From Diplonema japonicum (Eukaryota; Protista; Euglenozoa: Diplonemea): 64,000 bases of DNA. Positions within the stretch are counted from its first letter, which is position 1, and each line of letters begins with the position of its first letter. The notes under the pieces were generated by a model. It had not been told where the DNA came from, ran no database searches, and saw only the letters and a list, made by a program, of their open reading frames with translations. Positions 1-64,000 of this stretch are shown here, in pieces. The position numbers and the translations under genes were made by a program. The stretch is taken from contig OZ025754.1 in the NCBI GenBank assembly GCA_964019335.1, positions 62,001-126,000 on the forward strand, given 5' to 3'.

Positions 1-2131
1 TCGGGCTTGGGCTCCTCGTCTTTTGCGGGTTTTGCGGTGTCATCCTCCTCTTTCTTGTCCTCTTCTTTCTTCTCTTCCTCTTTCTTCTCCTCGGGCTTGG
101 GCTCCTTGATCTTGACTGCGGGAGGGGGGGGGGGGGGGGGGGTTTCTTTTTCTAAAAAAGAATTCGTGTTTTCATACTTTTCTTCATCACGGACATATGT
201 TCGTCGTACTTAACGACAGCTGACTCTGCGTTCACAAGATCATCAAAACCATAACGGACCTGGGGGGGTTTTTTTTTTTGGTTTCCCCATTCTCACCTGG
301 AGCTGAATTGCGTGCGTGTTTGACGCGTTCTTGCCCTCCTTGTTGAAGCCAAGGGTTTCGAGAGTGCTGGCAACATTCTGTTTTTTTTTTTTTTTTTTTT
401 TTTTTTCCCGTTCCCATACCTTCACAGTCAGTGTCTTCCACTTCTTGTACTCCACCACACCCTCATCGTTCTCCGTTGATGTGAACAGGTTGACGTCGAA
501 ATCCTCCGTCCTCGCCACTGTAATGGACTTCTTACTCCCAGCCTCCGGGTTGCTGAACAACGGGCGCATCTTTAAAAAAAAAAAAAAAAAATCTTTTTTT
601 CCTCCCCCCTTATACACACCTTAGGGGGCTTGTTGCTCCCAGGGAGCTGGGACAGCTGGAAGGTGACGTTGTAAGGCGCCCTATCCGACACGGTGAAGCC
701 CTGTGGGACGTTTTGAAGAAGAAAAAAAAAAACTTTTTTTTTTTTACCTTAGTCCTGAAGGTCCCGCTGAGCTTGGCAGCCTGGAACGCGGCTCCAAGCG
801 CCATGCACTCATCACCGTTGAGCGTCTTGTCGAGGGACCTGCCGCCAAGTGCCTCGGAGAGCGCAGCTTGCAAACGGGGGATTCTGACACCGCCTTTTTT
901 TTTTTTTTAATTATAAAATAAAAATTTTCCCCGGGGAGGGGGTCCATACCACCAATGATCTCAACGGCAGAGAGCTCTTCAGGCTTGACACCAGACAATT
1001 CAAGAACCCTCTTCATAGGCGGGGTCGCACGCTGGAACAGGTCCTCGCATTGCTGGGCGGGGGAAGGGGTGTGTTTTTTTCTTTTTTTTTTCTTTCAAAT
1101 ACCTCATCCAGCTCGGTTCTCTGGAACGTGTAGAAGAACGGCTTGCCGTCGTACAACTCCTCAATGGACACAATGGCCTCCTTGTTGGCGGAGAGGACCT
1201 CCTTTGCCTTGTTGGCCCTCCTCATGAGAACGGTCATGGCCTTGAGCGCAGCCTTCTCTGTGGAGCCGATAAGCTTGACAGAAGGGTTCTTCTCCTCGAA
1301 CTTCTTGGCGAGGAAGTCGGCGATCCGGGCGTCCATGGTTCTACCACCGAGCGTTTCATCGTGGGCGACAGCGAGGGTCTGCAAATGCCCGAGCTCACCG
1401 CCACGCTTAGGCTTTCCATCGACCTCCTCAGGAGGGGTGAAACGGTAAAGCCCAACCTCAGTCCTGGAAGCCCCCATGTCATAAATCATCAAATTCACGG
1501 TTTCATTACCAAAACCACGCTTTTGAACACCGTATTGCAGGGCTGCGGAGAGGGTCGACGACATTAAACCAAGACAGGTAAGACCTGTGAGGTTTGCAGC
1601 ATGGACAAATGATTCCCGTTCAGATGCAGACAGAAAGCTCGGAACGGTGATTACGGTCCCGGTAACGGGGATTTCCATGTGAACAGCAGCTTGGTTTTTG
1701 ATGTAACCAAGGAGTTGAGCGATAAGCTCCTCAGGGGTGTATGTAGTTGCGGGGTCCGGGTTGACAATGCCCATGACGCCTCTGGGCTCGACACGTTCGA
1801 AGTTGTAAGGGAGGTTCCAGTTTTTCTTGAATTCGTCTTGGATGCCGCCTTCCTTGTGTTCCTTGCCCGCCACCCTATTGAGGAAGGTGTACATTTGGTC
1901 AGGGAACCGTGGTGCCAGGTTGAAGGCGTCCTCTCCTATGAACCTGTCGTCTCCACGGTATCCAATGAAGTTGTTGCTCTTGCGCTTGCTCTGCTCGTTT
2001 AGAACGACGTCGATCCCCATTTTTCCGGGTTTCACACCGGCCACCTTGATGAAGTCACTCCCGAAATCAATACCGATCACCTGGCACCCCGCTGTGGAGA
2101 CCATCGCCGCTAGTAATATTCTTCTCAACAT
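1..2131 (-). CDS. HYOU1: ER Hsp70-superfamily chaperone (HYOU1/GRP170-like), 3' end runs off the window; at least 7 tiny introns
   Basis: Signal-peptide-like N-terminus, then VIGIDFGSDFIKVA, IYDMGA, LGGRTMD. Removing GT-AG introns at 1053-1102, 894-949, 701-747, 570-619, 378-419, 260-296 and 116-177 gives a continuous frame with EIIGGGVRIP and NGDECMALGAAFQAAKLS, followed by a K/E-rich region. Confidence 0.85.
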
Positions 2132-2585
2132 TTTTTTTCAAACCTTTTTTTGTGGGGGGGGGCAAACGAAAAAAAAAATTCTTTTTTTTTTTTCAAATGG
2201 AAGTGTGTGGAAAAAAAAAAAAAAATAATAAGGAAACACGCCTCATATATTTTTTTTAAAAGTTCTCTCTCTTTCTTTTCCCAATAAAAAGAGAAAAAAA
2301 AAACACAAAAAAAAGTTTTTTTTTCATTATAGAGAGTACACCTTTAGAAATATGAGGCGTGTGGAAGATATTCATAAATATAAAAAAAAAAAAAAAACAC
2401 ACGCATTTCTTTCTTTTTCTTTTTTTGTTTTTGTTTTTGTTTTTTTTTTGAAGCCTCTTCCTTTCCCCCGATATAACCGCTCATGGTATTTCATAGCATT
2501 TCTCTATTTTTTTCTCTTTTTTTTTGGCAAAAATAAAGACTCGACAGTCTGAGAAAACCGAGCGGAGAAGGGAAAGGCATTTTTC

Positions 2586-2641
<56 letters not shown>

Positions 2642-3122
2642 TGTGAAGAAGAAAAAAAACAAGAAAAAAAATATAAAAAACAAAGGGGAATTTGCTACTG
2701 CCAAAAAAGGGAGTCGGGACCAAAAGTAATATTATAAATGAAAAAAAAAAAAAAAATCCTTATCGTCTCAACTCAACTCAAGACTTGAAGGTCTCCACTT
2801 TTCACAGCCATCAGCCCATTTTACAATAGAAGAATGTACCGAAAGAGAATGAGACATTTTTTTATAATTTTCTTGTTGTGCTCACTAGCCATACCGCATT
2901 TTTAAATCGTAAAATTGTTAAATACAGAACTTTTGCTGCTCCAGAATCTCTTGCGGTATTTCTGTCCCCCCCCCCCCCCCTTTCTTCTAAATACTAATTT
3001 TTTTGCTGCCCTTTTGTTAAAAACAAAATACAAACTAAAAATGAGAAATAATTTTTATTTCGATCCCCCCCCCCACCCCCCTCGCTATTACCGCACTTAA
3101 AAAAAAAAAGAAAAAAAAAAAG

Positions 3123-3155
<33 letters not shown>

Positions 3156-3221
3156 AAAACCAAAAAAAGTGTAATAAGAACGCAACAGTAATGGTACAGA
3201 GATTTTTTTTTATTTTTTTTT

Positions 3222-3774
3222 TTAAACCTGCAGATCTTTGTTCACTCGTTGTGCTTTTTGAAGCATGAAATCTGCAGTGTCCAGGCAGTAAACGTTCAGC
3301 ACGTCCCCCACATCTGTGGGAATACTGCGCTTCTGGAGCAGAGGGGTGGTTGAGATGTAATGCGGGACCGAGATTCCAGCCGTTTCCACTTTGTCAACAA
3401 GATCGGAGATTAGCTCCGTGATAGCAAATAAGGTGTTATCGATGCCCTCTCCTTCGTAATCCGTCACTACAATACCTGGGAGGTTTTTTTTTTTCTTCCT
3501 TTTTTCCTTTTTTTTTTTTTTTTATTTTTATACCGTGTTTTTCGTTGCCTCTTACACAATCTGGAGTATTCTCCAAAATGAGAAGCTTGTCCATGTCACG
3601 CCCCAACAAGGTCAAGTCTTTATTATAGCCTGCACATCCCTGGGAGGGGGGAGAGAGGGGGGAGGGGATTTTTTTTTTTTTTTTTTTTTTTTTGAAAAAA
3701 ATACCGAAAACCATTTTTTATGGCGATACACACAGTGTTTGATGACACCCTTTTTGTCGATATTCCGGATTACG

Positions 3775-3822
<48 letters not shown>

Positions 3823-5048
3823 GGTAACCTGTGCGTATGCTCGGACTCCTGCCGTCCAGACAACTGGCTCGCATTTGTCTTTTAGCAAGTCGAGGAGGGG
3901 CTCCAGACCAGGTCGTGCATAGAGTGGACCTTTTTTTTTTTTTTTTTTTTATTTCACTCTTCAGAAATTACTTCACGCACTGGGGGCCCCATTACTTCAC
4001 GCTAAATCTCATTACTTCACGGTGAAATAATGGCCTTCGTTTCCGTGAAGTAATAGGGGGTTTCCGTTAAATAATATGCCTCGGTAGGCCAATTTTTGCC
4101 TCGGTTCGGTTCCCAGTGGGGCTACTTTTTCCTCTCAGTTTGCTATTTCCCCCCAGGTTCAGCTCAATTGGCCAACTTTTGCCTCGGCTCAGTTCCAAGT
4201 TGGACTACTTTTTCCTCCCAATTTGCCCACTTTTGGCTAGGCCTTGTTCCCAGTTTCTGTGGGTAACTCTTCTGTGGGTAAGGGTAACTCAGTCAGCTTA
4301 CCCAAGCACCCCAAAAGACTTCAAAATACCGAAGCAGCAGAAAAAAAGGAGCCAGCGGCCGCGCTAGGTATGGGAAGGCCTGATTAGAGATGGTGACAGT
4401 GGCAATGCCAGCGACAGCGGCAGCTCTAAGTCAACAAAAGGAGGAAAAACAACTTGTATTGTAACCTTTGTAACCCCTCTCTTGTTGTACCCCTTGTCAC
4501 CCTGTTGTGCCCCTCGTGGTGAAGTAATTTCAGAGTGTCGTGAAATAAAACCACTTACCTACCGCCAAGTAATGCTTTACCGACCTCGAGGTTCCGCATT
4601 TTACCATCTCGGGCCCTGCGGGCCCTCGACGGTAAAATGCGGAACCTCGAGGTAACGGTAAAGTCATTACTTGTTGGCAGTAAATAGCTATTTTTTTTTT
4701 TTTTTTTTTTTTTTTTTCCCGTTCTCCCCACACACCATCTCGAGCATATATTAAAGTTTCGTCCAAATCAAGGACAACACAGATCCTGCCCCGCTCTTCT
4801 TTGGACTGAGGTGGTAACATGCATTTCGTTGGTTCGTTGATCATGGAAGGGGCTCTGGCCCTGCCGGTAACCTTTTTTTTTTTTTTTTTTTTTTTTGGTA
4901 AAAAAAAAAAAAAAAAAAAAGAAACCTTGTTTTTAAATCGCTGGAACGCGCTTTGCCCGCTTCCGCCCTTAGCATACTCCTGCTTAAAAGAAACCCCTCT
5001 GATTCGGCCCCCTTTTGTCACATTCGGCTTCTTGTCACCCGGAGACAT
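3222..5048 (-). CDS. FCP/SCP (NIF) HAD-family phosphatase, kinetoplastid-type; multi-exon
   Basis: VVLDLDETL motif. The spliced product reads YARDGPLYARPGL...VVWTAGVRAYAQAVIRNID...CVYRHKKWF...KDLTLLGRDMDKLLILENTPDC. One intron (3930-4735) is enlarged by inserted elements. Confidence 0.85.
3950..4547. mobile_element. Intronic MITE-like element with imperfect terminal inverted repeats
   Basis: Left end TATTTCAC..AAATTACTTCAC, right end GTGAAGTAATTT..GTGAAATA. The ATTACTTCAC motif is reiterated, there are imperfect internal tandem repeats at ~4075-4260, and the host's long homopolymer runs are absent. Confidence 0.55.
4554..4688. repeat. Long near-perfect palindrome (foldback hairpin)
   Basis: CAAGTAATGCTTTACCGACCTCGAGGTTCCGCATTTTACC pairs with GGTAAAATGCGGAACCTCGAGGTAACGGTAAAGTCATTACTTG around a central GGGCCC-TGC-GGGCCC. 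Confidence 0.8.
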
Positions 5049-5169
5049 CGTTTTCTTTTTTTTCTTTTTCAGTCGTGCTTTCTTCTTTTTTTTTCCCCTT
5101 TTTTTTTCCCCCAATAATATGTGTAGATGCCCCCTCCCTCTCCTCCCCTCTCTCGCCTTTGTTTTTTTT

Positions 5170-5216
<47 letters not shown>

Positions 5217-5269
5217 GTGTGGGGCGCAACAGAAAAAAAAAGGGAGGAAACAAAAAAAAAAAAAGTATT

Positions 5270-5300
<31 letters not shown>

Positions 5301-5700
5301 CCACAAAAGAAACTATTTCTGGGCTTGATCCGTTTGCGTGCACCTTTATCGGCAAGAAAAAAGAAAAAAAGAAAACACACGCCCGCTGTATAAGATTTAA
5401 AAAAGAAATCAAGCGTTAGCAAAAGAGCACAAATAGTATTCCCCCCCCCCCTTTTTTTCTTCTTTCCTATTTTTTTTAATTTTTATATATACTGACAGCA
5501 GAAGAAAGAAAGAGTCTTTTTTTTTTTTTTTTTTTCCCCTTTCTCCTCTTTCTGATAAAACTACAATAACAAGGGTTGCTTCTTTTTTTTTTTTTTTTTT
5601 TTTTTTTTCCCCAACAAAAAAAAAAAAGAGAGAAAAGGAAAGAAAAATCTAAGGAAGAAATAAAAGAAAATATCTAAATGACAACAACAACAACAACAAG

Positions 5701-5731
<31 letters not shown>

Positions 5732-5738
5732 GAAAACA

Positions 5739-7049
5739 TTACGTTTCCTCTACCAATTCTTCAATGCAGTTCTTAATAAACAATTTCCACTCTGCCCCCT
5801 CCCACTCCCACTCCCTTTTAAAGAGGTCTGTGGACACCCTGCGCACGAAATCCATGAAAAGCTCCTGCCCCATGACCCCGGAGTTGTACAGAGGCTGCAA
5901 CAGCGACCTAATATATTCTATCACCTCCTCCTTCGGTGGACTAGGTGAAGACCGCCTCCTAGCCGCCGTGTAATAACTACTTCCGCTGCTACTCCGGGAA
6001 ACTGGGGGTAGGCTAGGGCAGTGCCCAGGTTCAAGCACAGCCCACACATTTGGGACAGCTGGTGCTTCTTCGAACGCTTTTTCTTCGCTGATTAAATACT
6101 GCTCAGGCCGGACCTTGCTTTCGAACGACTCGGCATGCACTGCAAGTTGAGCAAAGCAGTCTTGCTCACACACCATGATGGTGCTCCTTACATCAGACTC
6201 CAGCCCTTCTAAAATAGAGGTGATTTTTGCAACGTCAGGGGTGGCCGGCATGCCTGCTGCGACCGATGCGTAGAAATGGTAATTTCGAAGTTCGTGAATC
6301 AAAACCTCGGCTTCTTGAGGGCATTCCTGCAGCATTTTTTTGGACAACATTTCCAGCCTTCCCAATCCTTGCTGCATCATATCCCTCGCATCGCGTCCCA
6401 GCATATCTAAGTGGTGAGGCGCGGGGGGGGTTAAAACAGATGTTGCAATGTTGTTCACAGGCTGCACGGCAACAGGCAGTGTCGCCGCTGTGGTTTGCTG
6501 GTATTGTTGTTGGTGAACAACAGCCGGGGATTCCTTTTGTATCGCGTTGTCTATCTGAGCAATTTCCGCGGTTTCTCTTGCGATAAAAGTGGAGTGTGGT
6601 GTGCTCGATCTGCTTCTAGACACCTGTGCTTTTTTCAAGTCGCGAAGACGCCGGACACGTTGAGCTTGGGATTCCTCCGGTGTGAGCTCTCGGTACGTTC
6701 CTATACCCGGGCTTAGCGAGCGTTGCTTTAGAAGGTGTTGGGTGAGGGCGGAGGGGCGGACTCTGTTGAGGTGCTTTTCCACGACGGGTTGGCACCTCCT
6801 CTCCCACCCGGCCGAGAAGTTTGCGCGTTCCATGACCTCGCACAGGGAGCTCTTCACGATGCTCACGAACTCCTGCTTCGACACCAGCCCCTTGTTGTAC
6901 GCGGTCTGAAGGTGTTTCTTGAGCTGGTCCAGGACCTCCTCTCTTGCGGGCCTGCGGGACGTTGTCGACGCGGACGATAGGACCCCGCTGTGGAGCCTCT
7001 CTGGGCTGACGGGAGGGCTGCTGAACTCGGAAACGACTGCGAGTGGCAT
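5739..7049 (-). CDS. Hypothetical protein with two SRI/SFR19-C-like helical domains (N- and C-terminal)
   Basis: Intronless ORF starting at an ATG after poly-A. REEVLDQLKKHLQTAYNKGLVSKQEFVSIVK and KEEVIEYIRSLLQPLYNSGVMGQELFMDFVRRVS resemble each other and the PHRF1/SCAF11 C-terminal pattern. The domain call is by eye. Confidence 0.6.
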   Translation of the reverse strand: MPLAVVSEFSSPPVSPERLHSGVLSSASTTSRRPAREEVLDQLKKHLQTAYNKGLVSKQEFVSIVKSSLCEVMERANFSAGWERRCQPVVEKHLNRVRPSALTQHLLKQRSLSPGIGTYRELTPEESQAQRVRRLRDLKKAQVSRSRSSTPHSTFIARETAEIAQIDNAIQKESPAVVHQQQYQQTTAATLPVAVQPVNNIATSVLTPPAPHHLDMLGRDARDMMQQGLGRLEMLSKKMLQECPQEAEVLIHELRNYHFYASVAAGMPATPDVAKITSILEGLESDVRSTIMVCEQDCFAQLAVHAESFESKVRPEQYLISEEKAFEEAPAVPNVWAVLEPGHCPSLPPVSRSSSGSSYYTAARRRSSPSPPKEEVIEYIRSLLQPLYNSGVMGQELFMDFVRRVSTDLFKREWEWEGAEWKLFIKNCIEELVEET

Positions 7050-7193
7050 TTTTTTTTTTTTTTTTCTCCCCTCCAACTTCCACCCCACCCCCCACTTTTT
7101 TTTTGTGTCATTTTTGTTTTGTTTTTGTTTTTAACGCTCGGATGTTATATAAAAAAAAAGAAGTTTTTTTTCTTTTTTTTTTTTTTTTTTTTT

Positions 7194-7745
7194 TCACGTC
7201 CGTATCAATCTAGCTGCACTGTTTTTGTGGTTCCCTCGCTTCTTTCCGTCCCTTTGCTTCTTCGCCTGCTTGTTCTTCCCCGCCCCGCTCAAGGCCCCCT
7301 TCACAATCTTTTTTTGAGCAACAAGCGTTTCTATCTTCCTTTTCAGTTGTGCATCGTCACGAGGTAGGTAAGAGTGAGGGGTGCTGGTACCGGGGGGCAT
7401 CTTCCCGTGGAGGGGGTTGATGTCCTTGAGCTGTGGGAACTGTGTGAAGAGCTCCGCACATTTGGCGGCGTAGACAGTTTTCTTCAAGGACATTGGTGCC
7501 TTCTTGGCATGGACTATGCTGACGGTGGCCTCACAGTCTGACCCGCGGTAAAATCCCTTTCGGAGGCTCAAGATATCCAAGTTCTCTGTCTTCTTCTTAC
7601 TGTCCAACTTCACCACCACCCCCCCAATATTCATCATTTCGTCTTCTTGCACCTCCAGCCTCTCAACAGAGCTACCGGAGCTCTCCGACTCGCTCTCCGT
7701 TTCGCTGTCAGTGCCGCTGCACTCTTCCACCTCTGCCGCATCCAT
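7194..7745 (-). CDS. Hypothetical protein (acidic N-terminus, basic C-terminus)
   Basis: 183-aa ORF with coding-like composition and no homopolymer runs, in cluster orientation. Confidence 0.6.
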   Translation of the reverse strand: MDAAEVEECSGTDSETESESESSGSSVERLEVQEDEMMNIGGVVVKLDSKKKTENLDILSLRKGFYRGSDCEATVSIVHAKKAPMSLKKTVYAAKCAELFTQFPQLKDINPLHGKMPPGTSTPHSYLPRDDAQLKRKIETLVAQKKIVKGALSGAGKNKQAKKQRDGKKRGNHKNSAARLIRT

Positions 7746-7880
7746 TTGCAGTGACGAGGCACCCTCTTCCCCCTTTTTTTTTCTCCCTCCCCAGGTCGGA
7801 ATTGCACTTTGAAAAAAAAAACTAAAAAAAGAAAACTGGAAAAAAAAAACTTTTCTTTTTTACCTTGAAGAATACAAATA

Positions 7881-9386
7881 CTGTAAAACAAAAATCACCG
7901 GAAGATAAAATGTCCGGAAGAAAAATTGTCCGGAAGCTCTGGCGGTCCGGATATTTTTTCTTCCGGACATTTTTTTCCTGGGACCCCCCTTTTTTTTTAA
8001 AGGGCTGGACCCGAAAACAGATGAAACTAGTGTCTGTAGCAAGAGAAAATCAAACGAAAATCAGAGAATTGAATTACGGACTTTTCCAGATCCTGATTGT
8101 TCACTTCTACCACAAGCTTGTTGAACCGAACCACTTCTTGCTTGCTTTAGGGTTGTTCTTGTGCTTTGCGGGTTTGCGTCATGGAGCCGATGTCCAGTAT
8201 ATCAGACTGGAAGCACCGCTTTGGTAGCTCCAAGGTCGATCCCCCTGCCGCACCCGTTACTGCGGGTCGCAAGCCTCTTCTGAACAAGGAAGAAACAACA
8301 AAGCTCTTTGTTTGGATCCAGGTGCAGAACGGAAGGGGGGTGCCGGTAGCAGCGTCGGGCATCTGCCTGTATGCAGAGGGCCAACCAGCTGTGCTCCAAG
8401 CATGGCATCACAAGACGCCACCCAACAATAGGGAAGTCTAGCAGCCCCAAAGACACCCAAGCAGCGAGGAGGTTCACAGGGATCAGGCCGGTTGACCTGG
8501 AACATGGACCAGCTGCTGCCGCTGGGAAGAAGACGAAAAGGGGTCCCAAGGTTGTCAAGGTTATCTGTTAGGGATTTGGGACAAGCGCGCCGTCACCGGA
8601 CAGTTTTGCGTTTCCCTGTCTGGCAAACTGCACCCGCGGTTAATTTACACGGGAAAAACAGAACCAGCTCGCGGCAGGAAATACCCCGCGTCCGCCCCCC
8701 AAAAGGCTGGAGTTTTGTAACAGCTTCGAAATCTCACTGGGCCACCCAGGAAACGCTTCGGCTCTGGGTAAAAGATTTGTTTCTCCCCTTTGCTACAACC
8801 TCATCGATTCATCGGGCTGAGCACCCACCGAGCCCATCCTACTCATCCTGGATGACTACAATGTCCGCACTATGCAGGCTTTTGTGAACTTGTTTTCAGA
8901 AACAAACGTTCACCTATTTGTGCCAGCCCAAGACTTGCTGAGGCCGAGGCCAGGCGCACTGCCAAGACTGCGAAGGCAGCAACAAGACGGCCAGACGTGC
9001 GGACAGGTAGCCCTTTCCTCGCCCCTTTTTTAGTTTTATTGGTCGGGAAAAGTGCTGGGACGCAGCCATTGAAGGGTGCCTCTCACCTGAAGATATTCCC
9101 ACTTGCAATATCATTTCAGTCACCTGAAGAGGCCAGCACTTGGAGGAGTCGCGAGATATGTCCTTCCCCTTTTTAGAGCATGCAGCTTTCGTCGGATTTG
9201 AATTTTATTTTTGCCGTTCTTAAGACTCTTGCAACAGAAATATAAGTTTTCCAGACAGAGGGTACAGTGCGTAGGACAGGCTAGGTACCCTTAGAAAAGT
9301 GCCCAAAAAAAATGTCCGGAAGAAAAAATCACCGGATGTTTCGGCGGTCCGGATATTTTATCTTCCGGTGGATTTTTGTTTTACAG
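7881..9386 (+). mobile_element. Degenerate pogo/Tigger-like DNA transposon
   Basis: TIR CTGTAAAACAAAAATC(C)ACCGGAAGATAAAAT at both ends, flanked by TA. Frameshifted transposase fragments (SSISDWK, AGRKPLL, KTKRGPKVVKV, SHWATQETLRLWVKDLFLPF) are homologous to the element at 12319-14821. Confidence 0.9.
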
Positions 9387-9488
9387 TATTTGTTATTTGC
9401 GAAAAAAAAAAAAAAAAAAAAGAGACATTAAGGGTATATGGCAGGACGCCTGAAGAGTTTCAATCTATCTCTTAAAAAAAAAAAAAAA

Positions 9489-10226
9489 TTACCAACGCAG
9501 CCCGAGGTGCCAGTTGCAAGCAAGGATCAGCGTCCTCCACGTATCAGCACGGCTTTGGTCGGTAGATTCGTGCGCAGTGCAACTGTCCCGTCCGCCCCGC
9601 TGCCCCGCGTGGTAGGCCGCCTTAGACAATGCGAGGTTCCTCCTCACACGGGCGTTGTACTTCTGGGTTTTACGCTCGCGTTCCGACTTTAAGTAGGCAG
9701 CTCGTGAGGATTTTGCCGAGGGTGTGAGGCAGCCTTGGGTGCGAACGTTGTGCTGAAGGATGTCGCGAGAGGCGTTGCGCTCGCACCGTATCCGCCTGAC
9801 ACGGTTGCGAAGAGCCTCACGGGAGTCGTCGGACTGTCTGTAGGAGTCTAGCTTCTGCGCAACAGCAAGAGTGTGGCGTTGGAAAACGGCCACTCCGCGC
9901 TTTGCAGGGCAGGGTGCACAGATGTAGTTAGAGGCCACAGAGTGCCGCCTAATGTTCTGCACCGGGCTCGGCGACAGCACGCAGGCGTTTCTGTGGATCA
10001 CGTTCTTCAAGCCGTTGAAGGCCTCTGCAAGCTCCCGAACCAGGGTGTCACTCACCTCGTACCCTGTGGTGAGTTCTTCCTCCGCCTGCACCCCTTTGTA
10101 GTCGTCCCTTTCCGGCAGCATAGCTGTGCTTGGCCTGCGGGCCTTTAAATTCTCCTTTCTTGTATACTGTGAAATCCCACTGTTAACCCGCTCAGCCCAT
10201 ATTCCACCGTCTCCCATGCACGCCAT
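9489..10226 (-). CDS. Hypothetical protein (Arg-rich)
   Basis: ~245-aa ORF starting at an ATG preceded by poly-A, with no recognisable domain. The 3' end may be spliced. Confidence 0.5.
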   Translation of the reverse strand: MACMGDGGIWAERVNSGISQYTRKENLKARRPSTAMLPERDDYKGVQAEEELTTGYEVSDTLVRELAEAFNGLKNVIHRNACVLSPSPVQNIRRHSVASNYICAPCPAKRGVAVFQRHTLAVAQKLDSYRQSDDSREALRNRVRRIRCERNASRDILQHNVRTQGCLTPSAKSSRAAYLKSERERKTQKYNARVRRNLALSKAAYHAGQRGGRDSCTAHESTDQSRADTWRTLILACNWHLGLRW

Positions 10227-10262
10227 TTTTTTTTTTTTTTTTTTCCCCCTGGGGGATCGATG

Positions 10263-10355
10263 AGAAAAAAACCACTGCGTCGGGATTCGAACCCGCGACT
10301 CCTGGAACAAAGGGGCCCCGACAGGTGAGTACGGTAACCACACTCTACCACACGG
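10263..10355 (-). pseudogene. tRNA-derived (Asp-like) sequence or SINE head
   Basis: A-box-like GTGGTAGAGTGTGGT, CCTGTC anticodon-loop-like segment, B box GGTTCGAATCCC, then a T7 terminator. The acceptor stem does not pair well. Confidence 0.45.
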
Positions 10356-10585
10356 GAATTCAAAGCCCTGACTCCCCATCTTCATTCACACATCCAGCAT
10401 GGTGGACGGTGTACATTCCCTACTTTCCACGTCACATATCCTCCGATACACTTTCACGACGTGCCTCAGCCCATCAACGCTTGTGATGAAAAAAGAAAAC
10501 TAGTACACTGAAGAGGGGACTCACTTTCTGTGCACGGCCTCTTTCGCTTCTGCGCCAGCCTGGCTTTTTTTTTTTTTTTTTTTTT

Positions 10586-10668
10586 AAAATTCCACTTCCT
10601 TAAGTGTCTCGAGACGCTCACCCGGTTGCCCGGGTACTCATGACCGTGCTGGTGTTCTCATTCCACAA
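10586..10668 (-). mobile_element. 5'-truncated retroelement 3' end with poly(A) tail
   Basis: AAGTGTCTCGAGACGCTCACCCGGTTGCCCGGGTACTCATGACCGT is shared with 48677-48800 and 53391-53488. It ends in GTGGAATTT(A)n on the minus strand. Confidence 0.7.
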
Positions 10669-11188
10669 TTTTATTATTGCCTCGGTGTTGAGGCAGCTGA
10701 AATGTTACTGCAAGTGGGAAGCAGGCGAAGGGACTCAACCATGTTAACGAGAGGAGGGTCACCTCATCCGATGTCTTCCTGCAGACTTTACAGCTACGGG
10801 CACTGAAAATCATTCCCCCCCCCCCCCCCCCCCCGTTATGCTTACTGACTAACAATCTTACAATGTTAAGAGCTGTCCTTTCCCTCACGAAAAGCTTTCG
10901 CGGAAGTACCGGTTCGGGCTGCCGGTGAATCTGTGGTGAACCTCAAAAAAAAAACTCGCTGGAGTGGGGTTGGAACCCGCTTCGCCTAGGTGCAGGGCAA
11001 AGCCATGTCCGACATATGGATTTTTTTTTGAGGAAAAAAATCAAAAAAAATCAGCGAACCTTTGAGCATCTCGGATATTTTTTTCCCCTATAATCCCTTT
11101 AGGACATAGGCCGGGTCACTTAGCGAATATGGCGTTACAAAAAAGAAAAAGGGACACTACACTTTTTTTTTTTTTTTTTTTTTTTTTT

Positions 11189-11822
11189 TTAGTCGAGTCT
11201 TGCCCGCTTTCTGCCCCCTTGGTCAGGGTCGTAGTCGGCGTAGGGGTTGTCTTCTCCCTTCCAAACGTCTTTTTCGGCCTCCCTGTCGCGTGCTGCCTTT
11301 CTCCCGGCTGATTTCGCAGAGTGGGTATTGAAGGACGAGTAAGCCCAGTTCCCGTACACTCGTTGGCCTACAAGGGCGGCAGAGGGGGACGGGGTGCTTG
11401 CTGTTTCGCCTTGCAGGAGGTTTTCCATCGTTCTGGCGCCAAGCCCGCCTCGCTCGGGATCGTAGTCGGGTCGGTACTCGTCGCGAACCTGCCCACCGGA
11501 GGCACCCCGGCCCCAGTACCGGTTTTCTTTTCGCACGTTGCCCTATTTTTTTTTTTTTTTTTTTTTTTTTTTCCCGAGTATCTTACCAAGTCCCAGTCTA
11601 CCCGGATTTCCCGATCGCCCAGCTTTCTCCCGTTCAAATATTTTACAGCGTCGTTGGCCTCCCCGTGAGTTTTATACTCCACGAAGCAAAAACCACAAGG
11701 AGTCTTCCTTACCCTGTCAAGGCCCATTATGATATCTTGTATTTTCCCAGCTGACGAAAACAAATCGTGCATGTGTTGTTCCTCAATGGTGAAGGACAGG
11801 TTTCCCACGTATACTATATATA

Positions 11823-11853
<31 letters not shown>

Positions 11854-12005
11854 ATAAAAATAATAATAATACCGGTTTTCGACTCACTCAGGTCTTTTCG
11901 GTACTTTTCCTCGTATTGCTTTCTCTCTAGCTCCGGCATGCCCATCATAGGCTTTCTGTCGATGTATGCAGTCTCTGTGGACTGATCCTTGAAAAGATCT
12001 GCCAT
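11189..12005 (-). CDS. NCBP2: Nuclear cap-binding protein subunit 2 (CBP20); introns 11814-11872 and 11543-11586
   Basis: RRM with [35 protein letters not shown] and [26 protein letters not shown]. The spliced length is 714 nt, in frame. Confidence 0.93.
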
Positions 12006-12318
12006 TTTTTTTTTTTTTTTTTTCCTCCTGGAAAAACAAATATCGCTTGCACAACTAACAGACGCCCGAAACCTGCCCGCACACCGGGATATTATAACAG
12101 TTTAATCACCAAGAAAGACGTAGAGGCGTGTGCCCCTGGGACAAGTATACAAACGTCGAAAAAGAATTGTTATTTGCAAAAAAGAAAAAAAAAGAAAAAA
12201 GAAGTGCTAGGAGATGAGCAGAGAGTGGGGGGTTGAGAAACAAAAAAAAAAAAAGAAAATAATAATAAGACACGCCCCCTTCCTCTCCTTGGAATAATAA
12301 AAAAAAAATATATATATA

Positions 12319-14821
12319 CTGTAAAACGAATAATGTCGGACGGAAAAACTCCCGGACACCAAAAAAACTCGGACATTTTTCCGTCCGGGAGTTTTTCTGG
12401 GGAAAAGTCTTTTTTACGGAAGGGGGGTAGCAGCTCCTGCTTTTTTTCCCATACCACCATGTTTGCCTGGAAGGGCTTTGCAGACTCGTATGCAGAGCCA
12501 AAATGTTTACCCTGCGTGGCAGTTTGAATTTTTTTTCCCTCCCTTTCAATGCACCAACAAACAGCACCCACAGGATCTTAACTTCAATCTCATAAACCCG
12601 TACTTCTTTCGTCAAATGACCAGTTCGACTACCCAAGGCACGTTGAGCAACTGGCTTGTGAGGCACCCAACTTTGGTTGCTGACACTTCCGACCAGCTCA
12701 CCCCCCGAGAGGTGGAGGAGATAAACTCCTTACACCGGGCCAAGAAGGCCAGAACAAACCCCCGAAAGCAGCTCCAGCTCCCGAAGGATACTAAAGCCCT
12801 TATTGGGCGATACGCTGCTACCCACGGCGTCGCGGCGGCCAGGTCGTGGTACCGCACGAAAGAGGGGGTGGAACTAGCAACGTCCAGTATTTCCGACTGG
12901 AAAAAAAACTTTGGAGGCTCTGTTGGGCCTGTTGCTGCCCCCTTTACCGTCGGTCGCAAACCTCTTCTGGCCGAGGCAGAGACTGCCAAGGTTTTTGCTT
13001 GGGTCGATAGGCAAAACGAACTTGGCGAGCCTATCTCAGCGCAACAAATATGCACCTATGCAGAAGGGCTGCTGCGCGCTAATCCAGCCCGAAAGACAGA
13101 GCTGGTAGACTTTGGTGGGGCACTGTCCTTTTCCACCAGCTGGGCTGACAAGCTTTGCAGCAGGAAAGGCTACAAAAGCCGCAGGCCCACCACCGGAAAA
13201 CCTGGAAACGAGAAGGACAAAGAGAGGGCACGCTGTTTCGCCATGCAATTCAGGTCAATAATCGACACCCATAAAGTAAGGCCTGAATTGGTCTGGAATA
13301 TGGACCAAACCTCCCTGCAGCTGTTGCCGTTGGGGTTAAAAACCAAAACGAAAAGGGGTGCAAAGGTCGTAAAAGTCCGTGGCTTGGGGGACAAACGGGC
13401 CATAACCGGACAGCTGGCTGTCTCCCTGGCTGGGGATAAGTTGCATCCGCAACTTATATACAAAGGCAGAACGGAACCTGCAGCCGACAGGGTTTATCCA
13501 GGGTCCGTGCCCCGGGTCAAGCACCCGCCCGCCGAATGGAGCCTAACGGCATCGCCCAGTCATTGGGCTAATTATGATACACTCAGTATCTGGGTCAAAA
13601 AACTGTTTCTTCCTTTTTGCAGTAAAACCATCGATTCTCATGGTTTTGCCCCGAACGAGTCGATTCTGCTGCTTGTCGATGACTACAACTGTCATTCGAC
13701 CGATGAGTTTTTGGAGTTGTTCGAAGGCACAAACGTGCACATTGCTTTTGTCCCCCCTGGGCTCACCTACATGGTTCAACCGATGGATATTGGGTTGAAC
13801 GCAGCTGTAAAAGCATCTATTAAGAACAGTTATAAAAAGTGGGCCACACGAAGGCTCGACAAGCTGATTGCCTCAGGGGCGGCGGCTGAATCATGGGAGG
13901 TGCCCTCTACTAGCTCGATTAAAGGGCCTCACTTGAGGTATGCCACGAGGCTTTTTCTTTTCCTGTTTTTTTCCTAGGTGGGTCGAAACAGCCTGGGATG
14001 CTGTCTCCGGCCAGTCGATCAGGAACAGCTGGGCTTCCTGTTTTGGCCACTACCTGGAACCCGGATGGAGCCCAATTTGGGAGTTTTCGGTACTTGCTGC
14101 ATACGCCGGTGTTGCGTGTGTGCTGGCTGTTGGAAAAACATGGGAGGAAGAGTGGGAAGAGGACTGGGGCTGGGAGGAGGACTGGGAGGAAGAGTGGGAA
14201 GAGGACTGGGGCTGGGAGGAGGTCTGGGAAGAGGAGGAAGACGAGTACTCCCTATATGCCAGGCTTGCCCAGGACATGGAGCATGGACGTGTGGAAGTCA
14301 TCGACGTAGATGCATCTTCCGACACGACCACCGTGTCCGCCGCCTCGACGATAACCGAAGAAACCTTTTCCGTTTCTTCAGACTCGTCAGTGGAGATACT
14401 CCCCAGTCTCACCCAGCAACGGCTGGATGACGCTGCCGCCAGGAGGGCCGCCGAAGGCAACAGCTAAGCCCGCAGGCAAGAAGGCAGCGGCCAAACCCGG
14501 AGGCAAGGTAGCACAGTAGATAGCTCTACCCCCCCTTTTTTTTCTTTTCTTTTTGCCTTTTATCAACAGTTTTATCTTGACCCAGATACCCACACGGTAT
14601 CTTCTTCCAGGGATAATACGGACACGAAACACATGACCCAGATACCCAGTGGTTTGGTGGCGGTTTCTTCGCGCGGTTGCCGTTTGCAGCCCAGGCCAGT
14701 ATGTAGGTGGTAGTGGACCAGGCCCCCTGACGACCTTACAGGAAAAACTCCCGGACGGAAAAACTCCCGGACACCAAAAAAACTCGGACATTTTTCCGTC
14801 CGGGAGTTTTTCGTTTTACAG
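12319..14821 (+). mobile_element. Full-length pogo-superfamily DNA transposon (2.5 kb)
   Basis: TIR CTGTAAAACGAA...TTCGTTTTACAG with a TA target-site duplication and subterminal GGAAAAACTCCCGGAC motif arrays. It encodes a DDE_1 transposase. Confidence 0.93.
12616..14467 (+). CDS. pogo-type DD35D transposase (~603 aa; one intron 13938-13977; an upstream in-frame ATG is possible)
   Basis: CENPB-like HTH region (FSTSWADKLCSR), WNMDQT, LLVDDYNCH and VQPMDIGLN, with 35 residues between the 2nd and 3rd Asp. Removing the intron gives HLRWVETAWDAVSGQSIRNSW. Confidence 0.88.
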
Positions 14822-14932
14822 TATATAAAAAAAAAAAAAAAAAACTGGCAAGATTCTCTTTTTTTTTTTTTTTTTTTTCTTTTATAAGATACACCGTACA
14901 CTCTTCGTTTTTTTTTTTTTTTTTTTCTCTTT

Positions 14933-15034
14933 TCAACAACACAGACCACCCCCCTGTGAAGACCCCTCTGGTTTTTTGTTTGAAAGGTTGACACCAGTCT
15001 TTTTGCTGCTCTGTGGGGAGGAATTTTTTTATGT

Positions 15035-15065
<31 letters not shown>

Positions 15066-15599
15066 CGTAGCATGTGCCATCAGGGAATCGGTGTCGAAAA
15101 TTTTGTTCACAAGCTCCCTGAACGCTTGCGCGATACCTTCTTTTGTCTTAGCGCTCACTTCAATCCACATCATTGAGTGCTTGCGGGCGAATTCCTCTGC
15201 CCGTGATGCGGACACCTTCCGGCTTGCTTCTAGATCAGTTTTGTTTCCCACTAGCAGCTTCACCACATCCGGGAAAGACTTATAGTTGTCAATTTCCTCC
15301 ATCCATGAGTCTAATTTTTCGAAACTCTCTTCATCAGTTATATCGTAAACAAGAATCACCCCGTGAGCCCCTCTGTAATATGCTGAGGTAAGGGTTCTGA
15401 ACCGTTCTTGTCCTGCTGTATCCCATACCATCAGCTTCACGTTTTGCCCTTTCACGGTCATGTTTTTCACTCTGAAGTCAACTCCAATGGTCGGCCCGAG
15501 ATCATCCGTGTACTGACCTTCTGTAAACCTCAGGAGAATGCAGCTCTTTCCCACACCGCTGTTGCCCACCAGCTGGAGCTTGAACGAGATTTCAGACAT
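14933..15599 (-). CDS. RAB18: Rab18-like small GTPase; intron 15011-15065
   Basis: GNSGVGKS, PTIGVDF, WDTAGQERFRTLTSAYYRGAHG, GNKTD, EVSAK. The spliced last exon ends ...GGGLCC* (prenylation motif). Confidence 0.88.
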
Positions 15600-15652
15600 T
15601 TTTTTTCCCCCCCCCTTTCAAAAGATTTTTTTTTTGTTTGGGGAACTAAAAA

Positions 15653-15683
<31 letters not shown>

Positions 15684-16483
15684 CTATTTTGTGGATTAAA
15701 AAAAAAAGGGAAAAATAAGGGAAGAAAAAAAGAAGAACAAAAAAAAAAGGTAATAGGAGCGAGTAATGAATAAGTAAATGAATGGAAAAAAAAAAGGGGG
15801 GGAGAAAAAAAAAGAGAATCACGGAGCAACTAATGTGCGTGAGGGGAGATGGAAAAAAAAAGGGGGGAGAAAAAAATAAAAAAAAAAGGAATAACGAAGA
15901 GAAGAGAAATAAAAAAAGGGAGCACAGTGCTTCAAGAAGAGAGTGTACAAAAAAAAAAAAAAAAGGAGGGAGGGATGCCCTCAAGCCGCTAGGCAAAATT
16001 AAAGGCACTCCTTCCCACTTCCTACTAGTTCGTTTTTGCGATAAGCCTGGAATACAAACGGAAATCGGAAAATCAAAAAAAAATTGGCTCTGTGTCGAAG
16101 AACTGTGTCCTCCCCCCCCCAAAAAAAAGCAGGGAAAAAGAGAAATCTCGGGGGGGGGGGGGGGGGGGGGTGGTGGTGTTTCCTTTTTTTTACTTAACCA
16201 CCGAGACATATTTATTGCGATATCCAATCCAGAAAGAAAAAAGAAACCCCCCCCCACTACAAACCCGCAGCAGATTAATATAAGAAAAAAAGTTTTAATT
16301 AAAAAGCAATAGGGGGGGGGGGGGAGGAGAGTCTTTCTTTTTTTTTAAAAATTTCACATCCCCCCCCCCCTCCCCGGAACCCTCCACGTGACTTAATTTT
16401 CTTTTTTTTTTGATGGGGGGGAGAAAAAGGCGGACTCTCATGGTTACGTTGCAGAGCTAAAAAAAAAAAAAAAACATATATAC

Positions 16484-18031
16484 GGCATCGTTTCAAACCC
16501 CCCCCCCCCAAAAAATGAGGCCAATTGACACTTTCAATATTTCTCACTTTTTCCCAAAGGAAGGAAAACACCCCAGAAAATGGGAAAGTGAGTGTTACTG
16601 GTACCCAGAAAATTCAGTCCTAGGGGCAAAAATGGGTTTTTTCACTTTGCACAAATTCAGTAAAAGAGGGGGTGACAAAAATGGATGCTTTTAAACTTGC
16701 TGTTGAGAAGCTAGGGGTAAAAAAAAAAATGGTATTCGGACCGAGAAAGGGTAAATGGGAACACCACGGTGATCAGGACACTCGCCACAGAGGTTTTTGA
16801 GAAGCTCAGTGGCAACGACTGTGCTGCACTAGTTTGTGGCGTAGTGTGTAAAGGGGAACTTCTAGCGGCACTTCTGCTATCATTTTCTGGTTGATTTAGT
16901 AGCCAACAAGACACCACACGGCGCCAATTGGTCAGAGGCATGAGGCTTGACCACATCACACATGATGAAATAAGGGCAGCTGGCCTTACTGTTGGAAAAG
17001 TCTTGTTCCACAGTAGCATGGGCACAGAAAAAAATAAAGAAAAAAATGGAGTGGATACTCTGGACTGGCGGTGGGCGTCACTTTCGTGCAAAGGAATTTT
17101 GCTACTTTGTTCTTTTTGGTCTTCGTTATGTATATCCCGATCGGACGTTTTCCCTGTGGTTTCTGGGGGAGAAACACGGCAAAAACAGCAGGGACAGCCA
17201 CTTTGGTGTGCTCTCTCGTGTTTGGTTTTGGGTGCCTCGTTCCACAACAATTAAAACTGTGGAACAAATAGCTAACATCACCAATACGATACGGTGCGCC
17301 GTGCATGTAGTTACTGATGTCTTTGGCCCGTACAAAAAGAAAATTCTTGAGTTTCCGGATTTTACATATGAGCTCAGGAGCACACCGGAGGGTGTATTGC
17401 TACGTGCGCGTCCACGAGCTAGAAGGAACTAAAGTACATCATCAAAGAACTCGATGCAGACAGGGCAGAGAAAAGGCCCCCAGTCTATGAATCTTGTGAT
17501 GAGTATGAGGACGTTCCTGATAGCCTTCCCGGACTTGAAAAACGAGAAAGAATAGTAACCAAATTACAAAAATACTCGACTCGACTCCCCATGACAAGCC
17601 CAAGCACAAAGTACACCTACGAATGAGCCTCTTAAAACCCCCCCAAAATGCGGTAGAAGGCCTAATAGTATGAAAAAGAAACGAGGTCGCCCACTCAGCA
17701 GCAGCACATCTCAGCCGCAGAAGACTAGGAAATGAAGGTTTCCACTTCCAACATCATTTCAGCCACCTTCTAGCAGTGAGTTCCGCTATTTCTTGCTATT
17801 GAAAGCATACTCTCTGACTTTACCAAAACCACTAAAACCCGATTTTGACCCTAAGACTGAATTTTTCATAGGTCAAAATAGCACCCTTGAGCGATTTCTG
17901 ACCCGGGTTCTTTCCTAATATGGGCCGGGAAATATGGAGAATTTTTTTTAAAGGGGGCGGCATGCCCAAAGATGCAACGAATGTGTCAATTGGCCTCATT
18001 TTTTTGGGGGGGGGGGGTTTTGAATCGACCC
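16484..18031 (+). mobile_element. Degenerate TIR DNA transposon, Sola-like (tentative)
   Basis: Inverted termini TTCAAA(C)n(A)nTGAGGCCAATTGACAC plus a subterminal inverted match (AAAATTCAGTCYTAGGG), with ATAT-rich flanks. Internal fragments ILWTGGGRHFR...FLGEKHGKNSRDSHFG resemble the WxDG...HGKxxxD transposase core. Confidence 0.6.
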
Positions 18032-18449
18032 ATATATATATGAGTTAAAGGAGGCCGGTGTTGGCGGCGCCCTGCTGACCTCAAAAAAAAGAAAAAAGAA
18101 AATAGAGTGTGTGCGTTTGTGTGTGTGTGTGTTGTGGGGTAGGGGGAGGGATCACATAGTAGTGGTAAAATGGGGGTTTTTTTTTTTCTTTCTTTTCACC
18201 AGTGCAGAGTACTGGAGCCACCTAACCCACGGGCCACACCCCTTTTTTTTTTGACCAAAAAAAATCGATTTCCGCCCGATACTATCCTCGTTTTCCAGAA
18301 AAAAAACTTAGGACGTCGCTGCCGTCTGAACGGAAAGTTTGTTCTGCAAAGGTTTCAGGTACCAAACCGTGTTCACTGCTTTTTTTTTTTTTCCTTCAAA
18401 AATACAAATATAAGCATTGAGCAAGTGCTCAGAAGTGCACTTATGCGGC

Positions 18450-18493
<44 letters not shown>

Positions 18494-19261
18494 ATTTCTT
18501 TGGCCATCTTAGAGGGTATTGGGTGGTTTTTTTTTTTTTTTCTTACCTTAAAAAAAGCTTTCCCTTTCCGTTTCCTTATTTTTCAAAATAAAGCTTGGAA
18601 ACGCGTTTCCTTGCCAACATAGGGGGGGGGGGGGGGGGGGAAGAGAGTCCTTCCTTCCTTTCTTTTTCTTCTTCTTTTTTTTTTAAAAACAAGGAAACTG
18701 GCTGTCAGTCATAAGGACAAGTTCGCCGTAGTCCTGCAAAAAAAAAAAAAAGAAAAAAATTATGACACACACCCCATATTTCTTTTTTTTGTGGGGAGGG
18801 AGATGGCATCTTGCTTGGTAAAGAAAAATAAAGAAAAAAAAACCCCCCCCCATTTCCCTTTTTTTTTTTTTTTTTTTTTGCAAAGTATTGTAGTGACGAA
18901 AGTAAATAGGGGAAACAAATAAAAGAAAATTGACGTTTAATGGGGGAAAAAAAAAAGGGAGGGAGGGGGTGTTAGTAATAAAAATAACTTTGACCACATT
19001 TTCTTTTTTTTTTTCTCCCCCTTCACCCACGACTATTTTACACATGGCAGGAAAAAAAAAAAAAGAATTAAAAACCATGGCCAAATTATCGGTCAAAGGA
19101 CAGCTCTTAGGAATAAAAAAAAAATCGGTTTAACTTGAAAACATGCAGTGACGCCTGGAGGCATAATTGGAACCAGGTTAAAAAAAAAAGAGCTCTCTCT
19201 GCCACAACCAGAGGCACAGTCCGTCGGTGCTTCTGGAAGAAAAAAAAAAATATATATATAT

Positions 19262-19585
19262 ATATATGAGTTAAAGGAGGCCGGTGTTGGCGGCGCCCTG
19301 CACAAGAACTGTCTACTTGATTACAGGGGGCGCACCGCGGCCGAGTTGTAGCTTCTTCTGCGTTCCGCGTCGTGTCCTTAATGCGTGCGGTGTACAGCTC
19401 AACCCCAGCCGGTGCGTCCCGTAACCAAGATTCTGCACTCGTGCAGTTTGCTGCCTGTTCGTCACCCTGAGCATCTGCATTATGTTCTTCCACTCGGGCG
19501 CTACCGGTGATGACCGACGAGGAGGTCAACAGCGAACAACACATCTGATGTTTTTCTTATATTTTTCATGTTATCCCCACCACCT
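19262..19585. repeat. Dispersed ~320-bp repeat, copy A (copy B at ~21570-21880; fragments at 18035-18075 and inverted at 48351-48380)
   Basis: High identity by eye between 19262-19585 and 21570-21880. The copies differ by frame-shifting indels. Confidence 0.8.
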
Positions 19586-19898
19586 TTAAAAAAAAAAAAA
19601 AAAAAAAGCTGCAAAGGTTTCTGTCCCTATATATAATGGTCAATTATCAACAATATGGCATTATCCCTTCTTAACCGACGTTTCCTTAAAAGAAAAAAAA
19701 AAGAAAAAAAGAGGGTTCATAGACGCCCGTACCCTGAAGCTGTTCGGAGTTGTGCGAAGTAAATATTTTGCTGTTTTGAGATTCATAGCGAAAATGTGGC
19801 TTTATAAGGCTCGTACTGTTGTATAGAAAAATTATAAAAAAAAAAAAAAATAGTATATTTATCGTCAATTCTTTTTTTTTTTTTTTTTTTTTTTTTTT

Positions 19899-20722
19899 TG
19901 TTACAAATATTTATCTTTCAAAAAATGATTTTATAACTATTTGCAACTTGTGCCGAGCAAAAAACTTTCGCAGCTTTTTAAAAAATCTTTTTTGCTCGTG
20001 CGAACAACAAAGACATATAGTCATAAAGAATTATTATTTTTTTTTTTTTGTCAAAGATCAGGTTTAGCCGTCACCTTGGCACAGACTTCCTGAAATGACT
20101 CGCTTAAGGGAAGGTGGCCCCTTTAGGGGGAAAAATTCACTATGATAGGAACGAAGTGGTTAGCAACGGCCCGCCGCGGCGAAAAAAAAAAAGAGGAACT
20201 GGCCGTTGTTTGTACGTGCCGGGTAAAACCTGGAGAAGTTTGTCAACCCGAAACACGTTGCCAACGTTCCCCTTTTGTTTAGACAAGTCAAAGACTCGTT
20301 CTTGCAAAAAAAAAAAAAAAAAAAAAAAAAAAGAGACATTTAAGGGTACCTGCGGTATGTGGCAGGACGCCTAAAAAAAAAAAAAAAGTGAATTTAACTT
20401 ATATGGCTAATGGTAAGTAATTTATTATAATCGTCAACTTTTTTTTTTTTTCTTCATTTGTTTTTTTTAAAGAATTTTTTTTCGAAAAGGGGGTGTAAAA
20501 AAAAAATTCACTATGATAGGAACGAAGTGGTTAGCAACGGCCCGCGCAAAAAAAAAAAAAGAAAAAAAATAAATTATTTATGACTATATGTTTTTCTTCT
20601 TCGCACGAGCAACAAAAAGGTTTAAAAAGCTGCGATAAAAATCTTCTTTGCTCGGCACAAGTTGCATGTAGTTATAAAATCATTTTTTTTTCCCCCTCTT
20701 TTAAGATAAAAAATGTGTAACA
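19899..20722. mobile_element. Foldback/MITE-like element with ~140-bp inverted arms
   Basis: 19899-20040 (..TGCAACTTGTGCCGAGCAAA..TGCTCGTGCGAA..CATATAGTCATAAA) is the reverse complement of 20571-20722. There is an internal 43-bp direct repeat at 20131 and 20503. Confidence 0.7.
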
Positions 20723-21569
20723 AAAAAAAAAAAAAAAAAAAAAACTACTTTTCCACCTCCAAAAAAAATTCTTTTTTATAAAATATAAAAAAAAAAAAAA
20801 AAAAAAAAAAAGAATAAGCATTATTTGCATTATTTCACGCGGTCAACGAGAGAGGTAAACCCACCCACCCACAAGTGAAATAATGCACTTTATTTTTTTT
20901 TTTTCATTTAATATTTTGTTTTATTTAATAAGAGCCGGGTTTGAAAGGGGGGCACAGGTTACAAGAAAAACTGAGAGTGAAAAATAACCCCCCCCTCCCC
21001 TTTAAAACCCGGCTCGAGTTAAATAAAAATATAGAAAAAGAGCAACACCTCATATCTCTACGAAACGGTTTTTTACTTTATTTTCGTCTCAGCCAGTCCC
21101 CCCTCCCCCCCCCCCCCCCCCCCCTCCCCTCATTTGTGCATTCTCCGGGTAGAACGTTCGAAGGCCTCGAGAATTCATCCAGATTGCGCCGTTCACAGGG
21201 AAACAGTGCCAGCCAAACCTACAGTGTGATGACAATTGTTTTTTTTTTTTTTTCTTTTTTTTTTTCTTTTTTTTTTTTTTTTCTCTGGAAATCTTGGGAA
21301 GATGACTAGAAGAGTTTTATGATATGGGGTCGAAAAGAAAAAAAAAAAAAAAAAAAAAAGAAAAAGAAATTCAAATTAACATGCAAGCTCTCGGGAGTGT
21401 GATCAGTACTAGATATCTCTCAGTTTCGGACATATCTCGCGACTCCTCCAGGTGCTGTCCTCTTCAGGTGAGAGGCACCCTTCAAATGGCTCCTACTAGC
21501 GTCCCAGCAGGTTGGAGAGTACTTTTCCCGACCACCGACAAAAAAAAAAAAAAAAAAAAAAAAACTTGA

Positions 21570-21879
21570 TGATTTAAAGGAAGCCGGTGGGGGCACCCTG
21601 CACAAGCACCATTTACTTGATTACAGGGGGCGCACCTCGGCCTAGCTGTAGCTTCTTCTGCGTTCCGCGTCGTGTCCTTAATGCGTGCGGTGTGCAGCTC
21701 AACCCCAACCGGGGCGCCCCGGGTAACCAAGATTCTGAGCCCGTGTAGTTTGCTGCCTGTTCGCCACCCAGAGCATCTGCTTCTTCCACTTGGGCGCTAC
21801 CGGTGATGACCGACGAGGAGGTCAACAGTGAACAACACATCTGATGTACTTCTTTATATTTCCATGTTATCCCCACCAC

Positions 21880-21880
<1 letters not shown>
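21570..21880. repeat. Dispersed ~320-bp repeat, copy B
   Basis: Homologous to 19262-19585. Confidence 0.8.
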
Positions 21881-21914
<34 letters not shown>

Positions 21915-22832
21915 AGAAGAATGACTGTTGCTTCATAAACCGCCTGGCGTACGAGCAACTTCTTAACCCCGCTAGCGGATGTTGCTACCCTTTTGTGCTG
22001 AAGGATGCATGGCTGTGGGAAGGGTGGACTGCGTTCTGGTAGGTTGTTGTGCCCTGTAGTCAGGCACGAAGGGGTCGGACCACTCTTTTCTCTGTGCAGT
22101 AGGTACTACGTGCCTTTCTAGAATTTCGCACGTTCTGCTGGATGCGAATTTCGGCCTTTTGGTGTACCCCTTCAATCGCTTGGGTGCACCTATCGATCGT
22201 AATGCCACGGATTCTGTTATTTCCCTGGGCATGAATGGCTTTCCTGGAGAAGCTGGTCTCGTTTTGCCACCACTTTCAGCAAGTAGTACTGCGTGTCTTT
22301 CTCAGCCGGTGTTGTGACCACGCGGGAGCGTTCCATGTAGCTGCATGCAGATTGGCATTTCTATCTTGTTGGCCACTACTTCTGCATGTACTTCCTTCTG
22401 TTGCACCTCCTTCACACTGCATTCCCATAGTGCGTGTCGCAGCATGTGACCTTGTCGAAAAAAAAAAAAAAAAAAAAAAAAGAAAAGAAAAAAAAAAAAC
22501 AGAATATTGCGACTTTACCCATCATCATGTCCACCTTGCAAAAGGAGGAATATATTTATGTGGTATGAAGCCGTTAAAGGCATAAAAAAAAGGGTGGTAT
22601 AAAAACTCTTTTTTTTGATTTTTTTTTTTTTTTTACACGCCTTCGTCTCTCTTTTTTTTTTTTTTTTTTTTTTTTTGATTTTCCCCGGGTCCGGGAATGC
22701 CTCAGCAAGTCTTTTGGTGCTGGTTTGTTCGTTTGTTGTAAGAATATTTCAATATAAATACAAAAAAAAAAGAGAAAAGAAAAAAATATAAAGTCCAAGT
22801 GCGCAGTGAGTGCCTCAAAAAATGACGAAAGG

Positions 22833-22877
<45 letters not shown>

Positions 22878-24090
22878 CAAATGAGCCATAATTAAACAAG
22901 CCTCTTTTTTTTTGTTGGTTTGTGAAAAAAAAAAAAGTCCTTAGTTGCCTCTAAAGTCTCTGGCTTTTAGCCAACTTCTTTTCTGTGCTAACGAAATGTT
23001 GCTTCCTGTTATTTCTGCTGAAGGATGCATGGCTGCGGGTTTTGGTGGATATAAGAAAAAAAAAAAAAAAAAAAAAAAACACACCAATCCCCACACATTT
23101 GTTTCAACTGAAAGGAAAAAGTACCGAGTAGCTTTAGATTTTTTTTCTTTTTTTTCCTTTTTTTTTTATTTTATTTTTTTTTTTACCTTTTGCTTCATTA
23201 TTTCTTGGCAACAAAAAAAAAAACTGTAAAACTTCTCCACCGTAACAGAAATTTAAAAAAAAAAAAAACAGTATCCTTTTTTTCTTTCCACCACCCCCCC
23301 CCCCCCCCCCCCCCCCCCCTCCCGATGACTCATATTTCTCCGGTACTTTTGGTGTACGATTAGATTTCGCGAAGAAAAAAAAGGGGGGGGGGAGAGTGAC
23401 GCGATCAATATGCAGGTTAGTCATAATTTCTGTTCCCTGTGTGCAACATTTTCTTTTTTTCTCTCTTTTTTTTTCCTCCTCGAAGTAAATGCACTGCTAC
23501 AGTCGGTCCCAAGTGACCATGGGGGAGGGGGGGGGGGGGGGGGGGGGGGCATCTTTCTACCACCTTTACCTAAGCCAAAAATGCGATCTCATGGAACCCC
23601 TATTTTTCTTTTTTTGAGAGGGACATGTTTGTGCCTGGGTGACAGTGGCTCTGCCGGCCAAGGTTTCCCTTATTCTTGTCTCTCCTTTGAGCACTTCTCG
23701 CCCTGACACAGACTTTCCCTCAAATGACTTAAGGGAGATGTCGTTACGCATCTAGACCCGCCAAAGGTCTTGCGTGCCCCTATAAAAAAAAATAAAATTA
23801 AAAAAAATAAAAAAAAAAAGAAACCACACACCAATATAAAAAATAAGAAAGGAATAATTTAAAAGTATAAAAAAAAAACTACTTCTTATAAAAAAATAGC
23901 GTTTTTTTTTTTTAGCGGGGGGGAGAGGGGGGAAGTGCACTGTATGCCTTTTTTTTTTCCCAGAGAGGGAGGGGATTGGTGCTGAACAATACTTTCTTTT
24001 TCCCCCTTTCATCCCCCACCCGCGTCCACCTGATTTTCGCATTTTTTTTTTTAACACGTCAAAAAAGCGGGATAACAGAGTGCGGGCATC

Positions 24091-24124
<34 letters not shown>

Positions 24125-24144
24125 GTCCTCACCCCGGCTCGATC

Positions 24145-25110
24145 TCACAAAACAATTGTCTTTTCCACTTTATGCGCCCTGTGTTTCTTAGAGTCTATTT
24201 TGGCCTCGTCCGGTGTGCTCACATCGTTGCTGTCGAATTCTACTGTGTACCACCAGTTCATCTTGGCCGGGTGGTCTATCTTGTTCGACATATTTCGCTT
24301 GTATGATTCATGCCAGCCATGACGAGGCGTAAAGACAAGAGATGAGTCAAGAGTTTTCTTACAGACGATGTTTAGCCAGAGAAGCATCTGCGCGAGATTG
24401 GCTGCAGATAGAGGCTTTCTGAAAAGACATTGCATTCCGGCGTCTCTGCATAAATTTTCGAGGTCTGAAGTTACATCAGCAGCCATTCCGAAAATTGGAA
24501 TCTCAAGCCTCCCTTCCATCTGCTCTTGTATCCGAATCTGCGTTGTCGCTGAGACCCCGGTCACACGAGGCATGTGAATCTCCATGATGACTGCTGAATA
24601 AGGATCTGCTTCGTTAACATCAAGAACTGCCCTCACAGCTTCATCTCCGTCCTCTGCCGTGTCAATCTCAAAAGAAACACCGATTTGCGGCTTTATCATC
24701 TCCCTCAGCATCTTCCCGATAATTTCCCTATTGTGGTACACAGGGTCCACAATGAGGATTTTGACCTTCGATCTCGCTCCTTGGCTTACGATATTTAAAA
24801 TCTCCGACATTGGGGTCCTTTCGCAACTCTCTATACTGCTGGTCGGGCTTGGGATACGCCCGTCCTTGTCGGGCTCGCTTCCTCCTTTGCACGACAGTTC
24901 TAGTGCTGGGATGCTCACGGCCTTCGTCAGTTTCGGAGTTTTCGGTAGCTTTAAACTGGCCAGCCTCTCGCTTTTCTTGGAGGTCACCTCTAACGAGAGC
25001 TCCAGATTAGTTCTCGACGATTTGGAACCAGTCCGGGACAAGGACGCGGGTGGGGAGTTGAATGAGACATTCCTCGTGCCGCTGAATCCTGTGCGGTGGA
25101 GAATGTTAAA

Positions 25111-25145
<35 letters not shown>

Positions 25146-26560
25146 ATACTAGAAGAAACAGGACTGGGAATATTTGACGAAGTTGTAGAAGTTAAAGCCT
25201 CAACCGTACTTTCCAAACTCGGGGGTTTGAATGTTCTATTTTTTTTTTTAAAAAAATTCCCCCCCCCCCTCCATCATTACCTCCTTTCGGACAATGGGAG
25301 CTTACTCACGTTTATCGTACTGCTGGGGGAGGGGCGGAGGGAGGGTTTTTTGTTCAGTTCTCTCTCGGAGAGAACAACCGGAGCGACAACTGAGACCTCT
25401 TCGATGATCTCACCGGGAGGCATCGCGTGAATTATCTGGCCCTGGTGCATATCAGTGACAGACCCAAAAGAAGAAGAGAAACTATGCTGATGCGTAAGCG
25501 TGCCTGGACTACCGATTGACGAGTAAGATTCGGGGGAAGTGAAGTCCTCAATCGACGTTAACGTTACTGCTTGGTGGATCCTCGGGGCAATGTGCTGGCC
25601 AGTAATCCAAGGATGATCTTTAATCTCTGCAGGCGTTGCCCTCAGCGTTGGGTCCTTTGTGAGCATCCTTGTGAGTAAGTTCACAATCGGCTGTGAAGTA
25701 TACCCCTCAGGGAAGACCAAAGGGTCCTCGCTTATCTTCGCCCAGAGGGAAATGGTGTTGGTGGCCCCGCCGCCGAAGGGCACGGTTCCCATTGTAACAA
25801 GGTACAGAATGACCCCCAACGCCCATATATCCTTCGCCTTCTCCGAGAATAGCGAACCAGTACCGTCGGTGGACTCGGGAGAATGGTACAGAGGTGTTCC
25901 GACCGTTTGTGAGGAACTGTCGTCACAGGTTTTTAAAATACGTGATTCGCCGAAATCGATGAGCTGAACAGTGTCTTGTTTTTTCGTGGTGTAAATTATA
26001 TTTTCGGGCTTGATGTCACGGTGAACTATGCTCATTGCGTGAATGTACTCAACGCCTTCCACGAGTTGGGTGAAGTATTTTCTTGCTTTTCCTTCGGGCC
26101 ATGGTTTTCCTTTTAAACTGCCGTCGGTTGCGCATTCGCAGAGTACACCACCTAGCCCGGCTTCAAATACTATGTAAACGCAAGCTTGTGTTGGGTCGTC
26201 AACGTATTCCAGCATTCGGACCACGTTGGGGTGATCGATTCTGCAGAGGATTTGTAATTCTCTTTGGAATTTTTTTTCTTTTCTGCTGACGGCTTTCAAA
26301 GCGTACCGGAGGTGTTCTGTTCCGAGGAGGGCGCACTTGTCTTCTGCCAGGTACACATCTCCGAAGCTGCCTTTTGCTAGCTTCTCGGTCACCTTGTAGT
26401 TGTTGACGGCACGGAGTTCTCCCAGCTTGTCCAGTGCCACTGCGGCTTTATTGTTTTTCAGCGATAGTTGCATCCTCTCGGCATCGATGTAGAATTTCGC
26501 CCTCTCGCTTTCGATTCGCTCTGCCTGCTCCTCTGCGTCGCTGCTGCACACGCAACCCAT
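24145..26560 (-). CDS. Myristoylated CAMKK/SAK1-like Ser/Thr kinase fused to a C-terminal pseudo-receiver (REC) domain (~769 aa; introns 25236-25280 and 25089-25149)
   Basis: MGCVCS N-terminus; KGSFGDV, YALK, HRDIKPEN, DFG, TVGTPLYHSPE, DIWALGV. An 86-nt bridging exon joins it in frame to KILIVDP...IMEIHMP...GMAAD...RKP. Confidence 0.82.
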
Positions 26561-26808
26561 TACCGCATCAAAAAAAAAAGAGAGAGAGGGGTGTTGTTGT
26601 TGTTGCTGTTGTTGTGTTTTAATTTTTTTTCTTCTTTTTTTTTTTTGAGAAGTAAAAAAAAAAAAAAAAAAAAAAAGCTCTCTTTTCCTGTGGATTTTTT
26701 TTTTTTTTTTTTTTTTTGTCGAGGGTCAAAAAAAAAAATAAAATTTATAAAACAAATATGGTATATGCTATACTGTAATTTTTTTTTTCTTTTTTTTTTT
26801 TTTTTCTT

Positions 26809-28242
26809 TCAGCCTGCCTCCGAGCCGTTCAGCGGGAGAGGTACAGGGACGAACCTGCTTGTGTCGTAAATAAGAGATGGGTGGGAATCAACATCGTGCA
26901 GCTTAGCTATAGTGTAGTGCTCCTTCTGGGAGGCGGCCGGGAGGTGCGACATTGCGTTTCGAACAGGCTCCCATATCCACCGGGAAACGGAACGAAACGC
27001 GATGTCAGAACAAATAGAATTCTCAGTTATTGAAAGGCCCCACAAGAACGGCCCGCTGACCACAACGGCGGTGAACATTCCGGAGGGCAAACACGACACC
27101 AGCTCCATCAGCAAACCCAGAAACAAAACCACTATGAACACCGTGGAAAAAACACGAAACGACACCCAAGGGTCTGCCCAGGTCAAGACCAAAATAGATT
27201 TTTCCAGCGCTTCATGAAAATCCTCGACCACACCCACGACTTTATCAAGCAGCTTGATACCGGATGTGAGTTTATCATATAAAGTTTGCCCTTCCGTCCG
27301 TTTGAGCCGCGGGTCATCGCTCCAAAGAATCATATTGTCGCCAGGCTTGCCTTTCTCTCCACCCCTCCCTTCCCATAGAGATAATATGAGGAATCCACTG
27401 AACCACTGCAGCAACAGGTTATACCACGATGCTGTGAGTGTGGTGAAAACAATGGCGGCCCAGATTGTGAACGAGACGCTGCTGTCTTCAAAGGTGATTA
27501 CCCGGTACCCGGTGGTCTTCTTCGCCCTTTCGTTTAATTGCGACATTCTGTCAAACATCTTTAACACCATGTTAATTTTCTCGTCTCGATCGTCTTTCCA
27601 ATCACCTCGATTCACACGAACGGCAGCGGGGTTTAAAAGTGACGTATTATAGAATGCTCTGTTTAAACCGGTTACAGTGATGCTTGCCACCAAGTACCCA
27701 ACGATACACGGGCGCGACATCGCGGAGAACGGGATTTCAGCGATGCCGGGGGAGTACTTGCTGTGGTGTTTCCCACTTGGAAACCTCCAGACGAGAAGTT
27801 TTTTTCTGTTCCAAGTTTGGTTTTTCGATTTGTGGACGTTGTGGAGGGGAATGATGACCTGACCAATTACATTTTGTACTAATATTCCCTCCGATGTGAA
27901 AGTGAAACACAGGTCGGCGTTGAGGACGTCCTTCGTGAAGAATGTGATGCTGAGGCTGCCTTTAGTAGGGCAGGCTGTTTTTTGTTTTTCCCGTTTGAAA
28001 CACTCTCCCAGACCGATGTGTGCCTTATGCGTCCCGCACCGCATCCTTAGCATCGTGTTGGCCTTCACGGCGTCGCCTCCTAACGATATTTCATGGACGA
28101 CAACTTCCACCTTGCACCGTTTTTCTTCTCGGCTCTCCGTTGTTGCAGCGTTTGGGGACTGTTCGCCTGTCAGCGTTGCGCACACATTTGTAGCCCAATA
28201 ACTGAGAACCATGCCCAGCGGATGTGCACAATGGCACAACAT
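26809..28242 (-). CDS. C2-like domain membrane protein (MCTP/PRT_C-like architecture)
   Basis: Beta-rich N-terminal half ending in VIGQVIIPLHNV, followed by hydrophobic segments and LEKSILVLTWADPWVS, which resembles the MCTP C-terminal pattern. Confidence 0.55.
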   Translation of the reverse strand: MLCHCAHPLGMVLSYWATNVCATLTGEQSPNAATTESREEKRCKVEVVVHEISLGGDAVKANTMLRMRCGTHKAHIGLGECFKREKQKTACPTKGSLSITFFTKDVLNADLCFTFTSEGILVQNVIGQVIIPLHNVHKSKNQTWNRKKLLVWRFPSGKHHSKYSPGIAEIPFSAMSRPCIVGYLVASITVTGLNRAFYNTSLLNPAAVRVNRGDWKDDRDEKINMVLKMFDRMSQLNERAKKTTGYRVITFEDSSVSFTIWAAIVFTTLTASWYNLLLQWFSGFLILSLWEGRGGEKGKPGDNMILWSDDPRLKRTEGQTLYDKLTSGIKLLDKVVGVVEDFHEALEKSILVLTWADPWVSFRVFSTVFIVVLFLGLLMELVSCLPSGMFTAVVVSGPFLWGLSITENSICSDIAFRSVSRWIWEPVRNAMSHLPAASQKEHYTIAKLHDVDSHPSLIYDTSRFVPVPLPLNGSEAG

Positions 28243-28682
28243 ATTCTTTTTTTTTTTTTGTTTCTCCCCCTCCCCCTCTTAATTATTATTATTTTTTTCC
28301 TTCCCAAAAAAAACGCAAAAAAAAAAAAAAAAAAGGGCGGGGGTAACCTGCTACAGGAGGGGAAAGAAACGAAAGTCTCCTTTTTTTTTTTTTTTTTTCT
28401 TCTTTTTTTTTTTTTTTTTTGGATGGTACTATTCTATTCAACAAGATTTTCTTTTTTTTTTTTTTTTTTTTCCTTTCTTTCTTAGCTTCTTAGTTTAGTT
28501 TTTTTAGCCGCCCCCGAAGCGATACAGAAGAAAAAAAAGAATGGCGTGTAAATAAGTAATAATGGAGAGAGAGAGAGAGAAAAGAAACAAAAGAATATGT
28601 ATGAGTTTTAAAAAAAAAGGAAGTCTTTACAAGACGCTCCCCCTTTGAAGAAAAAATATATATATATCGACAAAAAGATTAA

Positions 28683-30150
28683 CCCATAAAGGACCGCTAT
28701 TTTCGTCTAAAAAGTACCACTTATGGCCGTTCTTTGAACACAAGGTCCGAGGTGCCGCAGATATGCGACTTGTCCAATTTAAACGTATTTCTATTTTCAA
28801 GTGGTTTTCAAGAGGTTCTCAGGTGGTTTTTTAAGGTGTCGTTAATGTGAAAAAAGTCGAAACAGGGCACAGGGCACATTGCTACGTTGCAATCTTTGCA
28901 CGAGAACATGGCCTGGGTGTGTTTTTTTCTCTAATTTGTTGCACACAGTGCAATTCCGTGCCTTTTGCATCTTTTCAGGACACATTACGGTAAGGTAGCT
29001 TAGGCTCCGGCGGGGAACACTTGATGTGGGTGCCACCCTTTTGCGATGATGTTGTTTGACAAGATTTCTTTGCACACACTTGCTGACACTGAATGGGTAT
29101 TCTGGGAGCAATTTCCGGGTTTTCCTGATGGTCCCCATGCAGTGGAAATCCGCATTGTAAATCCGTATCAACAGGACAAGCGAAAGCAGTTGTCAAAGAC
29201 AATCCAGTAATTCTGGTGCTGATATTCGGTGAGCAGCTCTGCCTCTTTCCCCCGGGTGCCCGCGCCGGTACAAACAATCATGTTTAGAGTGTAACCGGTG
29301 TCTGATTTGCATTTTGAACCCATAACGCTTCCTCTTCTTCGGCTCACAAACAATGAACCCGACACGGCTTCTACAGCGTATGATGGTTCATCCACAGCAA
29401 GGTTTCGTTTGGGTACATACAGGGATGACCAAGAAGGAACCACAAGATTTATAAGATTTGCGCCCGTTAGCCATTCTGTCTCCTTCTCCTCCACCAGGGG
29501 GCAACCCAAACCGCATTTAGCGCATTATTTTTAGGAGCCTGTTTCTTTCCATTACCGTTCTGAAATATTGTGAATATGGGGTATCTGTGAGTTCATCCTG
29601 TGCCCAGTAGACCTTGATATCTGTCTTGATTATGAGCCCTGTGAGTATCCAAAGGCCTCTATACCACTCGAATGGCTTGCTGCCCACCCCACGATAGCCT
29701 TTTAGAGCCGCAGGAGTGAAAAACAACTCAAAGTACAGGACAAACTGCTGGAGGGCCGCCCTATCAAAAACAAAGGAAAAAACCTCCAGCCCATTGAGAC
29801 CCACTACTGGTTTGCGAAATATTTTCCTCCCCACCTTCTCGATTTTGTCATCCCATTCCATATCCGGGATATCCCCATCATCCGGTGACACTGACCCTTC
29901 TTCAGAAGTACTTTCGGCACTACTCCTTATGGGGTGTAAAAAAAACAATGTCTGTGCCACTATTTTTTTTCTCCCCTTGCAGTTTGGATGCAAAAATTTA
30001 CGGGCGTTACATAGCGTTCAGCATAAAAAAAAGTCGCGCAATAAGGCCCCTCTTTAAAGAGTGGGCATGCAGACTAAACACTAAAAATGCCTTAGCAGAA
30101 TTTAAAAAAAAAACTTTTTAGCTGAATATTCAGCACCGGTCCTTTATGGG
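28683..30150 (-). mobile_element. Degenerate piggyBac transposon
   Basis: Perfect 14-bp TIR CCCATAAAGGACCG flanked by TTAA on both sides. Broken transposase fragments: YFELFFT, YVPKRNLAVDE, TGYTLN, and a C-terminal CTVC...CKDCNVAMC..PCF Cys-rich domain. Confidence 0.92.
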
Positions 30151-30164
30151 TTAAAAGAAATTCA

Positions 30165-31601
30165 CTATTCAACCAACTTCATAATGCTCCCGGTGATGCA
30201 CCCTACCTGCACGCATACACCAGTGATAAGCATGCACCATGCAGAAACAGTGTCTTGAAAGGATTCACGGGGAAGAGGGAGGTCCTGCTCACATGAAAGA
30301 GACACAGCCTTCAGGTAACACCCCGCGGGTATAATAAAGGTGAGCTGCGGCGAGGTGAAAGCTCCACCTACACCAACGACAGTCGAGAGAGAGTTGCAAA
30401 CGACAGCGAGGGCAAGGACAGGGGCAAGGATGGCAAATGTGAGCGCAACATGACGAGACAGAGCGGGTTGCGGGTCCCCGGGGTAGAACACCTCCAGCAC
30501 CACCGAACGGCAAGCAAACATCACCAAAGGAAACGCAAATATCAGATTGCAGCTCATCCCAATATACATCACCGCGATAACCGGCTGCCCAATATCATAA
30601 CACGCCAAAATTGAGCTTGCTCGTGAAGACAGCCCCCTCCACAGATCGTAACCCGATCCAGCTGCAGCGGTGTACATTAGTGCAACAGACGCCATTGCCC
30701 ATCCTGTGGCTCTGAGTATTTTACCGCAGGATTTTTCGTTCCCGTCATGTATGCTAAGCTCTTTCAGCATCGGAAAAACAGATATTTGACACACAAACGA
30801 GGACGAGATAATCGACACCGCCGAGAGAAGATTCTTGAACTCGTACTTCAAAAAGTAAAAATCGTCTCCTTCAGCAGTTTCCGACAGGTCTTGACAGGTA
30901 GGGTATCGTGTATCGGACCATTTTGTATAGTATATGTCGTACAAAACGCTGGACACCACGAATGCTGATACAAAAAAAGTTCCCATTAAGGATGTGATCC
31001 ATAGGTTGCTCACCTTTCTGAGTAGTGTAAGGGGTATAATGAGGACGACCACCACCACCGCCAGATACTCGTTTGGATAAGTTAAACGGCTCGCCAACGC
31101 AGGACATTGATCACCCACACTCTTCAAAAAATATTTCAAGGGGACTAAAAATGCTGTCATTGCCACGCAACACATTCCCACTAACGAGCTTTGTACTGCT
31201 ACCCTGCCAGCACGGCCGAAACATGCTCCACCAATATGTTCTAAATTGTATAAATCACGGTTTTGTCGAGGAGATCCGATGCTGTGGAGTAGTTTAAACG
31301 AGCGCAGCATCAAACCGACAGACACATACGTCAGGACAGCGAGGAAGACGATGATTAAAGCACCGACGGCCGCTCCACAATAGTCAAACGCCGCTGCGAG
31401 GGACAGGATGCCCACGCCCATGGTGGTTTGCAAGAGATTAAACACCACACCGGGTGTGCCGACAGCCTGCCCCGAGGCCTTATGCTTCGTTGGCTCTAAC
31501 AGAACTGAAACATCTTCGATAAAAGATGACAACGACCCTTCCGTCTCAACAGACTCCCCGTCCCCATCGACACTATCTGGATTCAGGTTGATGTCAAGCA
31601 T
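30165..31601 (-). CDS. Amino-acid transporter, Aa_trans/SLC38-like (possibly the 3' exon of a fusion with the upstream methyltransferase)
   Basis: VFNLLQTTMGVGILSL, SSFVCQISVFPM, FAFPLVMFACR, FIIPA; about 11 hydrophobic segments. Confidence 0.88.
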   Translation of the reverse strand: MLDINLNPDSVDGDGESVETEGSLSSFIEDVSVLLEPTKHKASGQAVGTPGVVFNLLQTTMGVGILSLAAAFDYCGAAVGALIIVFLAVLTYVSVGLMLRSFKLLHSIGSPRQNRDLYNLEHIGGACFGRAGRVAVQSSLVGMCCVAMTAFLVPLKYFLKSVGDQCPALASRLTYPNEYLAVVVVVLIIPLTLLRKVSNLWITSLMGTFFVSAFVVSSVLYDIYYTKWSDTRYPTCQDLSETAEGDDFYFLKYEFKNLLSAVSIISSSFVCQISVFPMLKELSIHDGNEKSCGKILRATGWAMASVALMYTAAAGSGYDLWRGLSSRASSILACYDIGQPVIAVMYIGMSCNLIFAFPLVMFACRSVVLEVFYPGDPQPALSRHVALTFAILAPVLALAVVCNSLSTVVGVGGAFTSPQLTFIIPAGCYLKAVSLSCEQDLPLPRESFQDTVSAWCMLITGVCVQVGCITGSIMKLVE

Positions 31602-31672
31602 ATAAGGGAGGGTGGCCCTGGGATATAAAAATTTTGAAAAAAAAAAAAAAAAAAAAAAAAGTTTTTTTTTTT

Positions 31673-32356
31673 TTACTGCTTCCCTCGTTTTGCATGTATG
31701 ATGTAAGCATGTTCCCACTCATCCGTGCAGTATGGGTGCGGCAATTTCTTTCTCGGGAGGATTTTTGTAGTGACGTTTAAGACGGCTGCCATTCGCTTCT
31801 GGAAGGCTAGCGTGAGTGCTTCATCGCGAACATGGACACCAATATAAACCTGCGCCTTTGGGGACGTTTCGAGAATCGCACCTATGGTGTGCAGGAAGGG
31901 GAGCACATAATCTTCAATATATATAACGTCGGTGGCAATTATTACATCGTAAGTGATAGGGGAGGATTCATTGAGGGATGGGATGTCGGTTTCGTGTTGT
32001 ACCCAGTCAAGTTGGTGGACTTGTACATCGTGTATGCCTGGGCGTCCTTCGCCCTTGATGCGGCCAAGGCCTTGTGAGATGTTGCGTTTCAGAGTGGGGA
32101 GCATTTCAGCCATTTCTGTAGAGACGACCCTTGCCCCTAGGACCGCGCAGGCCAGGCTGAGGTACCCTAGCCCTGCGCCGAGCTCTATGATGTTTTTTCC
32201 GCGCACGATTTTTTTCCCCTTGTCCCCGCTCGCGAAGTACCCCGCCAGCACCACCGCTGCGTCCCATACCCTTTTTGCTCCTGTATTGTCGACTTCGTCG
32301 CTGCCGGTCAGTTGGAATTCTACTCCGTCTACCGTGAAATCTTGTGATATCGCCAT
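31673..32356 (-). CDS. METTL21/Methyltransf_16-family SAM-dependent methyltransferase
   Basis: RVWDAAVVLA, IIELGAGLG, LDW, YDVIIATDVIY motifs. Confidence 0.88.
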   Translation of the reverse strand: MAISQDFTVDGVEFQLTGSDEVDNTGAKRVWDAAVVLAGYFASGDKGKKIVRGKNIIELGAGLGYLSLACAVLGARVVSTEMAEMLPTLKRNISQGLGRIKGEGRPGIHDVQVHQLDWVQHETDIPSLNESSPITYDVIIATDVIYIEDYVLPFLHTIGAILETSPKAQVYIGVHVRDEALTLAFQKRMAAVLNVTTKILPRKKLPHPYCTDEWEHAYIIHAKRGKQ

Positions 32357-33094
32357 TATTATTTTTTTTTTGGGGGGCTGGTATTTCTTTTTTTTTTCTT
32401 CTTCTTTACAAAGAAAATTTTAAAAAAACGAAATTCTTAAGAAGAAATGTAAATAAAAAAATTCAAGAAGGGGAAGAGGAATGGGAGGGGGGGGGAATCT
32501 CCTTTTCGTTGTGTGTTTTTTTTTTCTCTCTTAAAAAACTCATACCAAAAAAAAAGGGGGATGAAAAGTGCCAATCGGGTCTACTTTTTTTTTTATTTCG
32601 ATTTGTCTTATGAGGGAGAATGGCCTTTTTTCGTTTTTTTTTTTTTTTTTTTATTGTATGGTTCCACATTTATTTTGTACGGGAGTTAAGTTCCCTTTCG
32701 TTTAAAGAGGAAAAGAAAAAAGAAAAAAAAAGAAAAGAAAAAAAACAAGAGGCGGGGTGGGGCCGTGGGAGGGCGGAGATACAATCGTAGAAAAAGAAAA
32801 TCACAATCCAAGATGCAAAAAAAAAAGGCCCCCCTTCCCACTCTTCTGATTTTAAAAAACCTGCACCTTTGGAAGAAAAAAAAAAAGAAAAACGGAAGAG
32901 TATGAAGGAACTAAAAAAAAGGACCGAAAAAAAAACCCTCCCCGGGAAAAAAAAAAAAAAAAAATGTTATTAGTTAGATCAAGTATCTGTCTCTTTTTTT
33001 TTTTTTTAAACCCACCCCCCCCCCCCCCCCCACCTCATCCGCAAAACACTTTTAAAAAAAAAAGAAAAAGAAAATGCCTCATCTCCATGGTGGG

Positions 33095-33571
33095 CTAAAG
33101 CTTAGAAACACACGACGACATTTCCAGCCAGTGAGGGTCCCACACACTCGAGCAGGCCTGTAGGGCGGGGAAAGGCTCAATGGCCACAGGAACGTGAAGC
33201 TTTGCAGTAAGGTAGTTGTCCTTGTATTCTTCCCACTTCACCTGCTGCAGGGATGTGTCAGAAATGCCTGTTCCGGGCTCACCTGAAGCGACAAAGGCTT
33301 TGATGTACGCTTGGAACTGGCTTACAAAGGCCCTCTCAAACATAGTAGGTTCCTGCACAAAAGTTGATAAAAAAAAAAAAAAAAAAAAAAAAAATACCTT
33401 TGTCGGCATGTTGGGGTTGAACCACAGATGCGAGTGCACGGCTTGGTACATGGGTACATCGCACTTATAGACAAACGTCTTCGTTGACCTGGAGAGAGCC
33501 TCTGCCACCCTTCTCACGCCGCAACCGTAGAGCTGGTCCTGGGGTTGATATAGTGGGGATGGGAAGAGAAA

Positions 33572-33622
<51 letters not shown>

Positions 33623-36600
33623 ACACCGTTTTTGCCGCCAGTGCAGCATGCCACGAAGCGGATCTGTTGCTGTTGGTGGCCCGCTCTGCAAAATCTTCAC
33701 CTGTGGTTTGAGGTAAAAAAAATTATTATTTTTTTTTTTTTTTTCCCCCCATACTCAGATAGTGTCTCGAGATGACGCCCTCCGAAATGGGGTAGAACGC
33801 CCCCTCTGCCCACAGCCTCCATTGCTGCTCCGACGCGGAGTCCGGTGGTTGCTCCTGGTGGTTCATACTGCGCAGCCCGTCATCAAGACGGTACCCAATG
33901 ACAACAGGAACGGGCGCGTGCTGTCCGGCCTCAATGAGCCTCCAAGGGTGGTCCTTGATGTCCTTCCCATCAATGATCGGACCGTAAGGGCACGCTGTGA
34001 ATTTTTTTTTTTTTTTTTTTTTTTTTTTTCCCGTCACATACGATGCTCACCGCAAGTCATCCACGCGGCCCCACTACATCCCTCCTTTCCTTCCCTGCAC
34101 TTGTACAGTTGCGTGCCTGTTGTTGTGACAGATATGGCACGGGCTTGTTTCATGCACTTTAAGTCCCCCTTCGGGCACGTTCCCAATTCGGTGATGATGC
34201 TCCGTGACTGTGCGGCTGCCGTGTCGTACGTCTTCGCGGTGAAAGCGGACACAGGAGGGGACTGCATGACAGCCTTGTGGAACAACCCGTACGAACCAGG
34301 CGACGTGAGGTGAATGGCAACAGATGCCGCGCCCGACGACTGCCCGAAGATGGTAACGCTTGAAGGATCCCCTCCGAATGTTTTGGCGTTCGCCTGCACC
34401 CATTGCAAAACCATACGCTGGTCCAACACACCGAAATTAAAGGTCTCGTTCAGCTCCGGGTGGTGAAAGTACCCCATACTGCCCACACGGTAGCTAGGAG
34501 TCACCACAACCACACCCTCGACAGCGGATACAACGGACTTTCCTATGTGACGATCTGGGCGGGAGTCTGACCCACAGCCGCCATGGAACCATACCACTAC
34601 CGGGTAGAGCTTTTCACCTGCCGCACGACGCTCTGCTGGGATATCCACATCAACGTACAGACAGTCCTCAGACCCACCTGAACTGTCGACGCATCCAGGC
34701 CTTCTCCGTGATTCCCTGACACCTGACCACCCTGTTGTGTATGGAATCGGGGGGCTCCATCGTCTCTCGCCCGTCGGTGGTTCCGCGTACGGTATCCCCG
34801 CAAAGGTGTACCCCACCGCGCTGCCATATTGGTCGTAGAACGCCTCGCCTCGCACGATACCTGTTGGGATGCGTACTTTGATCTCGTCGGTGTCGAAAGA
34901 GGCCTTCTGCGTGGAGAGCATTGACGGGATGAGCCACAACGCCATGATCACCGTGAAGATCATGAGGTACGGTTTCATGCCGGACTGTCTTGTGTAGATG
35001 ACGGATGAACCGGAGGCAACCTGCGAGCCGGCGAGCTCGGGGGCAACACGTTTTGCGGGTTCTGCGGGAAGCCCCGCGTAGATTTCGTCTTCACCCACCT
35101 CGCCTCCCTTGAGGACTTGTGAATTTTCCATCACGACACCGCCGTCGAGGATTATACCGCCTGGCTGGACGAGAGCGCCTGCACGCATGGTCGCCTTGTC
35201 TTTAAGTTCTGTCTTGGCAAGCTTTATGACCATGTTTTCAACAGTGTGGCATGTCACGTCACATTTTACCCCGACGGAGCAGTAATCGCCTGCTGAGAAC
35301 AAATCGTATTCCAAACCGTACCCGAGCATGCACACGTCCTTGCCCATCTTAGACCCCATCGACCGGAAGAACCAAATGATGAATGGAGTGCCGCCAATGT
35401 CGTCTAGAAGCTTCCCGATCGCCTCTTTAACAGCCATCATGATGACCCATTTGCGGTGGTACTGTCCGTAGAAAGGGTAGTTGCCTTCCTTGTACTTTCC
35501 AACCACGCACCATTTGAACACGATGAACAAAAGCGTCTCGAGGATTTGAACCACACAATACGCGGGCGGGGTGACCAATATGGTGATGGCCCATGACAGC
35601 GCGACAGAATAGCTATCCTCTGCTTGAAAGACCTCCAGCTGCTCCATCCATATCCAGACCAATATGGTAAGTAGATCTGCGACTGCAGGAAGCGGGGCGA
35701 TAAACATAACGGTCAGGATATTGAAAATATTGAACATCCCCCACGTGTAGTTATTCTGATGGTTTTCAAGCGCGCGGATTGCCATGTCACGCTCGACGGG
35801 TGGAAGATGTGAAAGGTTCGCCTTGTTCGAAGGGTCGCCGGATAGAACACGAAGCTGAACGGGCTTGCCCTGTTGGTTGCCGGTTGAGATCGACAGATCG
35901 GGGAACTTGTGGAACTTTGCTCCAACAGTCGAGGATCCACACAAAGCACCGCGTCCTACAACACACCCTGGCATCAGAGTGGAATGATCCAGTACCTGCG
36001 CGCCTTGCTTCATGAACACCTTTCTTGACTCATGATGGTCTGTTGGACACACTGTTACGTTGGAACCGAACACAGAATCTCGCCCTACCGACAATAAATC
36101 GAATTCCAGGATTTCAAGGTAATCTGTCTGAACCTTGAATCCCATGTTGACTCCGAGCATTCTGTACTTGATAGCCAGAAGTTCTGTGTTGATCCATGGC
36201 TGTGTGGCAAATCGGTACTGTTGGTGGTGTGTGAGCCGCTCTAGGAACCACTTCCGTAGGTCGAGGGAAAACGACGGGCTGTTTCGCCCCGGTTTGAACT
36301 TCCCGATGCATATCCATTTGTAAGCCACGACCATTAGGAAGAAAGTCTCCCCGACCACGAGCTTTTCTACCCACGGGATGCATAGGTATAGCAGGATGTA
36401 CTTGAGATTTGATTCATTGGAGAAACTGGACAGGCCGACCTCCCACATCCATTCCAGGAAGAGTAACGCGGGGATGAACGCGATGGTTTCCATAAGCAGG
36501 ATCAGCGGGACCAGGCACACTCTCGCGAGGTTTTGAGATGATGAAATCCCGCTCCATAAACGGGAGCCTTTTCGGAGGTCTCTGGCTGACATTCCTGTCG

Positions 36601-39600
36601 TGCTCAACGGACCGACTTCCGTTCCCGGAGCAAGTCTGGTTCCTTGTGTAACCCACCCAACCGGCAACACCCTGCAATGCTTGTTGATATGAATCGGCCA
36701 CAACGTTAAAATCCCGTTTTCGACAGAATGGGGTATGATCGTCGCTTTCTTCTCAACAACAACATCATCCTCGATGGTGATGAGGTCTGGATCGAAGACA
36801 TCATCAGTTCCTATTGACACCCTGTCGCCGATCGAGGCACCCATCGCCGATAGGTATTTGTTGAACAGCACCGTGTCCTCTACGAACGGGGAAATCATTT
36901 TAACGCTGGACTTGTGGAGATTGTTCACCAGCCACCATCGGAGGTAGAACGACCCCCACACAGGATACTCCCCAGGGTTCACCTTCCCCAACAGCAAGTT
37001 TTTCAAGGTAACGGTGTACACACACACCGCCAAAATCGTCAGCGAGATTACTATTGGAGCGAACCTCAACGCAGCCCATTTCCCCTCCGAGTAGTAAATA
37101 GAGTAGAGATACATGAACCCGGGTAGAAACGCGGCTGTGGATGCAAACGAGTCGACAAGCAGCCCGACAGCATGGAAAAGAAGAACCTTCGGGGATGTTG
37201 ATGAGTACCCACCCCATCTTTTGTATCTGTTGCCCCCAATGACGGGTCCGGTTTGCTTTGAGGTGTCTGGTTTGTGCTCGTCGCATAGCGCACCGATTTT
37301 GTGGATTGTCGGATGTTGATACATTGCAGTGGAGGGGATCATGGACCCGGTTTGCTTTCGTATCATCGTCGTGACCCTCCCGGCAAGCAAGGAGTTCCCT
37401 CCAAACTGCATGAAATTGCTGTGCACGTCGATCTTCTCAGCGCGGTTCAAGATCTTCTGCCACACAGACTCCACGATTAGCTCGTTGGGTGTCTCCGCGT
37501 ACACCACCGTTTTCTCGCTGTCATCGTCGCCAGCTTGCGGTGCTCCACCTTTCGGAGGCTTCGGAAGCGCCTTCCTGTCCAGCTTCCCTCTGTTAGTCAA
37601 AGGGAGCCTCTCCAACGGCATAATTACAGACGGCACCATGTACTCTGGGACTTTTTCTTTCAAGGTTTTCAAGAGACTTTTGACGTCGATCGTCTTGGGT
37701 TCCACATATGCGACAATTCTTGCTGAAGCGCCGGTTCCATCAACAAGAACAGCGACCTTGATGACATCTTTGCACGCACCGATTATGGACTCGATCTCTC
37801 CTAGTTCAATACGAAATCCGCGGAGCTTCACTTGGTGGTCGACACGGCCTAGGAACTCGAGGGTTGACCCGTCGGGCCGCCACCTTGCACAGTCTCCTGT
37901 TTTGTACATACGATCGCAGTCGCCCGTTTTCCTGAACGGGTTTGGAACGAACTTCTCGGAGGTCAGCTTCGGCAAACCGAGGTACCCTTTCGCAGTGGTA
38001 ACACCACCGAAATGCAACTCCCCAGGAACCCCCGCAGGTACAGGATTACCCGTTGCGTCAAGAATGTACACCTTCACATTGAGCATCGGCTTTCCAATAG
38101 GGATCTTTGTCAGAGTGTGTGAGTCCTCTCCAGGAACCAGTTTTGGGCATTCCCAATATGTCATATCCGCTTCGGTCGGGCCGTAGAGATTGTGCAGGCG
38201 GGTGGTGTCGGGGTCGAAGACCTCAAAGAATTTGTAGCATGTTTCAACGGGAAGCGCTTCGCCGCAGCAGATTACGTGCTTCATGTCTGTCGTGTAGTTC
38301 AGCCCTTCGCCGATCATGTACTCGATCAGCATTGCGAGCATAGACGGGACGTATGTGCAGACCGTTACCTTCTGTAGATTCGTGACCTGGACTAGGTATT
38401 CGGGGTCCTTCTGACCGCCTTCCTTGGTGATGACAACTTGCGAACCAAAGGGGATGGGCCAGAACAGCTCCCACTCCGATATCCCGAAGGTGAACGGGGT
38501 CTTATAGATCATCTTGTCAGATGGGGTTATGGGGTAAAAATCTTGCAGCCACTGCGCCCGTTTTACAAGCCCGCGGTGGGTCACCTCGACACCCTTTGGA
38601 AGCCCTGTCGTTCCTGATGTGTAGAATATGTAAACGTTAGTGTCAGGGCTCTGATTGAGTTCCTGCCTACGTTTTTGTGCAACGGCGGGAATGTCGACAA
38701 GGTCGGATGAAACGGTGTCGATCATGATCTTTGTCCCGCGAAAACCTGTTGGGATTTTATTTTGAAGCCTGCTGTGTGTCAGCAACACAGTGGCCTTCGC
38801 ATCGTTCATCATGTGAAGAATCCTGTCCGCAGGGTAGTCCGCGTCGATCGGCACGTAACACCCGCCTGCTAATAATGTTCCATATATCGCGATAAGCTGG
38901 AAGTGCGACCTCTCCATGAGAATAGGAACGGCACTGTCGACGCCGATCCCAAGCCTGCGGAGCTGTGTGGCGACAGCATAACACCTGCAATACAAATCGC
39001 CGTAGGTCATAGTAAGCCACAGAAGCGTTCCTGGTTCGTGATAGGTTACACATGGTGCGTTGGGGTACTCGATTGCCTGATCTTCAAAGAGATCGTGGAT
39101 GCACTTCCTGTCAGGGTACACTGCAGAAGTATTATTGAACTCTTCGATCACACGCTTTGTCTCGTCGCTGCTGCAGATCGTTAGGTCGTGCCACGCTACG
39201 CTGCTCCTGTTTATGAGCACTTCACCGACAAGGACAGAATAGTGCTCCGCTAGCCGCGAGATGGTCAGCTCGTCGAAAACTGATTTACGGAACTTAAACC
39301 CGATCTTACTAGCACGTAGATCGACGACCACCTCGATGTCAAAATCCACCTCGTTATGATCTGTCAGAACACCGTGCTCGAAATCCGGATATTCCTCGTC
39401 ACTGCATGTGAACAATACCTGAAATACTGGCGAGTATGATTGGTTGTCAGGTGATATTTCTGATGCGAGTGTAGCCCATGGAAGGGCGGCGGAGTGCTTT
39501 ACAAGCTCGGGTTTCTTCTTGTGGACCGTTGATGCCACCGCATCGAAGGTTTTCTTCCCGATTTGCGTTTCTGTGTCGTCCGGAAGCTCCAGACGAAGCG

Positions 39601-39889
39601 GCAAGAAATTTCTATTGCGCATTGCGCACCCCACCACTACATCTGTTGTTCGACTATACTTTGCTAGCAGCACCTGCAAAGCTGTGGAGAGAACTGTGTG
39701 AACAGTTATGCCCTTTCTGTAGCCAATATCACCCGGCAGCTGTATCGTATGGATTCCGCCTTCCCTGTCTTTGCTCACAGCCGGCGTTCGATGCCTGTCG
39801 GTGATCAGCTCCGTGAGAGGGGGCGCACCATCTAGATACCCCTTCCAGAACTGCAATGCAGTATGCCCTTCAGCATCGATTCCCGACAT
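33095..39889 (-). CDS. Membrane-bound NRPS-like protein: partial C - A - PCP - 3x Pls/TIGR02353-type repeats - TM - type-B carboxylesterase (~2183 aa; introns 33995-34050, 33701-33754, 33539-33626, 33353-33397)
   Basis: A-domain cores YTSGTTGLPKG, NLYGPTE, GEL, YKTGD, GRVDHQVKLRGFRIELGEIE, NRGKLDR; PCP FMQFGGNSL; three K(W)xxxGKxxxG..RxW..(M/L)GxxxG..DL repeats with TM segments; esterase FAGIPYAEPP, SEDCLY, WFHGG, GGDPSSVTIFGQSSGA. The spliced length is 6552 nt, in frame. Confidence 0.9.
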
Positions 39890-40742
39890 AGGGTGGGGAT
39901 GGGGGTGGGGGGGGGTTTCCCCTCCTCTGATTATGTGTTGGTTTGGAAAAGGGGAAAGAGGAGAAAGAACACTAATATAAAGAGGGTGGGGGGGGGGGGG
40001 GGAGGGCTATTTGGGTTGGGAGAAAAAAAAATGATAATCTTTAAATAAAAAAAAAATACACTTCACCAAAAAAAAAAAAAAAAAAAAATACACTTCACCT
40101 TTTTATCTCTACCCGATATCCTACTCTTAATTAGACCCCTGATTAGACACATATTAATGCCATTATAATAATCGAATAATAAGAGAAGAGTTTTTTAAGG
40201 TAGATATATGCGGTATATCGGCCGCCGTATACCGGCTATCAACCCCTCTGCATCAGCAGCCTGTAAATCTCTGTAATATACAAATCATTAGCACTTAGCC
40301 TTTTCACAGCATTCTGGTTTATCCAATTCCGAGGCCAGAAATTAGGTGAATACTTTAACAGAGACACTTTCAAAGGCACCAGTTTCGTTCCCAGGAATAA
40401 TTATAATAAATCCTGCAAAACCCGATCGACGACGCGGCGTGCCCTGCGAAGGGGGATAGGTTTTGCAGCTCCGGCGTCGGGTCACGAAGTTCGAGCCGTC
40501 CCTGACGGCGGCGGAGCTGTGCACGGTGACGGACTTCCTCGCGGCGGTGAAGAAGCGACCCGGGGCTGGGCGGCGCCGCGTGCCCTGCGAGGGGGATAGG
40601 TTACGAGTTACATTACTAACGCTCTTTACTTTTTTTTTTTATATATATCGTTCTTTCTTTCTTTTTAATTTATTTTTCTTTTTTTTTTTAAATATCACGT
40701 TCACCCCCCCCCCCCCCCCCCCCCCCACACACACACCGCCCA

Positions 40743-40852
40743 GACCTCTTCCTCTCCCGCCTTCGCAAATTCAATGGAACATCCGCCTTATAGAAAATTA
40801 AAAAAAAAAAGAGGCGGATATTCCATTCTGCGTAGGCGGGGGGGAGGGGGTC
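40743..40852. repeat. Imperfect palindrome / hairpin
   Basis: CCCGCCTTCGCA..AATGGAACATCCGCCT pairs with AGGCGGATATTCCATT..TGCGTAGGCGGG around an A-rich loop. Confidence 0.6.
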
Positions 40853-41932
40853 GGCCGTCGATGCACCTATTATAAACGACCCCCGCCGGGGATTCGCATC
40901 CCATAAACTTTCTTTTTTTTTTTTTTTTTTCCTTCTTTTGCAAAAATCTGCTACTTACATAACTCGCATTAACGGGAGGTGTCGTTGCGCACCTGGGGTG
41001 TCACCCCTGCTGCCCGAGTGGGCCCCTATTGGAGCCCTTGCGGACCACTAGTTCGTACCTGTGTGTGAGTTAAATATTAAAGAAAAAAAAAAAATTGTGA
41101 ACAACAAAAAACAAAAAAACAAAAAAGCCCTTTCACTGTGCCGTTGACCAACACTTGTAAAAGTGAAATGCTGTAGCAAAAAGAAAGAAGAGCAAAGGAA
41201 CTGTTATAGCATGCTTGTTCTCGGACCTTAACAACTTTCGAGCCTCTCAGTACTATTGTCTTTTTGCCTATCGGCAAGAGAGGCACCACAGTGTGTGCTG
41301 GGGTAGCAAATAATAATAATAATAATAATAACGTCCGGAAGTAAAAACAAAAGGGGGCCTTTAAAACTGTTGGTGATAACATAGCTATATATATATATTT
41401 TTTTTTTTTTCTTTTGACCCTACCTTTGAAAATACAATCCCAGGGTGGTTGTGGTAACTGAACGTTCTTGATCTGCACAACTTGAACGGGAGGGCACCGA
41501 ACGTTCTCCGGGACAAATTCAATGGAACAACAGCTTATATCCTGTGGGCATGTGGGCTGCCCCTGCTTACCGGACTCACTTCTCATTTTTCTTTGTTTTC
41601 TTTTTATTTTATATCCGAGTTTTTTCTGAGTTGGGGATAACGAACACGAAACACAAAAAAACAAACTTAAATAAAACAGAAAATTGAGAAATCGGCTGGG
41701 TGCCTCATAAAATTGGGTTGGTCACAAAGTGTTTTTTTTTTTTTTTTTTCCTTTTCTTTTTTTTCTTGTTTCTGACCTACCTTTGACCCAGACGGATTTG
41801 ACACTAGGCCGCGGAAGCTTGACATCTTTGATATAAACAAATTCAATGCAACATCCGTCCTTCGGGCTCTGCGCGGGCATAGCTTCAACCATTTTATTTC
41901 AGTTACCTCTATGGAAGCTATGGAGTACAACA

Positions 41933-41975
<43 letters not shown>

Positions 41976-42995
41976 CTTCTTCTTCTTACCCTTCCCTCAA
42001 ACCTGAAATAGAAAATCACATCAAAAGCATGTTATCGGCCCCTGACGTCGGCTGTGTCTAGTAGGTACTCCTAAGCGCAATGAAGCGAAAGATTGAGGTG
42101 CTTTTTGTGCACTCGAGTCAAATCGCCGCGTGCCCTCTGCATGTTGCAGGTGCGCTTAACATTTCTGCAAAGAAGTCATCAGTACTTTCTCGCATTCATT
42201 GCATTATCACCCCCTTTTCTTTTCTTTTCTTTTTCTTTTCCTCCTGGAAGTACCGTGTGTTTGGGTTTTTCATATGGAATATATAAAAAAAAAAAAAAAA
42301 AAGAAAGCAAGGGATATTAAACCAGAGAAGAAGAAAAAAAGAAGGGGGAAAAAAAAAAAGGTGTCTTTGAAGGGAACCTGCAGTATGTGACAGGATCGCC
42401 TAACGACAATCAACTCATCTAGTGTTTGATCCCTTCTGTCGTGGTAGTGCCTTAGGCCCGTCGTGGTATCTTTTCAGCAGCTTGGGCGTGAAACCAACTA
42501 GCGAGTTGTTGAGGATGCAATGCGTTCGCATTTGCTCCTCTAGGATCGAGTGGGTGACCTTCAAGAACGCGAAGATCGGACGAGTGGAGTAACCAAAAAG
42601 AAAAAGAAAACTAAGGGGAGGAAAGAGAAAGAGTTCCACTTTGAGAACAGGAGCCTCACATCAGGTATCGATTTTGGCAAGGGGAGGGGAGAAGGTCTTC
42701 CCCCCCCACTCATCAATACACTTTGAGCAGGGTGTGCAAACCGCACACTTGCTTGGGGGGGGGGGGGGGGGGGATCGTTTTTTTTTGGAGGAATGGGGCG
42801 GTGGCACATTTAGCGTTTGTGCAAATCAAAAAGCTTTTCAACATCCCTTTTTTTTTTTTCTCTTTTTGTTTTATTATTATTATTTTTATTTATTTTTTTT
42901 TTTTTTTTTTTGTTGTTGTTGTAAAAAGGTAAAAAAAGAGCTGGTCTTCGACTCTTTATTTACCGAAAAAAAAGAGAAAAAAAAAATCTGTTTTT

Positions 42996-45900
42996 TCACC
43001 AATCCCCCGATCTCCAGGAAGTGCGAGCGTTTTGCTTTTTCTTTTGTTTCTCCTCTTCAGTCTCCGGCACGTCGTTCACCAGTTCGTAACTAATTCTGTA
43101 GCAACCTCTCGGTACCTTTTCCAACGTTGCATAAGCCGCTGAAGAGACTACAGCAGTTGCTTCTCCAGCACACGACACCACGAATTTGAGCAACTGTGGG
43201 GATACGAAGGCTGGTGATGCATGCATGACAGTCAGAACCACGAAGCGCAGCAACATGGGCACTTTTTCAGGGAATCTCATGTATTTCTCAACCAGCGTGG
43301 GAAAAGCAGACATGTCTAGACCCTCGTAGCAAGGCTCGGTGACAAGCTCGCCAGCCCGGCCCACCTTCCCCAAGACGTTGGCCGTGGTTCTCAGAATGTT
43401 GTCCAGCTCCCCTTCATCCACCGACTTTAAATTTCTCGCCCACTGCTTCCCGATCACTCCGTAAGCACAAACAACTGTTGAAGGCGTCTCGACCAAGACC
43501 TGGATCGCCTTCTCGCACTCCACTGTGGGTACATTACATCTCTTCTCTGATGTGATGCTCTTCAAGATACGCTTTGCGGTCAAGCATGCCTCAACGTTTC
43601 CTTGAGCAAGCGCGACCGAGATTTGTTTCTGTTTCGTCTTGCACACTTCTGCAAGCAGTCCCGGGCGGTATGGTGTCAGCGCGCCCACCATAGCCGTCAG
43701 GAGCTCCGAATCCTTCGCGGCTATAAGATGCTTTACCACACCTTCCGCGTCTTCTTCTGCCGGCGGGTGGTCCGTGACCGACAGCATCTTGAAATACCTC
43801 ATCAAAACCGTTTTCGCTACCTCGAATAAACTCGGGACATCACTGAACGACGCCACCAGTTTGGCCAACCCCGGGCACGCACAAGGCGGCCACGCTTTTG
43901 AGTTCAATGTGGTCACCCCGTTGGTCCCTGCCAATGATGCCAGAACCTGGCCAGCAATATATATATTCTCGTCAGTTCTGGAGAGGGAGATGGACTGCAT
44001 ACGGTCCCACAGGGCAGGTGCATCTTGTAGAACAGGCGTGGCAACTAAGGAGCACAGCAGGGCAACCTTTGTTGAGGTGAACATCATCTCTTCTGCGGTT
44101 GAAACACATGAATCGCTGTCTGAGCCGAGCAGGACCCACCCGCCTTCCTTCCACTCCATCTCCACGAACCTCTCGATGTCTGCTGGTGCAAGTAGCTTCA
44201 CACAACACCTTCCTAGTTGAGACCTTGCGCTTGCCTTGGTCGAGCTGCGTTGCAAAACGTCCTTCAGCAGGCCGGCTGCGGTCTTTGGTGGTAGGCAGGC
44301 CAAGGCACATGCTGCGGAAGGGATGGCCACCTTGCTGGAGACACCAACATCGATGTGTTGTGTTATGACCCTCAACGCCGCTTCTCCTTCGTGTACCGTC
44401 CGCAAAGCTAGCAGGAGTTCCAGGCACAGCTGGGCTGCCCTTGACCCGTGAATTGTGGCAGTTGTCAGCTTGTCTGATTTTACAACGTTGTCCTGCTCCT
44501 TCGTGGTGAGCTTCCTCGTCGCTTCCCTGTCCGTGACTGCTTGCTTGAAGAAGATATTGAAAGGGTGTTTGTCATCGGTGATTTTCGGGATGTTGGGTGC
44601 GCTCCCCATGGCGCAGGCCACCCAGAGCTTTTCAGCCTTCGAACGGTGATCGTAGTCCTTGTTCGTGTTCCAAGCACTGTCGCAACTTAGGTGTGACACG
44701 TCGAAACCAGTGGGAACCACCCAGTTGTCCCAGAGATATTGTTGAACCTTGGGCGGCAATAGGTAGACCGATGATGACACTGTTGTGGTCTGCCCACCAA
44801 AACGTGCTTTACGCACACCGGTTGCAAGGCCAGGGAGGAGCCAAGGAAGGGTTTTAGACATGGGTCCCATCAGCCGTGGAACTTCGTTGGGGCGGTGTTC
44901 TAAGACGTACTTCTGGAAGGTACTGCTTTCCCTGAACAGCTCGGACGGGGTGACCTTCCCAAGCCCCGCGGAGAGCATCTGGTCCAGACGCCTCAACCTG
45001 AAATGTTTCGGGTCCAGCATGGCGCTGACGGCGATCTCAGCATGTTTGATGTCGACGTGCTTCTTGATGAACTCAGCTGTCTCGGGGAGCTCGCGGAATC
45101 CAGTGGGCAGGCTCAGGTTTTTCTCGGGTGTCGAACAGTTCTCGAAAAGGTCCAGCAACGCCCGTATTACCCTTTTTTTGTTCTCGGAAATTGGTGAGTG
45201 TTCCGCCGCTTGGCGCACATAACGGGATACACCGTCGCAGCTAATTTTCGCTTTTTTCATCCTGTCGATGAGCCCCAAGACAGGGTTGGCGGCCCATCCT
45301 TCAAACTTCGCGTTGGCGGTTTTGGTTGAGTTCTTCAAGGCCTTCGTGTTCTTGTGTCGTTTGGCTGCACGGTGACCGCGCTGAAACCTGAACCGAGGTC
45401 TAGCTGTTTTGGACGAAGCCGTGTGGATACGTTCTGGATTGTCACGTTTTGGTTCACAGCGTATCATGCATATCCCCACGCCATCTTTCGGGGAGATAAC
45501 ACCGAGTGCGTGTTTGAAAATTCCTTTCGTGCTCGGAGATGGGCTCCCAATTGCGTTCAGGAGTTCCGTTATGTCGTAAGGTGTGTAGGAACTCTCCCAA
45601 GTATATGTGCTCTTGGGGATAGCCGCCCAGTTTATCACCGCCTTCACAGTATCTTCGACAAATTCGAATTCAATACCCGTCATATCATCCATGTTTGCGA
45701 TGAGATGTGTCTTGCACATTGCTACGACGTCTGAAGGCACCGCGCCTGTTTGTTTGTTGGCTTGGGCCAACAGTGCAGAACAGCAGACTTGTAATATCGG
45801 TCGTTGATCTTTGACAGACTTTGGAGGGATCGCTGCAATGTACTCCGATATGCGTTTTGCCCCGTCTTCTGGAGAGTAGTGCCGTCCGACCTTCTTCAGC

Positions 45901-48068
45901 GTTCTTTCAACGACCTCTCTGTACGCGGGCCATTCCCTCCCTTGGTCTTCAGAGACTTCACGGAGCTCCTTCAGGATGTCCCCCGAGGTTTCAAATGTGA
46001 TCTCCTCGTCTAGGCTTGGCAGGAACATCTCAGCAAAACCCGCGATCCTCGGGTTCTGAAGAAGGATCGGGAACCCACCGATGTGCGCGATGATCTCTTT
46101 CAGTTTTTGCATGTTTGACTTCACCATCTTTTCCTCGTCGGTGCCCGAGAATGAGTAGAAGTAAGTATACTTGCTGCTCTTCGAAAAAGCGTCCTTTATA
46201 TATTCGTACATAACGTCACCCGCGTGTTTGGGGGCGTTGGGAATGTCCAGGATTTTTAGTGTCGACACGGCCTTTCCAAGGGATATTATGTGATCTTTTG
46301 CAGTAGCCACGCTGGCCGTCAGCAGCCTTTTCAAGATATGCCTGGCGAAGGTTAGCAGTTTGTGCTCCTTGACTCGTTTAACCGCGGCGTACTGCAGAGA
46401 AATCGTGGCAGCCCATGTGCCCCACGATGTCATCCAAGGCCCATCTCCCCATTTCAACGAGTATGTGAACAGTTCTTCCAGCGGTCTTACTGCAGAAGAC
46501 GGGATCGCCATGATGTCTGATGTTAGTAAAGTTTCGACAACTGGTGCTTTAACGCGCGACTCTTCCTTCGATAGTCTACTTGTGATCCATGAGAGGATAG
46601 GGGTTAACCTGTCGCTCTTGCGGCTTCCGAGCCCGCAGAACCAAAGTGAGTTGAACACGGTCACACGGAGCTTCGGATCGCGTGTGTCAGCAAGTTTCTT
46701 CAAAACAGGTTCAGCATAGACAGTGGGCATGTCACGCAGAAATTCGCACCGCTCGGCAGTGTCCAAATCCTTGAATTCATCCGTTGCAACGTGTTCGGTT
46801 AGTACAGATGTGACGAGATCTTTTGGGGCAGCGATGCTTCTGCGTACTTCGGCCTTTTCCTTGATGATCTCCGGGTAGAAGGGGAGCAGTTTTTGAAACA
46901 CGATTCTAACCGGCTCGTATACTTTCAGACACCCCACTGCAACGTAGCCCCTCTTCAAGTCCGTATCTATTATGGTGCGCAGGAATTTTTCGTCAGGGTT
47001 GAACACGCCCTTCGGGAATGTTTCAAACAGCTTGCAGACTTCGACAGTGAGGCGCTTGTCGTCCGTGTACTTTCCCACCAGACCCGCCATAGCGTTGGAG
47101 ACCGCCTTGTTGTTGTTGTTAAGATCATCTGTAAGCCATCCCGACAGATATTTGACGGTTTTTTGAACATCCTTGTCCGACGACACAGTATTCAAAAACG
47201 GCCCCGTGAGCTTTCTCAACGCTTCCGTCCTGTACTCGGGGTTTTTCCGTTGCTTCCTCAGACACCATAAGAAAGCGCCGTTGGCTTTCGGCAGTTCGTT
47301 TAAAACGTCTATAGGGAGGTGTCTGACAAGCGGTCTTGAGATAAACCACACCCCCCTGTCGGAGGCCTTGTGGGTTTTCAGGGCTTTTAGGAGCTCGGTT
47401 GGGTGGCTCGAAGCAAGCTCTCTGCAGGACCTGAACCACCTGTAGTCGAAGTCCTTCGTCGTTTTCAGTATGGTGAACAGGAACTCGGGGTATCGCACCG
47501 CTACTGACTGGTAGACTCCTTCAAGGTCTGGGTTGTTGCCCTTCCCTCTCAAGCGCTTGCTGCATTTTCCAAGGTGTTTTGTTAGATCGGCGAGACGGGG
47601 GAGCCACCTGGAGGTGAGCTCTTTGTGGATAGGATTCTTCTTACCCCGTTTCAGAACAACTATAGCGGCGTGCGCACCACCAAAGATAGGGTTCTTGACA
47701 ATCTCGGTCAGGACTTCGTCTGTAGGCAAGCGGAGAAAATTCACCGCGAAGCACCTCAGGTTGAGGGGGAGATTGGTGTTCAAGAAGATTTTGTTGAGTA
47801 GTGACTGGTTCATCTTTGCAATACACTGAAGCGCCCTGCAACGCACAACCCAAGACTGGCTCTCCTCCACCACTTTTAATAGACACATCTCTTCTCCGGC
47901 ATTCATGGCTGCTACCACCCCATATACAGCAGTCCAGGTGTCTTGGGACGGCAGTGTCGCAAATATCTCCGTCACGATGCGGGCCCTATCCTTCCCCAAT
48001 ACCGCCGCTCTTCGCATCCTCGTGTTGTGGTTCACAAGGGCCTCCATCCTACTGCGAAACTGTGTCAT
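42996..48068 (-). CDS. Large intronless hypothetical protein (1690 aa), probably alpha-solenoid/HEAT-like
   Basis: Uninterrupted 5-kb ORF with an ATG after poly-A, helical Leu/Ala/Lys-rich composition and no catalytic motif recognised. Confidence 0.8.
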   Translation of the reverse strand: MTQFRSRMEALVNHNTRMRRAAVLGKDRARIVTEIFATLPSQDTWTAVYGVVAAMNAGEEMCLLKVVEESQSWVVRCRALQCIAKMNQSLLNKIFLNTNLPLNLRCFAVNFLRLPTDEVLTEIVKNPIFGGAHAAIVVLKRGKKNPIHKELTSRWLPRLADLTKHLGKCSKRLRGKGNNPDLEGVYQSVAVRYPEFLFTILKTTKDFDYRWFRSCRELASSHPTELLKALKTHKASDRGVWFISRPLVRHLPIDVLNELPKANGAFLWCLRKQRKNPEYRTEALRKLTGPFLNTVSSDKDVQKTVKYLSGWLTDDLNNNNKAVSNAMAGLVGKYTDDKRLTVEVCKLFETFPKGVFNPDEKFLRTIIDTDLKRGYVAVGCLKVYEPVRIVFQKLLPFYPEIIKEKAEVRRSIAAPKDLVTSVLTEHVATDEFKDLDTAERCEFLRDMPTVYAEPVLKKLADTRDPKLRVTVFNSLWFCGLGSRKSDRLTPILSWITSRLSKEESRVKAPVVETLLTSDIMAIPSSAVRPLEELFTYSLKWGDGPWMTSWGTWAATISLQYAAVKRVKEHKLLTFARHILKRLLTASVATAKDHIISLGKAVSTLKILDIPNAPKHAGDVMYEYIKDAFSKSSKYTYFYSFSGTDEEKMVKSNMQKLKEIIAHIGGFPILLQNPRIAGFAEMFLPSLDEEITFETSGDILKELREVSEDQGREWPAYREVVERTLKKVGRHYSPEDGAKRISEYIAAIPPKSVKDQRPILQVCCSALLAQANKQTGAVPSDVVAMCKTHLIANMDDMTGIEFEFVEDTVKAVINWAAIPKSTYTWESSYTPYDITELLNAIGSPSPSTKGIFKHALGVISPKDGVGICMIRCEPKRDNPERIHTASSKTARPRFRFQRGHRAAKRHKNTKALKNSTKTANAKFEGWAANPVLGLIDRMKKAKISCDGVSRYVRQAAEHSPISENKKRVIRALLDLFENCSTPEKNLSLPTGFRELPETAEFIKKHVDIKHAEIAVSAMLDPKHFRLRRLDQMLSAGLGKVTPSELFRESSTFQKYVLEHRPNEVPRLMGPMSKTLPWLLPGLATGVRKARFGGQTTTVSSSVYLLPPKVQQYLWDNWVVPTGFDVSHLSCDSAWNTNKDYDHRSKAEKLWVACAMGSAPNIPKITDDKHPFNIFFKQAVTDREATRKLTTKEQDNVVKSDKLTTATIHGSRAAQLCLELLLALRTVHEGEAALRVITQHIDVGVSSKVAIPSAACALACLPPKTAAGLLKDVLQRSSTKASARSQLGRCCVKLLAPADIERFVEMEWKEGGWVLLGSDSDSCVSTAEEMMFTSTKVALLCSLVATPVLQDAPALWDRMQSISLSRTDENIYIAGQVLASLAGTNGVTTLNSKAWPPCACPGLAKLVASFSDVPSLFEVAKTVLMRYFKMLSVTDHPPAEEDAEGVVKHLIAAKDSELLTAMVGALTPYRPGLLAEVCKTKQKQISVALAQGNVEACLTAKRILKSITSEKRCNVPTVECEKAIQVLVETPSTVVCAYGVIGKQWARNLKSVDEGELDNILRTTANVLGKVGRAGELVTEPCYEGLDMSAFPTLVEKYMRFPEKVPMLLRFVVLTVMHASPAFVSPQLLKFVVSCAGEATAVVSSAAYATLEKVPRGCYRISYELVNDVPETEEEKQKKKQNARTSWRSGDW

Positions 48069-48136
48069 TTTTTTTTTTTTTTTTTTTTTTTTTGGTGCTT
48101 CCCTCCTTTTTTTTTAAATATTTTTATTCTACGGTA

Positions 48137-48148
48137 TTCTGAAAGTCG

Positions 48149-48188
<40 letters not shown>

Positions 48189-48350
48189 AAAGAAAAAAAG
48201 AAGGTAAAGGGGGAAGGTTGAGCTTTGAATAGAGTGTCGGACCTCAGGATCCTTCTTTCTTTTAATCACGTTATCGGGGTGGGGAAAGTGTTCGTTTGGG
48301 GGAGGGGGGGTTAACGTCGGGAGTTAAAAACAAACACATTTTCTTTATTT
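48137..48350. repeat. Duplicated upstream spacer X (second copy 53187-53350); a sub-motif recurs at ~48580 and ~48858
   Basis: TTCTGAAAGT.GA(A)n...GGTTGAGCTTTGAATAGAGTGTCGGACCTCAGGATCCTT...TAATCACGTTATCGGGGTGGGGAA...AAAACAAACACATTTTCTTTATTT at both sites. Confidence 0.85.
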
Positions 48351-48676
48351 TAAAGGTGGTGGAGATAACATGGAATATAAGACACAGGTATTCTCTTTCC
48401 ACAGTTGACTGATGTTTTTTTTTTTTTCTTTTTCTTTTATTTTTCTTTTTCTTTGATGCACGTGGGGATGTTGGGGATTTATGTTATTTCTTTCTTTTTT
48501 TTTTTTTCTCGCTTCTTTCTTTTTATTCTATTCGCTTACACTTCATTTGTTTTCTTCCTGTTGCCTTGAAGGGCTTGCTAGGTGCCGGACTTCAGTATCT
48601 TTTTTTTCCTTTTCTTTTTTTAAATCACGTTATTTGGGTTGGAAAAATTCGTTTTTTTTTTTTTTTTTTTTTTTTT

Positions 48677-49826
48677 AAATTCCACTTCCGTTTCGACTTG
48701 CTAAGGCCGTACCCACTAGGTGGGTTGGAAGTGTCTCGAGACGCTCACCCGGTTGCCCGAGTACTCATGACCGTATTGGTGTTCTCATTCCACAAGCTTT
48801 GCTGGTTGTTTGGCACTTTACACTTTTTTTTTTTTTTTTTTTTTTTTGGCTACTGTGGGTGCCGGACCTCAGTATCCTTTTTTTTTTTTTTTTTTTACTA
48901 TCACGTTATAGGGGTGGGGTAAAACTTGTTCAGGGGGGCTTTTTTATTTTCACTGCTGCGTCTGTCTCGTCGGCTGCTGTGGTGGGGGGTTGGTAGTGCT
49001 CTCTGTTTCTGCGAGAAACAGGATTGGGGATCAGGGATGGGATCTCGGGATTCTGAATGAATCTTTAGTGCCTCAGCCGCCTTCTGATTGGCTTGCTACT
49101 TCGGCAGGTTAGTTGGTTGTTGTGGAGTTGTTGCGGAGGGGGGCAGGTCCCCGGTGTCTTCGAGGTATTGGATTGCTTTTCGTGGGTTCTCCACAAGGAT
49201 GTGTCTCAGCGTCAGGGTGTCGAAGTGTTTGTCCCTGCTTAGCCCAGTCTAGGAAGAGATGTTGGAGGGTTCGCTTCGTGTTGGGGCCGCACTTCACGCA
49301 AATTCGCTGCTCGGCGTAACCCACCTTTAGCAGGTCATGGTGCCCGGTCTTTAGCTGGTTGATCAGCACTTCCTCTTTCCTGTTCAGCCCTTCCATCTTC
49401 TTTGGTGCTTCTGTGTTTCCTGCCCACTTATTGTATGTCTTTTCCTTGTTCAATCCTGCTAATATTCCCCGCTTCCCAGCTTTTCTTAGGTGGTTCTTTG
49501 CCGCACCCATGCTTATCTTCTGTGTTGTTTCTTTGTCTCTGCCGTTGCTGGCGAGTTGGTCTGCCTTCTCGTTTCCTTCTATCCCGCAGTGGCCTGGGAT
49601 AAAGCAGCATTTTTTTTCCCACACTGCTGCATCTGATTGGTCGGCTGCTGTGGTGGGGGGGCAGGTTCTCTGTTTCCTCGGGATTCTGATTAAATCATAA
49701 GTGCCTTAGCCGCCTTCTGATTGGCATGCTACTTCGGTAGGGTAGATAGTTGTTGCGGGGTTGTTGCAGAGGGGGGCAGGTCCCCGGTGTCTTCAAGGTA
49801 TTTGATTCCTATTCGTGGGTGCTCCA
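48677..49826 (-). mobile_element. Ingi/I-group LINE 3' fragments (RNase H end, CCHC-like finger, 3'UTR, poly(A)); two tandem truncated copies
   Basis: FIPGHCGIEGNEKADQLA (RNase H) and LINQLKTGH...CVKCG...TLQHLFLD. 48950-49195 is repeated at 49620-49826, and the poly(A)-tailed end lies at 48677. Confidence 0.8.
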
Positions 49827-52800
49827 TTTACAGCGAGCTTCAACAAGATATTTAACTACCTCTCGGTGACACTTCAGTGCTGCTAAATAAACCGGTGTCC
49901 AACCGTCGTTGTTTTTAACACTTGCGTTTTGACCGAGAGTTTCAACAAGATATTTAACTGTCTCGAGGTGGCCGTTGTGTGCTGCGTGATGTACAGGCGC
50001 AAAACCTTTGTTGCATTTGACACTTGCGTCACGACCGTGAGTTTCAACAAGATATTTAACTACCTCGAGGTGGCCGTACAGTGCCCCGATATGAACTGGC
50101 TTCCTTCCGTCGTTGCATTTAACACCCGCGCCTTTCCAGCGAGTTTCAACAAGATATTTAACTGTCGCGAGGTGGCCGTTCTGTGCCGCAGTATGAACAG
50201 GTGTCCAACCGTCGTTGCATTTGACACCTGCGCCTTGACCGCAAGTTTCAACAAAATATTTAACTGTCTCGAGGTGGCCGTGCAGTGCTGCTAGATGAAC
50301 CGGTGTCCAACCCTTGTTGTTTTTAACACCTGCGTTTTGACCGAGAGTTTCAACAAGATATTTAACTGTCTCGAGGTGGCCGTGCAGTGCTGCTTGATGA
50401 ATCGGTGTCCCACCTTTGTTGCTTTTGACACCTGCATCCTGACCGCAAGTTTCAACAATTCTTTTGTTTTTCTTTCTTCTTTCCGAGACGCAAAGAAAGC
50501 GCGACGCCGTACCTCTCCATTCAACAAGATACTTTAGTGTCTCGAGGTGGCCGTTCTCTGCCGCTTGATGAACCGGTGTCCAACCCTCGTTGCATTTGAT
50601 ACCTGCGCCTTGACCGCAAGTTTCAACAAGATATTTAACTACCTCGAGGTGGCCGTGCAGTGCTGCTAGATGAACTGGTTTCTTACCCTCGTTGCATTTG
50701 ACACCTGCGTTTTGAGCGCGATTTTCAACAAGATACTTAACTGTCTCTAGGTGGCCGTTTTTTGCTGCTTGATGAACCGGTGTCCAACCGTCGTTGTTTT
50801 TGACAACTGCGTTTTGACCGAGAGTTTCAACAAGATACTTAACTGTCTCGAGGTGGCCGTTATCTGCCGCAGCATGAACCGGTGTACCCTTGTTGCATTT
50901 GACACCTGCGCCTTGACCGCAAGTTTCAACAAGATATTTAACTGTCTCGAGGTGGCCGTGCAGTGCTGCTAAATGAACCGGTGCCTGACCGTCGTTGCTT
51001 TTGACACCTGCGTTTTGAGCGAGAGTTTCAACAATTCTTTTGTTTTTCTTTCTTTTTTTTGAGATGTAAAGAAAGTGTGACGCCGCACCTCTCCATTCAA
51101 CAAGATACTTTAGTGTCTCGAGGTGGCCGTTATCTGCCGCAGCATGAACCGGTGTCCAACCCTTGTTGCATTTGACACCTGCGCCTTGACCGCAAGTTTC
51201 AACAAGATATTTAGCTGTCTCGAGGTGGCCGTTGTGTGCTGCTTGATGAACCGGTGTCCTACCGCTGTTGCTTTTGACACCTGCGTTTTGAGCGCGATTT
51301 TCAACAAGATATTTAACCGTCTCGAGGTGGCCGTTCCCTGCTGCTTGATGAACTGGTGTCCAACCGTCGCTGCTTTTAACACCTGCGTCTTGACCGAGAG
51401 TTGCAACAAGATATTTGACTGTCTCGAGGTGGCCGCTACCTGCCGCAGCATGAACAGGTGTCCAACCCTCGTTGCATTTGACACCTGCTCCTTGACAGCA
51501 AGTTTCAACAAGATATTTAACTGTCTCGAGGTGGCCGTGCAGTGCTGCTTGATGAACCGGTGCCTGACCGTCGTTGCTTTTGACACCTGCGTTTTGAGCG
51601 CGATTTTCAACAAGATATTTAACTGTCTCGAGGTGGCCGTTCCCTGCTGCTTGATGAACCGGTGTCCAACCCTCGTTGTTTCTGACGACCGCGTTTTGAC
51701 CGAGAGTTTCAATAAGATACTTAACTGCCTCGAGGTGGCCGTTATCTGCCGCAGCATGAACAGGTGTCCAACCCTTGTTGCATTTGACACCTGCTCCTTG
51801 ACAGCAAGTTTCAACAAGATATTTAACTGTCTCTAGGTGGCCGTTCTGTGCTGCTTGATGAACTGGCGTTGAACCGTCGCTGCTTTTGACACCTGCGTCT
51901 TGACCGAGAGTTTCAACAAGATATTTAACCATCTCGAGGTGGCCGTACACTGCTGCTTGATGAACCGGTGTCCAACCCTTGTTGCTTTTGACACTTGCAC
52001 CTTGACCGCAAGTTTCAACAAGGTATTTAACTGTCTCGAGGTGGCCGTTCCCTGCTGCAAGAATAACCGGTGTCCCACCGCTGTTGCTTTTGACATCTGC
52101 TTCGTGACCTCGAGTTTCAACAAGATATTTAACTGTCTCGAGGTGGCCGTGCAGTGCTGCTAGATGAACCGGTGTCCAACCGTCGTTGTTTCTGACAACC
52201 GCGTTTTGACCGAGAGTTTCAATAAGATATTTAACTGTCTCGAGGTGGCCGCTCCGTGCTGCAGCATGAACAAGTGTATAACCGTCGCTGCATCTAACAC
52301 CTACGTTGCAATCGCTAGTTTCAACAAGATATTTAACTGTCTCGAGCTGGCCTTGAAGTGCTGCTAGAAAAAGCGGTGTCCTATCGTCGTTGCATTTGAC
52401 ACCTGCGTCGTTACCGCGAGTTTCAACAAGGTACTTTAATGTCTCGAGGTGGCCGTTTTTTGCTGCTTGATGAACCGGTGTCCTGCCGTCGTTGTTTCTG
52501 ACAACTGTTTTTTGACCGAGAGTTTCAACAAGATACTTAACTGTCTCGAGGTGGCCGTTCTCTGATGCTTCATGAACAGGTGTACAACCGTCGTTGCTTT
52601 TGACACCAGGGTCCTGGTCGTAAGAAGAGACGAGAGCAGCCACAGCCTCGACACAGTTGTTTTCGCGAGCTGCATAGTGCAGGGCCGTGTAACCATCGCT
52701 GTCCGTTGCACCAGGGTCAACACCCCGCTCCTTAATAAGATCCCTCATCTCCTCAAGGTCCCCTTTTGAAACAGCGCCGATCAATGCAAGCCTCCCCTCC

Positions 52801-52832
52801 TCTTTTGTGAGGGTTGTAGCAGGTGGGTACAT
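49809..52832 (-). CDS. Ankyrin-repeat protein with roughly 27 near-identical 34-aa repeats (102-bp tandem DNA unit)
   Basis: Repeated GxTPVHxAAxNGHLETVKYLVET. The likely start is MYPPATT at 52832, and the last codons are LINE-derived. Confidence 0.88.
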   Translation of the reverse strand: MYPPATTLTKEEGRLALIGAVSKGDLEEMRDLIKERGVDPGATDSDGYTALHYAARENNCVEAVAALVSSYDQDPGVKSNDGCTPVHEASENGHLETVKYLVETLGQKTVVRNNDGRTPVHQAAKNGHLETLKYLVETRGNDAGVKCNDDRTPLFLAALQGQLETVKYLVETSDCNVGVRCSDGYTLVHAAARSGHLETVKYLIETLGQNAVVRNNDGWTPVHLAALHGHLETVKYLVETRGHEADVKSNSGGTPVILAAGNGHLETVKYLVETCGQGASVKSNKGWTPVHQAAVYGHLEMVKYLVETLGQDAGVKSSDGSTPVHQAAQNGHLETVKYLVETCCQGAGVKCNKGWTPVHAAADNGHLEAVKYLIETLGQNAVVRNNEGWTPVHQAAGNGHLETVKYLVENRAQNAGVKSNDGQAPVHQAALHGHLETVKYLVETCCQGAGVKCNEGWTPVHAAAGSGHLETVKYLVATLGQDAGVKSSDGWTPVHQAAGNGHLETVKYLVENRAQNAGVKSNSGRTPVHQAAHNGHLETAKYLVETCGQGAGVKCNKGWTPVHAAADNGHLETLKYLVEWRGAASHFLYISKKRKKNKRIVETLAQNAGVKSNDGQAPVHLAALHGHLETVKYLVETCGQGAGVKCNKGTPVHAAADNGHLETVKYLVETLGQNAVVKNNDGWTPVHQAAKNGHLETVKYLVENRAQNAGVKCNEGKKPVHLAALHGHLEVVKYLVETCGQGAGIKCNEGWTPVHQAAENGHLETLKYLVEWRGTASRFLCVSERRKKNKRIVETCGQDAGVKSNKGGTPIHQAALHGHLETVKYLVETLGQNAGVKNNKGWTPVHLAALHGHLETVKYFVETCGQGAGVKCNDGWTPVHTAAQNGHLATVKYLVETRWKGAGVKCNDGRKPVHIGALYGHLEVVKYLVETHGRDASVKCNKGFAPVHHAAHNGHLETVKYLVETLGQNASVKNNDGWTPVYLAALKCHREVVKYLVEARCKWSTHE

Positions 52833-53582
52833 GGTTGTTGTTGTTGTTGTTGTTGTTGTTGTGCAGGTAGCTGAATGTTGTTGAAAGGGAAAAGAAAGGA
52901 AAAATAACAAGTAAAACCGAGAGGGGGGGAAGAGATGTCGCCGTCACATGCAAGCAGGGTTTGGGCTGCTTCGTTCGGAGGATGCACCTCGCCATGCAAT
53001 GCACGACAGTGGCCGCAAGCTCGCGGCCACGCTTGCGGAGCGCCTTAGGATGTCTGAGAGGTCTTTCAAAGTGGGTCTCGCCTTCGCTCACCTGACGGCA
53101 TCCAGTTCCTCTTGTAGCAAGACCGGACCAAAACCCCGTGTTAATCTTTTCATTCCTTCGTGGCAGTTTTTTTTTATTATTTTTTGTTCTGAAAGTTGAA
53201 AAAAAAAAAAAAAAAAAAGAGGTAAGGGGGGGAGGGTTGAGCTTTGAATAGAGTGTCGGACCTCAGGATCCTTGCTTCTCTTAATCACGTTATCGGGGTG
53301 GGGAACTTGTTCGTTTGGGGGAGTTTAAAACAAACACATTTTCTTTATTTCTCTTTTTGGGGGGGGCTTTTTTTTTTTCTTCTTTTTTTTTAAATTCCAC
53401 TTTTTTCGACTTGCGCAGGCCGCACCCACTAGGTTGGTTGGAAGTGTCGCGAGACGCTCACCCGGTTGCCCCGGGTACTCATGATCGTAATCAAAAACTT
53501 TTTCGAATATAAAGAAGAAGAAAAAAAAAGCCGCTGAAGAGCGGCCTTTCCCCCTCCCCTTTTGAAAAAGGAAAAAAAGCGT

Positions 53583-53696
53583 CGGTTGATTGTTGTTTGT
53601 GCACAGCCGGGGGTTAACCTAAGCAATGCTACCACTACTCTTTTTAGCACTAACAATTCATTATCAATATATTATTTTTGTTGTTCAAGCAAAAAA
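53583..53696. repeat. Duplicated downstream spacer Z (second copy 57232-57370)
   Basis: CGGTTGATT..GCACAGCC.GGGGTTAAC..CTCTTTTTAGCACTAACAATTCAT..TCAATATATT..TTGTTCA.GCAAAAA at both sites. Confidence 0.8.
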
Positions 53697-53727
53697 AATA
53701 AAAAGGGATTCCTTCCTTATGTTATGT

Positions 53728-55519
53728 TCAGTCCTCCTTTGCCTCAATGTTGGAGAGGTGAGGGAAGGGGAGGAGAGCAGGAGAGGGCACGAGGGCGGTG
53801 GGCTGTGTGCTGTGGAGGACGGAGGCGATGAGGAGGGAGGAATGCTCTGCTTGCCTGATGGGGTTCACGTTCTTCTGCACGACAGTGTTCATGAGGGACC
53901 TGTCGAAGAAGTGTACTGCTGGGGTCACCACGTGCAGGTATGTGTGCGCAAGCGGAACTGCTCCCGACTTTGAAAGGGAGTCCAGCAAACGGTACGCCTT
54001 CGCCGTCTCGTCCGCCTTCTCCAGCGTAACTGTCTCCTGCTCTGCGAGGAGCGACTTGTGCATCTTCTTCGTCCATCTCTCGCCTGTCAGGATTGTGCCC
54101 GCGTGCAGTGCCGCTTCCTTGTCGTACTTCTTCAGCATCTCGTTCAGCCTCTTCGGGAAGGACCTTACCTCGTCGATGAGATGCGGAGGGCGCCCATCCT
54201 CCTCCCCCTCGAGGGCCATTTGCCCCATCATATCATCCAGCTTGTCTACTTCCATCCCTTCCGTTCCCTTTCCCTTTTCCTTTCCCTTGAGCGGCCTCCG
54301 CTCTTCGTCGCATGGAAGTAATGCCATCTCATCTAGCGAGGAAGACGGATGGACAAGACGCGGACCCTTTTCTTTTTTGTCTTTTTTGGCTTTTTTGGAC
54401 GTTTTCCGTTCTATCCCCCTGTCCATTTTCGACTTCGACAGTTCGTATTGCTCGTAAAACATTCTCTTGCGTGGTTTCTCGCTGCTGCTGCCATCGTCCA
54501 CATAAGCATCGCGCATCTTCTTCTCCTTCAGCTCCGCCTCCTTTGCGGCTTGTATCATGTCGAAGACCCTGCGGACATGCTTCCTCACGATCTCGACCTT
54601 CTCTGCGGTGTGCTCCTTCAGGTTGCTGCCGAGGGTGTCGCTCTCCTCGGAGAACATGATGAGGTCCGGGGGGATGTGGTAGTCGATGAAGAGCTGCAGG
54701 ATGCTCTGCGTGAGCTCCACCTCCTTCGTGAGGGACGCCGTCGGGAGCTTCAGAAGCTCCTCCAGCTGCGGTTTGATCTGGATCACCGCGACCCCGAACA
54801 GGCTCCCCTCCAGCTGCATGACCCTGTAGGCTTCTGCGAACTCCTGCTGCTCCGGCGACAGTGACGACACAGCCACCTCGAACGCCTTTGGTGTCGGGAT
54901 CGCCTCCACCTCCAGAGGGATCCGCACCTCGTCCTTGTCCTTCACGATCAAAGCGTTCGACGGGAGGAACTCCTTCCCGGGGCCCAGTTTTCCCAGCATC
55001 ACCACGTAGCAGCTGAACTGCCTCGCCGCCGCCTTCAGCACCCCGCGCACCCCCCGCTCCGACTCGAACGCATGGCTCACCCAGCAGTGCGCCTCCAGCT
55101 CCGCTTCCATCGTCACCACCGTCGAGCTGTTGATCCGAGCCGTCGTCTCCTGCCTCCCGAACACCCGCTGGAACATCTCCACAGGTCGCTCCTCTTCTCC
55201 CTTGCTGTTGTTGCAGTCGAGACTGATGACTCCCTCAGGGTAACACCCCTCCCGCCTCACCGAGTGGCAAAACATCCTCGGGCGGTACTGCTCGTTGAAG
55301 AAGCTCGCGTAGTGGTGCTGCATGTACTCCCCGAAGTCGGCGGGGGCCAGCTGCCGGCCCACAGCCTGCTCCAGCTGCCGCATCAGCGTCGCCTCCAGGT
55401 ACTCCACACCGTTCCGGTACGAGAGGGACAGCTCCATCATGTGGTTCAGCATCGTGAGGAAGTGCTCCTCGCGACGGGTGCACAAGGCTGCTGTTTTTGT
55501 CCCTGTTGCAGGTCCACCT

Positions 55520-55552
<33 letters not shown>

Positions 55553-56520
55553 TTGTCTGCAACAACAACAAGATCATCATCATCGTCATTATCATTATCA
55601 GCAGCAGCAGCAGAGTGAAACGTGGGGAAGGAATCCATCTGTGCAGCGAGGAGGGAGCTTGGGAGCGGGGGTGTCCCTGTGTCCTTCCGCAGCACGGGGG
55701 CGACAGGGTCGAAGATGGAGTCCGGGTCTGTGGCCTCCTTGGAGGGGTGGCTGGGGAGGTTGGTGCGGAACACATCCCACACACGGTTCGTCCACACGTA
55801 GACCCCCGCGAACAGGTCTGACAGCTCCTCCGTCGGCTTGTTCCTTCGCGGCGTGTGCGTCTCGTCGCTGCTGCGGTCGATCTCCACCCTTGCCGCCTCG
55901 CCGTCCTTCCCCAGAGCCCTCACCAGGAAGCTGATGTCCACGTCCACAGGCTTTGCAGTCGTGCTCTCGGGGTGCGGAGGGGTAGCCTTCCCCTTCAATG
56001 TCTTCAGGGTCGTCTTGCACGTCGCCACAGAGATGGGGACCGCCTCCTTCACCCCTGCATCCGAGCCCTTGTACAGGGACAGGCTGTAGGTCCCCTCGAA
56101 GCCCCACGAGTGCTCCGTCACCTTCAGCACCGTCTTCGTCGACTTCTTCGTTGACTTCCTTCCCCTCTTCGCCGCCGTCTCCGTCACCAGCTCCACAGCA
56201 GGTTCCACCTCCTTCGTCTCCTTTCCGAAGTATTTGCAGCTCGTCTTCATCTCGAACCGCAGCATCACCGCCTCCCCGTCCCTTCCCCAGCCGACAGCCT
56301 TCTCCCGCACCGAGTCTGTCACCCCTATCTGCCCTGCTGCGTTCCACCATCCCCCCACAGCCACGGCCCCGAGGAACTCGGCCAATAAATACTTGTCTTC
56401 GTACTTGTGCTCCGCCTCCCGCAGCGTCAGCACAGGGTCCTTCGCCTCCCCAAGGATCCGCTGCACCTTCTGCACAACCTTCTCTAGCTTCGCAGTGAAG
56501 GCAAGGTCGCTGTAGAACAT
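53728..56520 (-). CDS. Intronless GC-rich hypothetical protein (930 aa)
   Basis: Long ORF with strong G/C-ending codon bias. It has a conserved-looking core ARQFSCY...[35 protein letters not shown]...LTKEVELTQ; function unknown. Confidence 0.8.
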
Positions 56521-56538
56521 CTTTGTATTGTTTGCTAC

Positions 56539-56566
56539 GTGTGTGTGTGTGTGTGTGTGTGTGTGT
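56539..56566. repeat. (GT)n microsatellite
   Basis: Direct reading of the sequence. Confidence 0.9.
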
Positions 56567-57401
56567 CCTGGGGGTAGAAAGTAAAGATTATTGTTCTTGC
56601 AGAAGTGCGAGGTAGGTAATTGGACAAAAAAAAAAAGAAGAAGAAACCAGCTGCAGAGCCCACGATATCACATTTCTTTTTTTAAATAGAAAATATATGG
56701 ATAGAGAATGGTGTAGGTAAGAAATCGCTTTTGCGTAAGAAGAAGAAAAAAAAAAGAAGAAGAAGAACTTTTGATATTTGCTTTTTTTTTTTTTCCTTTT
56801 TTTTTTTTTTTTTTTTTTTCCCGCTGATCATCCTTCTTTTTTTTACCTATCCATCTTTCCTTCTGCGGAGAGGGGGGGTAAGTGCAGCCCGAGAAATGTG
56901 GATTTAAGTTAAAACCCTTGGTGAATAAAAGGGGAGGGAGGGCGAGGGATTGTAGACCATACTAGGAGCTCAATATTGACGCAAGATAAAAAAAAGGGGG
57001 CAACCCCCCCCCCCCCCCCAAACGAATTTCAAAATAAAAAGCAAACACTCAACCAGGGTTGGCAATATTAAGATCGGAGAAGTGTAAAAAAAAAAAAAAA
57101 AAAGAAAAGAAAAAGAAAAAAAGAGAAAAAAAAATCGAAAGAGGTATGTGATTTCCTTTCCCCCCCTTTTTTTTTTTGCCCCCCCCTCCGTTTTGGTTTT
57201 ATAACTGCAATAAGTTCATAAAAAATGGAGCCGGTTGATTTGTTATTTGGCACAGCCCGGGGTTAACTTGTAGAGGGATAAAGCCCAGCAATGCTCTTTT
57301 TAGCACTAACAATTCATAGTCAATATATTGCTTTCTTCTTCTTTTTTTTTTTCTCTTGTTCATGCAAAAATTAAAAAAAAAAAAAACCCCGTCCCCCAAC
57401 A

Positions 57402-57442
57402 CTAATGCCCCTTAAATGATGCCCAGGTACCACCGCCTGTAC

Positions 57443-57480
<38 letters not shown>

Positions 57481-60400
57481 CCCGCACACCTTTTTGCCCA
57501 CCATTTCCTCTTCCTCCGCCTTTTACAGGGTTGCCAGGGGGGACACCTCTGTCGTTGTGCCCCGGGGCGTTCCCCCACTTCATGGCAGCACCGCTAAAAT
57601 TCCCCTTGTTCCCCGTGTGGCTTGCAGAGTGGGCCGTATTTTGCGGAGCCCCCTTGAAGCTCCCCCAACCCTCGCCGCCGCCGCCGCCGTTGTTGTTCCC
57701 ACGGTACCCCTTTCCGGAGCTCTTTCCTCCACCACCGCCACCACCACCACCACCTTTTCCCTTCCCCTTCCCTCCTTTCTGTTGTGAGTTCCTCACCCAC
57801 GCTTCCTCCCTCGCCTGCCTCTGTTCTTCGTAGTACTTATCCAGAAACTCTTTCGCGTACCGGTGCCTAGGCTGAGGCTCCTACGTTGTAGTTTCGTTTA
57901 AAAAAAAAAAAAAAAAACGAAAGAAATACCGTGTAGCCCGATCGGGCGCTGAAGTACCCTTGGACCGCTTGGGCAGACTTCTTAAAGTTGATGAACTTGT
58001 CCTTGAAAAGGGTAAGGTTGGGCTCCACGACCTCGTCCTTGAACCGAGACCCGTCCGCGATCTTCGAGACCTCAGATTCGATGTGCGCGCGGATGTTAGG
58101 GCGCACCAGTTCAGGATCTACCTGGTTGAAAGCATTTATGAGGGACGTGCCCATTTCGGTAGGGACCATGTACCTTCCCTGTCCAGGTTCCGGTTCTTTG
58201 ACACGTTTGTGGTCGAGCGTGCGGCCAAAGGCGCGGCCGTGGCCGTGGGCATCTCCACACACAACTACATATTTCCTGTCACAGATATTTTGAACATGCT
58301 GTGGGATGGACGCGTCGGTCCCAACGCCGTTTTTGTCCATCTCGGAGATGAGGTTCGCTTCTGTTAGGTAAGGCGGTGGTCTCGTCCAGTCGGTGTCCAC
58401 ACTGCAGCGTTGAACGTCCACCGACATTCCCCTGCTGACGTTAAGCGGTTGTTCCAACGACCTGTCGCCCGCCAGCTGCGGCGAGATCGCCTTTGTCATC
58501 CACGGCATCGCGTACAGAAAACCCCTCTCCGCCATTTGATACCGTTTGCAGTTGAACACCTCACTGCCGAAGTTGAACGTGTAGGTCAGCATCGAGTATT
58601 TGGCGGCAGACATCAACGAACCGAGGAACGAGCGGAACACAAGCTCATACAGCCTCCATTCCAACCCCGTTAATTCGTTGCGAGAAGCATACTTTGTTGG
58701 TGTGATCGGAGGATGGTCACCAACGTCAAGCCCGTCTGTAGGAAGTAAGACCGACCCCCTGTGGTAACGAAGGAGGCTTGACACCGTCTGCCCCCACACA
58801 GGGTGGTTGGCGTGCTCGTTCAAAATGGTATTGATGTCGAAGCTCAACGGGTACCTCGTTGACTCAGTTCGTGGGTACGACATGTACCCTGATGTGTAAA
58901 GTTTCTCCGCGATCTTCATCGCTTTATGTGGGGAGATACCAAGCCCGGACGAGGCTGCCTTCAGCAGCTGTACTGTATTCAACGCAACAGGGGGACGCAT
59001 GGTGTGGTCGGACTGCTCTACAGACGCGCACACGACTGAGGGTGTCGTGTTAAGAGTGGTGATGAGGCTGTCGGCAGCTGGTTTTTCGAAGATCTTTCCA
59101 CGTTTTGGGGCGGCGGACACATGCTGGCCGGAGACCAACAAATTCGCTGAAATATCCCAGTACTGCTCGGATTTGAAATTCATGATCTGATGGTGTCTGG
59201 ACACGCAGAACCACAAACAAGGCGACTGGCAAGGACCATAGCTGATCGTTTTGATCTCAGCGTCTGCCCAGCGTTCCTGTGCTAGAGATCGTAGTTGTTT
59301 TGAGAGGAAGCGGGTGAACGCAACGCCGATTTTAAGATCCAGTTCTTGCCTTGCGTCAACCGCCAACGACAGGTTCACATCGGGTCGGTGAAGGTTGGCG
59401 AAAGACAGCTCCAGCGCCTGCTTTGTGATGGCGGAGAACCTTGCCCTGTAGATGTTCCCGTCGTCGGGGAAGAACTCCCTCGTGACAGATACTACCTCGT
59501 AACCTATGTTCTCGCCTTCCCTGTCGCAGTCGAGCCACAGTACAAGGTTCTCGCAGTTCTCACCCTCGTTTTGAAGGTGTTCCACCACCTTGCATTTTGA
59601 TGATGTTTCTTCCACCTTTTTCACCGTCTTCAGGTCGAAGAGCCGTGCCTCGTCCACTCTGGCGTTCTCTTCGAAGTCCAGGCCGAACACGTGTCCCACG
59701 ACAGAGGTCACCTTGAATGAGCACTTCTGTCCTGTTGGAGGAAATGTTGCGTAAAACTCATGCACCATCAAACCCCTACCGATTCCCTTTCGTGTCCGTT
59801 TCCTGCCTCCCGACAGAGCTTCTGCAATGGACTGCGCGACGCTGGGCTTCTCCGCCACCATCAGCACCCTCGGGCAGTCCCCGCCGAACTGCCTGTTATG
59901 GTCCGCATCAGGGTACAGCGACAGTAGTTCGTAATACAGCTTCCTGTTTGTAAAACCCCTTTTCACGCGTTGGTCTGGTTCCCTCCCACGTACTTTGTTG
60001 TTCCCGTCCAACACCAAGCCCCGCGTGCCGTTCTCCTCCAGGGTGTGGAGGAACTCTGCGGAGACCGAAGGGTCTTCCTTTCTGGTGTTCTGCATGAGGC
60101 TGGTGATGAGCGAGAAGCCCTCGCACATCCTGATCAGCGACTGGCTGTCACTCGCAGGCCTCTTTGCCTTGTGCTGCACAGCTGCTATGAACTGCTGGGC
60201 CTGACCACGCTCCGTCAGCATTGTGTGTATGATGCTCTGCTTGTCCATGAAGGGGGCCACCTGACGGAAGGGGTTTACAGGCGGCGAGACTATGACTTCT
60301 TCTACGGGGTGCTGCTGCTGCTGCTGCTGGTGTTGTTGTTGCTGTTGCTGCCGCTGTTGTGGGAGAGGCTGTTGAGCTTGCTGGTGTGGTTGCCTTGCCA

Positions 60401-60719
60401 CTTGATGGTGCTGGTGAAGGTTTTGTCGTGATTGCTGTTGTTGTTGTTGTTGTTGCTGCTGCTGCTGTTGTTGTTGTTGCTGCTGCTGCTGTTGTTGTAA
60501 TTGTTGTTGTTGTTGTTGCATTTGCATCAATATCTGAGGCTGCAGCTGCAGCTGCTGTAGCTGTTGATACTGCGCCTGCGCCAGCTGCTGTGGTTGTTGT
60601 TGCTGTTGGTAGCCCATGGCCGCCGCCTGCTGCATCTGCTGGGGCACAAAATTCACCTGCTGCCCACCCACTTGCTGGGGCACGAAGCCCATCACCTGGG
60701 GTTGCATGTTAGGGATCAT
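57402..60719 (-). CDS. TOP3B: DNA topoisomerase III beta-like with a poly-Q N-terminal extension and Gly-rich tail (introns 57881-57929 and 57437-57489)
   Basis: TOPRIM VLMVAEKPS, TSVVGH, LWLDCDREGENI, DARQELDLKIG, SYGPCQSP, active-site GYMSYPRTES, DHPPITP, MDKNGVGTDAS. The spliced length is 3216 nt, in frame. Confidence 0.85.
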
Positions 60720-60915
60720 CTTTCCTTCTTCTTCTTTTTGTTTCGCAAAGTACCACCCCCACCCCTCCTTGTTGAATAGCTTAGCCCATGTTTGAAAAAA
60801 AAAAAAAAAAAAAAAAACAACAAAAAAAAAACGAATGCGAATCTTCTCTTCTTTTTCGTTCCATTATTCACATCAAAGAAGTGTATACCACTTCCTCGTA
60901 TCTTGGTTTGCCCCC

Positions 60916-61266
60916 TCAACCCCTCTTCCCAGGCAACACTGTGGGCTTATTCGGATTGTTCTCGATTAAGTACTCTGACAGCCACTTGACCTGATTCTGT
61001 GGACGCACCTTTACAAGCTCTGTCAGCGCTTTAACAAGAATCTTTGTTGTGTGTGTGTTTTTTTTTTTTTTTTTTTTTTTTTTTTGGATGGAATAAAGAA
61101 ATAGAAGAAAGAAGAAGAGAGAAAGAAATGAGGGGTTCGCGCAAGAAAAAAAAGCTTTCCCCCCCCCCCTTTTTTCTTTGTTATAAATAATATTTTCTTT
61201 TTTTTCACGTTTCGTATACTCTGCGTCAGTTGTACCCTTGTGAGGGGCACAACGAAAGGGGGGGGG

Positions 61267-61322
<56 letters not shown>

Positions 61323-61888
61323 AATAAAAGTTCCCAGGAGTACGCACAGGGGGGGGGGGGGGGGGGGGGGAGAGAGAGAGAGAAGTTTTTTTTTTTTTTT
61401 TTTTAAATTTTAGAACGTACCGGCTTCAGCTTTGCTTCCGTGTACTCTCGTGCCTCAGATGGTGTGGGGAGGCGGGTATTTGTAACTGACGAAAACCAGA
61501 ATTTCACCTCCCGAGCGGCAGACTGTGGGTCAGAGCTGCCGTGGAGCCCATTGTAAGTGGGGTGCGGGTGGCCGGGGCGGTCTGGGTCCTCTGCAAACTT
61601 TACCCTGAGCCTGTCTACCAAGGCCTTTCGCCAGTCGAGGATTGCGTCCACTTTTGCAAGCACCAAGACCCTCGACGGCCCTCCTGACATGTAATCAATC
61701 AGCGTTCCAAAGAACTGCTTTCCACGATGCTCTTCATAGAACTCTCCGGCCATCTCTTCTGTCATCACCACGACCTTCTGCGCCACCACCACGAAACCTT
61801 CATCCCTTATGCTCTCCAACACTGCAGGAGTATGCCCGTTCCTCACCGCATCGGGCTTGATGATCGCTACTGTTTGTTCCAGCTCCAT
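60916..61888 (-). CDS. Nucleoside diphosphate kinase-like protein with a Dpy-30 motif (NME5-like); intron 61042-61420
   Basis: EQTVAIIKPDA, EFYEEHRGKQFF, NGLHGS..SAAREVKFWF. The spliced tail is LKPILVKALTELVKVRPQNQVKWLSEYLIENNPNKP. Confidence 0.85.
61269..61318. repeat. (GA)n microsatellite within the NDK intron
   Basis: Direct reading of the sequence. Confidence 0.9.
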
Positions 61889-62066
61889 TTTTTTTTTTTT
61901 TTTTTTTTTTTTGGTGTGGTGTAAAAAAAAAAAAAAATCCCTTGAGTTCCTCTTTTTTTTTTTTTTTTTTTTTTTCCGACAAAAAAAAAAAAGAATATAT
62001 GGAATGGGAGAAACAGGGGAGGAGGAAAGAAAGAACACTATTTTTCTTTTTTTTTTTTCTCCTTCC

Positions 62067-62105
<39 letters not shown>

Positions 62106-62123
62106 CAAAACAGTGTTCTTCTT

Positions 62124-62174
62124 TCAGTCCTGATAGACCCAGGATAAGTCTTTGTAAGTTTCAAAGCAAGCCCT

Positions 62175-62206
<32 letters not shown>

Positions 62207-62615
62207 CCCCTCCCTCATACAGAGCACAATAATAAGTTACAGTCCAAGCAGCACTCACCACCACTATGTGTCGGAGGCTTGGGACCAGCAAAGAAAGCAT
62301 CCGAGTTTTTTTGTTCTTCATCAACAATTCTACAGCAGCTGGGGTACCGAGGTCTAGAGCAGTTTTTCCGTTTTTGTCTTTAACAGCTTGGTTGGCTCCT
62401 TCCGCCAGCAGCAGTTCCACCACGCCTATGTGGCCTCCCTTTGCTGCAAGAATGACCCCTGTCTGCCCACCTTCCTTACATTTTACATTTATATCAACTT
62501 TTCCCTTCAACCCTTTTTTTACCGCCCCCAAGTCCCCCAGTTCGCACGCTTTTAGAAATCGATCCCCGTTTTTTTCGCTGTCGTTTTCGCCTTTGGCTTC
62601 CCAGGCTCCAGGCAT
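62124..62615 (-). CDS. Small ankyrin-repeat protein with a C-terminal hydrophobic segment; one tiny intron near the 3' end
   Basis: LKACELGDLGAVK, GQTGVILAAKGGHIGVVELLLAEGA, DKNGKTALDL; GTATGA...(A)nCCAG intron. Confidence 0.75.
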
Positions 62616-62618
62616 TTT

Positions 62619-62650
<32 letters not shown>

Positions 62651-63192
62651 CCTTTTTTTTTTTTTTTTGACGATTCCATCTTGGTACCACCAACATGCTG
62701 CAGAAGAAATACTTCCCCAGCAAGGACGGGGGGTCGACCGAAAAACGAAGAGACATTATTTAAAAAAAAATAAAAAAAATAAATAAAATAAAAAAAAAGT
62801 AATATCGATCAAGGACAGGGAGGGTGCGATAAAAAAAAAAAGATACGGGGAAAAAAAAAGAGCTTTTACTTTTTCCTCATTATACCGGTGCATAGTGTGT
62901 GTGGGGGGGGCACATTTTTTTTCTTCCCGTTGCACGCAAACAAAGAATAGCTCGTCGATTTTCTTTTCTTAAAGCACGGGGAGGGGGGGGGGGGGGTAAT
63001 ATATATATATTTATTCTTCCCCCACGAGAAGAGAAAGGAAAAAAATTCATTTTTATGATAGGGGGGGGGAAAGAATGAAAAGGAAGGGAGGGAAGAAGAA
63101 AAATGTCGACAGACTGAAAAATCCATTTCCTCCCCCTTTTTTTTTCTTCTAAAATGGGCTAAAAAAAAAAATTCTTTTTTTTTTTTAAAAAA

Positions 63193-64000
63193 TTATTCAT
63201 CCTCACCATCTTCGTCTTCATCATACTGTGTAATTATTATTATTATTATTATTTTTAAATATTTTTTCCCCCCCCTCCCTCACACACCACTTCGGTGATG
63301 GCTTTCTTAAAAGCCTTTTTCAACTCGGGGTCCTCATCATCCCATTTCTGCTTCTTGCATAACGCCCTTCTTATGGTGCCGATCGTAAGGTCCTCTGATT
63401 CGTCAGCATCGACAAATTCCTTAACGATTTTTTTAATCTTGCTGAACGGGGCAGGAAGCGCCTTGGATGCAGAGCGCTTCTTGCCGGATTCTTTAACATC
63501 CGTTGCCTTGCTGGGGAGTTTTTTGTCAGGGTCTCGTCGGTACAGGGTTAGGGTCACATTTCCATTCCCACAGGCAAGCTTGCCTGTGGCAGAAGCTACG
63601 GTAGTTGAAACCCCAGAAGATGTTTCTCCATAATCACCGGTCGCGTCCATGAGAATGGTCATGATGCCCTCTGGAGACATAGTATAGGTAACACCCCTGC
63701 AATTCGCTGAGAGAGGAGCTGGTTTTGAGGCAGGTTCGGTTTTCATTTTCGAGTCCTTACATGTCATTGTGAAGGTGAGCTTGAGGTCCTTGAAGGGGTC
63801 CGGGCATTGGTACGCCCCTAGGCTGCTGGATATCATGTAGGAGTTACCCGATTTCACCTTTTCCGTGAACGTTTTGTTGAATCCTATAATCGCTCGGATA
63901 ATTTTTTTTTGGGGGTCGGCCTCGAGCTTCATGTTGTGTGAAGGCGCACCTGTCATCATTTTTGCAGGGTTTATCTCAGTTTTCCCGTTTGTCGTCACGT
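63193..64000 (-). CDS. Protein with a C-terminal DEK_C-like domain and acidic tail; 5' end outside the window
   Basis: IKKIVKEFVDADESEDLTIGTIRRAL...KKAFKKAITEV, then after a GT-AG intron YDEDEDGEDE*. Confidence 0.6.

What the first reader, a model, noticed from the sequence alone, without database searches (positions are those of the whole stretch)
33095..39889. Pls-type membrane NRPS fused to a carboxylesterase in a protist: candidate polymer synthase plus hydrolase in one polypeptide
Seen: one spliced ORF (~2183 aa) contains the C-terminal half of a condensation domain (no HHxxxDG), a complete A domain, a PCP (GGNSL, Ser833) and three TM-associated repeats. These are followed by one more TM helix (YLMIFTVIMALWLIPSML) and a full type-B carboxylesterase (GQSSG Ser1851; candidate acid in GYRLDDG; candidate His in AVHSH). 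Established: A-T-(TM/C-like)x3 is the architecture of epsilon-poly-L-lysine synthetase Pls and related TIGR02353 homopolymer synthetases, whose degrading enzymes are normally separate genes. Inference: the extra TM would put the esterase on the opposite membrane face from A/PCP, where an extruded polymer emerges, allowing it to release, trim or recycle the chain. I do not know of this fusion being characterised.
Basis: partly seen in the sequence, partly recalled or inferred. Interest (0 to 1): 0.88.

Follow-up and report, generated by a model that had tools for sequence, protein, structure and literature searches.

The report
Membrane NRPS fused to esterase-like domain
A marine protist (a diplonemid) really does encode one 2186-residue protein that joins a membrane-embedded, polylysine-synthetase-type enzyme to an outward-facing esterase-like domain. 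That domain has lost its catalytic serine in every related species, so it is probably a binding or scaffold module and not a conserved polymer-cutting enzyme.

Summary
One minus-strand gene (39889-33095, five exons, 6558 nt, 2186 codons) encodes:
- the C-terminal half of a condensation domain;
- an A domain and a PCP (Ser833);
- three (2 TM + left-handed beta-helix) repeats that match TIGR02353;
- a seventh TM helix;
- a type-B carboxylesterase fold.

A spliced cDNA-type contig of 6619 nt covers the whole gene, and diplonemid orthologues carry the same fusion. It is therefore one gene, not two.

Three corrections:
1. Intron 1 uses the GTATGT donor at 34041, which adds three residues.
2. The A domain has Gly in place of Asp235 (code GIWTICLMTK). 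The TIGR02353 score (212 bits) is below the curated cut-off (423). The gene belongs to an uncharacterised eukaryote-wide branch of Pls-type enzymes and is not a polylysine synthetase.
3. The esterase nucleophile Ser1851 is present only in this species. All seven orthologues have Gly or Ala there, and their oxyanion motif and His loop are degenerate. Eight stand-alone paralogues in the same genome keep the Ser.

TM parity, flanking charges, conserved cysteines and TM7 sitting where the paralogues have a signal peptide all place the domain outside the cytosol. A hydrolase role is possible here but is not the conserved function. I found no paper on this fusion.

The parts
33095..39889 (-). Whole coding region. 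Five exons: 39889-34042, 33994-33755, 33700-33627, 33538-33398 and 33352-33095 including the stop. 6558 coding nt = 2186 codons.
   Evidence: ORF list and sequence. The run X7 contig lies on all exons and lacks exactly 234 nt = 47+54+88+45. The exons are colinear with P0001.
33995..34041 (-). Intron 1 (47 nt, GTATGT...AG). The other introns are 33701-33754 (54 nt), 33539-33626 (88 nt) and 33353-33397 (45 nt). All are GT..AG and carry long A or T runs.
   Evidence: Net skips of 47, 142 and 45 nt in X7 record 18; sequence.
39155..39859 (-). C-terminal half of a condensation domain (aa 11-245), without the HHxxxDG half. Nothing coding lies upstream.
   Evidence: Pfam PF00668, profile 194-453/456. 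All orthologues start at the same point. The upstream region looks non-coding.
37583..39088 (-). Adenylation domain (aa 268-769). Specificity positions are G235 I236 W239 T278 I299 C301 L322 M330 T331 K517. The Gly469 codon at 38483-38485 replaces Asp235.
   Evidence: Pfam and TIGR01733 at 373 bits. In the alignment to LgrA A1/A2, FTFGISEWE lies opposite FSFDGS and IFDISV. The code is conserved in orthologues.
37289..37471 (-). Carrier (PCP) domain aa 807-867. Ser833 in GGNSL has its codon at 37391-37393.
   Evidence: Pfam PF00550. G830-L834 are invariant. Three PPTase genes are present in the genome.
35045..37192 (-). Pls-type C-terminal region (aa ~900-1615): three repeats, each of two TM helices plus a left-handed beta-helix domain. 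TM helices lie at ~902-925, 939-965, 1124-1148, 1170-1195, 1385-1410 and 1429-1463.
   Evidence: TIGR02353 scores 98.6, 45.6 and 83.9 bits for the repeats one by one, and 212 bits in all. Hydropathy. Weak matches to hexapeptide and O-acetyltransferase proteins.
34910..34972 (-). Seventh TM helix (aa ~1640-1660), a former signal peptide turned membrane anchor. The Met just before it is not conserved.
   Evidence: Hydropathy in all orthologues and alignment. Stand-alone paralogues have a signal-peptide-like N-terminus at this same position.
33098..34882 (-). Cholinesterase/carboxylesterase-like ectodomain (aa ~1670-2186, across four introns). Codons: Ser1851 at 34337-34339 (TCG); acid Asp at 33879-33881; the two His of AVHSH at 33434-33436 and 33428-33430.
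   Evidence: Pfam PF00135 at 217 bits. Alignment to Ces2e and AChE. Alignment to C. rugosa lipase. Comparison with orthologues and paralogues.

Best explanation
This is one real, expressed gene, conserved across diplonemids. It encodes a single-module, membrane-embedded NRPS-like enzyme of the Pls type with a cholinesterase-like domain on the extracytoplasmic side.

Inferred mechanism on the cytosolic side. The A domain has Gly instead of the alpha-amino-binding Asp235 and a hydrophobic pocket (GIWTICLMTK). It activates a carboxylic acid that is not an ordinary alpha-amino acid and loads it on Ser833 of the PCP. The three beta-helix domains, held at the membrane by six TM helices, pass the acyl group to a free acceptor. 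They may do this once, or repeatedly as Pls does to build a chain.

The N-terminal half C domain cannot catalyse condensation. It is most likely a retained structural platform for the A domain.

Origin and role of the outer domain. A secreted carboxylesterase gene was fused behind the synthetase, and its signal peptide became TM7, so the esterase fold faces outward or into a lumen. In the family as a whole this domain has no canonical nucleophile. Its conserved role is therefore non-hydrolytic: binding or holding the exported product, or dimerising the synthase as non-catalytic cholinesterase-like domains do in neuroligins and thyroglobulin. In this species alone Ser, Asp, His and HGG are all present, so hydrolytic activity is possible here.

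Shown: gene structure, domains, conservation of the fusion, and residue states. Inferred: topology, substrate class, and the role of the ectodomain.
For: One gene:
- A 6619-nt contig of run X7 lies on all five exons, lacks exactly the four introns, and reaches about 17 nt above the ATG.
- The same fusion is found in D. ambulator, Rhynchopus humris, Flectonema neradi, Namystynia karyoxenos and three ENA genome contigs, at 54-76% identity.
- The Met before TM7 is not conserved.

Pls type:
- Three repeats each match TIGR02353.
- There are six hydrophobic helices in pairs.
- Bacterial Pls/PosA proteins match over the whole region, for example P0030 at E 7e-33.

Substrate:
- Asp235 is Gly by alignment with LgrA.
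- The code is conserved in all orthologues and in a wider family found in algae and dinoflagellates. Bacterial Pls-type proteins have DAESIGTVTK instead.

Outside location:
- Seven TM helices.
- Arg/Lys on the N-side of TM7 in all orthologues.
- Conserved Cys pairs of the cholinesterase fold.
- TM7 sits where the paralogues have a signal peptide.

Non-conserved catalysis:
- The nucleophile is S in the window, A in D. ambulator, and G in Rhynchopus, P0003, Flectonema, P0005, Namystynia and P0053.
- All 8 stand-alone paralogues examined keep G[QE]S[SA]G.
- The tree makes Gly the parsimonious ancestral state, with 2 steps against 4.
- HGG is degenerate in the orthologues outside Diplonema, and their His loop is 3 residues shorter.
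Against: - In this species the triad and oxyanion motif are formally complete, and four runs agree on the Ser codon. The domain may therefore be an active hydrolase here.
- The acid Asp and one His are invariant in all orthologues. That hints at some retained chemistry.
- Ser-ancestral with repeated loss cannot be excluded.
- Topology rests on hydropathy and rules, not on a dedicated predictor or an experiment.
- No substrate, product or subcellular location is known.
- The contig comes from short-read assembly, and its run is not on record as RNA. An additional esterase-only mRNA made by internal trans-splicing is not excluded.
Confidence: 0.6

Rival explanations
1. The ectodomain is an active serine hydrolase that releases, trims or recycles a polymer made by the synthetase part as it emerges from the membrane.
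For: In this species Ser1851 in GQSSG aligns with the nucleophile of Ces2e and AChE. HGG is present. The acid Asp aligns with the column I recall as the catalytic Glu341 of C. rugosa lipase. The canonical His is present. The domain lies on the exit side.
Against: Seven orthologues lack the Ser, yet they keep the domain at 42-69% identity. The fusion is therefore not maintained for canonical hydrolysis. Ser is probably secondary here. It is also unknown whether the synthetase makes a polymer at all, given Gly235 and a TIGR02353 score below cut-off.
Confidence: 0.25
2. A Dlt-like relay. The outer alpha/beta-hydrolase domain acts as an acyltransferase, taking the acyl group passed through the membrane part and placing it on a surface acceptor.
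For: The order of parts resembles DltA/DltC/DltB/DltD (activation, carrier, membrane part, outer hydrolase-fold protein). This rests on my own knowledge and was not tested. Asp and one His are invariant.
Against: An acyl-enzyme relay needs a nucleophile, which most orthologues lack. No MBOAT-like part is present. The membrane part is Pls-type.
Confidence: 0.05
3. Two neighbouring genes (a synthetase and a secreted esterase starting at the Met before TM7) that merely share a frame, or an assembly or read-through artefact.
For: The sequence MKPYLMIFTVIMALWLIPSML looks like an N-terminal signal peptide. Diplonemids trans-splice (own knowledge), so an internal mRNA start is conceivable.
Against: There is no stop between the two parts, and one spliced contig spans both. 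The open frame across the junction is kept in seven other taxa, three of them as single Trinity transcripts, and the Met is not conserved.
Confidence: 0.03
4. The ectodomain is a decaying passenger with no function of its own. It is retained only because losing it would disturb the folding or targeting of the synthetase.
For: It is the least conserved large domain after the half C domain (42-69% against 61-82% for the Pls part), and its active site is eroding.
Against: It has been kept full-length, with its cysteines, an invariant Asp and an invariant His, across the Diplonemidae-Hemistasiidae split. The paralogue without an esterase shows that the synthetase needs no such tail.
Confidence: 0.07

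Closest known systems
Epsilon-poly-L-lysine synthetase Pls and the Pls/PosA family (TIGR02353), including the fungal epsilon-PL synthetase of Epichloe (PMC7179176)
   Same: A single A-T module followed by six TM helices that enclose three tandem soluble beta-helix domains. All three repeats match the family model.
   Different: - The score is half the curated cut-off (212 against 423 bits).
- The A domain is closer to ordinary NRPS A domains (LgrA A2 at 317 bits) than to the Pls A domain 7wew (155 bits).
- Asp235 is Gly.
- There is an N-terminal half C domain.
- There is a seventh TM helix and an esterase-like ectodomain.
Uncharacterised eukaryotic Pls-type proteins with the F-G-[ILV]-S-E-W-E motif (Aureococcus, Aureoumbra, Cymbomonas, Gymnodinium smaydae, Effrenium, and the diplonemid paralogue at C19 of this genome)
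   Same: The same A-domain code type (G.W..C.MTK) and the same Pls-type C-terminal region at 33-47% identity.
   Different: None of them carries TM7 or the esterase fold. A clear half C domain appears only in the diplonemid members, with a weak trace in P0072.
Non-catalytic cholinesterase-like domains (neuroligins, the thyroglobulin ChEL domain)
   Same: The type-B carboxylesterase fold is kept with its disulfide cysteines while the nucleophile Ser is replaced by Gly. Exon 2 also gives weak matches to neuroligin and thyroglobulin chains. That these proteins carry Gly for Ser is my own knowledge.
   Different: Here the domain is the C-terminal ectodomain of a biosynthetic membrane enzyme in a protist. 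In this one species the Ser is present.
Secreted type-B carboxylesterases of the same genome (at least 23 loci)
   Same: 33-48% identity. L006 has the same GQSSGAASV motif as the window. A signal peptide sits where the fusion has TM7.
   Different: They are stand-alone proteins of about 550 aa. All eight examined keep the Ser and the canonical H-x-x-E-L-P-Y-V-F loop.

Membership tests
Pls/PosA family NRPS (TIGR02353) | Whole-protein score at or above the curated cut-off of the family model (423.1 bits) | tested here: not met
   206 bits on exon 1 and 212 bits on the C-terminal region alone.
Pls/PosA family NRPS (TIGR02353) | A-T module followed by six TM helices around three tandem soluble domains, with no TE domain and no complete C domain | tested here: met
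   Pfam domains. Paired hydrophobic helices. Each repeat matches the model. Only a catalytically incomplete half C domain is present.
Pls/PosA family NRPS (TIGR02353) | A domain that binds an alpha-amino acid (Asp235) | tested here: not met
   Gly is at the Asp235 column in the alignment with LgrA A1/A2. Bacterial family members have D at this position.
Pls/PosA family NRPS (TIGR02353) | Product is a homopoly(amino acid) made by iterative transfer to a free acceptor | not testable with these tools
   This needs biochemistry.
Type-B carboxylesterase / cholinesterase (PF00135) | Pfam match above the gathering score | tested here: met
   217 bits against a cut-off of 27 on exon 1, which covers profile positions 3-265. 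Exon 2 continues positions 280-333.
Type-B carboxylesterase / cholinesterase (PF00135) | Nucleophile Ser in G-x-S-x-G | tested here: met
   Met in the window: Ser1851 aligns with the Ser of GESAG in Ces2e and AChE. Not met in seven orthologues, which have Gly or Ala.
Type-B carboxylesterase / cholinesterase (PF00135) | Catalytic acid after strand beta7 (the x-[DE]-G motif) | tested here: met
   The second Asp of GYRLDDG aligns with residue 341 of the C. rugosa lipase chain, which I recall as its catalytic Glu. It is invariant in orthologues and is D or E in paralogues.
Type-B carboxylesterase / cholinesterase (PF00135) | Catalytic His in the H-x-x-[ED]-[LI] loop | tested here: inconclusive
   The loop is 3 residues shorter than in canonical paralogues. 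The first His of AVHSH fits the canonical column but is N, L or N in three orthologues. The second His is invariant. Exon 4 alone finds no solved structure.
Canonical NRPS elongation module (C-A-T) | Complete condensation domain with HHxxxDG | tested here: not met
   Only profile positions 194-453 of 456 are present. The protein starts there in all orthologues.

The most novel reading that the evidence does not exclude
The G235-type Pls-like proteins are a eukaryote-wide, uncharacterised family of membrane synthases found in diplonemids, pelagophytes, dinoflagellates and a prasinophyte. They would make and export a non-peptide product, for example an ester-linked or omega-amino-acid chain or an acylated surface molecule. 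Diplonemids would then have added a cholinesterase-like receptor or handling domain at the exit. That would make this the first biosynthetic enzyme with a built-in, mostly non-catalytic cholinesterase-fold ectodomain.
Probability: 0.2. Interest if true: 0.85.

Novelty: new variant of a known kind. Interest (0 to 1): 0.62.

Why it matters
Pls-type enzymes are the only NRPS-like machines known to work in a membrane and release free polymer, and how the product leaves the cell is unsettled. A version with a fixed extracytoplasmic domain at its C-terminus marks the exit side. It offers a natural handle for studying export and product capture.

The wider family lacks the alpha-amino-binding Asp and is spread over ecologically important marine protists. 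This points to an unknown product class.

The esterase-like domain gives a graded natural series (Ser, Ala, Gly at the nucleophile position). That series can be used to test when an enzyme fold turns into a binding module, outside animals.

Tried and rejected
- Upstream exons that would complete the C domain. The 2.6 kb above the ATG is low-complexity and non-coding, and the orthologues start at the same residue.
It is rejected by the 47-nt net skip in the spliced contig.
- An esterase translated separately from the Met before TM7. The Met is not conserved.
- A solved Pls membrane-domain structure for comparison. No chain matches beyond weak hexapeptide-transferase hits and a chance ABC-ATPase hit.
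- Exon 4 against solved structures, to fix the His. No hit.
- Literature on diplonemid NRPS, Pls-like proteins in protists, or NRPS-carboxylesterase fusions. Nothing relevant.
- Structure prediction to test the sidedness of the ectodomain. Not run, because the tool returns no coordinates, so it could not answer that question.
- Functional linkage with neighbouring genes (amino-acid transporter, methyltransferase). There is no evidence beyond adjacency.
- The joined five-exon protein.
Full report
**Gene and expression**

- The minus strand carries an ORF of 1951 aa from the ATG at 39889. The 2.6 kb upstream is low-complexity and non-coding.
- Downstream, four short exons continue the frame through GT..AG introns rich in A or T runs.
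- Contigs of four public runs were laid on 33001-39000. One contig of run X7, 6619 nt long, lies on 33081-33354, 33404-33539, 33757-33992 and 34042-39000. Over that span it lacks exactly 234 nt, which is the sum of introns of 47, 54, 88 and 45 nt. Its remaining 906 nt would reach about 17 nt above the ATG. It is therefore a spliced, cDNA-type contig that covers both the synthetase and the esterase parts.
- The contig shows that intron 1 is 33995-34041 (donor GTATGT), not the GTGAGC donor at 34050. The coding length is 5848+240+74+141+255 = 6558 nt, or 2186 codons.
Every search was done exon by exon, and the joined protein was never built.
- No run is on record as RNA, and contigs cannot exclude an extra internal mRNA start.

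**Domains**

- Pfam on exon 1 gives Condensation 11-245 (profile 194-453 of 456), AMP-binding 268-637, AMP-binding_C 698-769, PP-binding 807-867 and COesterase 1670-1923. Exon 2 continues the COesterase profile.
- NCBIfam gives TIGR01733 (A domain, 373 bits) and TIGR02353 (Pls/PosA) at 206 bits in three stretches.
- Taken one by one, the three repeats score 98.6, 45.6 and 83.9 bits against TIGR02353. The whole region scores 212 bits, against a curated cut-off of 423.
- The repeats also give weak matches to hexapeptide O-acetyltransferases.
- Hydropathy shows paired helices before each repeat, at about 902-925 and 939-965, 1124-1148 and 1170-1195, and 1385-1410 and 1429-1463. A seventh helix lies at 1642-1660. 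The same pattern appears in every orthologue.

**Conservation of the fusion**

- A search with residues 880-1951 found six proteins of 1977-2277 aa, at 54-76% identity and 97-100% coverage. They carry the same Pfam set, including PF00135.
- Their sources are Diplonema ambulator, Rhynchopus humris, Flectonema neradi and Namystynia karyoxenos transcriptomes, plus three ENA genome contigs. The window is therefore from a diplonemid close to D. ambulator.
- A search of 1.84 billion cluster representatives found only this cluster and one 868-aa fragment (P0053) that span both the Pls part and the esterase part.
- All orthologues begin at the same residue, so the half C domain is a stable feature. 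The Met before TM7 is not conserved.
- Exons 2-5 are colinear with the D. ambulator protein to its last residue.
- The same genome holds a paralogue without an esterase at C19 (1682 aa; half C, A, T, Pls part) and a third, more distant Pls-like gene at C23.

**A domain**

- In the alignment with LgrA, FTFGISEWE lies opposite FSFDGS (A1) and IFDISV (A2). Asp235 is therefore Gly469.
- Using the standard motif anchors, which I took from my own knowledge of the GrsA numbering, the code is GIWTICLMTK.
- The code is identical or nearly so in all orthologues. It is of the same type (G.W..C.MTK, motif F-G-[ILV]-S-E-W-E) in about 18 further clusters. Those clusters that I looked up or that carried a source name are from Aureococcus, Aureoumbra, Cymbomonas, Gymnodinium smaydae and Effrenium.
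- Bacterial Pls-type hits have DAESIGTVTK and relatives.
- The A domain scores 317 bits against LgrA A2 but only 155 bits against the Pls A domain 7wew.
- From memory, and as a lead only: Gly at position 235 is known from A domains that take 2-hydroxy acids or anthranilate. The invariant Glu at 238 leaves room for an amine placed elsewhere on the substrate.
- The PCP Ser833 is invariant, and the genome encodes three PPTases.

**Esterase-like domain**

- In the window, VTIFGQSSGAASV aligns with VTIFGESAGGTSV of Ces2e and VTLFGESAGAASV of AChE. Ser1851 is therefore the canonical nucleophile.
- At the same ungapped column, D. ambulator has Ala. Rhynchopus (from both genome and transcriptome), P0003, Flectonema, P0005, Namystynia and P0053 have Gly.
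- At least 23 stand-alone carboxylesterase loci exist in this genome. The eight that I examined all keep G[QE]S[SA]G.
- The HGG oxyanion motif is HGGC in the window and in D. ambulator, but HEGC, PSGC, HAGC and PGGC elsewhere.
- The acid is the second Asp of GYRLDDG. It is invariant and aligns with residue 341 of the C. rugosa lipase chain, which I recall as that enzyme's catalytic Glu.
- The His loop is three residues shorter than the H-x-x-E-L-P-Y-V-F loop of the paralogues. The first His of AVHSH fits the canonical column but is Asn, Leu or Asn in Rhynchopus, Namystynia and P0053. The second His is invariant.
- A maximum-likelihood tree rooted on the paralogue gives (Namystynia, ((Flectonema, P0005), ((window, D. 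ambulator), (P0003, Rhynchopus)))). Gly is therefore the parsimonious ancestral state, with two steps against four. The window's Ser codon is TCG, one step from an Ala codon GCG.
- The domain is kept at 42-69% identity, compared with 61-82% for the Pls part.

**Sidedness**

- The beta-helix domains must meet the PCP, so they are cytosolic, and each follows a helical hairpin. One further helix then puts the C-terminal domain on the other side.
- Arg/Lys cluster on the N-side of TM7 in all orthologues.
- The cysteine pairs of the cholinesterase fold are conserved.
- TM7 lies about 15 residues before the first strand, exactly where the stand-alone paralogues have a signal peptide.
- This also explains the origin of the fusion: a secreted esterase gene was fused behind the synthetase, and its signal peptide became an anchor.

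**Reading**

- The fusion is real and old, and no paper in the library searched describes it.
- It works like a Pls-type enzyme but fails two membership tests, the model cut-off and Asp235. It belongs to an uncharacterised eukaryotic branch.
It cannot be the reason the fusion is conserved, because all the other species examined lack the nucleophile.
- A non-catalytic role outside the membrane, in binding, retention or dimerisation, is the best-supported conserved function. It is an inference.

Noticed in passing
G000:C23:477000-486999 (L015: 565-3231 and 3399-7061, + strand): An ORF with polyketide-synthase AT and KR domains is followed directly by a 1220-aa ORF with two PP-binding domains and a Pls-like hexapeptide/TM region. 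This may be a PKS joined to a Pls-type membrane domain.
   Followed up: partly
G000:C19:21500-31499 (L014: 1520-6568, +): A paralogue of the finding without an esterase: 1682 aa with half C, A, T and Pls-type region, 45% identical. It is the counterpart of P0007 and P0052 of other diplonemids.
   Followed up: partly
Proteins P0010, P0012, P0055, P0058, P0063, P0070 and others: A eukaryote-wide family of Pls-type proteins has Gly for Asp235 and the motif F-G-[ILV]-S-E-W-E. It occurs in pelagophytes, a prasinophyte, dinoflagellates and diplonemids, and all members that carry a source name are called hypothetical or carrier-domain proteins.
   Followed up: partly
Own genome, at least 23 loci (e.g. 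C9:319254-319958, C3:180022-180822, C30:361933-362598): A large expansion of stand-alone type-B carboxylesterases of about 550 aa with signal-peptide-like N-termini. One pair lies in tandem on C30, at 87010 and 89234.
   Followed up: partly
window 30165-32356 (-): Directly downstream on the same strand lie a lysine-methyltransferase-like gene (Methyltransf_16) and an amino-acid transporter (Aa_trans). All large ORFs from 24 kb to 64 kb run on the minus strand.
   Followed up: no
window 42996-48068 (-): A 1690-aa ORF directly upstream of the finding has no Pfam match at E <= 0.001. A 930-aa ORF at 53728-56520 likewise has none.
   Followed up: no
window 33000-34030 and 39900-42400: Introns and intergenic DNA carry very long homopolymer runs: A or T runs of 25-60 nt, and G or C runs of 15-25 nt. 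Short-read contigs of three runs break at them.
   Followed up: no
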